The position numbers and the translations under genes are program-made. This document shows, in pieces, positions 1 to 64,000 of a DNA stretch of 64,000 nucleotides. Source of the DNA: Vicinamibacteria bacterium (GTDB lineage Bacteria; Acidobacteriota; Vicinamibacteria; Marinacidobacterales; Marinacidobacteraceae); assembly GCA_964291235.2 (NCBI GenBank), contig OZ219816.1, forward strand, positions 928,001 through 992,000. The letters are read 5' to 3'. The notes under the pieces were generated by a model. That model saw only the letters and a list, made by a program, of their open reading frames with translations. It was not told the DNA's origin and did not search any database. Numbering within the stretch: the stretch's first letter is position 1; each line of letters opens with the position of its first letter.

Positions 1-286
1 GGAAGGGGTGGCGGTTCGGGTGAGCTCCCATCCGCTGGCGCAGGCCCTTGCCGACGCGGTGGGCCACCCGGTGATCTCGACGAGCGCCAATCCAAGCGGC
101 GCCCCGCCGCTCACCACCGCGCAGGCGGTTCGTGAGGTCTTCACCGCGCAAAGGGGGGAGAACCTCCGGATCCTGGATGGAGGCCGGACCCCGGGCGGCC
201 AGCCCTCCACCATCGTCGATCTGACCGGCGAGGCGCCCCGGGTCCTCCGAGGAACGCTCCGCCCCCCGCTGGAGTCATCGGGATAA
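1..286 (+). CDS. tsaC: L-threonylcarbamoyladenylate synthase (Sua5/YrdC), C-terminal part, 5' truncated by the window
   Basis: AVRVSSHP, STSANPSG and PSTIVDL..RVLRG motifs of the YrdC domain. Confidence 0.9.
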   Translation, partial: EGVAVRVSSHPLAQALADAVGHPVISTSANPSGAPPLTTAQAVREVFTAQRGENLRILDGGRTPGGQPSTIVDLTGEAPRVLRGTLRPPLESSG

Positions 287-326
287 CGAAGGAGCGCCGG
301 CCTCTGGCCGGCATCGCGGCCGCAGG

Positions 327-1238
327 CTAGTCCCCCGAGGGGCTGTCGGTGGCTCCAAACCGCCGGACGAAGTCCTGTTGTTCCGGCGTGAGGTCTTTGG
401 GGACGGTGATCCGGACCCGAGCGACCAGGTCGCCACGATCCCCGCCGGGGCGGGGCATTCCGCGGCCCGGAACGCGGAGCGCCGCACCGCCGGATATCCC
501 GGCGGGAACGCGTATGCGCACCGGTTCGCCGAGGGTGGGAACCTCGACTTCGCCCCCGAGGGCGGCGGTGGCGAAACGAATCGCGATCTCCACTTCGAGG
601 TTGTCCCCGTCGCGCCGAAACTGCGGGTGCTCCGCGACGCGCACCACGATCATCGAATCCCCGTCCGGGGTCCGGACCTTCAGCCGCGCCCCATCCCGGA
701 CCCCGGCGGGGATGCGGACCCGGTACGACCCGCCCTGACTCGTGTGGAGCTGACGAAGCGCCCCCCGGTATGCCTCATCGAGACTGATCTCCACGGCGCC
801 TGACCGCCCGCCTGCTCCCGCGGCCGGCCCGGGTGGGCGGTAGCGGGAGGAGGGCGGCCAGCCGGATGTCCGGCGCGCGCCCTCCAGCGGGCCGAAAGGC
901 GAGTCCGGGCCGAACAGATGCAGGAAGAAACTCGAGAAATCACCGAAGGCCTGCGGGTCGGGTCGCGCCCCGCGGCCGGCTCCGGTGGGCCGCGCCCGGG
1001 AACCACCCAGCTGGCGAGCCCAGTCGGGCCCCAATTGGTCATACCGCCGGCGCCGTTCCGGATCCGAGAGCACCTCGTATGCCTCTCCGATCTCCTTGAA
1101 CCGGTCCGCGGCTTCGCGGTCTCCGGGATTCAGGTCGGGGTGATGTTTGCGTGCGAGTCGGCGGTACGCCTGTTTGATCGCGGTGGCGTCGGCCTGTTTT
1201 CCAACTCCCAGGACGGCGTAGTAGTCGCGGTACTTCAA
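327..1238 (-). CDS. DnaJ-class co-chaperone (CbpA-like, no zinc finger)
   Basis: N-terminal J domain (DYYAVLGV, HPD, AYEVLSD), G/F-rich linker and DnaJ C-terminal domain; no CxxCxGxG repeats; TTG start. Confidence 0.92.
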   Translation of the reverse strand: MKYRDYYAVLGVGKQADATAIKQAYRRLARKHHPDLNPGDREAADRFKEIGEAYEVLSDPERRRRYDQLGPDWARQLGGSRARPTGAGRGARPDPQAFGDFSSFFLHLFGPDSPFGPLEGARRTSGWPPSSRYRPPGPAAGAGGRSGAVEISLDEAYRGALRQLHTSQGGSYRVRIPAGVRDGARLKVRTPDGDSMIVVRVAEHPQFRRDGDNLEVEIAIRFATAALGGEVEVPTLGEPVRIRVPAGISGGAALRVPGRGMPRPGGDRGDLVARVRITVPKDLTPEQQDFVRRFGATDSPSGD

Positions 1239-1279
1239 CGGGAGTCCGGCGCAGCGGGGCAGCCGCCGGAAAGGCGGCG

Positions 1280-3751
1280 CTATTGCATCGGCAGTCGATC
1301 GGGCGCCGGCCCCGCAGCGATCGTCGGGGCAGGGGCAAGGTCGGGGAAGATGATCGGGAGCGTTTCCTCCAGGCTGGAGACGAGGTGGATCTGCAGTGCA
1401 TCCCGGACTTCGTCCGGGACATCTTCGATCAGGGCGCCCTCATTCAGCCGGGGCAAGATCACTTCCCGGATGCCGTAGCGATGGGCGGCGAGCAGTTTTT
1501 CCTTGATCCCGCCGACCGGGAGCACGTGACCGGTCAGGGTGATTTCGCCGGTCATGGCGAGTTCGGGACGACACACGGTGTCGGTGAGGACCGAAACCAG
1601 GGCCGCCACCAGCGTGATTCCCGCGGAGGGCCCATCCTTGGGGGTGGAACCTTCCGGCACGTGGAAATGGATGTCCGACTTCCGGTAGAACCCGGTCTGG
1701 ATACCGAAGGCCGCCCCGTGCTGCCTCACCCAGGAGAGCGCGGCGGTCGCCGACTCCTTCATGACGTCGCCGAGCTGACCGGTCATCGTCAGCCGGGTGC
1801 TGCCCCTCATGCGGGACGCCTCCGCGAAGAGGATGTCTCCTCCCACGGGCGTCCAGGCGAGTCCCACGGCCACTCCCGGCACGCTGACGCGTTCCACGAG
1901 TTCCCGTGAGAGGGAGGTCGGTGCGCCCAGGAGTTCACTTACCACTTCGGGGGTCACCTGGAGTGGACCTTCCTCTCCCTCGGCGAGTTTCCGGACCGCC
2001 TTCCGGCAGATCTTCGCGATGGACCGTTCCATGTTCCGGAGGCCCGCCTCCCGGGTGTAGTCCCGGATGATGAGGGCGAGCGATTCCCGCTCGAACACCG
2101 GCTGGTCGGCTTCTTCGTCGAGTCCGTGGTTCTCCAACTGACGCGGAATGAGGTGGCGGGTTGCGATCTGGATCTTTTCTTCCTCGGTGTAGCCCTGCAG
2201 GTGGAGGATCTCCATCCGGTCCTTGAGGGCGGGCGGCACCGGATCCATCATGTTCGCGGTCGCGATGAAGAGGACATCGGAGAGGTCGAACGCCAGATCG
2301 AGGTAGTGGTCCCGGAAGGTGTCGTTCTGCTCGGGATCGAGAACCTCGAGGAGCGCCGAACTTGGGTCGCCGCGGAAGTCCATTCCGAGCTTGTCCACCT
2401 CGTCCAGCATGAAGACGGGGTTGCGGGTGCCGGCTCGTACCAGGCCCTGAATGATCTGCCCCGGCAGCGCTCCGATGTAGGTCCGCCGATGTCCGCGGAT
2501 TTCGGCCTCGTCGCGGATTCCGCCGAGGCTGAGGCGGACGAATTCGCGCCCGACCGCCTTCGCGATGGACCGGCCGAGGCTCGTCTTGCCGACGCCCGGC
2601 GGTCCCGCAAAGCAGAGGATGGGGCCCTTCTGGTCCGGTTTTCTCTCCCGCACCGCCAGGAATTCCAGGATGCGGTCCTTGACCTTCTCAAGATCGTAGT
2701 GGTCGGCTTCCAGAATGTCCTTGGCGCGCGGAATGTCGTACTTGTCTTCGGTCCGCTTGTCCCACGGAACCCGGACGAGCCAATCCAGGTACGTCCGCCC
2801 CACGGTGTATTCCGCGGACGCGGGGGGGATCCGGCCGAGTCGCCGGAACTCACGCAGGGCTTCTTTCTCCGCCTCCTCGGGCATTCCGGCCTTCTCGATC
2901 TTCTCCCGGAGTTCGTCCATCTCCTTCGTGGAGTCGTCCCCCTCGCCCAGCTCCTTCTGGATCGCCTTCATCTGCTCGCGCAAGAAGAACTCGCGCTGCG
3001 TCCGGCCGACTTCGCTCTTCACCTTGGACTCGATGCTGCGCCCGAGATCCCGCACCTGCTTTTCGCGCAGGATCGCTGCGTAGGCGAGTCCCAGCCGATC
3101 CTCGATGGACAGCGTCTGGAGGATCTCCTGCCGCATCTCGGTGTTGAGACTCGGCAGTTGCTCGGCGACGAAATCGGCCAACTGGCCGGCGCTACCGACG
3201 CGGGCAAGCTGCGTCTTCATGACTTCCCGGGCGCGGGAGAAGAGATCGGTCTTGATCATCTCCTGAAGCTCTTCGCGGATCTTCCGGGTCAGCGCTTCGA
3301 ACTCCACCGTCTTGTTCGCGCCCACCGTTCCATCCAGGACCCGGATGTCGGCGCGGACGTAGGGCTCCGTCTGCACGATCCTTTCGACCCGGAACCGGAA
3401 GCTGCCCCGAATCACGATTCGCACCGTGCCTTCCCGCATCCGCACCTGCTTTTCGAGGCGCGCCGCGGTGCCCACCCGGTAGAGGTCGTCCTCGCCGGGG
3501 TGTTCCACCTCTTCGTCCTTCTGGGTGAGAACGGCGAGCATGACCTTTCCGGTCCCCGACGGATCGGCCTCGGCCGCCTCGCGCGTCGCATCGCGCAGCA
3601 TCTGGATCGTGCTCTTGCGCCCGACGGAGAGCGGCAGGAAGGAATGCGGGAACACCACGATGTCCTTGAGCGGCAGGACCGGCACCATGCGGTGCACCTG
3701 GCCCTGTGGCGAACCTGAGTCGGTTGCGGCGCCTATCACCGGATCGGACAT
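1280..3751 (-). CDS. lon: ATP-dependent Lon protease
   Basis: Lon N domain, Walker A GPPGVGKT, RRTYIGALPG, catalytic DGPSAG and GGIKEK; start moved to MSDPVIG (3751), uncertain. Confidence 0.97.
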   Translation of the reverse strand: MSDPVIGAATDSGSPQGQVHRMVPVLPLKDIVVFPHSFLPLSVGRKSTIQMLRDATREAAEADPSGTGKVMLAVLTQKDEEVEHPGEDDLYRVGTAARLEKQVRMREGTVRIVIRGSFRFRVERIVQTEPYVRADIRVLDGTVGANKTVEFEALTRKIREELQEMIKTDLFSRAREVMKTQLARVGSAGQLADFVAEQLPSLNTEMRQEILQTLSIEDRLGLAYAAILREKQVRDLGRSIESKVKSEVGRTQREFFLREQMKAIQKELGEGDDSTKEMDELREKIEKAGMPEEAEKEALREFRRLGRIPPASAEYTVGRTYLDWLVRVPWDKRTEDKYDIPRAKDILEADHYDLEKVKDRILEFLAVRERKPDQKGPILCFAGPPGVGKTSLGRSIAKAVGREFVRLSLGGIRDEAEIRGHRRTYIGALPGQIIQGLVRAGTRNPVFMLDEVDKLGMDFRGDPSSALLEVLDPEQNDTFRDHYLDLAFDLSDVLFIATANMMDPVPPALKDRMEILHLQGYTEEEKIQIATRHLIPRQLENHGLDEEADQPVFERESLALIIRDYTREAGLRNMERSIAKICRKAVRKLAEGEEGPLQVTPEVVSELLGAPTSLSRELVERVSVPGVAVGLAWTPVGGDILFAEASRMRGSTRLTMTGQLGDVMKESATAALSWVRQHGAAFGIQTGFYRKSDIHFHVPEGSTPKDGPSAGITLVAALVSVLTDTVCRPELAMTGEITLTGHVLPVGGIKEKLLAAHRYGIREVILPRLNEGALIEDVPDEVRDALQIHLVSSLEETLPIIFPDLAPAPTIAAGPAPDRLPMQ

Positions 3752-3839
3752 CGGAGCTTGCCTCCCTCGAATGCAGCGGGTGGGCGGCCGGAGCCACCAC
3801 CCGGAGAGCACGTCCCGGCTTGCACCGGAACGCTCCATG

Positions 3840-3960
3840 AGCCTAGCACAGGGTACCCGTTGTTGCGCGATACCTTGTCAAGATAGGAATAAGTCATTGA
3901 TAACACATGCACTAGATCAAGCCGGAATGTCGCATAAAGCTTAGTCAATCGTTGTTAGGT
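3840..3960 (-). promoter_or_regulatory. AT-rich lon-dnaJ upstream region with candidate operator
   Basis: Much more AT-rich than its surroundings; TTGAT-N14-ATCAA inverted repeat 3897-3920; TTGACA (3876-3881, minus); TGn-TAGGCT (3840-3845, minus). Confidence 0.5.
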
Positions 3961-3965
3961 TCCGA

Positions 3966-4418
3966 TCAGCCGAAGGTCACTTCATCCGGGAGCTCGTTCA
4001 CGTCGTCGGGCTGAATCGGAAAGTGCAAGGAGAGGAAGCCCCCGATGCGGCGGATGCCGTGTTCGAGGCCATCTCCGATGCCGTTTTCGCGGATATGGCT
4101 CGTGATTTCAACCGCGATGTCCTCCCATGACTCCTCACCGACCTTGTCGTTGATCGCCCGGTCGGCCACGATTTCGAACCGGTGCGACCGGACCGCGAGG
4201 AACAGCAGCACTCCGGAGCCGTCCTTCGTGCGGTCCACGCCCAGCCGGAAGAACTCGCGGATGGCGCGCTTCCGCGCGTTTTCCAGCGGCAGGAGCCGGG
4301 AGACGATGTGGACCCGCAGTTCGCCGGCAGTCCCCCGCTCCGCTTCGCCGATGGCGGCGGCGATGCGGTCGAGATCCTCTTCGGACAGTTGCGAGCGGAG
4401 GCGCTTGGGAACGCGCAT
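3966..4418 (-). CDS. TPM domain (DUF477) protein, small member of the LemA operon
   Basis: AIGEAERGTAGELRVHI, GVLLFLA...FEIVADRAIN, DDVNELPDEV; start at MRVPKRL because the longer ORF overlaps the upstream gene. Confidence 0.9.
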   Translation of the reverse strand: MRVPKRLRSQLSEEDLDRIAAAIGEAERGTAGELRVHIVSRLLPLENARKRAIREFFRLGVDRTKDGSGVLLFLAVRSHRFEIVADRAINDKVGEESWEDIAVEITSHIRENGIGDGLEHGIRRIGGFLSLHFPIQPDDVNELPDEVTFG

Positions 4419-4437
4419 GAGGTGTCTTCGCCTTTCC

Positions 4438-5358
4438 TTACCAGCTCCCGCTGGCGCCGCCTCCACCGAAACCGCCGCCGCCACCGACGAAGCCGCCAAA
4501 GCCACCGCCGCCGAAGCCGCCGCGGAATCCCGAAGATCCGAGGAGCATTCCTCCGCCACCCGGAACGCCCCCGTAACCCCAGGCGCCGGTTCTGCCGGCG
4601 GTAGCCCGGGTAAACGCAGTGGCGCCGAAGCCGGAGAGGAGGCCGAGCGGGACGAGCCAGAAGAGAGATCCGGCTCCGATGAGCAGGATGCCCAGCAGCG
4701 CCCCGATTCCGCCTCCGGCCGCGGCGGCCCCGGCGGGGTGGAAGGCGTTGCCGAGGTAGCCGAGGAACTGGAAGAGCAGGAGAATCCCCACCAGCACCAG
4801 GGTCGAGACTCCCCGGCGGCCCGGGCGCCGGGCTCGGGGATTCATCGGATTGGCGGCCGCCTGGTACTCACCGCGAGCCGCCTGCGCGAGTGCTGTCGCG
4901 GTGGCGCCGAAACCGCCCGCGAAATCACCGGCGGCGAGCCGCGGAGCGAGTTCGTCGCGGAGGATCCGTCCGGCCAGCCCGTCGGGAATCACCGCCTCCA
5001 GCCCGTAGCCGACCTCGATGCGCGCCCGGCGATCCTCCCGGGAAACCACGATGAGCGCGCCGTTGTCGGTCTCCGCCTGTCCGATTCCCCACGCCTCCGC
5101 GAGACGCAGGCTGAAGTCTTCGATGGCCCCCTCGATCCGCGGTACGGTGGCCACCACGAGTTGCACTGACGTCTCGGATTCGAGGCGCGCCAGAAACTCC
5201 TCGAGCTGGGCTTCTTCGGCGGGCGACAGGAAATCCGCTTCGTCCACCACCCAACCCGCTCGCTCCGGCAGGGGCGTCTCCTGTGCCGGTGCCGTCACCG
5301 CCGCAACAAGACAGATCCCGGCCGCTGCCAGAGCGCGGGGGACGAATTTGTGGATCAA
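4438..5358 (-). CDS. TPM domain membrane protein (YgcG-like) with Gly-rich tail
   Basis: Signal peptide, VVDEADFLS, RIEVGYGLEAVIPDG, TM helices, GGGGFGGGGASGSW end. Confidence 0.92.
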   Translation of the reverse strand: MIHKFVPRALAAAGICLVAAVTAPAQETPLPERAGWVVDEADFLSPAEEAQLEEFLARLESETSVQLVVATVPRIEGAIEDFSLRLAEAWGIGQAETDNGALIVVSREDRRARIEVGYGLEAVIPDGLAGRILRDELAPRLAAGDFAGGFGATATALAQAARGEYQAAANPMNPRARRPGRRGVSTLVLVGILLLFQFLGYLGNAFHPAGAAAAGGGIGALLGILLIGAGSLFWLVPLGLLSGFGATAFTRATAGRTGAWGYGGVPGGGGMLLGSSGFRGGFGGGGFGGFVGGGGGFGGGGASGSW

Positions 5359-5972
5359 CGGGTGAAGTCCACCTCAGGCGCGGTCTCGGCCCCCTCTTCA
5401 GCCTCGAAGTAGGCGGCTTCTCCAAAATCGAACCATCCGGCGATCATCTGGGTGAAGAACCCGCGTCGGCGGGTGTTGTACGCCTGCGCGGCTTCGTTGA
5501 AGCGCCGCCGTTCGACGGCAATCCGGTTTTCGGTGCCCGCCAGTTCGTCCTGCAAGCTCAGAAAGTTCTGGTTCGCCTTGATGTCCGGGTAGCGCTCGAC
5601 GACGACCATCAAGCGGGAGAGGGCGCTCGATAGCGCACCCTGAGCGGCCTCGAAACGGGCGAGGGCCTGCGGGTTTTGCAGGTCGTTCGCCGACACCTGG
5701 ACGCCGGTAGCCCGGGATCTGGCGGAAATGACGGCTTCCAGGGTTTCCCGTTCGAAATCGGCTGCGCCCTGCACCGTCGCGACCAGGTTCGGCACCAGGT
5801 CCGCGCGCCGCTGATAGACGTTTTCCACCTGTGACCAACCGGCGGCCACCCCCTCGTCGAGAGTGACGAGGCTGTTGTAGGTGGAGCGAAGCCCGAAGAA
5901 GAGGATGATGGCTCCAAGCAAGAGCGCGGCGAGGGCCGCGCCGCAGCCGAGGAGAGCGAGTTTCTTGTTCAT
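5355..5972 (-). CDS. lemA: LemA family protein
   Basis: YQRRADLVPNLV, ERYPDIKANQNF, LAGTENRIAVERRRFN. Confidence 0.96.
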   Translation of the reverse strand: MNKKLALLGCGAALAALLLGAIILFFGLRSTYNSLVTLDEGVAAGWSQVENVYQRRADLVPNLVATVQGAADFERETLEAVISARSRATGVQVSANDLQNPQALARFEAAQGALSSALSRLMVVVERYPDIKANQNFLSLQDELAGTENRIAVERRRFNEAAQAYNTRRRGFFTQMIAGWFDFGEAAYFEAEEGAETAPEVDFTR

Positions 5973-6086
5973 GAAGCGATTGGATCGGAGAAGGGTAGGA
6001 GGACCGGGTCCACGGGTTGCCTGCGGCCTCCATCCGGAAGCATAGGAGAAGCGGCGGCGCCTCGGTCCGGCTGCGGGCGGGACCGA

Positions 6087-8423
6087 TTAGCGATCGTAGC
6101 CGGTCAAGGGTTCGGTGCCGGGGAGGAAAGCCTCGAGAATCGTGTTGGGTCCGCCGTCCGAGGGCTGTCCGCTCTCGAGATCGATCGGGACCAGCGCCAC
6201 CGTGGGAGGAGCGGGAAAGCCGTGTCGCGGAGGATCGGGGCGTCCGTCCTCCATGAAACGGACCCAGGCCGGCAGCGCCACCCGGGCGCCGCTCTCCCGA
6301 TCTCCCAGCGTTTCATTGCCGTCGTTACCGATCCAGACCCCGGCGGAGATCTCGGGATCGAAGCCGACGAACCAGGCGTCCGTGAACTCGTTCGTGGTGC
6401 CGGTCTTTCCCGCAACCGGCCGGCCGAGCCGGCGCGCCCCGACGGCAGTCCCGCGCGCCACGACTCCTTCCAGGAGATGCGTGATCACGTACGCGAGGTC
6501 AGCAGGAATCACCGACGCGGTTTCGGGATGGAAACGCTCCAGTTCGCGCCCGTCGCGGTCCGTGATCCGGGAGACGAAAAAGGGCTCCATCCGAACGCCC
6601 TGGTTCGGAAACGCGCTGTAGGCGGAAACCATCTCCAGCAGGGTAACGCCGCTCGAGCCCAGCGTGATCGAGAGCACCGGGAGGAGTTCTCCCCGAATTC
6701 CGAGGCGGCGCGCCAGCGCGACGACGCTCTCGGGTCCGATGTCGTGCACCATCCGCACCGCCGGCACGTTTCGTGAACCCTCGAACGCGTTCCGCATCGT
6801 GATCCAGCCGAGGTACTCGTCGTCGTAGTTCTGAGGTTGGTAAGGCTTGTCGCTGACCGGATCGATCCAGGTGAACGGTTCGTCCAGCAACAGGGACGTG
6901 GGAGCGAGCCTCCCGGTGGCGAGGGCCGCTCCGTAGGCGAACGGCTTGAACGAGGACCCCGGCTGCCGGCGGGCCTGGAGCGCCCGGTTGAATTCGCTGC
7001 GTTCGAAGTCGAACCCGCCGACCACGGCGCGGATGGCGCCCGTCGCGATCTCGAGCGCGAGAAAAGCCCCCTCGGTCAGGGGTTCCTGTTCCAGGCTGAC
7101 GACGAGCGGTGCTTCCAGATTGAGCCGGCCCTCGCCGGCGGCATCGGGGGTCTCGGCGGGGGTTTCGGCCGCAGCCGGCTCGAAGTCATTGGCCTGAATG
7201 CGGAACCAGCCCACGTCCCCGACCCGGAAGAGCGCTTCCGGGGTCTGGAAGGTCCAGCGCAACGAGTCCGGTTCCACCCGCGCCCGGTAGTCCGCAATCC
7301 GGATCTCCGGCTCGGGACCCGCGGCGGTTACCACTCCGCGCACGACCGAACCGATGGCGAGCGGGGCGTTCCAGGAAGCGTGTCCGTACGCCGCCGGATC
7401 CGCTCCGGCATCGAGCACGTTCTCCTCGAATCCCCGGAACCCCTGCCGTTTGTCGTGGGCGCGCAGCGCCAGCTCCACCGATCCGTTCGCGGAGCGCTGC
7501 ATGTCGCTGTCGAGCGTGGTGTAAACGCGCAGCCCGCCCCGGTAGGTCCGCGAGTCTCCGTAGTGGTCCCGCAGGTATCCGCGCACCATCTCCATGAAGT
7601 GCGGCGCGAAAGGATCGCTGCCGCGGGAGCGGAGACGGATGGGTTGTTCCCGGGCCGCTGCTGCCGCTTCCGGCGACAGGAAGTCCTCGGCGATCATCCG
7701 ATCCAGCACGATGTCCCGGCGCTGCTGGGCTGCGTCCAGGCTCCGAAACGGATTGAAGCGGCTGGGGTTGGGTGCGACGCCGACGAGCATGGCGGCCTCG
7801 CCCACGGACAGCTCGGACGCGCTCTTTTCCAGGTAGAACTGCGCGGCGGCCTCGATTCCCTGGTTGTTGTAACCCAGGAACACCTGGTTGGCGTAGAAGG
7901 TGAGGATCTCCTCCTTCCGGTACGCCCTTTCGATGCGGAATGCGGTGATGGCCTCCTTGATCTTCCGTTCGAGCGTTTCCTCGCGGTTCAGGAACAGATC
8001 GCGGGCGACCTGCTGGGTAATGGTGCTGGCGCCGGAGACAATGCGTCCCGTCCGGTAGTTGTCCCAAAGCGCCCGGGCGATCCCGATCGGGTCGAATCCG
8101 AAGTGGCTCCAGAATCGCTGGTCTTCGGAGGCGACGAACGCGTCCCGCAGGTGCTGGGGCAGATCGCCGTATTCGATCTCGGTGCGGCGTTCGACCGCGA
8201 ACTGTCCGATTTCGCCCCCGTGACGGTCATAGACGATGGTGGTCGCCGTGCCCTCGTAGGCCTCGAGTTCCTCGATCAGCGGGACATCGCTCTGGTAGGC
8301 GGCGAGCAGTCCCAGCATGGCGCCGGCGATCGCGCTGGCGGCGAACAGGAAGACCACGATCACCACGCGGGCCAGCTGGCGGCCCGAGGTGGCTCGGCGG
8401 AGCGGCAGGGGGGACCGGGGCAT
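6087..8423 (-). CDS. Class A penicillin-binding protein (PBP1A)
   Basis: TM anchor, transglycosylase EDQRF and GASTITQQ, transpeptidase SSFK, SRN and KTGT motifs. Confidence 0.95.
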   Translation of the reverse strand: MPRSPLPLRRATSGRQLARVVIVVFLFAASAIAGAMLGLLAAYQSDVPLIEELEAYEGTATTIVYDRHGGEIGQFAVERRTEIEYGDLPQHLRDAFVASEDQRFWSHFGFDPIGIARALWDNYRTGRIVSGASTITQQVARDLFLNREETLERKIKEAITAFRIERAYRKEEILTFYANQVFLGYNNQGIEAAAQFYLEKSASELSVGEAAMLVGVAPNPSRFNPFRSLDAAQQRRDIVLDRMIAEDFLSPEAAAAAREQPIRLRSRGSDPFAPHFMEMVRGYLRDHYGDSRTYRGGLRVYTTLDSDMQRSANGSVELALRAHDKRQGFRGFEENVLDAGADPAAYGHASWNAPLAIGSVVRGVVTAAGPEPEIRIADYRARVEPDSLRWTFQTPEALFRVGDVGWFRIQANDFEPAAAETPAETPDAAGEGRLNLEAPLVVSLEQEPLTEGAFLALEIATGAIRAVVGGFDFERSEFNRALQARRQPGSSFKPFAYGAALATGRLAPTSLLLDEPFTWIDPVSDKPYQPQNYDDEYLGWITMRNAFEGSRNVPAVRMVHDIGPESVVALARRLGIRGELLPVLSITLGSSGVTLLEMVSAYSAFPNQGVRMEPFFVSRITDRDGRELERFHPETASVIPADLAYVITHLLEGVVARGTAVGARRLGRPVAGKTGTTNEFTDAWFVGFDPEISAGVWIGNDGNETLGDRESGARVALPAWVRFMEDGRPDPPRHGFPAPPTVALVPIDLESGQPSDGGPNTILEAFLPGTEPLTGYDR

Positions 8424-9353
8424 TCAGGACTTTCCGAGGAGATCCGTCAGCGCCGGCCCGATCTCGGGATGCCGGAAGTCGAAGCCGGATGCGAGCAGGC
8501 GCCGGGGAACCACTCGCTGCCCGGAGAGCAGCAACGCGTCGGCCATCTCACCGAACGCCAGGCGCATCGCGAAGCCCGGCGCCGGAAAGAGGGTCGGCCT
8601 CCGGAGCGCCCGGCCGAGCGCCTTGGTGAATGCGGCGTTCGTGGCGGGGTTCGGGGCCGTGAGGTTGTAGACCGGTTGGAGGGATCCTCCCGGAACCTCC
8701 AGCAGGTGGACCATCGCGGCCGTCACGTCAGCGAGGTGGATCCAGGGCATCCATTGGCGGCCGCTCCCCAGCCGGCCGCCCACTCCCATCCGGAAGGGTG
8801 GCAGCATGGTGGCCAGGGCTCCACCCTTCGGCGAGAGCACGACCCCGATGCGCAACGAGGCGGTCTCGATCCGTGCGTTGCGAGCGCCCCCGGTGGCGTC
8901 TTCCCACTCGGTGCAGACATCGGCGAGGAAGTCACTCCCCGGAGCAGCGTCCTCATCGAGTTCCTCCTCGCCGCGGGCGCCGTAGTATCCGACCGCGGAA
9001 GCCGCCAACAGGCGCGCCGGCGGGTTCGGGGAAGCGTTCAGTGCAGCGACCAGGGTCTGGGTGCCCTCGACCCGACTCTCGCGAATCGCCCGCTTTCTCG
9101 CGGCGGTCCAGCGCTTTCCGACCGGCTCGCCGGCGAGGTGGACCAGCGCGTCCAGTTCCTCCAGCGCGCCGGCGAGGCCGCTGTCGGTTCCACCGGCGTG
9201 GGGATCCCAGCGGACCGAACGAACACCGGCCGGCAGACCCGATACCGCGCCGCTCCGGCGGGTAAACGCCACGATTTCGTGGCCCCGACCGGAAAGTTCC
9301 GACGCGAGCGCCCTGCCGATCAGGCCGGTTGCGCCGGTGATTCCAACTCGCAT
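8424..9353 (-). CDS. TIGR01777/YfcH-like NAD-dependent epimerase family protein
   Basis: GATGLIG Rossmann motif, ESRVEGT, SAVGYYG, GSGRQWMPWIH. Confidence 0.93.
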   Translation of the reverse strand: MRVGITGATGLIGRALASELSGRGHEIVAFTRRSGAVSGLPAGVRSVRWDPHAGGTDSGLAGALEELDALVHLAGEPVGKRWTAARKRAIRESRVEGTQTLVAALNASPNPPARLLAASAVGYYGARGEEELDEDAAPGSDFLADVCTEWEDATGGARNARIETASLRIGVVLSPKGGALATMLPPFRMGVGGRLGSGRQWMPWIHLADVTAAMVHLLEVPGGSLQPVYNLTAPNPATNAAFTKALGRALRRPTLFPAPGFAMRLAFGEMADALLLSGQRVVPRRLLASGFDFRHPEIGPALTDLLGKS

Positions 9354-9400
9354 CCGCAGAGGGATCGGATTCTAGCCCGCGTCCCGTTGCGGGCCGCTGG

Positions 9401-9429
9401 TTGAAGCGGGGAGCCGGGCCCCGCACAAT
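9401..9429 (+). promoter_or_regulatory. Candidate sigma70 promoter for the first S9 peptidase
   Basis: TTGAAG-N17-CACAAT followed by a GGAGG RBS before ATG 9476. Confidence 0.4.
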
Positions 9430-9475
9430 GGGACAATGGTGCGGCACCGTGCTGCCAACCCGGGAGGTTCCCTTT

Positions 9476-11536
9476 ATGCCCCGTTTTCGTTTTCTCTCCT
9501 CTATTGCTCTCGGCCTGCTGGTGGCCTCCGTCGCCGCCGCGCAGGACAAACGGCCCATGACGATCGTCGAGCTGATCGACGTTCCGTCGGTGGGCAGTCC
9601 GCGCCTGTCTCCTGACGGGAGCCAGATCCTCTACACCCGGACCGATACGGACTGGGAAAAGAACGGCCGGACTACCCACATCTGGCGGATCAACAGCGAT
9701 GGGAGCGGGGAGGTCCAGCTCACCAACGGAGCGGAGGGAGAGTCCAGCCCGCGCTGGTCGCCCGACGGCGCCCGCGTCGCCTTTCTCGCGAAGCGTGGTG
9801 AGAACGAGCACACCCAGATCTACGTGATGCGGAACCGGGGAGGGGAAGCCTCTCCGCTCACGAGCCACGACAGTTCGGTGGGGTCCTTCCAGTTCTCGCC
9901 CGACGGCAAGCACATCTTCTTCGTCGCTTCCGATCCGAAGAGCGCGAAGGAGAAGAAAAAGGACAAACTCAAGGACGACGTCTTCGCCTTCGACGAGGAC
10001 TACAAGCAGCGCCACCTCTTCCGGGTGGCCACTGACGGTGACGGACCGCAGAAGGGGGAGCGGCTCACCGAGGGCGACTATTCGGTGATCGGGTTCCGGC
10101 TCTCCGATGACGGTATGCGCATCGCGCACCACCGGTCGGTCAGCCCGCTGGTGGACAACCGGGACGAGGGCGAAGTCTGGCTCATGGATGCGGATGGCGG
10201 GAACGCGTTGCAGTTGACGGACAACACGGTGAGCGAGTTCGGCGCCCAGCTTTCGCCGGATGGCGCCCACGTGATGTTCCTCTCGGACTCGAGCGCCGAC
10301 TTCGAGACCTACTTCAACGACAACATCTTCGTGCTGCCGGCCGCCGGAGGCGCGCATCGGTTGCTGTACGAGGACATGCCGCACGAGGTCAACAGCGCGC
10401 GCTGGGCTCCCGACGGCTCGGTCTACTTCACGGCGAACACCGGAGTCCGCACCGAACTCTTCCACGGCTCGCTGGACGACGACGCGCCGAAAGCGCTCAC
10501 CGCTGGCGACCACTCGCTCACCGGGTGGAACTTTTCCGCGGCTGCCGGTAAGCACGTGTTCGGGATCAGCAACCGCGAGAACAACGGCGACCTGCACCTG
10601 CTGCCCGCGGACGGTGGGGATCCGATGAAGGTCACGAGCGTGTTCGACTACCTCGCGGAGACTTTCGAGCTGCCGGTCCAGGAGGCGATCCGCTGGAAGG
10701 GCGACGACGGTGCGGAAGTGGAGGGGCTTCTCTACTACCCGCTCGACTACCAGGAGGGGGAGCGCTACCCGCTGGTGGTGCAGACCCACGGCGGCCCGGC
10801 GGCCTCCGACAAGTTTGGCTTCGGCCGCTGGAGCAGCTACGTGCAGGTGCTCACCGCGCGCGGTTGGGCGGTCTTCAAGCCCAACTACCGGGGGAGCACC
10901 GGGTACGGCGACGAGGTCCTCCGGGACATGGTGGGCCACTACTACCGCCAGTCGCACCTCGACGTGATGACGGGCGTGGACCACCTGATCGAACTCGGGA
11001 TCGTGGACGGCGACCGGATGGTCAAGATGGGCTGGAGCGGGGGCGGCCACATGACGAACAAGATCATCACCCACACCGACCGCTTCAAGGCGGCGGCGTC
11101 CGGCGCCGGTGCGGTGAACTGGATCTCGATGTACGGGACGAGCGACGTGCGGATCTACCGGACCCCGTGGTTCGGGGGAACGCCCTGGCAGGAGGACGCG
11201 CCGATCGACACCTACTGGGGACACTCGCCGCTCAAGGACATCTACAAGGCGACCACGCCGACGATCGTGCTCGTCGGGGAGAACGACGTTCGGGTCCCGC
11301 CGGAGCAGTCGGTGGAGCTTTACCGGGCGCTCAAGTCGAACGGAGTGGACACCCATCTCTACATCGCGCCGCGGGAGCCCCACGGCTGGCGGGAACTCCG
11401 TCACGAACTTTTCAAGGTGAATGTCGAGATCGACTGGTTCGAGCGTCACGCACGCGGTATCGAGTACGAGTGGGAGACGGCTCCGGGCGACGACGAGGAG
11501 ATGGACACCGCCACCACCGACGAAGAAAGCCCGTGA
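9476..11536 (+). CDS. Exported S9 family (prolyl oligopeptidase/acylaminoacyl) peptidase, copy 1
   Basis: Signal peptide, SPDG propeller repeats, HGGP, NYRGSTGYG, nucleophile GWSGGG, D(VRVP), EPH. Confidence 0.95.
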   Translation: MPRFRFLSSIALGLLVASVAAAQDKRPMTIVELIDVPSVGSPRLSPDGSQILYTRTDTDWEKNGRTTHIWRINSDGSGEVQLTNGAEGESSPRWSPDGARVAFLAKRGENEHTQIYVMRNRGGEASPLTSHDSSVGSFQFSPDGKHIFFVASDPKSAKEKKKDKLKDDVFAFDEDYKQRHLFRVATDGDGPQKGERLTEGDYSVIGFRLSDDGMRIAHHRSVSPLVDNRDEGEVWLMDADGGNALQLTDNTVSEFGAQLSPDGAHVMFLSDSSADFETYFNDNIFVLPAAGGAHRLLYEDMPHEVNSARWAPDGSVYFTANTGVRTELFHGSLDDDAPKALTAGDHSLTGWNFSAAAGKHVFGISNRENNGDLHLLPADGGDPMKVTSVFDYLAETFELPVQEAIRWKGDDGAEVEGLLYYPLDYQEGERYPLVVQTHGGPAASDKFGFGRWSSYVQVLTARGWAVFKPNYRGSTGYGDEVLRDMVGHYYRQSHLDVMTGVDHLIELGIVDGDRMVKMGWSGGGHMTNKIITHTDRFKAAASGAGAVNWISMYGTSDVRIYRTPWFGGTPWQEDAPIDTYWGHSPLKDIYKATTPTIVLVGENDVRVPPEQSVELYRALKSNGVDTHLYIAPREPHGWRELRHELFKVNVEIDWFERHARGIEYEWETAPGDDEEMDTATTDEESP

Positions 11537-11538
11537 CC

Positions 11539-11575
11539 GGCTGAGAGTCCCGGCCGCCGGCCGGGACTCTCAGCC
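11539..11575 (+). terminator. Perfect 17-bp hairpin after S9 copy 1 (terminator or mRNA stabiliser; no U-tract)
   Basis: GGCTGAGAGTCCCGGCC-GCC-GGCCGGGACTCTCAGCC. Confidence 0.55.
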
Positions 11576-11683
11576 TGTGGTGAAACCCGCCTGAGCGCCG
11601 GGAGCGCCAGCTCTCCCGGTGGAAGGGCGGTTCAGCCGAGATGCATCGCCGCTTGAACGTCGCGGGGGTTTTGCCACAGGCTG
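11571..11683. mobile_element. MITE-like 113-bp element with 18-bp terminal inverted repeats
   Basis: CAGCCTGTGGTGAAACCC (11571-11588) versus GGGTTTTGCCACAGGCTG (11666-11683), 16/18 match; followed by TTAA; non-coding interior. Confidence 0.55.
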
Positions 11684-11713
11684 TTAAGGCTTCAAAGGCC
11701 GGAGGATCCCCCC

Positions 11714-13786
11714 ATGCGTGATTTCGCTCCCTTCCGGAGGCGTTTTGCCTCTGCCCTGATCGGCTTGGCGGTCCTTGCCGCTACGGCATCGGCCCAGGAC
11801 CAGCGTCCCATGACGATCGTCGATCTGATCGACCTTCCCCGGCTAGGCAGCCCCCGGCTGTCCCCCGACGGGACCCAGCTCCTCTACACCCGCTCCGACG
11901 CCGACTGGGAGGACAACGGCCGGACGACGCACATCCACCGGATCGGGACGGACGGCAGCGGCGAGGTGCGCCTGACCAACGGGGAACACGGGGAATCCAG
12001 CCCCCGCTGGTCTCCGGACGGGGAATGGGTGGCGTTCCTCGCCCGAAGGGGAGCCGGACCGTTCACCCAGGTCCATCGGATCCCCAACCAGGGCGGAGAG
12101 GCGTCGCCGCTCACCCAGCACGAGAGTTCCGTGCAGTCCTTCGCGTTCTCGCCGGACGGAAAGCACATCTACTTCATCGCGCCGGATCCGAAGACCGCGG
12201 AGGAGAAGCGGAAGGACGACCTGCGCGATGACTTCTTCGCCTTCGACGAGGACTACAAGCAGCGGCACCTCTTCCGGGTGGCAACCTCCGGGGACGGCCC
12301 CCGGGAGGCGGAACGGATCACCCGCGGGGACTTCTCGATCCTGGAGTTCCGCCTCTCGGACGACGGAGCGAGGATCGCCCATTCGCGGGCGCCCACCCCG
12401 CTGCTCGACAACCGCGACGAGGGTGAAGTCTGGATCATGGACGCCGACGGCGGGAACGCTTTGCAACTGACCGACAACACGGTCACCGAGAGCGGTGCGC
12501 AACTGTCGCCGGACGGCGCCTGGGTCCTGTTCGTGTCAGCCTCCAGCGCCGACTTCGAGACCTACTACAACAGAAACGTCTTCCTGGCGCCGGCCACCGG
12601 CGGACCGCACCGGCTGCTCTACGAAACCTGGCCGTACGAGGCGAACGGAGCCACCTGGGCTCCCGACGGATCGATCTACTTCATCGGCAACACCGGCGTC
12701 CGAAGCCAGATCTTCCATGCGGGCGTGGAGGACGACGAGCCCAGCGCCCTCACCTCGGGGGACCACACGATCGTGGGCTGGAACTTCGCCCGGGCGCCTG
12801 GCCGGCACGTCTTCGGCGTCAGTAGCCGCGAAAACAACGGCGACATCCATGTGCTGCCGGCGGAAGGCGGCGATCCGCTCAAGGTCACCAGCGTGTTCGA
12901 CTATCTCGACGAAACCTTCGAGCTGCCGGCCCAGGAAGCCGTCCGCTGGCAGGGGGAGGACAGCGTCGAGGTCGAGGGGCTCCTCTTCTACCCGCTCGAC
13001 TATCAGGAGGGCCAGCGCTACCCGCTGGTGGTGCAGACGCATGGCGGGCCGCGGTCCTCCGACAAGTTCTCCTTCGGGCGCTGGAGCAATTACGTCCAGG
13101 TTCTGGCGGCGCGCGGCTACGCGGTCTTCAAGCCCAACTACCGCGGCAGCACCGGGTACGGGGACGATTTCCTGCGCGACATGGTGGGCCACTACTTCAA
13201 CCAGGCCCATCTCGACGTGATGGCCGGTGTGGACCATCTCATCGAAATGGGGATCGCCGACGGCGACCGGATGGCCAAGATGGGCTGGTCGGCGGGGGGC
13301 CACATGACGAACAAGATCATCACCCACACCGGCCGCTTCAAGGCGGCCTCCTCGGGCGCGGGTGCGGTGAACTGGATTTCGATGTACGGCCAGAGCGACG
13401 TGCGGCATCCCCGCACGCCCTGGTTCGGGGGAACTCCCTGGGAGGAGGACGCTCCGATCGACGCGTACTGGGGGAATTCCCCGCTCAAGGACATCTACCG
13501 GGTCACCACCCCCACGATCGTCATCGTCGGCGAAAACGACGTGCGCGTGCCGATGCCGCAGTCGGTCGAGCTCTATCGGGCGCTACGGACAAACGGGGTG
13601 GACACCCACCTCTACATCGCGCCGCGGGAGCCGCACGGCCTGCGCGAACTCCGCCACCAGCTCTTCAAGGTCAATGTCGAACTCGAGTGGTTCGAGCGCC
13701 ACGTCCGGGGGCTGGTGTACGACTGGGAGACGGCTCCCGGGGAAGAAGGCAAGGGGACGGCCGCCACCGACGGCCCGAATCCATAG
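11714..13786 (+). CDS. Exported S9 family peptidase, copy 2 (tandem paralog)
   Basis: Colinear with copy 1 over its full length; GWSAGG nucleophile; GGAGG RBS. Confidence 0.95.
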   Translation: MRDFAPFRRRFASALIGLAVLAATASAQDQRPMTIVDLIDLPRLGSPRLSPDGTQLLYTRSDADWEDNGRTTHIHRIGTDGSGEVRLTNGEHGESSPRWSPDGEWVAFLARRGAGPFTQVHRIPNQGGEASPLTQHESSVQSFAFSPDGKHIYFIAPDPKTAEEKRKDDLRDDFFAFDEDYKQRHLFRVATSGDGPREAERITRGDFSILEFRLSDDGARIAHSRAPTPLLDNRDEGEVWIMDADGGNALQLTDNTVTESGAQLSPDGAWVLFVSASSADFETYYNRNVFLAPATGGPHRLLYETWPYEANGATWAPDGSIYFIGNTGVRSQIFHAGVEDDEPSALTSGDHTIVGWNFARAPGRHVFGVSSRENNGDIHVLPAEGGDPLKVTSVFDYLDETFELPAQEAVRWQGEDSVEVEGLLFYPLDYQEGQRYPLVVQTHGGPRSSDKFSFGRWSNYVQVLAARGYAVFKPNYRGSTGYGDDFLRDMVGHYFNQAHLDVMAGVDHLIEMGIADGDRMAKMGWSAGGHMTNKIITHTGRFKAASSGAGAVNWISMYGQSDVRHPRTPWFGGTPWEEDAPIDAYWGNSPLKDIYRVTTPTIVIVGENDVRVPMPQSVELYRALRTNGVDTHLYIAPREPHGLRELRHQLFKVNVELEWFERHVRGLVYDWETAPGEEGKGTAATDGPNP

Positions 13787-13814
13787 TCCCGGGAACCGGG
13801 GGATCGCCGGAGAC

Positions 13815-14561
13815 ATGTGCGGACGCTTTACCCAGTCGTCCTCCTGGGAGGAGACGGCTGAGCTCTTTGACCTCGATGAGAGTCCCGGCGATCTTCCGCC
13901 CCGCTACAACGTGGCCCCGACCCAGCTCGCCGCCGTGGTGCGGAACGAAGACGTCCGCCGCCTCCGGATGCTTCGCTGGGGCCTGATCCCGAGCGGAGCG
14001 CGTGACCCCGCGATCGGAAACCGGCTCATCAACGCCCGTGCCGAGACCGTGAGCACCCGGCCGTCCTTTCGGGCCGCCTACGCGGCGCGACGCTGCCTCG
14101 TCCCGGTGAGCGGCTTTTTCGAATGGGAGCGGCGTGGCCGGCTTCGCCAGCCCTGGCTGTTCCGCATGCGGGAGGGCGGCCCGTTCGCGCTGGCCGGCGT
14201 TTTCGAGCGGTGGCGGGCGCCCCCGGGACTGCTCGGGAATCCCGCGGCGAAGGCCGGGAAATCCGGAGAGCTCGAGACGTTCGCCATTCTCACCACCGAC
14301 GCGAACGAGGTGGTCGGCCGGGTGCACGACCGCATGCCGGTCATCGTGCACCCGGTGGCGTTCGAACGCTGGCTCGGCGGTGGTGAGGTGCCCCTCGGTC
14401 CCTTCCCCCCCGAAGCGATGGCCGCCTTCCCGGTGAGCCCGGTCGTGAACAATCCCGCGCACGACGACCCGCGCTGCGTCGAGCCACTCGACCTTTCGGC
14501 AGGGAGTGGCCGGGGAAGCACGGGAGGCGGTTCTCCGCCGAGCCTGTTCGGCGGCCGCTGA
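13815..14561 (+). CDS. SOS response-associated peptidase (SRAP/YedK/HMCES family)
   Basis: N-terminal MCGRF (catalytic Cys2), RYNVAPTQ, WGLIP, INARAET, GFFEW, HDRMP. Confidence 0.95.
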   Translation: MCGRFTQSSSWEETAELFDLDESPGDLPPRYNVAPTQLAAVVRNEDVRRLRMLRWGLIPSGARDPAIGNRLINARAETVSTRPSFRAAYAARRCLVPVSGFFEWERRGRLRQPWLFRMREGGPFALAGVFERWRAPPGLLGNPAAKAGKSGELETFAILTTDANEVVGRVHDRMPVIVHPVAFERWLGGGEVPLGPFPPEAMAAFPVSPVVNNPAHDDPRCVEPLDLSAGSGRGSTGGGSPPSLFGGR

Positions 14562-14586
14562 AGCCACGGCCCGGCCGCCGGAACCG

Positions 14587-16857
14587 CTAACGCGACAGCT
14601 CCGTCCGAATCCTCTCCAGCAGGCTGACGGCATCCGGACCTGCCCGAAGTTCGACCGCCCGTTCGGCCCACGGCAGCGCCTCGGCCCACCGACCCTGCTG
14701 GGCGTGGAGGATGGCCAGCGCGTTCAGGAACGCCGGCGTGTCGGGTTCCGCGGAATCGGCCCGCCGCAGCGCTGCCTCCGCCTCCCTGGGGCGGCCGACG
14801 CGCTGGAGGGCGAGCCCGTGGTTGTAGTGGACCCGTGCCTGCTCGGGTAGCAGGGTGGCCGCGCGCTCCAGATGCCCGAGAGCGGCCTCGAGTTGGCCTC
14901 GCTCGGCCAGCAGGAGCCCCAGCGAATAGTGCGCGTCGCCGGCGTCGGGGGTTCTCGCCAGGGCGTTTTGGAGGGTGACCTCGGCTTCGGGAGTCCTTCC
15001 GAGCCGGCTTAGAAGTACGGCGAGGTTTCGACTCGCCGGCCAGAAGGCGGGATCGAGCGACAGAGACCGCCGGTAGTCGCGCAGGGCCCGCTCATGGTCG
15101 CCGGTCGCGGTGTGAAAGTTGCCGAGGCGGTAATGGGTGTCCGGGTGGTCCGCCCGCGCCGCGGCTGCCGCCTCGAACTCCACCCGCGCCGCGGCGAAAG
15201 CGGACTGAGCATCTCCGGCAAGTTGCGCGGCAGCGGGAGCGATTGCCTCGGCGGCCTCAACCCGGACGGCGCGGAGGGGATCACGCAGCAGGCGGGCCCC
15301 GACGCGGAGACGCCCGGCGGGCGGCAACGCGCCGAGGCCGGCGGCGGCCGCCATCCGGACGACGGGCTCGGCATCTTCGAAGGCCCCCGGCATCCGCGGC
15401 GCCCCGCCGGGTCCGTAGGCACTGAGGTACCGGAGCGCGGTGGCCCGGGCGATCGGCGGTTGCTCGTCGTCCCTGGCCACGACAATCAGGTCGTCCACGG
15501 CTCCCGGTCGGTCTTCGCGCGCGGCAGCGAACGCCTCTCCGTAGTGCGGCCCCCGGCGCCGGCCGGGGCCGTACCAGGCCGCGACCCTCTCCGCGGCCCA
15601 CTCCGGGCTCTCCCCCGCGTGGCACGTGGTGCAGGCGTCCGGGCTGCCGGTGACGGCCGACAGATCGGGACGCGGGATGCGGAAACTGTGATCCCGGCGC
15701 GGGTCCACCACCATGTAGGTGCGCTCCGGCATGTGGCAGTTCACGCACCGGGCGCCGTCGCTGCCCTCCGGATGGAAGTGATGCTCCGGGGAGTTGTAGG
15801 TCTTGCGGGTCAGCGTCGGGAACCGGTCGAGCGGCGCGTCCGGGTGGTGGCACTGCTCGCAGACCGCGTTCCCAAGGACGCGCAGGCCAAGACTGTGCGG
15901 GTTGTGACAGTCGCTGCAGCGCACCCCTTCGGCGAACATGCGGCTCTGCACAAACGATCCGTATTCGTACGCTTCCCCCAGGATCTGGCCATCGGCGTGG
16001 TAGAAGCCGGTGTCCAGCAGGGTGGGGCGGAATCGGTCGAAAAAGGTGTCGGCTGGAGAGGGCTCGCCGTGGATCGGCGACCTAAGCGAATGGCAGGCGG
16101 CGCACGACTCGACCTCGAAGGCGCTGTCGCCGTAGCGAACGCCCAGGCCGAGGTCTCCGGTGACCTCGGCAGCGGCGGGGCGGCGTTCGTCAGCCCATGC
16201 GAGGTGGCGCCCGCCGGGGCCGTGACAGGCCTGGCAGCCGACGTCGATCGCGTTCCAGGTCGTCCGGTAGGTCCGGGTCGCCGCGTCGTAGTTGACTTCG
16301 AGGTTCGTCGAATGGCAGTCGGCGCAGCCGGAGTTCCAGGTCTGGCGCCAACCGGTCCAGTGGAACGGATCGCCGGCCGGAATCGCTTCGTCGGGATAGA
16401 GGTGAAACCAGGCGCCCCGGACGGTGTCCCAGGCGATGCCGAGCGCCTGCAGGCGGCCGCCGGGGAGCGGAACCAGGTACTGCTGGAGCGGTTCGACTCC
16501 GAACGTGTAGCGGATCTCGAAATCCCCGGGCGTGCCGTCCGGTCCGTCGGTGTTGACGAAAAACCCCCCATCCCGCCGGAAGAAACGGGACTCCACCCCA
16601 AAGTGGTGGAAGGAAGCGTCGTCGAAGTCACCAAGCACGGTGTCCTCGGTGGCCTCCTGCATGGCCAGGTCGTGGTGGGATTCGAGCCAGTCGTCGTACT
16701 GCTGGAGATGGCAGCCACGGCAGCGTGAATCCTCGACGTACCCGGATCCCGCGAGCGCCGCTGGCGGGACTCCGGTCTTTGCCGAGAGGCCGGTCTCTTC
16801 GGAAACGGGACCCTCGCGGCCGCTCGAGAGCGGCCCGCACCCGGCCAGGAAAGCCAT
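14587..16857 (-). CDS. Octaheme c-type cytochrome with HEAT and TPR repeats, probable lipoprotein
   Basis: Eight CxxCH motifs (CRGCH, CADCH, CQACH, CAACH, CSDCH, CEQCH, CVNCH, CTTCH), lipobox-like FLAGC, C-terminal TPRs; start uncertain (about 16857-16930). Confidence 0.88.
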   Translation of the reverse strand: MAFLAGCGPLSSGREGPVSEETGLSAKTGVPPAALAGSGYVEDSRCRGCHLQQYDDWLESHHDLAMQEATEDTVLGDFDDASFHHFGVESRFFRRDGGFFVNTDGPDGTPGDFEIRYTFGVEPLQQYLVPLPGGRLQALGIAWDTVRGAWFHLYPDEAIPAGDPFHWTGWRQTWNSGCADCHSTNLEVNYDAATRTYRTTWNAIDVGCQACHGPGGRHLAWADERRPAAAEVTGDLGLGVRYGDSAFEVESCAACHSLRSPIHGEPSPADTFFDRFRPTLLDTGFYHADGQILGEAYEYGSFVQSRMFAEGVRCSDCHNPHSLGLRVLGNAVCEQCHHPDAPLDRFPTLTRKTYNSPEHHFHPEGSDGARCVNCHMPERTYMVVDPRRDHSFRIPRPDLSAVTGSPDACTTCHAGESPEWAAERVAAWYGPGRRRGPHYGEAFAAAREDRPGAVDDLIVVARDDEQPPIARATALRYLSAYGPGGAPRMPGAFEDAEPVVRMAAAAGLGALPPAGRLRVGARLLRDPLRAVRVEAAEAIAPAAAQLAGDAQSAFAAARVEFEAAAAARADHPDTHYRLGNFHTATGDHERALRDYRRSLSLDPAFWPASRNLAVLLSRLGRTPEAEVTLQNALARTPDAGDAHYSLGLLLAERGQLEAALGHLERAATLLPEQARVHYNHGLALQRVGRPREAEAALRRADSAEPDTPAFLNALAILHAQQGRWAEALPWAERAVELRAGPDAVSLLERIRTELSR

Positions 16858-16937
16858 GGCCACCGCGAAGCAGCGGAGGCGGCTTCCGGCTGGCGCCCGG
16901 CGGACCGGCGGCGCCGGCGCGGGTCCCAATGCGGGGA

Positions 16938-18053
16938 TCAGGGAGTGCCGGCGTGTTCCAGAGCCGTCTCGGCGAGGCGGCGCGCCGTTTCGGGCAGGCC
17001 GTCCGCGCTTTGGACGTTCGAGAACACGGCGACCGCGACCCCGCGCTCCGGAAGGCGCAGCAGTCGGGTGCTGCCCCCCGTGGCTCCTCCCGAGTGGGCG
17101 ACCCAGGTGCCCATGTCGTCCGTCGCGATGCGCCAACCAAGCGCGTATTCGCTCATGGTGCCGTCGGCGAGCTGATAGGGAGTCGTCATCCGGTCGTGGG
17201 TCGAGGCCGGGAGGATCGTTTCTGCGTCGATCGCGAGCGCGAAGCGGACCAGATCGGGCGCGGCGGCGATCATTCCACCGCCAGCCCACTTGATCGACAG
17301 GTCGGCAAACGGGGCGTTCAGCACGCCGGCGGCGTCCTCCCGTTTCACGTACTGGCGCACCCGGTTCGGGACGATGTCACCCTGGTGCTCCAGGTAGGTC
17401 GTTTCCATTCCGGCTGGCCCCCAGACGTTTTCCTGCATGTAGGCGTCGAAAGTCTGTCCCGAGACGTTCTCGACGATGCCGGCCACGATGTTCCAGGCGT
17501 AGGACGAATAGCTGTACTGCGTCCCGGGCTCGAAGAGGAGCGGGTCGTCCTTGAAGATCTCGATGGCGGCCTCGATGGTGTCGAAATGGTCCTTCATGTC
17601 CATCTCGCCCGGGTTGTAGTGACGGATTCCCGACGTGTGGGTCATGAGATGGCGGACGGTGATGGGAGACTCCTTCTCGGGGAAGGCCGGAAAGTAGGTC
17701 TGGACCTCGGCATCGAGGTCGACGGCGCCCTGCTCCACGAGCTGCATGAGCGCGACCCCCGCGACCGGCTTCGAAATGGAAGCGATCCGGTACACGCTCT
17801 CGGCGGTTGCCGGCACCGCGTTCTCGATGTCGGCCAGTCCCGAAGCGCCGCTCCAGACGAGCTCTCCGTTCACGGCGACCGCGGCGGAGAGACCGGGACT
17901 TCCGGCGGCGTCCCGGGCCTCCGCGACGATGGCGGCCAGTGTCTCTTCGAGGGTGGGTTCGGGGTCGGCCCCGCCGCACCCGCCGAACAGTGCGAAGACG
18001 ACAAGGGCGGCTGGCAGCCGCAGGTCAACTCTCTTGAAAGCCAGGCGGTTCAT
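16938..18053 (-). CDS. Serine hydrolase, beta-lactamase class C/S12 family lipoprotein
   Basis: SISK (SxxK), LMTHTSG, YSS and HSG motifs; lipobox FGGC. Confidence 0.92.
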   Translation of the reverse strand: MNRLAFKRVDLRLPAALVVFALFGGCGGADPEPTLEETLAAIVAEARDAAGSPGLSAAVAVNGELVWSGASGLADIENAVPATAESVYRIASISKPVAGVALMQLVEQGAVDLDAEVQTYFPAFPEKESPITVRHLMTHTSGIRHYNPGEMDMKDHFDTIEAAIEIFKDDPLLFEPGTQYSYSSYAWNIVAGIVENVSGQTFDAYMQENVWGPAGMETTYLEHQGDIVPNRVRQYVKREDAAGVLNAPFADLSIKWAGGGMIAAAPDLVRFALAIDAETILPASTHDRMTTPYQLADGTMSEYALGWRIATDDMGTWVAHSGGATGGSTRLLRLPERGVAVAVFSNVQSADGLPETARRLAETALEHAGTP

Positions 18054-18063
18054 GGCTTACCCC

Positions 18064-19173
18064 CTATGGATTGTCAGCGGGCAGGTGGGCGGTGGCCGCC
18101 TCCCACACCCGCTCGAAGTTGCCGCCGAGGATCGCCTCGACTGCATCGCTGTCAAAACCGGCTTCGGCGAGCGCTTCCGCAATCGCTTCGAAGTTGGCCT
18201 CTTCGCCGAACCCTTCACTGTAGGCCGACATGCCTCTCAGATCGCTCCCGATGCCCGCCGCGGTCATCCCTCCCGTATCCGTGACATGGCGGATGTGCCG
18301 CGCCATGTCGGAGACGGTGGGAACCTGGCTCCCGTTGGGCCAGATCCCGATCACCCCGCCGTCCGCAGCGATCGCGCGAATCTCGGGATCGCGGAGGTTC
18401 CGGTCGGCTTCGCCGAGCGCGAACGCTCCGGTGTGGCTGAAGATGACAGGAACCCGGGACAGCTCCAGGGTGTCCCGGATTGTCTCCGGATTGGCGTGGG
18501 CCAAGTCGATGACGATGCCGAGGCGGTTGCACTCGCGGACCACCTCGCGTCCGAACTCGGTGAGCCCCCCGGGGGTATAGGGCCAGGTCTGAATGTGCCC
18601 GATCCCGTTCGGCCGGAAGTGGACGAGCTGGGCCACGGCGAGTCCCATCTGATGCAGTTCGTGGAGCCGCTCGATCCTGCCCTCGAGGGAGTCCGATCCT
18701 TCGAGCGCCGGGAGGATCGCCAGCGCTCCGTCCGCCCGGGCCCGGCGCGCCTCGGCCGGGGTCCGGACGAAGACGGCGTTCCCCTCTCGGGCGGTCCGCG
18801 TCAGCCGCTCGAAGCGGTCGAGGGTGTATTCCCAGGGCTCTCCCGGATCGGGGCGGCGATTGCCGGACTCAATCCGGGTACCGTCGCGCAGGACGTAGCC
18901 ACCCCGGTATGGGGTATCGGTGCTGATGGTCGCCACCACGGCGTCCATGCCGCGGTCGAGGTAGCGGGCGATCTCCTCATCGCTGATCCGGGGCACGTTG
19001 GCCCGGTGAAAGCGGGACGGGTGGGAGTGGAGATCGATCCGGAGCGGGCCCTCCTGAGCGGCGGCGAGGCCGGCGGTGAGTGTGGGCGCGGCGAGGCAGA
19101 GTGCCGCGGCTCGCACCGCCGCCGGGAACGGGTGGCGTCTCCGGCAGCGTCCTCGCCGCGGTCCGGAGACCAC
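18064..19173 (-). CDS. Membrane dipeptidase (M19) family, exported
   Basis: DLHSH, LEG, GLTEFGREVVRECNRLGIVIDLAH, FSH, RNL.D, GIGSD; signal peptide. Confidence 0.9.
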   Translation of the reverse strand: MVSGPRRGRCRRRHPFPAAVRAAALCLAAPTLTAGLAAAQEGPLRIDLHSHPSRFHRANVPRISDEEIARYLDRGMDAVVATISTDTPYRGGYVLRDGTRIESGNRRPDPGEPWEYTLDRFERLTRTAREGNAVFVRTPAEARRARADGALAILPALEGSDSLEGRIERLHELHQMGLAVAQLVHFRPNGIGHIQTWPYTPGGLTEFGREVVRECNRLGIVIDLAHANPETIRDTLELSRVPVIFSHTGAFALGEADRNLRDPEIRAIAADGGVIGIWPNGSQVPTVSDMARHIRHVTDTGGMTAAGIGSDLRGMSAYSEGFGEEANFEAIAEALAEAGFDSDAVEAILGGNFERVWEAATAHLPADNP

Positions 19174-20562
19174 TTACTCCTGCTCGTCCGTCGTTTCCGT
19201 CGGCAGCACCACCCGGGCGACGCCGTCCCTGATTTCGAACTGCGTCCCGTAGGGTTCGGAGAGGCGCACCAGATCCTGCAGGATCTTGTCGGCGAGTTCG
19301 CCCTCCGCCATCATCGGCCGGCCGCGGACGTGGCGCGGCTGCCCGAATCCGAGGTCGATGGGGTGGAGCGTCAACTCGACCAGTTGCTGGCCGCTCCACT
19401 CCGGCACCGCGATGACGGCTTCCCAGATCTCGGGAATGGCCGGGAATCCGGTGGTGTCGTTGTTGTAACGCGCTTCGTTGAAGTCCGCGAGGCCGTCGTC
19501 CTCGCCCAGCCCGAGGCGGTGGTAGTTCTCGTAGGGCAGGCGCTGGAGCGTCTCGTTCTGGAACACGAAGTCGCCGAGGCTGTAGAGGATGGGCGCTCCC
19601 TTGTACATCTCGATGGCGCGCAGCGCGTGAGGGCCGTGCCCCACGAAGACCGAGGCGCCGGCGTCCACCATCGCCCGGGCGAAGGTCTCGAGGAACTGGG
19701 CGGGAACCATGCGGCTGTCGGGACCGGGGCGGCCCTCGTGCGCGTGGATCGTCACCATGACGTAATCGGCCTGGCGTTTGGCATTGCTGACGATCATGGC
19801 GATCTCCGCCATGTCCTCGGGGTGCGGCTCGGTACGGACTCCGGGCGCATCCGCCAGCTCGAACCGGTTGCGCAGGAAGTTCAGGCGGTCCCCCGACGCG
19901 GGCGGGTTCATCTTGAGATCGCGCATGGTCGCGCGGACGCCTTCGAGCTGTTCCCTGGTGACCTCGTAGGTGCGGATGTGCCGCAGCGGACTCAACCCCG
20001 GCCGCGGCGGGATGTCGTCACGCGACTTGCCGGCCATCGAATGGTCGGGGAAGGTCGAGGCAAGCGAAATCATCGCCACCCGGCCGTCCTTGGTCTCGAT
20101 GAATTTGGCCTCCCGGGCCTCGGCGAGGCTGCGTCCCACGCCCGCGGCGACGATGCCGGCTTCCCGGATGTACTGCTCGGTGAGCAGCATGGCCGGTGGT
20201 CCGTAATCCCCGGAGTGGTTGTTGGCCAGCGATCCGACATCGATCCCGGCCCACACGAACTCCTTGACCAGTTCCGGCTGGGCCCGCATGTAGGTGCCGC
20301 CGCTGGAACTCATCGGGTAGGACTCCCAGTCGTGGAAGAGGACTTCCACGTTGGTGAACGCCAGGTCGGCGCCCCGCAGGAGATCGATCATCCGCAGGAA
20401 CTGAGGCTCCTCGTAAACACTCAGCTTCCGGGTGATGATCGAATCACCCGTCAGCGCCATGGTGAAGCGGTCCTGGGCGAGCGACTCGGTTGCGAGTCCG
20501 GCGGTCAGGGCCCCGGCGATCAGGGCCGGCAGGAGTCGGGAAGTTCTTGTCTGGTGGGGCAT
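19174..20562 (-). CDS. CapA/PgsA (poly-gamma-glutamate synthesis protein A-like) metallophosphatase-fold protein, exported
   Basis: TGD, NVE, LANNHSGDYG, IHAHE, GHGPH, YSLGDFVFQ; signal peptide from MPHQTR. Confidence 0.9.
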   Translation of the reverse strand: MPHQTRTSRLLPALIAGALTAGLATESLAQDRFTMALTGDSIITRKLSVYEEPQFLRMIDLLRGADLAFTNVEVLFHDWESYPMSSSGGTYMRAQPELVKEFVWAGIDVGSLANNHSGDYGPPAMLLTEQYIREAGIVAAGVGRSLAEAREAKFIETKDGRVAMISLASTFPDHSMAGKSRDDIPPRPGLSPLRHIRTYEVTREQLEGVRATMRDLKMNPPASGDRLNFLRNRFELADAPGVRTEPHPEDMAEIAMIVSNAKRQADYVMVTIHAHEGRPGPDSRMVPAQFLETFARAMVDAGASVFVGHGPHALRAIEMYKGAPILYSLGDFVFQNETLQRLPYENYHRLGLGEDDGLADFNEARYNNDTTGFPAIPEIWEAVIAVPEWSGQQLVELTLHPIDLGFGQPRHVRGRPMMAEGELADKILQDLVRLSEPYGTQFEIRDGVARVVLPTETTDEQE

Positions 20563-20641
20563 AAACGCGATCCTCCGCAGGACCTGCGAGTATGGCAGAA
20601 AGGAAAACCCGCGCGGAAACGCCGACCCCATCGGCGGGCTG

Positions 20642-21424
20642 CTAGCCGGGAGTTTTCATACTCAGGGCCCAAGGTGTCGCGCAGATCACGCCAATCTGTT
20701 GATGATGTCGGGAGACACACACCGGGGGCGGGCCGCAGGCCCGCGTCGGCGCCGACCCCACCCGCCGGCATGGTTCCCGTCTCCGCCCGTACCCCACTCG
20801 GCGCGGTGGCCCGGTTCTCCTATCGCCAAGTGGCCCAGTGCTGGATGTCGCTTGACACCCACGCAACCAGGACCGGCGTGACGCCTTCGTGCGTGTGCGA
20901 CATCACGGCTCGTGGGGTTCCCGCCGAGGGGGACCATCCTGACGCTGGGGGTTCCATCCCGCCGCCCCGCTTCGTGGGGTGGTGCCGGTCTGGAGGTCGG
21001 CATGGTGGCGCGCAGGCACGGGAACGCCGACCTCCAGGTCGGCACAGCGGGCCGGCAGGCCCGCGTCGGCGAAGACCCCACCCGTCGGTATGGCTCCCGT
21101 CTCCGCCCGTACCCCACTCGGCGCGGTGGCCCGGTTTCTCTGTCGCAAATTGGCCTGGTGCTGATGTCGCTGGACACCCACGCAACCAGGACCGGCGTGA
21201 CGCCTTCGGCGTGTGCGGCATCACGGCTGGTGGGGTTCCCGCCGAGAGGGGACCACCCTGACGCTGGGGGTTCCATCCCGCCGCCCGCCGGTGGCGGGCT
21301 GTGCCGGCCTGGAGGCCGGCGTTCCCGTGCCTTTACGACATCAACGCCGGGGGGCGCCGTCCCGCCGAGAGGGGAACCATCCGGCGTCGATCTCTGCGGC
21401 GGCCGGATGAGGAATCCCGGCTAG
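20642..21424. mobile_element. ~780-bp non-autonomous element: terminal inverted repeats enclosing a ~320-bp tandem duplication and REP-like hairpins
   Basis: Left CTAGCCGGGAGTTTTCAT versus reverse complement of right end CTAGCCGGGATTCCTCAT (15/18); internal near-identical units starting at about 20728 and 21048; hairpin A at about 21016-21047 (+) and 21298-21331 (-). Confidence 0.7.
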
Positions 21425-22860
21425 CGGCGGTAATCCAGCGGTGGCGGCCGGTCGCCCAGCAGCGGCTCGTACATGAAGTCCGGACCGCGCGCGGCGTTCA
21501 GTTCCTCCTGTGCCGCCGTCAGGTGCGACGGGTCCAGGAACAGGTCGGCGGCGGTGCGCGCAAGGACCTGGGCAGCGAGGTGCATGCCCTTGAGTCCGAT
21601 GCTCATCCCACCACTGGCCACCGCCATCCAACTGTGCGACGGGGTCCCCGGAACATAGGTCGCGGTCCGGAACTGCGCGGTGGGCACCACCCAGCTCACG
21701 TCGGCCACGTCGGTGGAGCCTCCTGCGGGGGTCCGCCGCCATTCCATGACTTCTTCCTGCGATCCGATGGGGCGCGGTTGCTGGAGATGCTTCTGGAGTT
21801 CCTCCGCGAAGGCCCGTTCCTCTTCGGTATAGGCGAAGCCGCCGATGGCCTTCATATTGTCGAAGAGGAGGCGACCGATGTGCTCGTTGGGGAGCAGGTT
21901 GTAGATCCCGTGGATCATCTCGTGCTCCACTTCGGTTCCGGTCCCGAGCGCCGCTGCGTCGGCGGCCTTCAGGATCCGCTCCCAGTTGGCGCGGGCGGTT
22001 TCCACCGAGGGGTGCCGGTTGTAGTAATAGACCTCGGCGAAGTTCGGAACCACGTTCGGGGCCTCGCCGCCCCGGGTGATGACGTAGTGGATCCGGCTGC
22101 GCTCGTGGACGTGCTCGCGCATCAGGTTCACCATGAAGTTCATGGCCTCCACGGCGTCGAGCGCCGAACGGCCCTGGTCCGGAGCGCCGGCGGCGTGGGC
22201 GGAAACACCCCGGAAGCGGAACTTGGCGGACAGGTTGGCGAGCGAATCGCCCGGACTCGCGTCATTGCGGTCCCCGGGGTGCCAGGCGAGCACCGCGGCC
22301 ACATCGGCGAAGAGGCCCCCGCGGACCATGTACACCTTCCCGGCGCCGCCTTCCTCGGCGGGGGTGCCGTACACCCGGATCCGGCCCGGGGTTCCCGAGC
22401 GTTCGAGCCAGTCCTTGATCGCCAACCCGGCCGCCACCGAAGCGGTGCCGAAGAGGTGGTGCCCGCAGGCGTGCGCGGCGCCGACGCCCTCCCGCTCCAT
22501 CGGTTCCGGAACCGCCGCCTGGCTCACTCCCGGCAGCGCGTCGAACTCGGCGAGGATGCCGATCACCGGGCCCTCGGACCCCCATTCGGCGACAAAGCCG
22601 GTCGGCATTCCGGCGACCCCGGCGTCCACGGTGAAACCGCCGGCGGTGAGCTGTTCCTGAAGGAGTGCCGAACTCTGTTCCTCCTGATAGCCGACTTCCG
22701 CCCAGTCCCAGATCCGCAGCGCCACCTCCTCGAAGTCGGTGCGCTGGGCGTTCAGAAACTGGGTGACGATGGTGGCGGCGTCCGCGTCCTGGGCGGCTGC
22801 CTGGGACGGGAGCAAGAGGGCGGGTAGCACGGTCAGAAGCAACAAATGGCGGACTCGCAT
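21421..22860 (-). CDS. M20 amidohydrolase, AbgB-like, with signal peptide
   Basis: AEFDALPG, HACGHHLFG, GTPAEEGG, WHPG, GRSALDAVE, GSTDVADVSW. Confidence 0.92.
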   Translation of the reverse strand: MRVRHLLLLTVLPALLLPSQAAAQDADAATIVTQFLNAQRTDFEEVALRIWDWAEVGYQEEQSSALLQEQLTAGGFTVDAGVAGMPTGFVAEWGSEGPVIGILAEFDALPGVSQAAVPEPMEREGVGAAHACGHHLFGTASVAAGLAIKDWLERSGTPGRIRVYGTPAEEGGAGKVYMVRGGLFADVAAVLAWHPGDRNDASPGDSLANLSAKFRFRGVSAHAAGAPDQGRSALDAVEAMNFMVNLMREHVHERSRIHYVITRGGEAPNVVPNFAEVYYYNRHPSVETARANWERILKAADAAALGTGTEVEHEMIHGIYNLLPNEHIGRLLFDNMKAIGGFAYTEEERAFAEELQKHLQQPRPIGSQEEVMEWRRTPAGGSTDVADVSWVVPTAQFRTATYVPGTPSHSWMAVASGGMSIGLKGMHLAAQVLARTAADLFLDPSHLTAAQEELNAARGPDFMYEPLLGDRPPPLDYRR

Positions 22861-22970
22861 CGAGGGGCCTCCTGGTCAGTGGATGGGGTGTCGGACCGGG
22901 TTTCGAGTGTACCCGGAGGTGGACGTTGCCCGGCTGTACGGACGGGTGGCCGCCGCGTTACAGTGGCGAC

Positions 22971-23960
22971 ATGGCAATCGCAAGGATCCAGTCGGTCGTC
23001 ACGGCGGTGCTCGTCCTCTTGCTCGCCGCCACCGGACAGGCTGAAGACGAGAGGAAGAGGCAGGAAGAGGAGGGTGACGCCGGCCGGGTTGGGGCAGGTG
23101 TTCAGAAGTGGTTCGCCCAGCTCCCCGAAATGGACCTTGCGTCCAGGTCGCGAAAGCCCGCGGCGCTGGCGGCGGGCGCCGCTCAAGGGTTCTCCGGACC
23201 GTCCGGGATGCGAGTCGAACTGTTTGGCCGGGCCGGACTCTCGCTGCTGAACGTCACCGCGGAAGATTCGATCGGGATCGCCGGCGGGCCGGAGGGCTTC
23301 GGAGAATCCCTTAGCGCTACCCGGCTCGTTTCCGAAGTCGGCTGGGGCGGCGGAGCGCGCCTCATGTCGGGGAACTGGGGGGTGGAAGGCACCTACAGCA
23401 TCTTCGAGAGCTTGGCGCTTTCCCCCTCATGGCTCGTCATTGATGACAACGCGGGGTCGGAAGTCCAGACCGGAGTGCTCGATCAACCGTTCGTGCCTTC
23501 CCGCGGGTCCGTCCTGCTGGGCCAGGTGATTCGTACGTTCCGCTTCTCGAACAGCGCGGAACTCTCCGTAGGTCTCGGCGCCGGCTGGTTGCGCGCCACC
23601 GATTCGAGCACGGACCGCCTGCTGTCCGGAGGGCCGACTCGGGATGCGCAGCAACAGCTCGTGGAGGACATCTCCATCGAAATCCCGCCGGCCTTCATCC
23701 CCGAGGTGGAGTTCACCGCCGACCGGACATCGGTCGTCTATGCGGGCTCCCTTGGTCTTGCGTTTCGGCTCGGCCGGATGCTGCTCCGCCCTCGCGCCGA
23801 CGTCATCATCTCGAAGGCCCTGACGACCGAGCTGACCGTCGGTTTTCCGGACCTTGGCGAGTTGACCCCCGAGGATGCGGGGAGTTTCGAACTCAGCTAC
23901 GGCACCAGCGTCAAGCCCACCATCTTCCTGATCTCGTTGGACATCGGGCTCTCGAACTGA
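22971..23960 (+). CDS. Exported beta-barrel-like outer-membrane protein, paralog 1
   Basis: Signal peptide; alternating amphipathic strands ELFGRAGL, GWGGGARLM, WGVEGTY, VYAGSLGL, PTIFLISLDIG; fold is inferred. Confidence 0.7.
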   Translation: MAIARIQSVVTAVLVLLLAATGQAEDERKRQEEEGDAGRVGAGVQKWFAQLPEMDLASRSRKPAALAAGAAQGFSGPSGMRVELFGRAGLSLLNVTAEDSIGIAGGPEGFGESLSATRLVSEVGWGGGARLMSGNWGVEGTYSIFESLALSPSWLVIDDNAGSEVQTGVLDQPFVPSRGSVLLGQVIRTFRFSNSAELSVGLGAGWLRATDSSTDRLLSGGPTRDAQQQLVEDISIEIPPAFIPEVEFTADRTSVVYAGSLGLAFRLGRMLLRPRADVIISKALTTELTVGFPDLGELTPEDAGSFELSYGTSVKPTIFLISLDIGLSN

Positions 23961-24107
23961 TCCGCGTCGAGGAGCGCCGAAGGGGACCGCTGATCGGTCC
24001 GTCAACCAAGGTTCCTTGGCCAGTTCGGTATCGGAAGGGCAGGGGCAAACCCGTCGAGTCCGGCACTTGCGGGAGCGGACTGCGCCTGTCAATCTTCATA
24101 TGACTCA

Positions 24108-25178
24108 ATGACCGTTTCTTCACGTTGTTTACTGTTGGTGGTTGTGGCACTGGCCGCGTTCTCGCCTCTCGTCGCCGCTGGAGACGACGGTCCGAAGAAG
24201 GCTGGTGCGCGCGGGACTCCGGCCCCGGCCGGGAAGCCCTTCGGTGACGGCGAGGGAACGTCCTGGGAGGCGGCGGTCCTCTTGCGTGGGGCCTTGGCCG
24301 GGCTCCGTTCACCTGGGGAGTTCATCGCGGGCTCCAGCCATCGGGGGTTCCCTGACCTTACGAGAAGGCATCAGACCGCGGCGTCGGAAGGCACCCTCGT
24401 TTTGCCGACGGCTGTCGCCCAGGGATCTCCCGGATCCTCCGGGATTCAGGTCGAACTCTTCGGCCGCGCCGGTTTGGCGCTCCTGAATGCGTCGGCCGAG
24501 GACTCGCTCGGACTCGCGGCCGGGATCCCGGGAGCTGTGGAGCCGCTGTACGGTTCGCAACGCCTCTCCGAGTTCGGTTGGGGAGGAGGGGCACGGCTCA
24601 TGTGGGGCGACTGGGGCGTCGAAGGGACATACAGCACCCTCGATAGCCTCGCGCTCTCTCCCGGGTGGCTCTTTTTCGACGAAGCGGTGGTGGTTTCCGG
24701 GACTCCGGAAGCGTTCTTTCCCATGGTTGCCTCCCGGGCAAATGTCTTTCTCGGACAGGTCGTAAGGACCTTTCCGCTGTCAAACTCGACGGAGTGGTTC
24801 GTCGGTTTGGGTGGTGGCTGGATGCGGGCCGCCGACACCGACGACCTGTTCGTGGTGACACCGATGCCCAATGACCTGGACGACTATCCGACGGGGCTGC
24901 CCGCTGATTCCTTCGCGGGACTTGTTCCGGAGGTGGAGCTGACCGCCGATCGGAGTTCCGTTGTCTATGCCGGCTCCGTCGGTCTCCTGTTCCGGCGCGG
25001 ACGGGTTGTCTTCCGCCCGCGGGTGGACATCATCATCGCCCGCGCGCTGACGACCGAACTGACGGTTGGCTTTGACCTGCCGGACGTTGAAGAAGTTGAC
25101 GGCGTCGACTTCGTCTATACCAGCAGCGTCACTCCGACGATCTTTCTCGTCTCGGTCGACATCGGCCTCTCGAACTGA
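24108..25178 (+). CDS. Exported beta-barrel-like protein, paralog 2
   Basis: Same motifs as paralog 1 and identical DIGLSN C-terminus; signal peptide. Confidence 0.7.
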   Translation: MTVSSRCLLLVVVALAAFSPLVAAGDDGPKKAGARGTPAPAGKPFGDGEGTSWEAAVLLRGALAGLRSPGEFIAGSSHRGFPDLTRRHQTAASEGTLVLPTAVAQGSPGSSGIQVELFGRAGLALLNASAEDSLGLAAGIPGAVEPLYGSQRLSEFGWGGGARLMWGDWGVEGTYSTLDSLALSPGWLFFDEAVVVSGTPEAFFPMVASRANVFLGQVVRTFPLSNSTEWFVGLGGGWMRAADTDDLFVVTPMPNDLDDYPTGLPADSFAGLVPEVELTADRSSVVYAGSVGLLFRRGRVVFRPRVDIIIARALTTELTVGFDLPDVEEVDGVDFVYTSSVTPTIFLVSVDIGLSN

Positions 25179-25213
25179 TCCGATGCGACGCGCCCGGCGG
25201 CGCCTCGCTTCGG

Positions 25214-25480
25214 ATGACCGAGGGTGACTTCCGGGCGGATCGCGGTGTGGCGGTGCTGGGCGGTTCGCTGGGCCTCACGCTGAAAATGGCGCGGATGTTC
25301 CTGCGCCCTCGGCTTGACGCCTTCCTCGGCGGGGCGCGGACTACGGAGGAGAGTTGGGGCATGGACTTCGACCCTCCCGGGGCACAGGGTCAGACCGCGA
25401 GCACCATGACGCTCGACACGACCATGCGGCCGAGGGTTTTCCTCTTCAGCGTGGAAGTCGGTTGGTTGTCTCGACCGTAG
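25214..25480 (+). pseudogene. 3' fragment of a third beta-barrel paralog
   Basis: FRADRGVAVLGGSLGL..MFLRPRLD..RPRVFLFSVEVGW aligns with the last three strands of the other paralogs; no signal peptide or N-terminal half. Confidence 0.65.
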
Positions 25481-25549
25481 CTCCGTTCCCGGTTCCCACG
25501 CGGTGATCGGCCGTCCTGGGTTTGGCGTCGCCGGGAGGAGGCGACCCGG

Positions 25550-25939
25550 TCAGTGGCCCCAGACAGTCTCCACGTCCGGACAACCGAGAAGCCGCGCGTC
25601 GGCGGTGATGAGCCGCAGTCCGAAGACCTTGGCGGTGGCGACGATGAATCGGTCGGCCGGGTCTTCATGGTCCAGGCGAAGCTGCCGGCTGGCCGCCGCA
25701 ACCTCAAAGGTTAACGGAGCCTCGCGCACCGAGCGCGCCGCATCCCGGAGCCACGCTCGTGGGTTGGGGGACAGGGTGATGCGACCCTTCTCGGCGAGAA
25801 GGAGGGCTTCCCAGAGACTGATCGGCGACAGTCGCGGCGGTTCGGACGCCGTTTCGAGCTCTTCCCTGATCGACGACGGGAGCCGAAGCGGCTCGCCGAT
25901 GCCCCAGATCCAGACGTGGGTGTCCAGGAGGAAGGCCAC
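25550..25939 (-). CDS. vapC: Type II toxin, PIN domain (VapC family)
   Basis: LLDTHVWIW, SPISLWE, HEDPADRFIVATA, LITAD. Confidence 0.93.
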   Translation of the reverse strand: MAFLLDTHVWIWGIGEPLRLPSSIREELETASEPPRLSPISLWEALLLAEKGRITLSPNPRAWLRDAARSVREAPLTFEVAAASRQLRLDHEDPADRFIVATAKVFGLRLITADARLLGCPDVETVWGH

Positions 25940-26176
25940 TTAGCGGAGGGCTTCCCAGTCGGACGGCTCCGAAACCGGTGCGACGATGTCGCCGTGGATC
26001 GTGACGGACCCCTTCATCGAGCCGAGCCAGCTTCCGGCCGAACTCGGGGCGGGAGGGACGATTCTCGCGATCGGCTTGCCTCGCCGGGTCACCAGGACCG
26101 GTTCCCGGGTCTGGGCAACCCGGTCCAGGACCGCGAGGCAGGTGGCTTTGAACTTCGAGATTTGAATCCGCCGCAT
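25940..26176 (-). CDS. Type II antitoxin, Phd/YefM family
   Basis: ISKFKATCLAVLDRV...PVLVTRRGKPIARIVP; directly abuts the toxin gene. Confidence 0.93.
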   Translation of the reverse strand: MRRIQISKFKATCLAVLDRVAQTREPVLVTRRGKPIARIVPPAPSSAGSWLGSMKGSVTIHGDIVAPVSEPSDWEALR

Positions 26177-26182
26177 AGACCT

Positions 26183-26215
26183 ATCCTACTATGGTCAACA
26201 ACCATGGTCCAATAG
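26183..26215 (-). promoter_or_regulatory. Toxin-antitoxin promoter/operator
   Basis: TAGGAT 6 nt before the ATG; repeated GACCAT half-sites and an ACCATGGT palindrome. Confidence 0.55.
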
Positions 26216-26279
26216 GAGGTAACCGAGTTGACCCGGAATCTGCTCGGTCCACGCCCACGTTACCGGTGGGCGGAGCGAA

Positions 26280-27179
26280 CTATCTGCGGGTGGACCAGCC
26301 GGCTTCCACGCTGAAGAGGACGAAGAGCGGACGTACGGAGACTTCGACCGACTCCGTGCCGAGATCAACCCACTGGCGGCCAGCGTCCGGGACGTCGAAC
26401 TCGCCAGCCACGTCCCAGCTTGCCGCGGTTTGGCGCGTTCGGCCGAGCAGCACGCCAACCCGCGGCCGAACGAAGAACCGCCCGCTCCCCACCGTGATTC
26501 CCGCGGACCCCGCTACCACGAACGAGGACCGACCAGTCTGCTCTTGCTGGAGCGCAATACGGTTCGAAAGACTCTGCTGAAGACGCGGTTCGACTTCGGC
26601 CGCGTAGAAATCGGTAAGCAGGATCTCCTCCCGCCGGCTCGCGTCCACGGTCGGAAATCGGAGATAGCCGCCCCCGAATCCAATAAAGAGTTGGGCGCCG
26701 CCGGTCGTGATCGGGAAGCGAAAGATGCCCTGGGCGATCAGTAGATCCTCGGGTTCTCCACCCGGCGCCAGCCCCCGTAACGGGTCGAGAGCTGACTCCT
26801 GGATCAGACTGCCGGGTTGGAATGCGCCGGTCGGGATCCGTAAGTACTGCGTCTCGAAGCCCCAGCGCCCACGCATCGCGCGGAAGCCGGCTCCCCACGC
26901 CGCCTCCCGGTTGGACCGCGACGCCTCCGTGAGAAACGTCAACTCATAGGGAGCCGGGGCGTCCAGAACCGTCCCGATCCAGGCCACTTCGCCGTTGGCC
27001 GGGACGGTGGCAAGCCCTCCCCGCGCAAACACCTCGAAATCCCACGCCGGACGCGTTCCCGGTGCGACCCCCTCGGCAGTGAGAGATTCGTCCCCACGTC
27101 GGTCCTTCCGCTCGGGGGCCATTCCGAGCGCCAAGGAGGAAACCCCGAGGAACGCGGAGAGGAGCAGTACGAAGTGCAT
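26280..27179 (-). CDS. Exported beta-barrel-like protein, paralog 4 (divergent, opposite strand)
   Basis: EVFARGGL, AWGAGFRAM.G.WGFETQY, GRSSFVVAGSAGI, FVRPRVG, RPLFVLFSVEAGW; signal peptide. Confidence 0.68.
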   Translation of the reverse strand: MHFVLLLSAFLGVSSLALGMAPERKDRRGDESLTAEGVAPGTRPAWDFEVFARGGLATVPANGEVAWIGTVLDAPAPYELTFLTEASRSNREAAWGAGFRAMRGRWGFETQYLRIPTGAFQPGSLIQESALDPLRGLAPGGEPEDLLIAQGIFRFPITTGGAQLFIGFGGGYLRFPTVDASRREEILLTDFYAAEVEPRLQQSLSNRIALQQEQTGRSSFVVAGSAGITVGSGRFFVRPRVGVLLGRTRQTAASWDVAGEFDVPDAGRQWVDLGTESVEVSVRPLFVLFSVEAGWSTRR

Positions 27180-27253
27180 GGGATCGCCTCCGGCCGGAGC
27201 CTTCGCATCCTAACGCCCGAAAACCCGCTTGGGCGAATGCGACGCCCAGCGTA

Positions 27254-27290
27254 CAAACAAAAGGCGCCGGCCCGTGAGGGCCGGCGCCTT
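27254..27290 (-). terminator. Rho-independent terminator of the TonB receptor gene
   Basis: 13-bp stem AAGGCGCCGGCCC/GGGCCGGCGCCTT with a 4-nt loop, followed by a T-rich tract on the minus strand. Confidence 0.85.
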
Positions 27291-27310
27291 GAAGGTGCTT
27301 GAGGGGTCGC

Positions 27311-30300
27311 CTAGAAGCGGAGGGTCCCCCGGAGGAGCATGGTACGGGCGTTCTGCCGGCTCCGGAGCTCCAGGAAGGCGGCCTTCCACGTCCGGTTCGC
27401 GCCGCTATACGTGAACTGGTTGTGGTTTGCCGCGTCGAGCAGGTTGAACGCCTGGGCTTGGATCTCGAACTGGGCGGGGCCGAGATCGAGGATCTTGCCG
27501 AGCGATAGGCCCACCGTGTGGACGGTCGGCGCCGCCACCTGAAGTTCACCCCGGTCCGCGCCGACGATGCGGTAGCGCGTCGCCAGCGGGTTCGAGAAGT
27601 CGTTGTTGGCGCTGCCCGGGCCGTACTGGGTGACCTGCGGGTCATCGGCGCTGAGGCGGTTGATCGGCGGTCCGGACCACGGCCCGGCATTCGCCGTGTA
27701 GCTCACCGCCAGGGTCACGTCGTATGGCATCAGGTAACTCATGCCGCCCCGGACCGAGAACTGTCGCCAGGTCGGCGCGTAGGACAGCGCGCTGGAGTCA
27801 CGCAGCGTGTCGTGCTCGTTGTTGCCGCGCGGCATGTAGAGCGCCTTGCTGGAGTTGAACTTCTCCGGCTGGATGAAGTACGCCGGATCGGTCGGGTTCC
27901 AGTCGCCGGCGAAGCCCTGCCACTGCCGGCTGATGTTCAGCGTGGCCGACATCCGCTCGGTGCGGCGGGTGGTGGTGATCTCGAGGGCGGTGTACACCAG
28001 CTTGCTCCAACTGTTGTTGGTCTGCTGCATGATGTCGCCGTACCCGACGTCCACCGCGCCGTACTGGAACTGGCCCAGCGGCGTGGGCGCGGGCGAGGAG
28101 GACGGGTAGAACCCGTTCTGCTCGAGCAGCGCGTAGTTGTTCGTGTAGCGGCGGTGCACCAGCGCCACGTCCATGGCGAACTGGCCCTGGAACTGGCGGC
28201 GCAGGCCGACGATCGCCTCGTCCACGAAGGGCTGGCCGATATCCGTGTCGAACAGGTATTCCCGGGGGATGCCCTCGGAAGGCGGTGTATAGCGTGAGAA
28301 GTCCGCCACGCCGTCTCCATCATGATCCCACTCTCTGTAGCTGCCGACCGACGATGCCCCGTGGACCCGGGTGATGTTGTCCCGCCCGTTCATCTGCTCG
28401 TGGACCCGGCCGATATTGCCTCGCAGGATGTTGCGGCCGTCCTCGGTGAGCTGGTACGCAAACCCGGCGCGCGGGCCGAGCGCCAGCGTGTTCATCCGGT
28501 CAAAGTTCTGGATGTTGTCGTAGCGCTTCACGAAGTCGGCGCGGACGCCGAGGTTCAGGGTGAGGCGCTCCACCGGCTTCCAGGAATCCTGGAGATAGAC
28601 ACCGATGTCGCTGTCCTGCGCGTCGATGGTCTTGAGGGTATCGATGGGACCGCTGGCATCCCCGGTACGGCTGCGCGTGAACCAACGCGTGCCGACTGCC
28701 ATCGTGGGATCGGTGGTCGGGTTTCCGTTCGCGTCCACGATCGTGTGGTTTTCCGAATTCCAGCCCGTCTCGGTCGCATAGATCGTAGTGCTCGGGTAGG
28801 TGTTCCACGGAGCGGCGTAAACGCCGAAGCCGATTTCGTGCGAGCCGCCGGCGTTGTCCAGGTAATGCGTCATGTCGGCGCGCAGGAGGGCCAGACGGGC
28901 CGGGCGATCCGAGCCGCCCCCGGTGCCGAGCGCGGCGATGCGGCCGCCACCGCTGGTCGTGCCGGAGTCATTCACCGAGTACCCGGCCTCGATCGTGATG
29001 AAAACCGGGAGGCTGTCCAACTGTGGCTGGATCTCGCGCGGCACCTGGGATGCCTTGTCGTTGTACGAGAACGTGAACTGCCCGGTCGTGGAGGCGCCGA
29101 ACACCGACGTCAGCTTGGCGCCATAGAGGTTGCCGCCGGTCTGCACGGTGAAGCGCGGCGCGAGGTCGTACTCGCGGTTCGAGGTGTTCTCGGTGGTGTC
29201 GCGCTGGAAATAGACGTTCAGTTCATGGCTGCCGCTCAATTGCGCACTCACCTTGGCGTAGGGCTGATGGCTCCGAGTCGTGTTCGTGAACTCGCTATAC
29301 ACGGGCGTGCTGCCGAGTCCGCCGCCGATCGGGATTCCGGACAGGTTCGTCAGCCGCTCGATGTCGGTGGAGCCCCGGCTGATCCGGGCCGCCAAGTCGG
29401 CGTACCGGTAGGCCGCAAAGAACCAGGCCTTGTCGCGCATGATCGGGCCGCCGAGCGAAAAGTCGGACTGCCGGACCTGGTGGGCGGTCGGGGTGCCGGC
29501 CGCCGCATCGCGGCCCTCGGGCGGGTCGTACACGCCGAGCGCCTGGAAGTTCGCCTTCTCCGACGCAAACGGGTTGAACCCGCTCGGAAGCTCGTTGTCC
29601 CCAAAGAAGCCGCCGGAACCGGCCTCGTCGCCGGTGCCCCAGTCGAAGTCCTGGAGGTCGTAGGCCGCCGACCCGGTGATGTCGTTACCGCCGCTCCGGG
29701 TTACCACGTTGATGATCAGACCGGTCCCCATCGGGTCCTTGGCCTCGGCGCCGCCGGTCTTCACCGACATGTCCTGCATCATGTCGGCGTTCATTCCGAC
29801 ATAAGTGACCTGCGAATCGGTGTAGCCGGCCGCCGCCATGCCCTCGAGCTGGATCACGTGGGCGAAGTGCTCGGTCGCGTGACCGAAATACACCATGCGC
29901 CCCGACCCATCGTCGAAGGGACGGGCGTTGACGCCCGGGGTCATCTCGAGGAAGTCGCTCCAGTTGCCGCGGGCCTGGATGGGCAGGTCGCGCTGGAGGT
30001 CGCCCTCGATCGTCAGGATGTTTCCTGGGCGCGAGATTTCGAGCATCGGGGTCTCGGCGGTGACCGTGACCGTCTCCTGGACGGTGCTGATCGACATCGC
30101 CGGGTCCACCCCGATGTTCGTGCTGGCGCGCACGAGGATTCCTTCTTGCCGGTAGGTCGCAAAACCGGAAAGCGAGGCTTCCACGGTGTAATCGCCCACT
30201 GGCAGGTTGAGCAGCCGATAGCCGCCCTGACCGTCCGTCACCGTGGTGGCGGGGCTGATGAGCGCCGGGCTCATCGCGGTGACCGTGACTCCTGGAAGCA

Positions 30301-30418
30301 CGGCGCCCGAGTCATCGGTGACCGTGCCGCGAATACTGGAGTCGCCGCCCTGTCCGAACGCGATGGCCGGAAGGACGAGGGACGCCGCGAGAAGCAGCGC
30401 GAAAGTTGACTTCCGCAT
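27311..30418 (-). CDS. TonB-dependent receptor with N-terminal carboxypeptidase-regulatory-like domain (Oar-type)
   Basis: Signal peptide, GTVTDDSGAVLPGVTVT, INVVTRSGGN, YLQDSWK..RLTLNLGVR, terminal Phe; GAGGAGG RBS. Confidence 0.93.
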   Translation of the reverse strand: MRKSTFALLLAASLVLPAIAFGQGGDSSIRGTVTDDSGAVLPGVTVTAMSPALISPATTVTDGQGGYRLLNLPVGDYTVEASLSGFATYRQEGILVRASTNIGVDPAMSISTVQETVTVTAETPMLEISRPGNILTIEGDLQRDLPIQARGNWSDFLEMTPGVNARPFDDGSGRMVYFGHATEHFAHVIQLEGMAAAGYTDSQVTYVGMNADMMQDMSVKTGGAEAKDPMGTGLIINVVTRSGGNDITGSAAYDLQDFDWGTGDEAGSGGFFGDNELPSGFNPFASEKANFQALGVYDPPEGRDAAAGTPTAHQVRQSDFSLGGPIMRDKAWFFAAYRYADLAARISRGSTDIERLTNLSGIPIGGGLGSTPVYSEFTNTTRSHQPYAKVSAQLSGSHELNVYFQRDTTENTSNREYDLAPRFTVQTGGNLYGAKLTSVFGASTTGQFTFSYNDKASQVPREIQPQLDSLPVFITIEAGYSVNDSGTTSGGGRIAALGTGGGSDRPARLALLRADMTHYLDNAGGSHEIGFGVYAAPWNTYPSTTIYATETGWNSENHTIVDANGNPTTDPTMAVGTRWFTRSRTGDASGPIDTLKTIDAQDSDIGVYLQDSWKPVERLTLNLGVRADFVKRYDNIQNFDRMNTLALGPRAGFAYQLTEDGRNILRGNIGRVHEQMNGRDNITRVHGASSVGSYREWDHDGDGVADFSRYTPPSEGIPREYLFDTDIGQPFVDEAIVGLRRQFQGQFAMDVALVHRRYTNNYALLEQNGFYPSSSPAPTPLGQFQYGAVDVGYGDIMQQTNNSWSKLVYTALEITTTRRTERMSATLNISRQWQGFAGDWNPTDPAYFIQPEKFNSSKALYMPRGNNEHDTLRDSSALSYAPTWRQFSVRGGMSYLMPYDVTLAVSYTANAGPWSGPPINRLSADDPQVTQYGPGSANNDFSNPLATRYRIVGADRGELQVAAPTVHTVGLSLGKILDLGPAQFEIQAQAFNLLDAANHNQFTYSGANRTWKAAFLELRSRQNARTMLLRGTLRF

Positions 30419-30503
30419 GGTTCCTCCTCTGCGAGGTGTCTGAGATTTCTTGGGACGCGGACCGACCGGTATCGCTGCCGCGAGGTTGGTAGCGCGAAAA
30501 TAG

Positions 30504-30518
30504 GCAACGATTATGCCA
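30504..30518 (-). promoter_or_regulatory. sigma54 (-24/-12) promoter candidate for the TonB receptor
   Basis: TGGCAT-AATCG-TTGC on the minus strand versus consensus TGGCAC-N5-TTGC. Confidence 0.65.
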
Positions 30519-30664
30519 TGCCTGTGCGCAGGAACGAACACCTTCTCCAAGGATTCGGTTTTTCTTCCATTTACGTTCCCACGGGAACTCTCCCGAACGA
30601 TTCCGGTGTCCAACGAACCGAACGGCACGGTTGGAATCTTGGAGCGGCGATGCGGCGGGATGCC

Positions 30665-32752
30665 CTAGCGGCGCCCTGGTGAGACCCCCGCCCGGAGGGT
30701 GGCGAGCAGCTCCTGCACTTCCGGCTGCTCCGGGTTCAGGCGTAGCGACTGCTCGAGGAAGGGAATCGCCCGCCCCCCGTTCCCGCCCGCGGCGAGTGAC
30801 CAGGAAAGCGCGTTCAGGAGCGCCGGGTCCGGCGCCTGCAGCGGCAGGGAACGTTCGTAGAGTTCCACGGCGCGCGCGTGGTTGCCCGACTCCCGGTGGG
30901 CGTCTCCCAGCACTCGCAGCACCATGGCGTCTTCCGGCGCCTGAGCGAGTGCGGGCTCCAGCAGGCGGACCGCGGCCCGGGGTTCCCCGTCGTCGAGCGC
31001 AAATCTTCCGAGCGCGAGCCGCACCCGCCCGAGATTCGGGTTCTCGCCGAGCGCCGACTCGAACGTCGCGCGAGCGCGCTCGAGGTTCCCGGCGCGCAGC
31101 CACTGTTCCCCAAGAGCCGCGGACACGGCTCCGGGGGATTCATCGGGAGAGTCGCTGAGCCCCCACGGGACCGCGACGCGGCTCCGGGCGTTCAGGTCGA
31201 AAACCATCGACCGGGGTTCCGCGCCCACGTCCACCGAAAGCACGTAGCGGCCGGACTCCCACGCGGTCGTCGCCGGTTGCCAGACGGCGAGTCCGTCGCC
31301 GACCGGAACCTCCTCCTCGAGGAGGGGCTCCTGGGCTTGTCCCGAATCGTCGGCGGCGCTCCAGGGAGTCACCCGGAAGACCAGCAGGTCGTGTCCCGGC
31401 GCCGATGCGATCGCCCGGATCGGGTTTCCAGCCGCCACGACACCGCGTCCGTTGGGAACGAGCTGGGAAACGCCCGCCAGCCACGCGCGCACCCCGGGGC
31501 TCGGAACGGATTGGGGCGGGGCGTGGAGGAGCCAGGGCCGGGAGAACGAGGAGCCGGTTCGGGGAACGCGGAGGCCGTCCTCGAAGACGGTGTATTCGGT
31601 GCGGGCGTCGTTCTTGAGGATTACCCGGAAACGGAAGTCCCCGGGGATCAGGGGAAATGTGCCCCGGTAGGTGAAGGGACGGGCGCCCACCTCCTGAAGC
31701 TGGGTTCCGGTCAGGCGCAGGAAAGGGGTCACGACGAAATCGTGGATGACGTCGCCGTCCGGAGTGGTGACCTCTCCCGTGACTTCGAACCGGGTGAAGT
31801 AGTCGGTTCCCCGTTCCTCCCGGGCGAGCGTGAAGTGCTGCGGCTCGATCTCTATTGCGTAGTGCACGAAGGAGGAGCCGGGTTCGGATCCGGGGAGCAC
31901 TCGCGCGAGTCCAGCGCTCGGCACGAAGTTGAAGAGGTACTCGCTTTCCACCAGTCCCCGGCCCGCTTCTGCCCCGCTGACCCAGTTGGTGTCCAGCAGG
32001 CGGTAGGGCGCCCGGTTGATATCCGACATGAGCGTCTGGGTCTGGAGGGTCTCCATTTCCGGCTGCACCAAACTTGCCGTCACCCCCCGGTCCGCGCGCA
32101 TGGTGATGCTCGCATGGGCGAGTTGGGGCGAGATCTCCTGCAGGGTCACGAAGGCTTCCGCCCGGGATTCGCCGTCCGTGAACGACTGGGCCGGCAGCAG
32201 TTCCTCCGGCTGGTGGATCACGTGGTTGAACTGGATGAAGGGGCCGGCGTTGTATTCCCGGAAGAAGAGAACGTAGATGGGCGGCAGCAGTTGTTCTTGC
32301 CGCGCCAGGTAGAACCAGAGTTCCGTCTGGTAGAGCCCGGGGACGGAGGCGAAGGTCTCCCGCTCTTCGGGTTCGCCGAGCTGGATGTAGATGCGTCCGC
32401 GGTCGGTCAACCAGCCGGGCAGCCCGGTTTCACCGCCGAGCCGGGTGTTCGCGTACTCGATGCGCCGGTAGTGCTCGGTTCGGAACTCGTTCTCCGGAGT
32501 CAGCGGCTCGGGGTCGCGGCGCGACCAGAAGGCGGTGATGAATGCCTCGCGTTCGGCTTCGGACTGGAGCCTCTCGAAGGCGTCCTGTTCCCGGTCGCTG
32601 ATGATGTAGGCGGCGTCGAATTCGAGCCACTGCTGGTGCTCGTCGGAGAGCGGGAAGAGATCCTGCCCGGCGGCGGAAACGGACCCCGCGAGCAGCAGAG
32701 TGGCCACCAGAGCCGGCTGGAGCCGCGTCCGGAGGAGCATGCGCGGAGTCAT
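30665..32752 (-). CDS. GWxTD domain protein with C-terminal TPRs
   Basis: FWSRRDP..NEFRTEHYRRIEYAN, GWLTDRGRIYIQLGEP; signal peptide; TPR tail. Confidence 0.9.
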   Translation of the reverse strand: MTPRMLLRTRLQPALVATLLLAGSVSAAGQDLFPLSDEHQQWLEFDAAYIISDREQDAFERLQSEAEREAFITAFWSRRDPEPLTPENEFRTEHYRRIEYANTRLGGETGLPGWLTDRGRIYIQLGEPEERETFASVPGLYQTELWFYLARQEQLLPPIYVLFFREYNAGPFIQFNHVIHQPEELLPAQSFTDGESRAEAFVTLQEISPQLAHASITMRADRGVTASLVQPEMETLQTQTLMSDINRAPYRLLDTNWVSGAEAGRGLVESEYLFNFVPSAGLARVLPGSEPGSSFVHYAIEIEPQHFTLAREERGTDYFTRFEVTGEVTTPDGDVIHDFVVTPFLRLTGTQLQEVGARPFTYRGTFPLIPGDFRFRVILKNDARTEYTVFEDGLRVPRTGSSFSRPWLLHAPPQSVPSPGVRAWLAGVSQLVPNGRGVVAAGNPIRAIASAPGHDLLVFRVTPWSAADDSGQAQEPLLEEEVPVGDGLAVWQPATTAWESGRYVLSVDVGAEPRSMVFDLNARSRVAVPWGLSDSPDESPGAVSAALGEQWLRAGNLERARATFESALGENPNLGRVRLALGRFALDDGEPRAAVRLLEPALAQAPEDAMVLRVLGDAHRESGNHARAVELYERSLPLQAPDPALLNALSWSLAAGGNGGRAIPFLEQSLRLNPEQPEVQELLATLRAGVSPGRR

Positions 32753-32973
32753 GGGACGGCGTTCATTCTGACCCGAAACGGGTTGGCGCGCATCCGGGCC
32801 AGGGGAAACGGCGCCCGATTGCCTATCCGGGGGGCTCGTTGGACCCGCGCTCCGCGACGACTTTTCCACAAAGCGTCCGGAGGCGGGAAGAAAACGCCCG
32901 AACTCTCGTCCAGGCTGTTATGGACGGCGCTTGCGCCTTCCGTCGCGTCAGACACCCGAGACAGGAGGACCCA

Positions 32974-33483
32974 ATGACACCGACGAAACCGAACCGGGCC
33001 ACGGCCCGGCCGAACCTCCAGGTCACGGGACCGGACGCTCGGGAGACGAAGCCGGGCGGAAACGGTGCGCTCTTCCGGGCGCTGGTCAAAGCCGGGGCCG
33101 ACCCGGAGGCTGCCTATAATGCGGAGGCAGAGGTCGGATCCATGGCTCCCGAAAATGTGGTTGGGCAGCTCGGCGCGCAGATGCAGGTCGGGTTCATGGA
33201 ACTGAAGCAGGTCTGCCGGGAGAACGCTGAGCGGCTCGCCGAGCACAGCCGGAAGCTGGACGCCCTGACCGAGGCCGGGATCGTGCGGGACCGGAAAGTG
33301 GAGGTTCTCGCAGTGGAGGTGAGTGGGCTGAAAGCGGTCCTCGGCGTGGAGGTGAGTGGGCTGAAGGAGGTCTCCGGCGCTCAGATGGGTGCCGTGAGGC
33401 GGGAGTTGCGGCTCGTCTGGGGTGCGCTCGGCATCCTGGTAACGGTCCTGCTTGCGGTCTTCGGTGTCCTGTTCACCCGCTGA
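32974..33483 (+). CDS. Hypothetical coiled-coil protein with C-terminal TM anchor (CCDC90/DUF1640-like architecture)
   Basis: AGGAGG RBS; helical heptads; VEVSGLK repeated; hydrophobic C-terminus. Confidence 0.65.
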   Translation: MTPTKPNRATARPNLQVTGPDARETKPGGNGALFRALVKAGADPEAAYNAEAEVGSMAPENVVGQLGAQMQVGFMELKQVCRENAERLAEHSRKLDALTEAGIVRDRKVEVLAVEVSGLKAVLGVEVSGLKEVSGAQMGAVRRELRLVWGALGILVTVLLAVFGVLFTR

Positions 33484-33569
33484 GTGCCCCGGGGTGGGTT
33501 CGCCCTTCCCGTCCGGCGGCCGGCGTTCGCCTGCGGTCCCCGCGCTTTGACTCAGGGGGACGAACTCGC

Positions 33570-34268
33570 CTACAGCGTGGTCAAGGCTTCGCGGAAGGCG
33601 GCGGCGGCGTTCGCGACTGCATCCCCGTCGTCACCGTCGAGCGTGATGCGGGTCCCTGAGGACCCGGGATAGGAACCGATCTGGACGGTCGGGTGGTCGG
33701 CCACCAAGCGGTCGAGCAACGGGATCAGTTCCTCTTCGGGGCGAGGAATCAGCTCTTCGTCGGCGAAGTAGGCCGGCCCCTCCGGAATGCACTCCGCCAG
33801 GATCTCCAGCTTCCGTTCGAAGACCGGCGGCAGCCCGGGAAGGATCCAGACGTTTCGCATGACGACCACCGGCCAATGCCCGGACCGGCCCTCGCGGAGT
33901 TCGCACCCTGCCGGAACGCGGGCGAGATCACGGTGGGTGACTTCGAGGCCGCGCATCCGCAGGGCTTCGAGGAAACGGGGGTGATGGATCACCCCGATTC
34001 CGAAGGCGCGGGCGATCCCCTCCATGGTCACGTCGTCGTGCGTGGCGCCCACCCCGCCCGAGGTGAACAGGAAATCGTGGGTGGCGGCGAGCCCGGCCGT
34101 CTCGGCGGCGATCACGGCCGGATCGTCAGCGATCGTGACGACCCGCTGGAGAGCGATTCCCTTCTGCCGTAGCAATCGGGCGAGGAGCCCAGTGTTGGTA
34201 TCCGCGACCTTGCCCGACAGGATCTCGTTGCCGATCACCAGGAAGGCGGCGTTTCGGCGGAGAGTCAC
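33570..34268 (-). CDS. Molybdopterin-binding-domain protein (CinA N-terminal-like)
   Basis: IGNEILSGKVADTN, SGGVGATHDDVT, LPGLP, IGSYP; GTG start inferred. Confidence 0.87.
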   Translation of the reverse strand: MTLRRNAAFLVIGNEILSGKVADTNTGLLARLLRQKGIALQRVVTIADDPAVIAAETAGLAATHDFLFTSGGVGATHDDVTMEGIARAFGIGVIHHPRFLEALRMRGLEVTHRDLARVPAGCELREGRSGHWPVVVMRNVWILPGLPPVFERKLEILAECIPEGPAYFADEELIPRPEEELIPLLDRLVADHPTVQIGSYPGSSGTRITLDGDDGDAVANAAAAFREALTTL

Positions 34269-34309
34269 GGAAGGATCTCGGGCCGGGTCGCCGCCAGTTC
34301 GCCCGCGAG

Positions 34310-35164
34310 TCAGGGCTCGCTGACGAGGTAGGCGATCCAGGTCTCGTCGGCCGAGCCCTCGGCGACCTCTTCGAACTCGCCGTTTCCGTCGCCGTTTTCG
34401 TCGGCGCCTTCCCAAAGAACCGCGGTTTTCGAGAACCCGGCTTCGGCCAGCAGTTCGCGGAGTTCGGGAAGCGACCAGAATCGCCATTGGTAACGAAACG
34501 CGTTCCGGAGCCGGCTGCCGTCCGGGAACTCGTAGTGGATCGCGCAGCGCATGCGTCCGCTGATGGGATCAAACGCCACCTGGTCCCAAATGAAGTCGAA
34601 ACCGTCTTCCTCGCGGGCGTATTCCTTTTCCTCGTGGCAATCGGAACCGCCGTAGGCGTCCATGAAGAAGAGCCCGTCCGGTTTGAGAGCGCCGCGAACC
34701 CGCTCGAAGTACTCCCGCATCAGGTCCCGCGTTTCGAAGATCCAGTAGCTGAAGTTCATCGCCGCGATCAGGTCCACCCGGGGCTCCCCCACGTCCAGCA
34801 CGTCGCTCTCGATCAGGTCGATGCGACTCTGCTCCGCGCGGCTCAGGCTCGCGATGTTGTGTTCGCGGCCCCACTCCAGGGGGGCCGGATCGAGATCGAC
34901 GCCGATGGCCCGGTTTTCGGGACGGCGCGCGACGAATTCGCACGAAAGAGCGGCCGTCCCGCAAAAGTCCTCCCGGAAGGAACGGGCCCGCCGCGCCCGG
35001 CGACGGTGAAATTCGTCATCCAGGAAAGCGGCGTCGAGCGGCGCGTCCTGAACGGAATTCTGGTAGAGCAGATAGCGGTCCGCCCGGTCGGCCATCGACG
35101 GACGCCGCTTTCGGCCACGGCTCGTGCCGCGACTCATGCCGCGGGACCGGACCGACTGCGCCAT
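34310..35164 (-). CDS. Class I SAM-dependent methyltransferase
   Basis: LYQNSVQ, REDFCGTA, GVDLD, MNFSY, LKPDGLFFMD. Confidence 0.85.
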   Translation of the reverse strand: MAQSVRSRGMSRGTSRGRKRRPSMADRADRYLLYQNSVQDAPLDAAFLDDEFHRRRARRARSFREDFCGTAALSCEFVARRPENRAIGVDLDPAPLEWGREHNIASLSRAEQSRIDLIESDVLDVGEPRVDLIAAMNFSYWIFETRDLMREYFERVRGALKPDGLFFMDAYGGSDCHEEKEYAREEDGFDFIWDQVAFDPISGRMRCAIHYEFPDGSRLRNAFRYQWRFWSLPELRELLAEAGFSKTAVLWEGADENGDGNGEFEEVAEGSADETWIAYLVSEP

Positions 35165-35222
35165 GGCGAACCCTCGAAGCTGAGATGCAGGAAAATCAGG
35201 GGACTCGTTCCCCGCCGCTCTT

Positions 35223-35621
35223 TCAGTGCAGCGTGACCGGTTGGCTCAGGGTGAACTGCGCGATCTTGACCTTGAAGCGATCGCCCCCCGGGACTTCCAT
35301 CAGGTAGGACCCGCGCATCGACCCGAACGGAGTGCGGAGGGGACACCACGAGGAATAGTGGAAGGACTCGCCCGGGACCAGGTAGGGGCGGGCGCCGACG
35401 ACGCCGGGGCCACGGACCTGTTCCACGCGATCTTCGCCGTGTTCGATGACCCAGTGCCGGCTCAGCAACTGCACCAGTTCCGGCGACTCGTTGGTGATGG
35501 CGATGTCGTACCGAAACAGCCATGCGGGGTCCGGCTCGGGGCGCCGGTCGGCAAAACGCGCTTCCACATCGACCCGGATTCCGCGGGTTGTGGCGGAAGA
35601 AGTGAAGACCTCCTGGCGCAC
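35223..35621 (-). CDS. apaG: ApaG protein
   Basis: Y.I.ITN, QLLSRHWVI, VRGPGVVG..P.L.PGESFHYSS.CPL.TP.GSMRG. Confidence 0.95.
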   Translation of the reverse strand: MRQEVFTSSATTRGIRVDVEARFADRRPEPDPAWLFRYDIAITNESPELVQLLSRHWVIEHGEDRVEQVRGPGVVGARPYLVPGESFHYSSWCPLRTPFGSMRGSYLMEVPGGDRFKVKIAQFTLSQPVTLH

Positions 35622-35687
35622 GGTTTTGATCGTAGCACGCGGACGGTTTTGGCTAGGGTTTCGCGCGTGAGGAATCCTGGAGGCCGG

Positions 35688-37673
35688 ATGCGGCGCCTGG
35701 CGGTGCTCCTTGCGGCGCTCTCGGTGACGCCGTCAGGCCTTGCCGCAGCGCCGCCCGGAGCCCGTCTGCTGGTGCTCGCGGTGGACGGCGGCGGCTACGA
35801 ACTCGTCCACGAATTCCTCCGTGAGGGAGTCCTTCCCAACTTTGCCCGGCTCCGCGCCGAAGGCGCCTTCTCGGATGGCATGGTGACCGCGTTCCCCACG
35901 AAGACCGCCGCCTCGTTCGCCATGATCTGGACGGGCCTTCCCGGGAGGGACAACGGGATCACCGGGAACGCGGTCCTCGCGCTGCCGGCCGGGTCCCATA
36001 CCTTGCTCGACACCCGGGACGGGTTCTCGGCGGAGTTGCTGCGCGCCGACCCGCTCTGGACCCGGGTAGCGCGCACCGGACGGCGCGCGGTCGCACTGCA
36101 CACGACCCACACCTACCCGCTCGACGCCGCGCTGGGCCGCCTGGAAGCGGACGAGCGCGGTGATCTCTTCATCCTCACCGGTTACGGCGACGTCCGGCTG
36201 CCCCCGGCAACCCTGAACGAGGTTCGGAATCCCCTCCTTGCCGAAGCGTCCGTTCCTCTTGCCGAGGCGCTGACCGGTTCAGGGGGAGGCGGCCGTCCCG
36301 GGTTCCTTCGGTTCGAGGTCGGGGAAGCACGCTTCCTGGGGGTCTTCGTTGACGATCCGCTGAATCCCGAGAGCGGCTGGGATACGTTCGGGGTGCTGGA
36401 GGATCCCGCCGACCGGGATCCGGATGGGCGCGCGCCGGTCTGGTTGGCGCGGGTCGGGACCGGGCCGGATGCCGCCTTTTCCGGGGCGATCAGCGCCGAA
36501 TCGGCGGGCGTCCGCATCGAGTTCCAGGTGCGGGCCTTCGCGGCGGTCCCTCCGGGTGCTGATTCGCCGGCGCGCTACGTCGTCTTTCGGGGCGGAGCGA
36601 GCGAGGTTGCCACCCACCCGGCGCCGGCCTGGCGAGAGCGGTTGGGGTCGTCGGGGTGGCCGCGGACGGTAGGGGCCCCGGAGTACGCCTCCGGCCGGCT
36701 CGGACGGACCGGAGCCGAGAGCGGCGACGGGACCGCCGAGTCCCGCCTGCTCGAGATCGCCGGCGCGGTTGCCGATTCCGCGCTCGTTCACCTCGATGCC
36801 GCCGCGTCGTTGCCGGAGTGGGATCTCATCGCGCTCTACCTGCCGATCGCCGACGAGATCGGCCATCTGCTCTACGGCCGGCTCGACGATCGGCTCGCGA
36901 CCCATGACCCCGCGCTCGCGGAATCCCTCCGGCCGGTCCTTGCCGGCGCGTTTCGTGAGGTGGACCGGGTGCTCGGACGCCTGTTTGCGCTCGCGGAGGC
37001 CGCGGACGCCCACCTGATGGTGGTGAGCGATCACGGAATGTCCGGCACCGATCGGCTGTTGCACGTGAACGTCGCGCTCGAGCGGGCGGGGCTCCTCGCT
37101 TTCGACGCCGACGGGCGAGTGGATCTCTCCCGCACCAGAGCCATGGCGCCCCCGACGGCGGACGGCAGCGTGGCCATCAACCGGATCTCCCGCCCGGAGG
37201 GAATCGTGCCGCCGCCCGAGGAAGCGGAGGTGCTGGCGGCGGTGCGATCGGCGCTGCTCGGAATTCGCGCCGATGGTGAGCCCGTGGTAACCGGGTTCCT
37301 CAGCCCGGCCACCGGCGGGCGGGTGCAGCCCGGCGGGGCAACCACCGGCGATCTCTTCCCCCTGCTGCGGCCGGGATTTCTTTCCTCGGCCCGTCCTGCG
37401 GAGCACGTCGTGATGTCCGATCGCCCGGCGGGGAACCATGGTTTTGCGCCTACCCGGCGCGACATGCTGGCGGTGCTGGCCGCCTGGGGGCCGCGGATTC
37501 CGGCACGCACCGAGTGGCCGCGGGCCGGCGCTGTGGATGTGGTGCCTACGGCGCTCGATCTGCTCGGGCTACCGGTCGATCCGGCCCTGCCGGGGCGCTC
37601 GCTGCTCGGGGTGGCCCCGCTGGTTCGCCCGTCGGGGGCGGCCGGGGGAACTTCGTCGCCCAGCCAGCGTTAG
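35688..37673 (+). CDS. Alkaline phosphatase superfamily (nucleotide pyrophosphatase/phosphodiesterase) protein, exported
   Basis: LAVDG, FPTKT nucleophile region, DEIGH, VSDHG, GNHGF, DVVPT. Confidence 0.85.
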   Translation: MRRLAVLLAALSVTPSGLAAAPPGARLLVLAVDGGGYELVHEFLREGVLPNFARLRAEGAFSDGMVTAFPTKTAASFAMIWTGLPGRDNGITGNAVLALPAGSHTLLDTRDGFSAELLRADPLWTRVARTGRRAVALHTTHTYPLDAALGRLEADERGDLFILTGYGDVRLPPATLNEVRNPLLAEASVPLAEALTGSGGGGRPGFLRFEVGEARFLGVFVDDPLNPESGWDTFGVLEDPADRDPDGRAPVWLARVGTGPDAAFSGAISAESAGVRIEFQVRAFAAVPPGADSPARYVVFRGGASEVATHPAPAWRERLGSSGWPRTVGAPEYASGRLGRTGAESGDGTAESRLLEIAGAVADSALVHLDAAASLPEWDLIALYLPIADEIGHLLYGRLDDRLATHDPALAESLRPVLAGAFREVDRVLGRLFALAEAADAHLMVVSDHGMSGTDRLLHVNVALERAGLLAFDADGRVDLSRTRAMAPPTADGSVAINRISRPEGIVPPPEEAEVLAAVRSALLGIRADGEPVVTGFLSPATGGRVQPGGATTGDLFPLLRPGFLSSARPAEHVVMSDRPAGNHGFAPTRRDMLAVLAAWGPRIPARTEWPRAGAVDVVPTALDLLGLPVDPALPGRSLLGVAPLVRPSGAAGGTSSPSQR

Positions 37674-37697
37674 TCCGGACAGGCGCTTCGGAACACC

Positions 37698-38951
37698 ATG
37701 GACATAGCCCGCGAAGGAGTCGCCGAGGGCCGCCGCCGGCGGCGCCTCGTGGTGGGCGCGCTCTCGGGTGGAGGGTTGGTGGCGGTGGTTGTCTTCGCGC
37801 TGCGGCTGGCGCCGGCGGCGCCGGCGGTGGACCGCGGGACGGTGTTCATGGACACCGTCCGCCGGGGAGAGATGTTGTTGAGCGTCCGGGGGCCCGGTTC
37901 GCTCGTGCCGGTAGAGGTTCGGCGGGTGGCCGCCGGGAGCTCCGGCAGGGTCGCCTCGGTGCACGTGCTCCCCGGAGTCCGCGTCGGAGCCGAGACGGTG
38001 ATTCTCACCCTCGAGAACCCCAGCCTCTCGCAGGAACTGACGGAGGCGGAACTGGACCTCGCGGCCGCGGAGGCGAATCTGGACGATCGGCGGGTCCAGT
38101 TGCGTCGCCAGGTGCTTAACCAGAGGTCGCTGCTCGCCTCCGTCGAGGCGGAAGCGCGTCAGGCGGCCCTCGATGCGGAGGCGGACGCCCAGATTCACGC
38201 CGAGGGAATCATAGGCCGGATCGAGCTCGAAGACAGCCAGGGTGCGGCCGAGGAACTGGGCACGCGAGCCCGGCATGAAGGCGAGCGGCTTCAACTCGCG
38301 GAGCAGGTCGCGGCGGCGGAAATGACTGCCGAGGAGGCGCGGGTGGCGCGACTGCGCGCCGTCTTCGATCTCAAGCGCGAGTTGGTGTCCCGGCTCGAGG
38401 TGCGCGCCGGCATCGCCGGCGTCGTCCAGGAGGTTTCCGTCGAGGCGGGCCAACAGGTGGCCGCGGGCGACAATCTCGCCCGGGTTGCGGAGCCCGCCCG
38501 CCTGAAGGCGGAACTCAGAATCGCGGAGGTCCAGGCGAAGGACATCGAGGTGGGGCAGGCGGCCCGGGTGGACACCCGGAACGGAATCGCGTCGGGGCGG
38601 GTCACCCGCGTGGAGCCGGCGGTTCGCGACGGCGCGGTCACGGTGGACGTTTCCTTTGCGGGCGAGCTGCCGCGCGGGGCTCGCAGCGATCTGTCGGTGG
38701 ATGGTCTCGTCGAGATCGCCCGCCTTGAGGACGTCCTGCACGTCGGCCGTCCCGCGTTCGGGCAGGAAGGCGATGCAGTGGATCTCTTCCGGCTGCTGGG
38801 CGACGGCGACGAAGCGGTGCGGGTGAGGGTGTTGCTCGGCAAGGCCTCGGTGAACACGGTGGAGATCCGCGAGGGCCTGGCCGAGGGCGATACCGTGATC
38901 CTCTCGGACACCTCGGCTTGGGAAGGACACGACCGCATCCGCCTGCGATGA
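37698..38951 (+). CDS. Efflux membrane fusion protein (MacA/HlyD-like adaptor)
   Basis: N-terminal TM helix, lipoyl-like halves around a coiled coil, GL..GD.VILSD end. Confidence 0.9.
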   Translation: MDIAREGVAEGRRRRRLVVGALSGGGLVAVVVFALRLAPAAPAVDRGTVFMDTVRRGEMLLSVRGPGSLVPVEVRRVAAGSSGRVASVHVLPGVRVGAETVILTLENPSLSQELTEAELDLAAAEANLDDRRVQLRRQVLNQRSLLASVEAEARQAALDAEADAQIHAEGIIGRIELEDSQGAAEELGTRARHEGERLQLAEQVAAAEMTAEEARVARLRAVFDLKRELVSRLEVRAGIAGVVQEVSVEAGQQVAAGDNLARVAEPARLKAELRIAEVQAKDIEVGQAARVDTRNGIASGRVTRVEPAVRDGAVTVDVSFAGELPRGARSDLSVDGLVEIARLEDVLHVGRPAFGQEGDAVDLFRLLGDGDEAVRVRVLLGKASVNTVEIREGLAEGDTVILSDTSAWEGHDRIRLR

Positions 38952-38997
38952 GCGATCAAGACCGCCGCGCATCCCCCGGCGCCGCGCCCGGAATTCG

Positions 38998-39711
38998 ATG
39001 AACAACCCGACCACGAAAGGAGAACCCGTGCCCGACCCCGTCATTCAGTTGAGCGGAATCAACAAGATCTTCTATACCGACGAGGTGGAAACCCATGCGC
39101 TCTCCGAGGTCAGCCTGAGCTTTGCTGCCGGCGACTACGTGGCGATCTCGGGACCTTCGGGGTGCGGAAAATCAACGCTTCTTTCGATTCTGGGCCTCCT
39201 CGACACGCCCAACGGCGGGGAATACCTGCTGAATGGCCGTTCGGTGGCGAATCTCGGGCTGACGGAACGCGCCCGCATCCGCAACCGGGAGGTGGGATTC
39301 ATCTTCCAGGCGTTCAACCTCATCGGCGACCTCACCGTGTACGAGAACGTGGAGTTGCCGCTCGTGTACCGGGGAACTCCGGGCGCCGAGCGAAAGCGGC
39401 GCACCCTCGACGCACTCGAACGGGTGGGGATGTCGCACCGGCGCAAGCACTTTCCGTCGCAGCTCTCTGGAGGCCAGCAGCAGCGGGTCGCCGTCGCGCG
39501 GGCCGTCGTGGGAGATCCTTCCATCCTGCTCGCGGACGAACCGACGGGAAACCTGGATTCGCAAAACGGCACCGAAGTCATGGACATGCTCGACTCCCTC
39601 CATCAGGGAGGAGCGACCATCTGCATGGTGACCCACGACCCGCGCTATGCCGACCGGGCCGACCGCACGATTCACCTGTTCGACGGGCGCATCGTGTCGG
39701 AGCCCGTCTGA
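38998..39711 (+). CDS. ABC transporter ATP-binding protein (MacB/LolD type)
   Basis: [31 protein letters not shown]; start could be GTG 39028. Confidence 0.95.
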
Positions 39712-39759
39712 GGCGAGGCCTCGGTACGCCTTTCGGCGTGGGCTCGTAGAATCCCGGCC

Positions 39760-41652
39760 ATGGGTCGGCTCGACGCTCGGGCGGTTTCCGGCGAGGAGCT
39801 TCGCCGGTTCGAGAAGCGGCTGTTCGAGGACCTCCGCAAGCTGGAGACGATGATCGGGGAGGGACGGATCGAGGAGGGCGTCTATCGGGTCGGGGTCGAG
39901 CAGGAGATGTTCCTGATCGGGGATGGGAATCGCCCGGCGCCGATGGCGATGGAGGTCCTGAAGGAACTGAACGACCCTTCCTTCACCACCGAGATCGCCC
40001 GCTTCAACCTCGAGGCGAACCTGGAACCGCTGATGATGTCGGGCGACGTCCTGTCGCGGACCGAAAAGCGCCTTGAAGAAGTCATGGGCGCGGCCGCCGA
40101 CGCCGCGCGGCGGGTGGGCGTGGATGTGTGCCTGACCGGCATCCTCCCGACGCTCCGGCTGTCCGACATGACCCTCGACAACATGACGCCGCTCTCGCGC
40201 TACCGGGTCCTGAACGACGCGCTGAACCGGCTTCGGGGGTACGAGCCCTACCACCTCCACATGTCGGGAGCCGACGAGATCCACACCACCCACGACAACG
40301 TGATGCCGGAGGGGTGTAACGCCAGCTTCCAGATTCACCTGCAGGTCGGCGCCAGCGAGTTCACCCGCCTCTACAACCTGGCGCAGCTCGTTACCGCCCC
40401 GATCCTCGCCTGCTCTCCCAATTCGCCGCTGCTCTTCGGACGCCGGCTCTGGCGTGAGACCCGGATCGGACTCTTCCAGCAGAGCCTCGATACGCGAGGC
40501 GCCCGCGCCACCGAGCGCCAGCGGACGGCGCGGGGCGCGTTCGGCCAGGACTGGATCACTGGCGGAGTTCTGGAAATCCTGCGGGAAAACGTCACGCACC
40601 ATTCGGTTCTGCTCGATGCTGGGGAAGAACCCGACGCCGACGAGGACCCGCCGCGCCTGTCCGCGCTGGCGCTCCACAACGGCACTGTCTGGCGCTGGAA
40701 CCGGCCGTGTTACGGCATCACCGACGGCAAACCCCACCTGCGCATCGAGAGCCGGTACCTGCCCTCCGGGCCGACCATCCCGGACGAGGTGGCGAACATG
40801 GCCCTGTGGCTCGGTTTGATGAGTGCGCTCGCGGGCGAGGGCATCGAGCCCCAAGAGGTCATGCCGTTCGCCGATGTCTCCGAGAACTTCCTGGCCGCCA
40901 GCCGGCTGGGGCTGAAGGCCGAACTGACCTGGCTCGACGGGAAGCACTGGCCCGTCCGCGACCTGCTGCTCGAGGAGCTTCTGCCGAGGGCGCGGGAGGG
41001 ACTCGCCCGGAAGCAGGTGAGCCCACGCGATGTGGACCACTACATCGGCATCGTCGAAGAGCGCGTTCGCACCGCCCGTTCCGGAGCGCGCTGGATGCTC
41101 GAGGGCTATGAAGCCCTCCGTACGCAGGCCTCACTCCTGGAGCGGCTGAGCGCCATCACCGGCGCCGCCCGGCGCCAGCAGGGAGCCGGGATTCCGGTTG
41201 CCCGCTGGGAATTGCCGACCCTGAGCGACTCCGGTGGCTGGAAGCATCACTACCTCCGGGTTGACCAGTTCATGACGCGGGACATCCTTACCGTCCATCC
41301 CGACGAATCCGTGCGCCGGGCGGCCATCCTCATGGACTGGGGCCGCATCCGGCACGTCCCGGTGGAGGAGAACGAGCAACTCGTCGGGCTCGTCTCCTAC
41401 CGGACGATCATCAAGCTGGTCGCGGAGAGCACGCTGGACGAGGACGAGTTCCTCTCCGTGCGCGAGGTGATGAAGAAGGATCCGATCAGCATTCCACCCT
41501 CGACGCCGTCGATGGACGCGATCCGCCTCATGAATGCCAAGGGCGTGGGATCGCTTCCCGTGGTGGAGGACGGCCGGCTGGTGGGCATCGTGACCGAGCA
41601 CGACTTCACCCTCATCGCCCGCGGCCTGCTCGAGGAAAAACTCGCCGAATAG
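39760..41652 (+). CDS. Glutamate-cysteine ligase (GCS2)-like carboxylate-amine ligase fused to two CBS domains
   Basis: GVEQEM, TEIARFNLEAN, SFQIHLQV, NSPLLFG, WRWNRP, RIESRYLPSGPT; C-terminal CBS pair. Confidence 0.87.
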   Translation: MGRLDARAVSGEELRRFEKRLFEDLRKLETMIGEGRIEEGVYRVGVEQEMFLIGDGNRPAPMAMEVLKELNDPSFTTEIARFNLEANLEPLMMSGDVLSRTEKRLEEVMGAAADAARRVGVDVCLTGILPTLRLSDMTLDNMTPLSRYRVLNDALNRLRGYEPYHLHMSGADEIHTTHDNVMPEGCNASFQIHLQVGASEFTRLYNLAQLVTAPILACSPNSPLLFGRRLWRETRIGLFQQSLDTRGARATERQRTARGAFGQDWITGGVLEILRENVTHHSVLLDAGEEPDADEDPPRLSALALHNGTVWRWNRPCYGITDGKPHLRIESRYLPSGPTIPDEVANMALWLGLMSALAGEGIEPQEVMPFADVSENFLAASRLGLKAELTWLDGKHWPVRDLLLEELLPRAREGLARKQVSPRDVDHYIGIVEERVRTARSGARWMLEGYEALRTQASLLERLSAITGAARRQQGAGIPVARWELPTLSDSGGWKHHYLRVDQFMTRDILTVHPDESVRRAAILMDWGRIRHVPVEENEQLVGLVSYRTIIKLVAESTLDEDEFLSVREVMKKDPISIPPSTPSMDAIRLMNAKGVGSLPVVEDGRLVGIVTEHDFTLIARGLLEEKLAE

Positions 41653-41669
41653 TCGAGCCGGGCGCGGAG

Positions 41670-44600
41670 CTACTGCGGTTCGCCGCTTTCGGTAGGTACC
41701 ACGGGCGGCAACCCCGCCTCGGATAGCTGGTCGTTGAAAGCGTCGAGTTCGTCGCCGGTGAGCTGGCGAAGCATCTGCCGCGTCTCGGCGAGTTCCTGCT
41801 CGTAGAGCGACAGCACTTCGAGGTGCTGGTCGGTGGGCTGGTGGTCGCTGCCGCCGATGTAACCGTGCAGGCTGCTCAACTTGGCGTGGAGTCGCCGGGG
41901 CCAGCGGAGGGTGTCCTGGCCGGCGTTTCCTCCGGTCAGCCGCAGCTCGAAAAACCGCGCCTCGAGTTCCATGAGGGCGCTGTCGTATTCCCCGGCAGCG
42001 ACCTCCACGCTCGCTGCGACCGCCGTGCCGAGGGCGCGGCGGTCCAGGGTCTGCCTCCGGAGCCACTCGATTTCCTCGATCATCGCTCCCACTTCGCGAA
42101 CCATCTCCTGGATCCACAGCAGGGTCTCCACCTGTCCGGGAATCTGCGCTCCGAGATCGGGCGCTTCGGGATCGGCGTGGACGGTCAGGGGCTGCTCGAA
42201 GGACTCCTCGCCGAGGTTCAGACGGACCGTGTACGTCCCCGGGGCGAGCAGGGTGGAGACCGGCCGGGACTCGGTCAGCAGCCGAAATCCGCGTGCGGGC
42301 AGGACCTGGTGGTGGCTGTCCAGCGGGGGAGTCCGGAGGCGCGGCCGGCGCGTGGGTTCGTTCCGGAGGTTCCAGACGACGCGATGGAGTCCGGCCTGGC
42401 CGCCGCCTTCAAGCGTGCGCACGATCTCGCCCGCGGGGTCCACGATCTCGACCGACACCCCGCTCGGCTGGTCCTCGGCGAGCCGGTAGTGGATCGTGGC
42501 CCCGTAGGGCGGGTTCTCTCCGGCGCCCGGATCCTCGGGCTGGCTCATCGGGGTCGGCCGCATCCGGAAACGCCACGCCTCCCGGGGGACAAACAGGTGC
42601 GTCGGGGCGCCCCCGGCCGCCGCCGTCCACTCTCGCAGGGGGGTGATGTCGTCGAGGATCCAGAACCCGCGGCCGTAGGTCGCGGCGACCAGGTCGGAGA
42701 AGCGCTCCTGGATGGTGAGCCAGTGCACCGGGGCGTGGGGCAGGTTGGACTGCAGTGATTCGAAGGTCTCGCCGTCGTCGAAGGAGACGTGGACGGCGTT
42801 CTCCGTTCCCAGGAACAGCAGCCCGGGACGTACCGGATCCTCACGCAGCGTGTGTGCGTAGCTGTGCGTGTGCTGGGGCAGATCCTGCCCGAGCTGTCGC
42901 CAGGTCGCTCCGAAGTCCTCCGTCTTGTACGCGTAGGTGTTCGTGTCGCCGACCTGGTGAAGGTCCACTGTCGCGTAGGCGGCGCCGGCAGCGTGCCGCG
43001 AGGGCTCGATGTTGCTGAAGGTGCCGAGGGCGGGGAGCTCCGGCAGGTTCTGTGAGACGTCGTTCCAGGATTCTCCAGCGTTTCGGGACACGTGGATCTT
43101 GCCGTCGTTGCTGCCGGCCCACAGCACTCCGGCGGTGTGGGGCGATTCCGCCAGCGAGAACAGAACTGCCGCGTAGGTCGGGCTCACGTCGTCGAAAGTG
43201 AGGCCGCCGGTCTTCAGTTGCAGGTCCGGGTCGTCCGTCGTCAGGTCCGGGCTGATCACCTCCCAGCTCTGGCCGGCGTCTTGAGTGACGTGCACCCGCT
43301 GACTGCCGGCATACACCCGGTCGGAATCGTGGGGGGAGATGTGGATCGGAAACGTCCACTGGAAACGGTCCCGGAGCTCGCCGGCCGCCCAACCCTCCGG
43401 ATTGTCGGGCCAGACGCTGACGTTCCGCGCCTGTCCGGTGCGGTCCTCGTAGCGCTCGAGGATGCCTTCGAAGCAACCGGACCAGATGACGCCGGCGTCG
43501 GCCGGATCCGGGACCGCGAATCCCGATTCGCAGCCGCCCACCGGAGCCCAGGCGCCGATCGGAATGCCGCCGCCGGTGAGACTGTTGGACGGGCCGCGCG
43601 AGGAGGGTCCGTCCTGGCGGTTGCCCATGACCCGGTAGGGAATCCGGTTGTCCGTATAGACGTGGTACATCTGGGCGATGGGCAGGCGCGGGCGCTGCCA
43701 GGTCTCTCCACGGTTCGTGGAGATGCTCACCCCCCCGTCGTGGCCCACGATCATCCGGTCGGGCTGGTCCGGCGCGATCCACATGTCGTGGTGGTCGCCT
43801 CCCGAGTTGTTCAGGAAGGTCGTCAGTCCGCCATCGGTCGTCGTGGTGTGCCGGGTAGCCAGGAAGTGCGCCTCGTCGCGGTCGTCGGGGGCCGCCACCA
43901 CGCGGGTGTAGTAGTGGGGCCGCTGCATCAGGGTGTGGTCCCGGCTCGCGAGCTGCCAGTTGTCCCCGCCGTCCTCCGACCGCCAGAGGACGCCGTCCTG
44001 TTCGTCGAGCGGCGCGAACGCCGCGTTCGAGCTGGTTTCGATGAGCGCGTAGATGCGTCGCGGGTCATCCGCGGTCAGCGAGAGCGCGACCTTGCCCCAG
44101 GGCCGCTCCGGGAGGCCGTGCCCCTCGAGCCGCTCCCAGGTGCTTCCGCCGTCCTTGCTCCGGAAGATGCCGCTCCCCGGGCCGCCGCTCTCCCGGCCCC
44201 AGGTCCACATCCGCATCTGCCACATCCCGGCAAACAGCAACGCCGGATTCGCCGGGTTGATCACGATCTCCGAGGCGCCGGTGTTCTCGTCCACGAAGAG
44301 CACGCGTTCCCAGGTTTCCCCGCCGTTCGTCGTCTTGAAGACCCCGCGCTCCTCCTGCGGGGCGTACAGGTGGCCGAGCGCCGCTACCCAGGCGACGTCC
44401 GGATCCGCCGGATGAGTGACGATTCGCGAGATCCTGCCGGTGGCTTCGAGTCCGGTGTGCGTCCAGTTCGCACCGGCGTCGGTCGAGCGATACACCCCGT
44501 TGCCGAGGGAGACGTTGCTCCGGATGTGGGCTTCGCCGGTGCCCACCCACACCACGTTCGGGTCAGCGGTGGAGACCGCGATCGCCCCGACCGAAAGGAC

Positions 44601-44840
44601 CGGCTGGTCGTCGAAGATCGGCGTCCAGTGGATCCCGCCGTCACTGGTCTTGAAGACGCCGCCGGACGCGGCGCCGAAGTAGTAGGTGTTCGGATCCCCG
44701 GGGATGCCGTACACGGCTGACACCCGGTTCCCGACGGGACCGATGTGCCTCCAGCGGAGCGCGTCGAACCGGCCTTCGGCGGCGAACGAGGCGGCGCCGC
44801 CAAGGAGCAGAAGGGCTGAGAGCAGGGCAGGGGTGCGCAT
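41670..44840 (-). CDS. VPS10/sortilin-like BNR-repeat exported protein (glycosyl-hydrolase-like)
   Basis: WRHIGP, many S/TxDGGxxW Asp-box repeats, signal peptide; start at 44840 or 44864. Confidence 0.88.
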   Translation of the reverse strand: MRTPALLSALLLLGGAASFAAEGRFDALRWRHIGPVGNRVSAVYGIPGDPNTYYFGAASGGVFKTSDGGIHWTPIFDDQPVLSVGAIAVSTADPNVVWVGTGEAHIRSNVSLGNGVYRSTDAGANWTHTGLEATGRISRIVTHPADPDVAWVAALGHLYAPQEERGVFKTTNGGETWERVLFVDENTGASEIVINPANPALLFAGMWQMRMWTWGRESGGPGSGIFRSKDGGSTWERLEGHGLPERPWGKVALSLTADDPRRIYALIETSSNAAFAPLDEQDGVLWRSEDGGDNWQLASRDHTLMQRPHYYTRVVAAPDDRDEAHFLATRHTTTTDGGLTTFLNNSGGDHHDMWIAPDQPDRMIVGHDGGVSISTNRGETWQRPRLPIAQMYHVYTDNRIPYRVMGNRQDGPSSRGPSNSLTGGGIPIGAWAPVGGCESGFAVPDPADAGVIWSGCFEGILERYEDRTGQARNVSVWPDNPEGWAAGELRDRFQWTFPIHISPHDSDRVYAGSQRVHVTQDAGQSWEVISPDLTTDDPDLQLKTGGLTFDDVSPTYAAVLFSLAESPHTAGVLWAGSNDGKIHVSRNAGESWNDVSQNLPELPALGTFSNIEPSRHAAGAAYATVDLHQVGDTNTYAYKTEDFGATWRQLGQDLPQHTHSYAHTLREDPVRPGLLFLGTENAVHVSFDDGETFESLQSNLPHAPVHWLTIQERFSDLVAATYGRGFWILDDITPLREWTAAAGGAPTHLFVPREAWRFRMRPTPMSQPEDPGAGENPPYGATIHYRLAEDQPSGVSVEIVDPAGEIVRTLEGGGQAGLHRVVWNLRNEPTRRPRLRTPPLDSHHQVLPARGFRLLTESRPVSTLLAPGTYTVRLNLGEESFEQPLTVHADPEAPDLGAQIPGQVETLLWIQEMVREVGAMIEEIEWLRRQTLDRRALGTAVAASVEVAAGEYDSALMELEARFFELRLTGGNAGQDTLRWPRRLHAKLSSLHGYIGGSDHQPTDQHLEVLSLYEQELAETRQMLRQLTGDELDAFNDQLSEAGLPPVVPTESGEPQ

Positions 44841-44882
44841 GGTCAACCGCAGAGTTTCCCGCATCCCACCGGATGCGCCTGC

Positions 44883-45783
44883 CTAGCGCTCGCCCTCGTA
44901 GGTGTCGGGACCGGTGAAGGTCACCCGGTACATCAGCCGGGCCTGGCGCTCGTCGAAGGGCGAGCCCGCGTGCATCGATTAGGGAGGCCGAGCGGTTGTC
45001 CCAGACCGCGACATGGGCTCCGCCCGGGCGCCACTGCCAGGCGACGGCGAAATCGGGGCCGGTGGCGTGGGCCAGCAGTTCGGACAGCAGGTCTCTGGTC
45101 TCCGCTTCTTCGAGGCCCGTTACGGATTCGATGTGGCAGTCCGGAATCAGCAGCGCCCGGCGCCCGGTTTCCGGATGGCGGACGGCGAGCGGCCGCACCA
45201 CGGGGGGATGAGCACGCCGAACCTCCAGGGGCATCTCCCGCCGGTGGGGATTGTCCCGGCGGAGCCGGTCGTCGAGGAAGGCGTACGAGTGGACCGCGAA
45301 CCGCCCTTCGATTCGCTCGCGCAGGCGGGCGGGCAGCGCCTCGTAGGCATGCGCCATCCCTGCGTACCAGGTGCCGCCGCCGGTCTCCGGGTGGGTCCGG
45401 CAGTGGAAGATGGACCCGGCCGGCTGTGGGTGACGAAAGCTGTCGTCAGTGTGCCAGAGGATGTCTCCCGGTTCGGCGCGGACGAAGAGGGCCCGGTACT
45501 TGCCGTCCCGGTAGAGGTTGCCCAGCCTGAGGATCTCGGGATACCCCGGCAGCAGGAAGTCGGGGTCGTACTTCTCGTTCTTCTCCAGCGGCCCGAATGC
45601 CCGGCAGAAGCGGAGGAAGTCCTTCGGACAGAGCGCCTCCCCCGTGCGCAGCACCAGCAGCCCGCCCGAGTCGAGCCAGAGGTCACGGAGGCCGGCGAGG
45701 TGGTCGTCCGAGGCTTCCGCCAATGAGAACCCTTCCACGACGCGCCCGAACCCGGACGGAGTGATCGCCTCGGACCGCACCAC
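44883..45783 (-). pseudogene. TauD/TfdA Fe(II)/2-oxoglutarate dioxygenase, frameshifted
   Basis: WHTD, HPETGR and WDNRS in one frame; MHAGSPFDERQARLMYRVT...ER* continues in another frame after 10 extra bases at about 44979-44988. Confidence 0.82.
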
Positions 45784-45815
45784 ACGGTCCGGCGGCGCCG
45801 CCGTCGAAGGCAGGC

Positions 45816-47252
45816 TCAGCCTCCGTGCGGCAAGCGGTCCGGCATGTCGGCCAGGACGAAACCAAGAACGGCGAGCATGCCCACGGCGCGGCGGAAGTGG
45901 TCCGGGTCCACCTTGTCGAGCGTGTCCGATTCGGTGTGGTGCCAGTCGAAGTAGTGCTCGCCCACCGTACGGAAACCGATCCCCGGCACCCCGTCGGCCA
46001 TAAGCGGCCGGATGTCCGCGCCGCCGCCTCCCCGCGTCATCGCGTCGGCGTCGATCGCCGAGAAGAGACTTCCGATGGGGCGCAGGAGCGCGAGCGCTTC
46101 CTCGTAGGCGGCGGCGGCTTCCGGGCCGTCGCCTACCCAGGGTAGTCCGATCCCGAATCCCACCGGGCGCTCGTTTCCACCGTCCATCTCGATGGCCGCC
46201 ACGTGGTCCTGGATCCCGTCGCCCACGAAATCCCGATACGCCTCCCCGCCACGCAGTCCGTTTTCTTCGTTCGTCCAGAGCACGACCCGCAGTGTGCGCC
46301 GCGGCCGGAGTCCGAGCCGCCGAAGGATGGTCAGGCCGTGCCAGGCGGCGATGCAGGCGGCGCCGTCATCGTGCACGCCGTGCCCCACGTCCCACGAGTC
46401 GTAGTGACCTCCCATCACCACCACTTCATCGGGCAGTTCGCTGCCGGTGATCTCCGCCATGACGTTGTGGGAGAGGGCGTCGGGAAGGGTCTCGGCCTCC
46501 AGCTCCAGGCGGATCTCGATGGACTCGCCGAGATCGTCGAGCCGGCGGAGCCGCTCCGCGTCCTCGACGGTGAGAGCCGCCGTCGGGATCTTCGGTACTC
46601 CCTCCTCGTAGCGCATGTTGCCGGTGTGAGGGGTGGTGAGGCTCCTCCCGGTCGCCGAGCGGGTGAGGCTCGCTATGGCTCCCTGGGCGGCGGCGCGGCT
46701 CGCCCCCATCCTCCGGTAGGCCCCGGTTCCGCCGTAACCGGTCCAGGGAACGGCCCAGACGACGATGCGGCCCTCGACCGCTTCCCGGGGCATCGCCGCC
46801 AGTTCCTCGAACGAGCGGGCGACCACGACCGGAGCAGTGATTCCTTCGGGCGGGGTCGCGACGCTCCCCCCCAGGGCGAGGATGGGCAGGTCGTCCTCCA
46901 TGGGGGTGAGCAGCGTTGCCCGCGCCCGTCCCCGAACCCAGTGGGGAACCATGACGTCCTGGAGGTGGACCCGGTCCAGTTCTTCCTCGCGCATGGTGTC
47001 CGCTGCCCACTGGATGGCGCGTTCGAGGCCGGCGGACCCGCTCAGTCGATGCCCGATGCGGAGCGCCAGGTGCTCAAGCTTCGCCCAGCCGTCCACGTCG
47101 GTGAGCGCCGCACCCAGGATCTGCCCGGCGGTCTCCCGGTAGCGATCGGCGAGTTCGTGCCGGTCGCCGGGATACGTGGGAGGGTCGGGTGGCTGGGCGC
47201 CGGCCGCCGGCGCAATCAGCGTCGCGGCCAACAGAAGGAGAAGGCTCCGCAT
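45816..47252 (-). CDS. M28 metallopeptidase (carboxypeptidase Q-like), exported
   Basis: RLSGS, PA domain, GGHYDSWD, DDG, NEENGLRG, EMD, HHTESD. Confidence 0.92.
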   Translation of the reverse strand: MRSLLLLLAATLIAPAAGAQPPDPPTYPGDRHELADRYRETAGQILGAALTDVDGWAKLEHLALRIGHRLSGSAGLERAIQWAADTMREEELDRVHLQDVMVPHWVRGRARATLLTPMEDDLPILALGGSVATPPEGITAPVVVARSFEELAAMPREAVEGRIVVWAVPWTGYGGTGAYRRMGASRAAAQGAIASLTRSATGRSLTTPHTGNMRYEEGVPKIPTAALTVEDAERLRRLDDLGESIEIRLELEAETLPDALSHNVMAEITGSELPDEVVVMGGHYDSWDVGHGVHDDGAACIAAWHGLTILRRLGLRPRRTLRVVLWTNEENGLRGGEAYRDFVGDGIQDHVAAIEMDGGNERPVGFGIGLPWVGDGPEAAAAYEEALALLRPIGSLFSAIDADAMTRGGGGADIRPLMADGVPGIGFRTVGEHYFDWHHTESDTLDKVDPDHFRRAVGMLAVLGFVLADMPDRLPHGG

Positions 47253-47288
47253 GGGCGCCGAATCATAGGAGAGGCGGCGCCTCGCGAC

Positions 47289-48020
47289 CTACTTCCAGGT
47301 CACCTCCATCGCAAAGAAGTGATCGAACACTTCGCGGCCCGGATGGTTCGCGTCGTTTGTCTCGGGACTCCGGATATAGAAGTCGAGTTGTTGCGCCGCC
47401 GGGTTCACCGCCCCCGCCGGAGAATCGCCGGTCTTCGGGAGAACGGCCAGCGTCTCCCGGTCGCGCATGCCCTGGGTCACCATGAAGTGGATCTGGTAGT
47501 CCTCGTAGAGCGGCTCGCCGTTCAGAGTGGCGGAGCCCGTGCCCCAGCCGGCGACGTAGAGGAGGCTCTTGGGCCAGTTGGCGTCGCCGCAACCGGAGTC
47601 CCCATGCTCGTAGAGGAAGGCGGCGATGCCGCCGTCCTGGCAGGGGTTGAACTCCACGATCTCCTCGAGTTCGACCACGTAGGTTCCTTCCGGCACTTCC
47701 AGTTCCGCGCGGAAGGTTCCGGTGTTGTCGATCTCGTTCACGTCAATTTCGATGGTCCCGCCTACCTCGCGGAGATTCGAAGCGTCGTCGCCCATGTGGT
47801 CCCAGGGACTCTCGTCGTTCAGAGTGCCCGCCTGGAAGACGCGACTTCCCGTCAGGACGAAGCGCCCGTCGTAGAGGTCGTGCTGGCCGGGCGCGTAGAT
47901 CCCGAGCTGCACCCCGGGCTGGGATCCGGGAACGCTGGACGCGGGTTGAGGATCCGGTTCGGGCGCCGCACACGCCCAGCCGATGGCGACCCCCGCTCCG
48001 ATCAGAACAAGGGGCCGCAT
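47289..48020 (-). CDS. Hypothetical lipoprotein
   Basis: Lipobox-like GWAC; acidic, beta-rich sequence; fits the operon spacing. Confidence 0.75.
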   Translation of the reverse strand: MRPLVLIGAGVAIGWACAAPEPDPQPASSVPGSQPGVQLGIYAPGQHDLYDGRFVLTGSRVFQAGTLNDESPWDHMGDDASNLREVGGTIEIDVNEIDNTGTFRAELEVPEGTYVVELEEIVEFNPCQDGGIAAFLYEHGDSGCGDANWPKSLLYVAGWGTGSATLNGEPLYEDYQIHFMVTQGMRDRETLAVLPKTGDSPAGAVNPAAQQLDFYIRSPETNDANHPGREVFDHFFAMEVTWK

Positions 48021-48039
48021 CGGCCGTGTCTCCGGGTGG

Positions 48040-49674
48040 TCAGGCGCTCAGGAACGGGTAGCGGTAGTCCTTCGCCGGAGCGAAGTTCTCCTTGACCGTC
48101 CGGATGTTCGTCCAGCGGAGCAGGTGGGAACCGAGCCCCGTCTTGTCGTTCGTTCCCGATGCCCGGCCGCCCCCAAAGGGCTGCTGGCCGATCACCGCTC
48201 CCGTGGGCTTGTCGTTGATGTAGAAGTTGCCGGCGGCATGACGGAGTGCGTCGTACGCCTGTTCGGTCGCCAGGCGGTCGTTCGCGAAGATCGCGCCGGT
48301 CAGACCGTACGGCGACGTGCTCCGGCAGAGGTCGAGGGTCTCGGTGTACTGGTTGTCGGGGTAGAAGTAGACCGCCAGCACCGGTCCGAAGATCTCCTCG
48401 GTCATCAGCCGACTCTGCGGGTTGTCCGTCACCACCAGGGTGGGTTCCACAAACCAGCCGACGGAGCGGTCGGCTTTGCCGCCCATCATGACGGTGCATG
48501 ACGGATCTCCGTGCGCGACGCCGAGGTAGCTGGACACCTTGTTGAAGGAACGTTCGTCGATCACGGCACCCATGAAGTTGGAGAAGTCCGTCGGGTCGCC
48601 CATGGTCACGGTCTTCGCTTCGTCGAGGAACCGCTCCAGGAACGCGTCCTTCATGCTGGCCGGCAGGTAGGCGCGGGACGCGGCGGAACACTTCTGTCCC
48701 TGGAACTCGTAGGCGCCCCGAATCAGGTTGGCGACCAGCGCCTCGGAATCGGCGGACTCGTGGGCGACCACGAAGTTCTTGCCGCCCGTTTCGCCGACGA
48801 CCCGGGGATAGGAGCGGTAGTTCGCGATGTTGTCCCCGACCGTCTTCCAGATGTGCTGGAAGGTGGCGGTGGAGCCGGTGAAGTGAACGCCGGCGAGGGT
48901 TTCCTGGGCGAGCGCCGGGGCTCCGATGGTGGGTCCGTGGCCGGGGAGCATGTTGACCACGCCGTCGGGCAGGCCGGCTTCCCGGTAGAGCTCCATCAGG
49001 TAGTACGCCGAGAGCATTTGCGTCTCCGCCGGCTTCCAGACGATGGTGTTCCCCATGATGGCCGGAGCCATCGCCAGGTTCCCGCCGAGGGCGGTGAAGT
49101 TGAACGGGCTCACCGCGAAGATGAATCCCTCGAGGGCCCGGTACTCGAGGTAGTTCCAGACCCCGGGGTCGGGGTCGCCCACCGGCTGTTGGCGCACGAG
49201 CTGGTCGAGGAAGTAGGCGTTGAACCGCAGCATGTCGGCGAACTCGCAGGCCGACTCGATCTCCGCCTGATGGGAGGTCTTCGACTGGCCCAGCATGGTG
49301 GCGGCGTTCATCCGGTAGCGGTGGGGGCCAACCAGCAGGTCGGCCATCCGCAGGTAGAGGCTGGCGCGTGCCCGGTGATCGAGCTCGGACCAGGTCCGCC
49401 ACGCGTCGTCGGCGGCGGCGACGGCCTCCTCGACGAGGTCGGGGGTGGCCTCGTGATAGCGGGCCAGGACGTGGGAGTGGTTGTGCGGCGATCGCACTTC
49501 GGCGATCTTGCCGGTGCGGATTTCCCTGCCACCGATGATGACCGGGATTTCAACGACCTGATTGGACTGGCGGTCGAGCTCGGCCTGGAGGGCCGTGCGG
49601 TCGGCGCTTCCGGCTTCGTAACCGCGTACGGGCTCATTGTTCGGTCGGGGGACGGCCTGAATTCCCTGGCTCAT
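48040..49674 (-). CDS. pruA: L-glutamate gamma-semialdehyde (P5C) dehydrogenase
   Basis: SPFNF, FTGST, ETGGKN, FQGQKCSA, EEIFGP, QQPFGG.R.SGTNDK. Confidence 0.95.
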   Translation of the reverse strand: MSQGIQAVPRPNNEPVRGYEAGSADRTALQAELDRQSNQVVEIPVIIGGREIRTGKIAEVRSPHNHSHVLARYHEATPDLVEEAVAAADDAWRTWSELDHRARASLYLRMADLLVGPHRYRMNAATMLGQSKTSHQAEIESACEFADMLRFNAYFLDQLVRQQPVGDPDPGVWNYLEYRALEGFIFAVSPFNFTALGGNLAMAPAIMGNTIVWKPAETQMLSAYYLMELYREAGLPDGVVNMLPGHGPTIGAPALAQETLAGVHFTGSTATFQHIWKTVGDNIANYRSYPRVVGETGGKNFVVAHESADSEALVANLIRGAYEFQGQKCSAASRAYLPASMKDAFLERFLDEAKTVTMGDPTDFSNFMGAVIDERSFNKVSSYLGVAHGDPSCTVMMGGKADRSVGWFVEPTLVVTDNPQSRLMTEEIFGPVLAVYFYPDNQYTETLDLCRSTSPYGLTGAIFANDRLATEQAYDALRHAAGNFYINDKPTGAVIGQQPFGGGRASGTNDKTGLGSHLLRWTNIRTVKENFAPAKDYRYPFLSA

Positions 49675-49692
49675 TAGACTCTTTCTCCTTAC

Positions 49693-50790
49693 GTGACTAC
49701 GTTTGTTTCCGAGGCTTCGGAAGGCCGGAATGCTAGCCGAGGGAAGCCTTCCGCCGCCGCCCCGCCGTCAGGAGCCACGCTGGCGCGGGAACTGCCGGAC
49801 CAGGTCCGGATGGCGGCGTCCCGGATTCGTCGCTTCCTGGCGGAAACCCCGTTCGAGATCGCAACCGGTTTGAGCCGCCAGCGGGCCGCCACGAAACCCG
49901 GTGGCGTGGTGCGCTGGAAGCTCGAGTGCTTCGGCGTCACGGGCTCGTTCAAGATCCGGGGCGCGCTGAACAAGCTGCTGGTCCTCAGGGACAGCGGCGG
50001 GCCCGAGGTGCTCGGCGAGGGGGTCGTCACGGCATCCACGGGGAATCACGGACGGGCGACGGCGCACGCGCTGTCGTTGCTGGGCGGGCGCGGCGTGGTG
50101 TACCTGCCGCAGACGGTCGCCGAATCGAAAAAGCGAGTCCTCGAGGAGCAGTACGGCGACGTTGTCGAGTTACGCCTGGTGGGCGACGATGCGGTGGAGT
50201 CCGAGGTTGCCGCGCGGGAAGCGGCGGCCCGCAGCGGACGGCCCTTCATCTCGCCCTACAACGACCCGGACGTCATCGCGGGGCAGGGAACCGTCGGTTT
50301 CGAGATGGATGCCGCGCTTGGCGACGAGACGCTCGACGCGGTCCTGGTGGCGGTGGGCGGCGGCGGGCTGATCGCCGGGATCGCCGGCTGGTTGAAGCAT
50401 GCCCGTCCCGGGATTCGCGTCGTGGGATGCCAGCCGCGGGCGTCAGCGGTGATGGCCGCCTCGGTGCGGGCCGGCCGCATCCTCGAATCCGGGACCGACG
50501 TGGCGTTCGAGCCCACCCTCGCCGACGCGGTGGCGGGCGGTGTCGAGGACGGCGCGTTCACCCTCGATCTCTGCCGGACGCTGGTGGACGAATGGGTTCT
50601 CCTCGACGAGGACGAAATCGCCGACGGCATGCGGCTCGTGCTCCGGGAGCGGTTTTGCATGGTGGAGGGCGCCGCGGCTTTGCCGGTGGCCGCCCTATCC
50701 CACCTGGATCCGCAGCTCGCCTCCGTCGGGCTGGTGCTCAGCGGCGCCGGAATCAGCCGGGACGGCCTCCGGAAGCTGGTCGGGGAGTAG
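49693..50790 (+). CDS. PLP-dependent threonine/serine dehydratase family protein
   Basis: GSFKIRGA, STGNHG, AGQGT, VGGGGL, EGAAA; start uncertain. Confidence 0.9.
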   Translation: MTTFVSEASEGRNASRGKPSAAAPPSGATLARELPDQVRMAASRIRRFLAETPFEIATGLSRQRAATKPGGVVRWKLECFGVTGSFKIRGALNKLLVLRDSGGPEVLGEGVVTASTGNHGRATAHALSLLGGRGVVYLPQTVAESKKRVLEEQYGDVVELRLVGDDAVESEVAAREAAARSGRPFISPYNDPDVIAGQGTVGFEMDAALGDETLDAVLVAVGGGGLIAGIAGWLKHARPGIRVVGCQPRASAVMAASVRAGRILESGTDVAFEPTLADAVAGGVEDGAFTLDLCRTLVDEWVLLDEDEIADGMRLVLRERFCMVEGAAALPVAALSHLDPQLASVGLVLSGAGISRDGLRKLVGE

Positions 50791-50811
50791 GCGGGGGAGC
50801 CCCGGGCAGGC

Positions 50812-51160
50812 GGGGAACGCCGGCCTCCAGGCCGGCACAGCGGGCAGCACGCCCGCGGCGGCATAGACCCCATCTGTCGGAATGGTTCCCCTCCCGGCGG
50901 GGACCCCCAATAAGCCTTGCCGACGCGGACCGCACGGGAACGCCGACCTCCAGGTCGGCACAGCCGCGCCGGAGGCGGGGCGGCGGCCCCGACCCCCCAG
51001 CGTCAGGATTGTTCCCCTCTCGGCGCCGACCCCCGTAGCCTTGGCGTCGCCCAGGCACGGGAACGCCGGTCTCCAGACCGGCACAGCCCCGCGAAGCGGG
51101 GCGGCGGGACACCCTCCCAGCGTCAGGATTGTTCCCCTCCCGGCGGGCCCCATCAGCCTT
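50812..51160 (+). repeat. Three tandem ~123-bp REP/BIME-like units between convergent genes
   Basis: GGGAACGCC..CTCCAG..CGGCACAGC at 50813, 50936 and 51059 (123-bp spacing); second motif GTTCCCCTC at 50885, 51011 and 51131. Confidence 0.85.
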
Positions 51161-51207
51161 TCCGACCTGACGCTGAGGGGCCGGGCCACACGAAGGTCAG
51201 CCCGTTG

Positions 51208-51726
51208 TCAGTTGTCGGCCGGCGCGGAGGCCGTGTTCGAAGGAGGCGGCGCGTGTGGTGTGTTGGTCGTGATCAGTAGCGTGGAAAGGAGCACGCCCGC
51301 AATCCCGACCCACAGCAGCGGACCGCCCCGCAGCCGCCCTCCGGACAGGAGCAAGGTGGACACCGCGGTGATAGTCACCGCGCCGCCGAAGACCACCGGC
51401 ATTACGGCGTGCGGGATGCGGGCGCCGCCGGTGAACATCGCCATCGTGAGGCCAAACGCTCCCAGCGCCCCGAGGAGCCCGGCGGCGAACCCCCAGGCGA
51501 GGCTGCTTCCGGCAAGCGGGGTGAAGGAGAAGTTGTCTCCCCGGAGCCACATTCCCACGGCGCCGCCCGCGATCGCCACCACCAGGTAGGCGATCCCGAT
51601 CCCCAGGTAGGGCTTGAAGGGGCTGGCGGTGGCGTCGGCGAGCCGCGCCTGACCGAGAGTCGGTCCGTAGAGCCCCCAGGCGAGGGCGGTGACCAGGGCG
51701 AAGAGGAAGGGAAGAGCGCTACGCAT
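51208..51726 (-). CDS. Small multi-pass membrane protein (DMT/EamA-like half transporter)
   Basis: About five TM helices, WGLYGP, MPVVFGGA; GGAGG RBS; corresponds to the 3' end of the long track ORF. Confidence 0.75.
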   Translation of the reverse strand: MRSALPFLFALVTALAWGLYGPTLGQARLADATASPFKPYLGIGIAYLVVAIAGGAVGMWLRGDNFSFTPLAGSSLAWGFAAGLLGALGAFGLTMAMFTGGARIPHAVMPVVFGGAVTITAVSTLLLSGGRLRGGPLLWVGIAGVLLSTLLITTNTPHAPPPSNTASAPADN

Positions 51727-51819
51727 GGGTGCCTCCGGGCGGCTCGGATCATACGGACCCGGGCGATTCCCGTGGCACACTCCGCGCGCATCCGGCGCGC
51801 GCCCGCCTCGCACTCCCGC

Positions 51820-52965
51820 ATGACGGCAAACGAAACACTCCAGCAGTTGGCTGCCGAAGGCGGCGTACCCGGGCCGCGCGGTTTTCTCCCGCCCTACGAG
51901 CCGCTCCGGCGGCTGCCGCCGGGATTCGAGCCGTGGGAAGAGATCGCCGCCGACCTTTCCGTCCGCTACCTTGTAGGCCGAATCCGCGCCGATCTTGCCG
52001 GGCTTCCGGAACTTGACCCCGCTCCCCTCCAGGATGGTCCGGAGGTGGAGCGGGCCATGCTGCTGCTGGGGTTCTTTGCGGGCGCCTATGTTCACGCCGC
52101 CGATTCCCCGGCGGCCAGCCTGCCGCCGCCACTGGCGCGCCCGTTGCTCGCGCTCTCCCGGAGGCTCGGACGCCCGCCGATTCTGGCCTATGCGAGCCTC
52201 AACATGCACAACTGGCGGCGGCTCGACCCGGCGGGTCCGATTGCCCTCCAAAACGTGGTGAACCTGCTCGGCGTGCATGGCAGCACCGACGAAACCTGGT
52301 TCCTTACCGGAGCGGTGGCCATCGAAGCGTGCGGGGGCGAAGAACCGGCCCGGATCGTTCGGGCGGCGATCGCGGCGGAAGCGAGAGACGCCGACACGGT
52401 CACCTCCGAACTCGAACGGTTGACCCGGACGATCGGCGAGATCACCGTCCTGACCGAGCGAACCCGCGAGGCCTGCGACCCGTACGTCTTCTACCGGCGG
52501 GTGCGCCCGCCGTACGCCGGCTGGTCCGAGCCCGGCGTCTTTTATGCGGGGACCGACGTGGCGGCGCCACTCGTCCTCGCCGGAGCGAGCGCCGCGCAGA
52601 GCCCGCTCATCCAGTGTTTCGATGCCGCGCTTTCCATCGAACACCCGGAAGCGGCCCGGTCCCCGCATCTTGAGATGCGGCGTTACATGAACCCGCCGCA
52701 TCGGCGTTTCGTGGCTGCCGTGGAGCGAAGCGGCGCCATCCGCCGCTTGGCGGCGGCGGGTCACAGCCGGGCGGTCACCGATGCCTACGACGCCGCGCTG
52801 GACGCGTTCACTCAATTTCGACGCACCCACCTGGCGGTCGTCACCGACTACATCGCGCGCCAGGCCGACCCGGGAACTCCGGCGCTCGGGACCGGGGGAA
52901 CGGACTTCGGGCGCTTCCTCGGAGGGACGCTTGCGGGCGTCGAGAACGCGCGCCTCAAGCGCTGA
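51820..52965 (+). CDS. Indoleamine 2,3-dioxygenase (IDO family heme dioxygenase)
   Basis: LGRPPILAYA..NW, DETWF, FY.RVRP..GW, GASAAQS, MRRYM..HRRF, FRRTH...V.DYI (proximal His), GTGGT. Confidence 0.88.
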   Translation: MTANETLQQLAAEGGVPGPRGFLPPYEPLRRLPPGFEPWEEIAADLSVRYLVGRIRADLAGLPELDPAPLQDGPEVERAMLLLGFFAGAYVHAADSPAASLPPPLARPLLALSRRLGRPPILAYASLNMHNWRRLDPAGPIALQNVVNLLGVHGSTDETWFLTGAVAIEACGGEEPARIVRAAIAAEARDADTVTSELERLTRTIGEITVLTERTREACDPYVFYRRVRPPYAGWSEPGVFYAGTDVAAPLVLAGASAAQSPLIQCFDAALSIEHPEAARSPHLEMRRYMNPPHRRFVAAVERSGAIRRLAAAGHSRAVTDAYDAALDAFTQFRRTHLAVVTDYIARQADPGTPALGTGGTDFGRFLGGTLAGVENARLKR

Positions 52966-53021
52966 CTGCGGCAGGGCCGGGGAGGAACGGGTGATCGTCC
53001 ACCCCGTCGCGCGAGCCGGTA

Positions 53022-55178
53022 TTACTCGGCCGCTGGCGAACGGTCCTCGCGCGGCACGAGCCGTACGGCCCAGAGTCCGCTGTTGAAGTCGGAGAAGAAG
53101 ATCGTGCCCTTGTGCGGTTGCGGACCCCAGACGAAGGGTGCGTTCGCGATGAACCCATCCGGATCGTCCGAATAGAACTTCGCCACTTCCCGCCCCTGCC
53201 GGTAGAGGTCGCCCACGAGTTCTCCGGATACGTCCACGACGCGAAGCCCGCCATTGAAGTAGGCGACGTACATGAGGTCCTTCTCGTAGTCGATCCAGAG
53301 GTTGTGGGGACCGGCTTCCGGCACCCGGTAGCGGGCGATCTCCACGGGGTTTTCCGGGTCGTCGAACTCGTTGAAGTGGATGAATCCCATCGCCCGGGAG
53401 GGCATGCGCTCCTGCCAGGCAATGATCGGTCCGGGAATCCGCGGGTTGATGGGGTGGGACTCGTCGCCGGTCACGACGTAGAAGCGGTTCGCCGAGCGGC
53501 TCCGGAAGGGCCAGATGGCGTGGTTCCACCCGGTGAGCTGGTAGAGGCGGCCCATCTCGACCGGGTTCTGGGGCGATCCTCCCAGGCCGCCACCGCCCAC
53601 GTCCACGACCACCATGCCGTCGGTGTTGCCCGCCTGGAAGGCGATCCCGTCATGGATCCAGACGTCATGGACGCTGCGCCCGGGGCGGGGGTCCTCGAAC
53701 CGGGAGACGCGGAAGGGGTTCCTCGGATCCTCGGCGTTGACCACGTCCCAGCGCCGGCCGTTGTTGATGGCGTAGATGTGTCCCTCGTGAAAGAACACGT
53801 TGTGAACTCCTCCGGTGAGTTCATCGTCGAAGCGGGAGAGGATCTCGGGATTCCGCGGATCGGAGACGTCCACGATCACGAACCCGTTGCGCCGGTTCGA
53901 GGCGCCCTCGCGGGTGATGACGGCTATCCGGCCGTCTTCGGAAACCTTGACGTCGTTCACGGTGCGGGCGTCCACCTGCACCTCGGAGATGCGCTGCATG
54001 TTGGCGGGGTCCGTGACGTCGAAGAACAGCGCGTGTCCGTCGGCGTTCCAGGTCCCGAGGGCGGCGTAATCCCGGCCGTCGGTCCCTTCCCAGATCCACA
54101 GGTCGGAGCTTGCCCGGTCGCGGACCGGCGCGTGGCCCACGAACTCCATCGCCATCTCGATGTCGCGCGGAACCACCTGGATCGCCCGCTCGGCTCGCGC
54201 CGGCCCGGAGGACGCCGAAACCACGTAGAGCCCCGGCTGTTCGGCCACGAATCTGCCGTCGGTGAGGAGTTGGGCGGGGGCGCCGGCGCCCACCGTGTCG
54301 AACCGGCTGGGGTCGGGGTGCGATTCGAGCGAAAAGCGCACGGGGGCGCCTTCGACGGGTCGGCCGGCCGCGTCCGCGACGGTAGTGGCAAGCCGCACCA
54401 CGTCGCCGGTCCGCACTGCGGAGTCACCGAGGGAGGAGCGGAGCTCGAGGGAGCGCGCGGGATTCGGCACGACTTCGATGTGCGCTTCGACCGAGAGCTC
54501 ACCGAGCCTTGCCGTGATGGTTGCGTTCCCGGGGTTGAGTGCCCTGAGGATGCCGGCCGCCTCACCGGCATACGTTGGGGGCCGGGGCCGGTCGTAGAAC
54601 GGATGGGCGTGGTAGGTGCCTTCGAAGATAGGCCCGAAGGCGGCAGCCGCCGCGACGCCCGCCGGCTCGACGGTGATCTCGGGCCGCACGTCACGCGGTT
54701 CCGATCCCTCGTCCTCAGCCAACAGCCGGATCGGCACGCTGGCCCCCACGAGCACCTCGGCGGGCATTTCCACAAAGCTCAGGGTGGCAAGTTCCGAAGG
54801 CAGGATTTCGACCGGGATCTCGATCCGGATGCCCGGGTCGTCCGCCCGCGTGAACCCGGGCGTGGTCCCGGCCGCCGGGGAGAGCGCCACCAGCGTGTGG
54901 CTGCCCGCCCGGTGGGCGGTGACCACCCCGGTATGGGAGACGCTGACGTCCGCGGGGTCGAGCGAGAAGAAGAGCACCCGCGCCCCCGAGTCCACCGTTC
55001 CGTCCGCGGCCGTAACGGTGGCCACGAGGCTGCCGGTCTGTCCTACGCGCAGGTTCAGCGACTCGGGAGCGACCGTAAGTTGCCGCTCCTGCCCTGAAGC
55101 CGAAGCGACAACGGCCGCGGCCGCTGCCAGCGCCAGAATGGCTGAGGAAAACCGCGATGAGATCCGCCCGAAAGTCAT
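53022..55178 (-). CDS. Exported protein with Ig-like domains and LVIVD-repeat propeller
   Basis: Signal peptide, Big-like N-terminus, repeated IVDVSDP.NP-type motifs, His-rich motifs (GVHN, SVHD, WNH, GPHN). Confidence 0.8.
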   Translation of the reverse strand: MTFGRISSRFSSAILALAAAAAVVASASGQERQLTVAPESLNLRVGQTGSLVATVTAADGTVDSGARVLFFSLDPADVSVSHTGVVTAHRAGSHTLVALSPAAGTTPGFTRADDPGIRIEIPVEILPSELATLSFVEMPAEVLVGASVPIRLLAEDEGSEPRDVRPEITVEPAGVAAAAAFGPIFEGTYHAHPFYDRPRPPTYAGEAAGILRALNPGNATITARLGELSVEAHIEVVPNPARSLELRSSLGDSAVRTGDVVRLATTVADAAGRPVEGAPVRFSLESHPDPSRFDTVGAGAPAQLLTDGRFVAEQPGLYVVSASSGPARAERAIQVVPRDIEMAMEFVGHAPVRDRASSDLWIWEGTDGRDYAALGTWNADGHALFFDVTDPANMQRISEVQVDARTVNDVKVSEDGRIAVITREGASNRRNGFVIVDVSDPRNPEILSRFDDELTGGVHNVFFHEGHIYAINNGRRWDVVNAEDPRNPFRVSRFEDPRPGRSVHDVWIHDGIAFQAGNTDGMVVVDVGGGGLGGSPQNPVEMGRLYQLTGWNHAIWPFRSRSANRFYVVTGDESHPINPRIPGPIIAWQERMPSRAMGFIHFNEFDDPENPVEIARYRVPEAGPHNLWIDYEKDLMYVAYFNGGLRVVDVSGELVGDLYRQGREVAKFYSDDPDGFIANAPFVWGPQPHKGTIFFSDFNSGLWAVRLVPREDRSPAAE

Positions 55179-55271
55179 CGTTCAAGAGTAAGTCAAGACG
55201 CCTTGGCCAGGCCAAGCGGACCCCCGAACCGCGCCGGCTCGTGATCTTGCGAGGGGAATGTGGCGGGGCAA

Positions 55272-55297
55272 TGAAGAATTCGAACCCCTGGCGCGTA
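55272..55297 (+). promoter_or_regulatory. Candidate ECF-sigma autoregulatory promoter
   Basis: TGAAGA-N16-CGTA, close to the SigW-type TGAAAC-N16-CGTA. Confidence 0.45.
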
Positions 55298-55314
55298 GTT
55301 CCCCAGTAGAAAAC

Positions 55315-55896
55315 GTGAGAGACGAGATTTCCGCCACCGCCGCCGTTCCTCGCGGCCGGCCCGGAGAGCCCGATCCGGAAGAACAGGAATGGATCCGGCG
55401 GTGCCGGAACGGCAGCCGGCGCGCCTACGAACCGCTGGTACGCCGCTACGCGCGCTGGGCCGAGGCCTATGCGTATCGCCGGGTCGGGGACCGGGAAGAG
55501 GCGCGCGACCTGGCCCAGGAGGCGTTCGCGCGGGCATTTCACGCCATGCCGCGGTTCCGCCTGGGGCGTCCCTTCCTGCCCTGGTTCCTGACCATCCTGG
55601 ACAACCTTTGCCGGAGCTATCTCCGCCGGCGCCGTCCGGAAATCGGCCTTGACCAGGCCCCGGAACCCGCATCCGACGGAGGCATGCGCTCGATCGATCA
55701 GCGGCTCCTGTTGGAACGCGGTCTTGAAGGTCTATCCGAAGAACAGCGCCGGGTCGTCGTGATGCGCGACGTCGAGGGGTATGTCCACCGCGAAGTCGCG
55801 GAGCGACTCGGGATTCCCGAGGGGACGGTGATGTCCCGGCTCCACACCGCCCGCCGCCGCCTGCGGCGGTTCCTCGCGGGCGGCAGCCGGACGTGA
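55315..55896 (+). CDS. ECF RNA polymerase sigma factor
   Basis: DLAQEAF.RAF, F.PW...I..N, EVAERLGIPEGTVMSRLH.AR; start at GTG 55315 or ATG 55258. Confidence 0.93.
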   Translation: MRDEISATAAVPRGRPGEPDPEEQEWIRRCRNGSRRAYEPLVRRYARWAEAYAYRRVGDREEARDLAQEAFARAFHAMPRFRLGRPFLPWFLTILDNLCRSYLRRRRPEIGLDQAPEPASDGGMRSIDQRLLLERGLEGLSEEQRRVVVMRDVEGYVHREVAERLGIPEGTVMSRLHTARRRLRRFLAGGSRT

Positions 55897-55922
55897 GGCG
55901 CCGGCCAAAAGGAGGCAACCTG

Positions 55923-56294
55923 ATGAACGATCACGACCCGAACAGCGGTCCGCGGGCCTCTGGACGGATTCCCGAAGACGCCCCGGGGGCGCCGGAAATC
56001 GAAGCGCGTCCCGGCGATTGGGACGACGCGGCGATGGACCGTTTCTGGCTCGGGGTCTATTCCCGGCTGGAACGCGGCCTTGCCTGGACGCTGATCTCCG
56101 CCTCGGGGGCCGTCCTGCTCGGCTACTGGGCGTACCAGTTCGCTACCGAATTCATGGCTGACGCATCCGTCCCGATGGTGGTTCGTTTCGGAACCGCGGG
56201 ATTCCTGCTCGGCATTCTCCTTCTCCTGCTGGGAGCGGTCCGTGAGCGGATCCGCGCCCGTTCCACCGACCCGTTCCGGAGGGTCCGACGATGA
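55923..56294 (+). CDS. Two-TM putative anti-sigma protein
   Basis: Directly follows the ECF gene; FWLGVYSRLERGLAW, two TM helices; GGAGG RBS. Confidence 0.7.
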   Translation: MNDHDPNSGPRASGRIPEDAPGAPEIEARPGDWDDAAMDRFWLGVYSRLERGLAWTLISASGAVLLGYWAYQFATEFMADASVPMVVRFGTAGFLLGILLLLLGAVRERIRARSTDPFRRVRR

Positions 56295-56608
56295 TTGTGA
56301 GCACTACCAACGAAGTCCCCGGCGCCGAAGTCGCAGCCGTATTGGGTATCGCCCGCGGCAACACGATCCGCGCCCGCCACGTCGGCCGCGACATCATGGC
56401 CGGCCTCAAGGGGGTGGTCGGCGGCGAGGTCGAGTCCTATACGAAGCTCATGGCCGAGAGCCGCGAGCAGGCGATGGCCCGGATGATCGAGCACGCCGAG
56501 GCGCTCGGCGCCGACGCCATCGTGGGCATGCGGGTCGCGACTTCCGTGCTCATGACCACCGCGGCCGAGATCCTCGCCTACGGCACCGCGGTGAAACTCC
56601 GCCGGTAG
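56291..56608 (+). CDS. YbjQ/UPF0145 family protein
   Basis: GRDIMAGLKGVVGGEV..YT, A..LGADAIVG.R, EILAYGTAV. Confidence 0.93.
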   Translation: MIVSTTNEVPGAEVAAVLGIARGNTIRARHVGRDIMAGLKGVVGGEVESYTKLMAESREQAMARMIEHAEALGADAIVGMRVATSVLMTTAAEILAYGTAVKLRR

Positions 56609-56886
56609 GGTGAGAACGCCAGCCGATCCTTCCGGTGGGGGCCGGCACAGCGGCGCGCAGCGCCGCGGGCGGTTCCTCGCTGCTCGCGCTCACGGGGTCC
56701 TCTCCGAGAGAGGGAGCCATCCTGGCCAGCCAGGTCCGTCCCGCCGCCCGCCTGCGGCGGGCTGTGCCGGCCTGGAGGCCGGCGTTCCCGTGCCTGTCCG
56801 ACATCTGAGGCTGGTGGGGTTCCCGCCGAGAGGGGAACCATCCTGCATCGATCTCTACGACGGAGGGATGAGAAATCCGGACTAAG
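56609..56886 (-). repeat. Third cluster of the REP-like family, including the same terminal sequence as 21360-21424
   Basis: 56761-56794 is identical to 21298-21331; 56821-56885 matches 21360-21424; degenerate hairpin B at about 56695. Confidence 0.85.
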
Positions 56887-56997
56887 TCAGAACTTTAGGC
56901 GGGCTTTGCGCGACCTCGGCCGCATCCTGTAGTCCCGATGGCGCCCGGCGCACGTGTCGCCGCGACAGAGCCTGCCGACCGGATAGGGTAGGAGGCC

Positions 56998-57495
56998 ATG
57001 TCGGAACTCTCCATCCCCGAGCGCGACGCGGGCCGCTTCTACGAGGACTTCCGCGTCGGCCAGCGCATCGTCCACCCGCTGGGACGCACCGTCCTGGCGG
57101 CCGACAACTCCTGGTTCTCGCTGCTTACCCAGAACCAGAACCCGATCCACATTGATCGGCACCACAGCGAGAGGACCCCGTTCGGCAAGCCCCTCGTGAA
57201 CTCCTGCCTGACCCTGGCGCTCGCTACCGGCCAGTCGGTGAACGACCTGACCCGCAACGTGCTCGCGAATCTCGGTTGGGATGAGGTACGCCTGCCCGCC
57301 CCGCTGTTCGAGGGGGACACGCTCTACTCGGAGAGCGAGGTGCTCTCCACCCGCGAGTCGCGGTCCCGGCCGGAGGCCGGCATCGTCACCGTGCGGACCC
57401 GGGGGAAGAATCAGGACGGCGTGGTGGTGATCGAGTTCCGGCGGACGTTCCTGATCTGGAAGGGCGCCCACGCGCCCGCTGCGGCGTCGGACTAG
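56998..57495 (+). CDS. MaoC family dehydratase
   Basis: GRFYEDF.VG, NQNPIHID, ANLGWDEVRL..PLFEGDTLY. Confidence 0.92.
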   Translation: MSELSIPERDAGRFYEDFRVGQRIVHPLGRTVLAADNSWFSLLTQNQNPIHIDRHHSERTPFGKPLVNSCLTLALATGQSVNDLTRNVLANLGWDEVRLPAPLFEGDTLYSESEVLSTRESRSRPEAGIVTVRTRGKNQDGVVVIEFRRTFLIWKGAHAPAAASD

Positions 57496-59186
57496 GCGGA
57501 CTCGGCCCGGCGCTCCCCCCGGAGCATCGCGACCATCCGGGCGGCGTCCGGCGGTGGCGGGCCCGTCCGGCGGCTTACGAGCCAGGTGACCCCGAAGTTG
57601 ATGAGCATCCCGAGGGTGCCAATGCCCTCCGGGCTGATCCCGAACCACCAGGCCTCAGGGCCGCTCCACTCGAAGACCTTGAACCACCCGATATAGACCG
57701 CGGTAAAGCCGGTTCCGGCGATCATTCCGGCGACGGCGCCGCGGGCGGTGACCCACGTCGTAAAGACCCCGAGCACCAACGCCGGGAAGAAGCTGGCGGC
57801 GGCCAAGCCAAAGGCGAACGCCACCACGGCGGCGACGTAGTCGGGCGGATAAATCCCCACGATGATCGCCACGATGCAGGCGCCCGCGGCCGACAGCCGG
57901 GCGGCGGTCAGTTCCTGCCGATCGCTCATCTTCGGCCGGAGGAAGCTCTTCAGCAGGTCGTGGGACACGGAAGCCGAAATGACCAGCAGGAGACCGGCCG
58001 CGGTGGAAAGCGCCGCGGCCAGACCGCCTGCCGCCACCAGCCCGACGACCCAGGCCGGCAACTCGGCGATCTCCGGATTGGCGAGGACCATGATGTCCCG
58101 GTCGATGAACAATTCGGCGCCGGCGCCCTCGCCGTACTGGATGAGGCCGTCGCCGTTATGGTCGGTGAACCGGATGAGACCGGTCGCCGCCCAGTTCTGG
58201 AACCAGTCGGGGGCCTCCGCAATGGGCGTGTTGTGGAGGGTCTGGATCATGTTGACCCGGGCGAAGGCCGCGACTGCCGGAGCGGTGGTGTAGAGGATCG
58301 CGATGAAGAGCAGCGCCCACATCACGCTCCAGCGCGCCAGCCGCGCGCTCTTGACCGTGTAGAACCGGATGAGGACGTGTGGAAGTCCCGCGGTGCCGGT
58401 CATGAGCGCCAGGGTGATCGCGAAGACATCCGGCAGCGTCTTTTTCCCGGCCAGGAAAGCCCCCGTGTACTCCGGTAAACCGAGATCGGTGTGTATCTGG
58501 TCGATCGCCCGCAGGAGCGCCACGCCGGCCCGTTCTCCCTCGATGAGCGCGGATCCGAACCCGATCTGCGGGACCGGATTCCCGGTCATCATCCAGGAGA
58601 TGGCGCCCGCGGGGATGAGGAACGCGACGATCAGCACGCAGTACTGGGCCACCTGCGTGTAGGTGATGCCGCGCATGCCGCCGAGCGTCGCGTAGAGCAG
58701 CACGATCACTCCGCCGATGACCACCCCGTACTCCACCGGGATGGTCAGGAAGCGGGAGAAGACCACGCCGACCCCGCGCATCTGACCCGCAACGTAGGTG
58801 AAGGAGATGAACACGGCGCAGACCACCGCGGTCAACCGGGCGGCCTGGGAAGCGAAGCGGTCCCCCACGAACTCGGGGATGGTGAAGCGGCCGTAGCGGC
58901 GGAGGTACGGCGCGACCAACAGCGCCAGCAGGACGTAACCTCCGGTCCACCCCATCAGGTAGATCGCGCCGTCGTACCCCATGAACGAGATGAGCCCCGC
59001 CATGGAGATGAACGAGGCGGCGCTCATCCAGTCGGCTCCGGTCGCCATGCCGTTGGCTACGGCTGAGACGCCCCGGCCCGCGACGTAGAAGCCGGAAGTG
59101 GTCTGCACCCGGCTCGCAATCGCGATGGCGCTGTAGAGCGCAAAGCTCGAGACGACGAAGACGAGGGTCCAGCCGGCGATGCTCAC
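57492..59186 (-). CDS. Sodium:solute symporter, ActP-like (acetate/monocarboxylate) subfamily
   Basis: NGMATGADWMSAASF, GTAGLPHVLIRFYT, AALSTAAGLLL. Confidence 0.92.
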   Translation of the reverse strand: MSIAGWTLVFVVSSFALYSAIAIASRVQTTSGFYVAGRGVSAVANGMATGADWMSAASFISMAGLISFMGYDGAIYLMGWTGGYVLLALLVAPYLRRYGRFTIPEFVGDRFASQAARLTAVVCAVFISFTYVAGQMRGVGVVFSRFLTIPVEYGVVIGGVIVLLYATLGGMRGITYTQVAQYCVLIVAFLIPAGAISWMMTGNPVPQIGFGSALIEGERAGVALLRAIDQIHTDLGLPEYTGAFLAGKKTLPDVFAITLALMTGTAGLPHVLIRFYTVKSARLARWSVMWALLFIAILYTTAPAVAAFARVNMIQTLHNTPIAEAPDWFQNWAATGLIRFTDHNGDGLIQYGEGAGAELFIDRDIMVLANPEIAELPAWVVGLVAAGGLAAALSTAAGLLLVISASVSHDLLKSFLRPKMSDRQELTAARLSAAGACIVAIIVGIYPPDYVAAVVAFAFGLAAASFFPALVLGVFTTWVTARGAVAGMIAGTGFTAVYIGWFKVFEWSGPEAWWFGISPEGIGTLGMLINFGVTWLVSRRTGPPPPDAARMVAMLRGERRAESA

Positions 59187-59461
59187 TGCGATTCCTCACC
59201 GTCATCGGGCCGGTCGGCGTCGCGTTCGATTCGGTCCATGGCGACAGCGTTCACGACCAGCAGGACCAGGAAGATCAGGATCGAGCCCTGTTGGGCGAAC
59301 CAGAAGCCGAGCGGGAATCCGCCGACCCAAATCCGGTTCAGGGGTTCCGCAAGCAGCACGCCGAGCCCCAGGGAGGCGGCGAACCAGATCGCCAGGAGAA
59401 TGCCGATCAGGCGGAGGCTGCGACGCCAGGCGTCGCGTCGCGGCGGAGACGGTTGAGGCAC
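59183..59461 (-). CDS. DUF4212 small partner subunit of the symporter
   Basis: GGFPLGFWFAQQGSI motif; overlaps the symporter start. Confidence 0.9.
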   Translation of the reverse strand: MPQPSPPRRDAWRRSLRLIGILLAIWFAASLGLGVLLAEPLNRIWVGGFPLGFWFAQQGSILIFLVLLVVNAVAMDRIERDADRPDDGEESQ

Positions 59462-59566
59462 GGTGAGGGGTGGATTGAATCAGAAGTGCCCTGACCGGCC
59501 TTCGGACAAAGTCACGCGGCCCAGTTCTCCGGGGGGGAGCTGACGCGTGCCGCCCGAGCCATGGGC

Positions 59567-59594
59567 TTCGACCTGCCCGGCGCGCTGGTATATT
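59567..59594 (+). promoter_or_regulatory. Candidate sigma70 promoter of the cox operon
   Basis: TTCGAC-N16-TATATT with TGn extension; AGGAGG RBS before GTG 59620. Confidence 0.45.
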
Positions 59595-59619
59595 CGGAAA
59601 AACGGAAGGAGGCGACTCC

Positions 59620-60489
59620 GTGATTCCACCGTCCTTCGACTATCACGCTCCCGAGAATCTGGAAGAGGCGAGCCGGCTGCTGCTGGCCAATCCCGAGGCC
59701 AAGCTGTTGGCCGGGGGACACAGCCTCATCCCCATGATGCGGTTCCGCCTCGCGGAACCGGCCGCGCTCGTGGACCTCAGGAAGATCCCCGGGCTGTCCG
59801 GAATCCGCGAAGCCGACGGATCCCTGTGCATCGGGGCGATGACCCGCGAGTCGGAGCTTGAGAAGTCCGAGCTTGTCCAGAGTCGCTACCCGCTCCTCGC
59901 CGACACCGCCCGCGTCATCGCGGACCCGGTGGTCCGGAACCTGGCGACCGTCGGCGGCAACGTCGCCCACGCGGACCCCGGGAACGACCACCCGGCCACG
60001 ATGCTGGCCTACCGGGCGTCGTTTGTCGCCTGCGGCCCTTCCGGGGATCGGACGATCGCCGCTTCCGACTTCTTCACCGGGCCGTTCTCCACCTGCCTGG
60101 CGGCGGGGGAGATCCTCACGGAGATTCACGTTCCTGCGTCCGGGGCCGGGTCGGGCGGCGCCTACCAGAAGTTCGAACGGAAGGTCGGCGATTACGCCGT
60201 CGCCGCGGTCGCCGTCCAGCTGCAACTCGATGGCGGCCGGATTGCGAGCGCGGGAGTCGCGCTCACCAATGTAGGTCTCACCGCGATCCAGTGTGGCGCT
60301 GCCGAAGCGGCGCTCGTCGGTTCGGACGGCGGTGACGGGGCGCTCGACGCGGCCGCCGAAGCGGCGGCCGCGGCAGCGGACCCGGCAGACGATCACCGGG
60401 GATCCGCCGACTACAAACGCGCGGTGGTCCGCGTGCTCACCCATCGGGCGGCGGCCAGCGCGCTCGCCCGGGCGAGGGAGGCGTCATGA
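59620..60489 (+). CDS. coxM: Aerobic CO dehydrogenase medium (FAD) subunit
   Basis: [37 protein letters not shown]. Confidence 0.93.
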
Positions 60490-60968
60490 GTTCCCACCAG
60501 ATCAGCGTCACCATCAACGGTGAGGAGCACACGCGCCAAGTGGAAGCGCGGCTGTTGCTCGTTCACTTCATCCGCGAGGAACTGGAGCTGACCGGCACCC
60601 ACATCGGATGCGACACGACCTCCTGCGGCGCCTGCACGGTGCTCATCAACGGGGTCCCGGCCAAGAGCTGCACCGTGTTTGCGGTAGCGGCGGACGGGGC
60701 CGAGGTCACCACTGTCGAAGGGCTCGGGAATGGCGGCCTCCATCCGGTCCAGCAGGGATTCACCGAAAAACACGGTCTCCAGTGCGGGTTCTGCACTCCC
60801 GGGATGATGCTGACCTCCAAGGCGCTCCTGGAAGAGAACCCGGATCCCTCCGAAGCGGAGATCCGCTGGGGCATTTCCGGCAATTTGTGCCGCTGCACCG
60901 GCTACCTGAACATCGTGAGGGCCGTGCAGCGGGCCAGCGAACTGATGAAGGAGAACAGCGATGGCTGA
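60486..60968 (+). CDS. coxS: Aerobic CO dehydrogenase small (2Fe-2S) subunit
   Basis: [29 protein letters not shown]. Confidence 0.95.
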
Positions 60969-63306
60969 GTGCAGAGGTCTCGGACACTCCGTCCAGAGAA
61001 AGGAAGACGCCCGCTTCATCAGGGGCCAGGGCCGCTACATCGACGACATCAAGCTGCCGGGAATGCTCTACCTGGACATCGCCCGGAGTCCCTACGCCCA
61101 CGCGAAGATCACCCAGATTCACGAAGACACCGCGATGGCGGTGGACGGCGTGGCGGCGGTGATCACCGGGAAGACGCTGGAGGGATTCAAGCTCGCCTGG
61201 ATGCCCACCCTGATGAGCGATCAGCAGATGGTGCTGCCGGTGGACACCGTGAAGTACCAGGCGCAGGAAGTGGCCGCGATCGTGGGGACCTCCCGCTATG
61301 CCGTGGCCGACGGCGTGGCCGCCCTCGAGGTGGACTACGACCCGCTTCCGGTGGTCGTGGACCCGCATGAGGCACTGAAGCCGGGGAGCACCAAGGTCAG
61401 GGACGACAAGGCGAGCAACCACATCTTCCACTGGGAACACGGTGACGCGGACGCGACGGAAGCGTCACTCGCCGATTGCGACACCGTCGTCGAGCAGAAG
61501 ATGCATCTGCCCCGCATCCACGTGGCGTCCATCGAGACCTGCGGCTGCGTGGCGAGCTGGAACCCGGTCGAGGGTCATCTCACCCTCTACCTGACCACCC
61601 AGGCGCCCCATGCGATCCGCACCGTGGTGGCGCTCGTGACCGCCCACCTCGGACTCGCCGAGCACAAGATCCGGGTCATCTCTCCCGATATCGGGGGAGG
61701 ATTCGGGGGCAAGGTGCCGGTCTATCCCGGCTACGTGCTGGCTATCGCCGCGTCGGTGGTGACGGGCAAGCCGGTGAAGTGGATCGAGGACCGCTCGGAG
61801 AACCTCCAGGCGGATTCGTTCGCCCGCGATTACCACATCAAGGCCACGCTCGGGTCCAGGAACGGCAAGGTGGCGGCGCTCAAGCTCGACACCGTGGCCG
61901 ACCACGGTTATTCGGACGCGGCGGCCAACCCGTCGAAGTTCCCGGCCGGGCTCTACCACGTCGCCAGCGGCTCCTATGACCTCGAGAACGCCCATGTCTC
62001 CGTGGACGGGGTGTACACGAACAAGCCGCCGGGCGGGATCGCCTACCGGTGTTCGTTCCGCGTCACCGAGGCGGTGCACGCGATCGAGCGAATGGTGGAC
62101 CTCCTGGCTCGCGAGAACGGGGAGGACCCCGCCGATTTCCGGCTGAGGAACTTCATCAAGCCCGAGCAGTTCCCCTACACCTCGGTTCTCGGCTGGGAAT
62201 ACGACAGCGGGAACTACGGCGCTGCGCTCGAAAAGGCCATGGGCATGATCGGCTACCAGGACCTGCGCGCCGAGCAGGCGGAAAAGCGCGCCCGCGGTGA
62301 GCTGATGGGAGTCGGAATCTCGTCATTCACCGAGATCGTGGGCGCCGGCCCGTCCAAGAGCTTCGACATCCTGGGGATCAAGATGTTCGATTCGAGCGAG
62401 ATCCGGATCCATCCCACGGGGAAGGCGATCGCCCGGTTCGGCACCAAGTCCCAGGGGCAGGGGCACGAGACCACCTACGCTCAGATCATCGCGGAGGAAC
62501 TCGGAATCCCGCCCGAGGACATCCAGGTCGAGGAGGGAGACACGGACACCGCGCCCTACGGCCTCGGCACCTACGCGAGCCGTTCGACTCCGACCGCCGG
62601 GGCGGCGGCGTCCATCGCGTCGCGGAAGATCCGGGAGAAGGCGAGGAAGATCGCCGCCCACCTTCTGGAGGCCGACGAAGCGGACCTCGTGTGGGAGCAG
62701 GGGAAGTTTTACGTCAAGGGTTCTCCGGACCGCGCGAAGACCATCCAGGACATCGCGTTCGCGGCCTACACGAATCATCCCCAGGGGATGGAGGCGGGGC
62801 TGGAGGCGATTTCCTACTACGACCCGCCCAACCTGACCTTCCCGTTCGGGTCCTACATCTGCTGCGTGGACATCGACCGGGGCACCGGACAGGTCAAGAT
62901 CCGGCGCTTCGTGGCCGTGGACGACTGCGGGGTACGGATCAACCCGATGATCGTGGACGGCCAGATCCACGGCGGGCTCACGATGGGGATCGCGCCGGCG
63001 CTCCTCGAGGAGATCTCCTACGACGCCGACGGCAACATCACCGGGGGCAACCTCATGGAGTACCTGGTGCCCACCGCGATGGAGACCCCGCACTGGGAGC
63101 TGGGCGAGACGGTTACGCCGTCGCCGCACCACCCGATCGGCGCCAAGGGCGTCGGAGAATCGGCGACCGTGGGCGCGCCCCCGGCGGTCGTGAATGCGGT
63201 GGTGGACGCCCTCTGGCACCTCGGAGTGCGCCACATGGAGATTCCCATGACGCCGGCACGCGTCTGGAACGTGCTGAACGAGCACGGCGCCGCGGCGACT
63301 CGGTAG
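60961..63306 (+). CDS. coxL: Aerobic CO dehydrogenase large subunit, form I
   Basis: Form I active-site motif AYRCSFR (62041-62061); M-S-L gene order. Confidence 0.96.
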
Positions 63307-63325
63307 GAGCCGCGGGTATGCCGCG

Positions 63326-64000
63326 GTGACGGGTCCGACCGACGTCTTCGCCGCCGCCGCGCGCCTCCACCGGGAAGGGGTGCCGTTCGTGCTGGCGACC
63401 GTGGTCCGCGCGGAGCGCCCCACCTCCGCTCGACCGGGCGCGAAGGCGATCGTCACGGCCGACGGGAACTTCGTGGGATTCGTTGGCGGGACGTGCGTCA
63501 GGCCGGCGGTGCGGCGCGAATCCCTGCGGGCGCTGGCGGACGGGACCCCCCGCCTGCTGCGCATCTCTCCGGACCGGCCGCCCGAGGGCGCGGAAACCGA
63601 AGAAGGAGTATTGGAGGAGCACATGGCCTGCGTAAGTGGTGGCGCTCTCGACATCCACCTGGACCCCTATCTGCCGTCGCGCCGGCTCCTGCTCGCCGGG
63701 AGTTCGCCCATCGTGGACTCGCTGGCGGCGCTCGGCGAAACGCTCGGAATGGATGTCCGGATCGGCGCCCCGGAAGAGGATCTGGCCGAGGCCGCGACGG
63801 GAGCCTTCGTGGTGGTCGCCGGACACGGGGAGGGGGAATGGGAAGCGCTGAAGGCCGGCCTCGCCGGCGGGAGCGCACGCTACGTGGGGCTCGTGGCCAG
63901 CCCCCGCCGGGCGGCGGCGGTCCGCGACCGGCTGAGCGGGATGGGCCTTTCCGCGGCGGAGATCGCGCGGCTGCATTCACCGGCCGGTCTGGATATCGGC
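63326..64000 (+). CDS. XdhC/CoxF family maturation factor, 3' truncated by the window
   Basis: Not in the ORF track; translated by hand from GTG 63326: FVLATVVRAERPTSARPGAKA..GFVGGTCV..CVSGG..YVGLVASPRR..HSPAGLDIG. Confidence 0.88.
   Translation, partial: MTGPTDVFAAAARLHREGVPFVLATVVRAERPTSARPGAKAIVTADGNFVGFVGGTCVRPAVRRESLRALADGTPRLLRISPDRPPEGAETEEGVLEEHMACVSGGALDIHLDPYLPSRRLLLAGSSPIVDSLAALGETLGMDVRIGAPEEDLAEAATGAFVVVAGHGEGEWEALKAGLAGGSARYVGLVASPRRAAAVRDRLSGMGLSAAEIARLHSPAGLDIG

Follow-up and report, generated by a model that had tools for sequence, protein, structure and literature searches.

An uncatalogued family of predicted eight-stranded outer-membrane beta-barrels found in a single family of Acidobacteriota

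Small outer-membrane beta-barrels are a well-known class of bacterial proteins. OmpW, OprG and AlkL (PF03922) are eight-stranded channels for hydrophobic substrates, the channel of OmpW being itself hydrophobic. The Neisserial Opa proteins (PF02462) are multi-copy eight-stranded barrels with variable surface loops, and NspA, OmpX, Ail and the transmembrane domain of OmpA (OmpA-TM; clan MBB, PF13505) are closed eight-stranded up-and-down barrels with short periplasmic turns and longer outer loops. The beta-signal consensus of outer-membrane barrels is C-terminal, its last residue being aromatic. The outer-membrane enzymes PagL and PagP need a catalytic His (with Ser, Glu or Asp). Here we describe a family of predicted barrels that would be an uncatalogued addition to this class, and that would allow naming of genes so far listed as 'hypothetical' in an uncultured acidobacterial group.

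The window (the whole stretch of DNA that was analysed, 64,000 nucleotides) had been predicted to contain a four-member family of unannotated beta-barrel-like genes arranged around a toxin-antitoxin module. All four open reading frames, denoted A, B, C and D, are present where the original prediction had placed them, and on the strands it had given:

21421..22860, minus strand: M20 peptidase gene (PF01546 and PF07687) with a signal-peptide-like N-terminus, divergent neighbour of A
22971..23960, plus strand: predicted barrel gene A, A-type by paralogy and tree, divergent from the M20 peptidase gene
24108..25178, plus strand: predicted barrel gene B, 356 aa, likewise A-type, in a sublineage distinct from that of A
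25214..25480, plus strand: fragment C, 88 codons, equivalent to strands 6-8 of a C-type paralog (its C-terminal third)
25550..25939, minus strand: PIN-domain (VapC-like) toxin gene, 129 aa (PF01850, E 3.5e-14)
25940..26176, minus strand: Phd/YefM-type antitoxin gene, 78 aa (PF02604, E 6.5e-10; TIGR01552, E 7e-9)
26280..27179, minus strand: predicted barrel gene D (D-type, 299 aa), convergent with A, B and C
27261..27290, minus strand: terminator-like hairpin found by pattern scan, between the TonB-dependent-like gene and D
27311..30628, minus strand: TonB-dependent-receptor-like barrel gene, 1105 aa (CarboxypepD_reg / OMP_b-brl_4 in Pfam)

The start of gene A is uncertain: the ATG at 22971 yields 329 aa and opens the signal-peptide-like stretch, and a TTG at 22926 yields 344 aa, in agreement with the database copy. 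Gene D is positioned downstream of the TonB-dependent-like barrel gene, and the hairpin that separates them (a stem of 13 pairs, including 11 G-C pairs, and then a T-rich tail) suggests that D may be transcribed on its own; such hairpins are consensus matches only, with 5 sites seen against 3.5 expected in shuffles. A sigma-70 promoter scan returned 0 sites, and no Rfam match was found in positions 20500-27400.

The family relationship of the four reading frames is well founded, as their similarity in tblastn is far beyond chance (E of 1e-75 for A-B, 1e-14 for A-D and 4e-11 for C-D). In a MAFFT alignment B, C and D are 49%, 38% and 29% identical to A, the protein-level identity of C to A, B and D being no more than 33-40%, and the elements R..V..GS.G, RPR and a C-terminal P...L.S...G are invariant in all four. 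The motifs quoted originally are present, although P..FL.S is inexact, fitting A, B and C but not D, which reads PLFVLFS; the C-termini were quoted correctly as GLSN (A and B), WLSRP (C) and WSTRR (D). A phylogenetic tree separates A, C and D clades and places A and B in different A sublineages, B joining P0067 and a 44-row clade (SH-aLRT 97). All four reading frames are homologous, but the fragment does not represent a fourth kind of gene: it is what remains of a third paralog type, of which 8 of 10 relatives have a full-length copy.

We were not able to connect this family to any catalogued one, as had been anticipated. Pfam and NCBIfam scans of A, B, C and D gave nothing at E<=1, and of the database relatives (73 for A, 23 for D) those with a name are called 'hypothetical protein'. 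PF13505 (OMP_b-brl) weakly matched 5 of 52 relatives, with a best E of 4.6e-5. When all PDB sequences were searched with a profile, only a chance match to a dehydrogenase (E 0.48) came back. The same kind of search against 1.84 billion cluster representatives gave 57 matches, all belonging to the family itself, with no bridge to any named family; the nearest named ESM Atlas clusters were OMP_b-brl, Opacity and OmpA_like. The family is present in all 24 genomes examined from the same taxonomic family and in none of 16 others of the order, with one marginal match (E 8.5e-4) among 300 genomes of the phylum. The A/B/D family is thus uncatalogued and, among the genomes searched, found only in one acidobacterial family. 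Copy number varies, as had been supposed, from 1 to 5 matches per genome, A, B, C and D being the only copies in their own genome. Among the titles and abstracts listed by a literature search on eight-stranded outer-membrane beta-barrels of Acidobacteria, none concerned this family.

The barrel-like fold proposed for these proteins is borne out by AF2 models of B and D, which are predictions and not solved structures. Each shows eight long antiparallel strands. The model of B has a mean pLDDT of 74.6, with most 10-residue blocks from residue 110 onwards above 75 and many above 90; that of D has a mean pLDDT of 83.4 and a pTM of 0.71. For both, the top VIA rows are eight-stranded outer-membrane barrels: NspA (Z 19.3 for B and 18.2 for D; 152/155 residues aligned, rmsd 2.8-3.0), OmpW (Z 18.3 and 18.2; 174-178 of 183 residues aligned), porin III 9nh2 (Z 18.3, for D), and OmpA-TM, OprF-N, TtoA, PagL and a designed 8-strand transmembrane barrel (Z 16-18). 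AlkL and CarO are also listed, and the best Foldseek match of B is OprG (E 3.6e-7). Sequence identity to these structural matches is 10-16%. Predicted structure and sub-threshold profile matches together point to A, B and D being small outer-membrane barrels; NspA and OmpW, a channel, are within 1 Z unit of each other.

The two faces of the barrel were assigned by strand parity, using the eight strands of B on a 59-sequence alignment rather than atomic coordinates. One face carries V, L, I, F, W and Y, giving a lipid-facing hydrophobic belt in an alternating pattern, with Trp and Tyr close to the periplasmic rim as an aromatic girdle. The other, lumen face carries conserved E116, R120, R163, E172, Q217, R303, R305, D307 and D351, as well as glycines. 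A conserved lumen of charged residues and glycine points to a closed anchor rather than an OmpW-like channel; the lumen is probably filled, as in OmpA-TM, OmpX and NspA, by a network of Arg, Glu, Asp, Gln and Gly.

The arrangement of the genes in related genomes suggests how the locus may have arisen. Within the genus, the recurrent order is M20 peptidase, A-type gene, C-type gene, gap, D-type gene, TonB-dependent-like barrel. The M20 gene adjoins the A-type gene in 10/10 genus loci and a barrel gene in 5/8 loci from other genera, and the TonB-dependent-like gene adjoins the D-type gene in 5/10 genus loci. In the window, gene B occupies the place where two-thirds of the C-type gene, from its start, would be expected, and fragment C is therefore a remnant of that C-type gene. 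Indeed, the full-length C-type genes of 8 relatives match C over their C-terminus at 64-78% identity, and this homology begins at about 25187-25213, directly past the stop codon of B, with colinearity to relative G002 picking up again at 25213. The ATG of C corresponds to an internal Met codon of the intact orthologs, and the fragment has no signal peptide. Signs of pseudogene decay were sought in C by dN/dS and not seen, the values against orthologs (0.15-0.38) being no higher than among intact copies; either the truncation happened recently or 88 codons give the test too little power. Among 29 large open reading frames from the variable gaps and flanks of related loci, Pfam matched only a DUF4143/AAA_14 gene, a sigma factor, a matrixin-like frame, a desaturase and, weakly, a bactofilin, none of which explains the gaps.

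We propose that the locus is an old array, made up of paralog types A, C and D between the M20 and TonB-dependent-like genes, and that it evolves by gene birth and death. In this genome B, an additional A-type gene, would have taken the place of the C-type gene over its first two-thirds, fragment C being the dead remainder. Each of A, B and D would start with a signal peptide, continue with a charged, disordered tail of about 25-85 residues in the periplasm and end in an eight-stranded transmembrane barrel; in B, a signal-peptide-like N-terminus is followed by an ~85-aa low-confidence tail and by the barrel at residues 113-355. Most likely, the barrel would act as a membrane anchor displaying two long loops (L2 and L3) and extended strands at the cell surface. 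Taken as a whole, lineage-restricted closed-barrel anchors in an old A/C/D array, next to an accessory toxin-antitoxin pair, are the best explanation, and we consider it a probable one. Our observations show the paralogy, taxonomic range, synteny, predicted fold and the rate difference between loops and strands; export and insertion by BAM, the closed lumen, surface exposure, and any role as adhesin, receptor or structural protein, we infer.

It is possible, but in our judgement unlikely, that these proteins are instead channels of the OmpW/OprG/AlkL type, through which small hydrophobic compounds or amino acids would cross the outer membrane, perhaps in the service of the secreted peptidases and the TonB-dependent-like transporter encoded nearby. 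The OmpW alignments, the listing of AlkL and CarO and the OprG match all fit such a channel, as do the M20, M19 and S9 peptidases and the TonB-dependent-like barrel nearby and the M20 adjacency counted above. However, the conserved lumen-facing residues are charged or glycine, there is no PF03922 match, and synteny between genomes so closely related is weak evidence of shared function.

Barrel genes evolve much faster than their neighbours, which fits surface exposure: A orthologs are 54-66% identical to A, compared with 87-95% for the neighbouring PGA_cap and M20 genes. As had been claimed, conservation is higher in strands than in loops, both in mean top-residue frequency (0.64 in strands, 0.36-0.49 in loops) and in dN/dS. 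The description of the locus as diversifying stands only in part, since, of 7 close pairs, 6 have a higher dN/dS in the loops than in the barrel, yet no loop value is above 1; these are pairwise NG86 estimates, with dS saturated (>1) for many distant pairs. Loops L2 and L3 also contain well-conserved parts. In L1, dN exceeds dS in 7 of 10 close pairs, over 10 codons only. The L3 of relative G004 looks mosaic, being 42-46% identical to those of G001 and G008, with flanking strands 94-97% identical. A scenario of fast-evolving surface receptors peculiar to this bacterial family and under phage or host pressure, with whole A sublineages and L3 segments swapped between species and a non-canonical assembly signal devoid of the terminal aromatic, seems to us improbable. 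The species-to-species swapping it proposes would go via recombination at the conserved chromosomal slot.

The predicted Phd/YefM-PIN pair does lie between the barrel genes on the minus strand, its domains confirmed by PF01850, PF02604 and TIGR01552. The antitoxin stop codon abuts the PIN start (25939/25940), and adjacent genes with matching domains make the pair, by gene content, a putative type II module. The PIN toxin has one 42%-identical paralog elsewhere in the genome and, in the corresponding position of G002, an ortholog of 81% identity; the antitoxin has two partial paralogs in the genome. Among ten related loci the pair is intact in one, and Phd-only remnants are found in G010, G005 and G008. 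The idea that it stabilises the locus fails on this distribution, as presence does not track locus integrity: G003 and G011 lack the pair and keep all three barrel genes, and the genome with the pair has a truncated copy. The pair looks like a chance insertion, and we suggest that it is an accessory element in the convergent gap rather than a working part of the locus.

A programmed system of surface variation, in which C would be a silent cassette rewriting the expressed genes, or expression would be phase-variable, and the toxin-antitoxin pair would hold a deletion-prone array, is very unlikely. Paralogs in tandem and convergent order, a fragment lacking start and signal, faster loops, the mosaic-looking L3 of G004 and the L1 result are what such a system might produce. 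However, positions 22700-27400 contain no homopolymer of at least 7 bases and no short repeat of at least 4 copies; the A-B barrel dS is 1.2 and there was therefore no recent gene conversion; and the pair is intact in so few relatives, with loci lacking it intact. As for the cassette, the genome has no full-length C-type recipient, and we rejected it also on the low identity of C to A, B and D.

The N-termini of A, B and D contain hydrophobic stretches with Ala-rich ends (by eye), modelled as helices in B and D, and the proteins would be exported and inserted by BAM. The lack of a terminal aromatic residue, remarked on earlier for this locus, extends to the whole family: 0/143 sequences end in F, W or Y, the last residue being N in 83, R in 40, P in 13, S in 4 and G in 3. 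BAM recognition would therefore need a signal set back from the end by 2-4 residues; an aromatic residue lies within the last 6 positions in 56 of the 143. By contrast, the 1105-aa barrel next to D ends canonically (...LRF), and a conserved, never-aromatic C-terminus beside a Phe-ending barrel in the same genome provides a natural test of recognition by the assembly machinery. A missing C-terminal aromatic is unusual for a BAM substrate and would suit soluble periplasmic or secreted eight-stranded barrels of the lipocalin, YceI or avidin type, which also appear in the VIA lists at Z 8-12.8. This we regard as most improbable, because the scores of membrane barrels are 4-7 Z units above these and their alignments span almost the whole length, every strand has one hydrophobic face with Trp and Tyr near the periplasmic rim, and the sub-threshold OMP_b-brl matches indicate a membrane barrel. 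Least likely of all are PagL- or PagP-type enzymes remodelling lipid A, for despite VIA matches to PagL (Z 16.6/16.5) and PagP (Z 8.6), no His is invariant or at least 90% conserved in the 59 aligned sequences, and neither Pfam family matches.

Set beside known systems, much of the locus is ordinary, consisting, apart from the barrel family, of old paralogs, one truncation and an incidental toxin-antitoxin insertion. The pair resembles VapBC-like type II modules in having a PIN toxin directly behind a Phd-family antitoxin with abutting genes; nothing about it is unusual, and it is variably present at this site among relatives. Like Neisserial Opa proteins (Opa60, Z 10.0), the family comprises multi-copy eight-stranded barrels with variable loops, but it differs in lacking phase-variation coding repeats and a PF02462 match, in loop dN/dS below 1, and in paralog types that are old and held in synteny rather than shuffled. 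With OmpW, OprG and AlkL it shares strand number and a long barrel, and it differs in the charged conserved lumen deduced from parity and in the missing PF03922 match. Compared with NspA, OmpX, Ail and OmpA-TM, A, B and D have a disordered N-terminal tail of 25-85 residues and short helices in L2 and L3, and the family was found in a single taxonomic family, has no terminal aromatic and, for A, B, C and D, no Pfam match. It is nevertheless with these proteins (OmpA-TM and OprF-N at Z 17-18) that the predicted barrels share the eight-stranded up-and-down topology, short periplasmic turns, longer outer loops, strands reaching beyond the membrane and a polar, charged lumen.

The locus holds three full barrel-like paralogs (A, B and D) and an 88-codon piece (C), with a Phd/PIN toxin-antitoxin (TA) pair between C and D:

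22971-23960, plus strand: A, 329 aa (an alternative TTG start at 22926 gives 344 aa, matching the database copy P0001)
24108-25178, plus strand: B, 356 aa
25214-25480, plus strand: C, 88 aa
25550-25939, minus strand: PIN gene (PF01850, E 3.5e-14)
25940-26176, minus strand: Phd/YefM gene (PF02604, E 6.5e-10; TIGR01552, E 7e-9)
26280-27179, minus strand: D, 299 aa

ORF calling, MAFFT alignment, tblastn and Pfam/NCBIfam scans bear out the ORFs, paralogy, motifs and PIN and Phd calls of the original prediction, and the four C-termini are as it gave them; the small correction is that D has PLFVLFS in place of the P..FL.S motif. The motifs align in register, with identities to A of 49% (B), 38% (C) and 29% (D), and the paralogs match each other far above chance (tblastn E-values 1e-75 for A-B, 1e-14 for A-D and 4e-11 for C-D). 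Pfam and NCBIfam scans of all four gave no match at E<=1. By eye, A, B and D each begin with a hydrophobic, signal-like stretch, and none shows a lipobox Cys where one would be expected. Between D and the neighbouring gene for a TonB-dependent-like barrel, the minus strand carries a strong terminator-like hairpin at 27261-27290, with 13 pairs (11 G-C) ahead of a T-rich tail.

We modelled B and D from alignments of 59 and 52 sequences, headed by B and D respectively. The D model has a mean pLDDT of 83.4 and a pTM of 0.71; the B model (mean pLDDT 74.6, pTM 0.65) is of low confidence only at residues 20-107, and from residue 110 most 10-residue blocks exceed 75 and many exceed 90. Both models contain eight long antiparallel strands, in B at 113-136, 147-166, 169-180, 209-223, 228-241, 274-297, 300-322 (with a bulge) and 333-355. 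The periplasmic turns of the B model span 2-4 residues, outer loops L1 and L4 about 10 residues each, and L2 (181-208) and L3 (242-273) are long, with short helices. The small eight-stranded barrel originally proposed is thus recovered in both models, and a Foldseek-independent scan of 48,161 PDB representatives ranked eight-stranded outer-membrane barrels at the top for each. For B and D respectively, NspA scored Z 19.3 and 18.2 (152/155 residues aligned, rmsd 2.8-3.0), Legionella 'porin III' (9nh2) 19.0 and 18.3, and OmpW 18.3 and 18.2, followed by OmpA-TM, OprF-N, Thermus TtoA, PagL and a designed 8-strand transmembrane barrel at Z 16-18. The top Foldseek match was OprG (E 3.6e-7, TM-score 0.54 on the target). 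Leads from sequence agree with the modelled fold, since 5 of 52 family members weakly match PF13505 OMP_b-brl (best E 4.6e-5) and the closest named ESM Atlas clusters are OMP_b-brl, Opacity and OmpA_like.

Variability follows this architecture. Across 59 sequences, strands average a top-residue frequency of 0.64 (156 columns), turns one of 0.63 (8 columns), and L1 to L4 have 0.36, 0.49, 0.47 and 0.38; the N-terminal tail reaches 0.23, with 50% gaps. Conservation is high where L2 (F.SLALSPGWL) and L3 (RATDSSTDRLLSG) begin. Pairwise NG86 comparison of 12 A-type genes (66 pairs) gave dN/dS of 0.12-0.36 for the barrel and 0.16-0.78 for loops, the loops being higher in 6 of the 7 pairs with barrel dS <0.25 and no value exceeding 1; in L1, dN exceeds dS in 7/10 close pairs, over only 10 codons. 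L3 of the related genome G004 is 42-46% identical to those of G001 and G008, and the adjoining strands 94-97%; it looks like a swapped segment. A orthologs in relatives are 54-66% identical, the TonB-dependent-like gene 69-90%, and PGA_cap and M20 87-95%. The hypervariable loops first proposed therefore stand insofar as the loops are more variable and the genes fast-evolving, but these rates do not establish positive selection.

We compared ten loci from ten genomes of the genus. An A-type gene diverges from the M20 peptidase gene in all ten, a full-length C-type gene follows it in eight (the stretches retrieved for G009 and G014 showed none), and a convergent D-type gene lies beside the TonB-dependent-like barrel in five. 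G004 and G008 have the big barrel without D, and the fetched stretches of G001, G009 and G014 have neither. C aligns with the C-terminal 88 residues of these C-type genes at 64-78% identity, and its ATG start corresponds to an internal Met in 7 of 8 intact copies (Val in G004). Its homology starts at about 25187-25213, directly after the B stop codon, and DNA colinearity with G002 extends from 25213 across the TA pair and D (77% over 2.1 kb). On these grounds C is, judging by sequence, the remnant of a resident C-type gene whose first ~200 codons are missing. Broken copies were seen a second time in G001 (locus L026, 6062-7893), where downstream of the C-type gene come a DUF4143/AAA_14 ATPase gene, the C-terminal part of an A-type gene (67% identity to A residues 218-329) and a stretch similar to the N-terminal tail of B.

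In a quick maximum-likelihood tree of 139 domains, which carried a long-branch warning, the A, C and D types form distinct clades (SH-aLRT 99-100). B pairs with the database copy P0067 (68% identity) in a 44-row clade (support 97) that includes the first-position genes of G002, G003, G005, G010, G011 and G014. A falls in another, more weakly supported A-type group (80-93), alongside a group with those of G001, G004, G008 and G009. The window's locus is the only one of the 11 inspected to have both A sublineages in tandem; the barrel dS of 1.2 between A and B marks them as old, not recent, duplicates. In other genera a barrel gene lies beside M20 in 5 of 8 loci (5 of 6 genomes), and the ancestral state was probably a single gene beside M20.

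The TA pair is a plain PIN and Phd with abutting genes; elsewhere in the genome there are a single PIN paralog, at 42% identity, and two partial paralogs of Phd. Of the ten genus loci, G002 alone has an intact pair (81% identity); Phd occurs without PIN in G010, G005 and G008, and the C-D gap of G003, G011 and G004 yielded no TA match even at E<=1. In other genomes the same convergent gap is 0.5-4.6 kb of unrelated DNA. Since G003 and G011 keep A, C and D intact without the pair, whereas the window has the pair and a truncated C, it looks like an accessory insertion in the convergent gap; the same comparison speaks against the earlier idea that it stabilises the locus. Short Phd-like pieces (70-83% identical over 29-37 residues) also occur near the barrel/M20 locus of two other genera, at 6399-6485 of L032 (G018) and 10262-10372 of L034 (G024). 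An antitoxin gene thus appears to have been at or near the locus repeatedly, or over a long time.

The family was present in all 24 genomes of the same taxonomic family and in none of 16 from two other families of the order. These 40 relatives gave 1-5 matches per genome, two copies having TGA stops. Word-indexed searching gave 73 relatives for A and 23 for D, the named ones 'hypothetical' and from Acidobacteria MAGs; an exhaustive profile search of 1.84 billion representatives returned only 57 matches, and a phylum sample of 300 genomes, with only 7 candidates scored per genome, one marginal match (E 8.5e-4). Among the genomes searched, the family was not detected beyond a single taxonomic family. 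In some genomes of the genus a further, more divergent copy (E 1e-35 to 1e-41, one with a TGA stop) lies elsewhere (G010:C124, G012:C57, G014:C1:1896577 and G001:C17:3018766); the window's own genome, a 90% complete assembly of 3.45 Mb in 2 contigs, has no such copy, and none of any kind beyond A, B, C and D.

The neighbourhood at 11714-22860 encodes a series of enzymes that probably are secreted and degrade peptides (S9 prolyl oligopeptidase, beta-lactamase-family, M19 dipeptidase, PGA_cap and M20) and, at 14587-17289, a multihaem cytochrome/TPR protein of 900 aa. Conservation of the segment running from the beta-lactamase-family gene to M20 extends to other genera. The PGA_cap-M20 gap is 790 bp in the window versus about 30-270 bp in relatives, and is filled by 1.9 copies of a 319-bp unit (20728-21320; also at about 50932-51158). 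This unit has no Rfam match, and a ~115-nt part of it is a dispersed repeat with 155 genome matches, often in tandem arrays of ~120-bp period.

We consider it probable that these proteins are closed eight-stranded outer-membrane anchors. The barrel would be held in the outer membrane, presenting L2, L3 and the extended strands at the cell surface, with the disordered tail in the periplasm; the speed at which the genes evolve is consistent with exposure to phages, predators or a host. A channel of the OmpW kind, serving the neighbouring peptidases and TonB-dependent-like barrel, is an unlikely alternative, on which the barrel interior bears. By residue parity in the 59-sequence alignment, one face of each B strand carries V/L/I/F/W/Y, with Trp/Tyr close to the periplasmic rim (W158, W166, W169, Y175), and the opposite face carries conserved family residues: E116, F118, R120, G122, G159, G161, R163, G170, E172, Q217, G233/235/237, R282, S284, S290, G292, R303, R305, D307, S349, D351 and G353. 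This parity, rather than coordinates, suggests a lumen packed with a charged, glycine-rich network, unlike the hydrophobic tunnel of OmpW. Programmed variation at the locus is very improbable, as a scan for homopolymers of at least 7 bases and short repeats of at least 4 copies revealed no such phase-variation machinery. We give just as little credence to a soluble barrel, since avidins, YceI, lipocalin-like lobes and designed soluble barrels reach only Z 8 to 12.8 against 16-19.3 for the best-matching membrane barrels. Least likely of all is a PagL- or PagP-like enzyme, against which the lack of any conserved His in the 59-sequence alignment argues.

As outer-membrane anchors, these proteins would form a family that is new and narrow, and of a well-known kind. 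The non-aromatic C-terminus is the one feature departing from the textbook pattern, and also its most testable peculiarity. The missing terminal aromatic noted in the original prediction holds family-wide: 0 of 143 sequences (all at least 240 aa) end in F/W/Y, the last residue being N in 83, R in 40, P in 13, S in 4 and G in 3, and the neighbouring 1105-aa TonB-dependent-like barrel terminates in LRF. A-type proteins end in [VI]G[LF][SG]N and C- and D-type proteins in GW[SA].R[RP], so that the final residue facing the lipid (L or W) lies 2-4 positions in from the C-terminal end. The lumen proposed for B on residue parity would resemble those of OmpA, OmpX and NspA, which are filled by a charged network.
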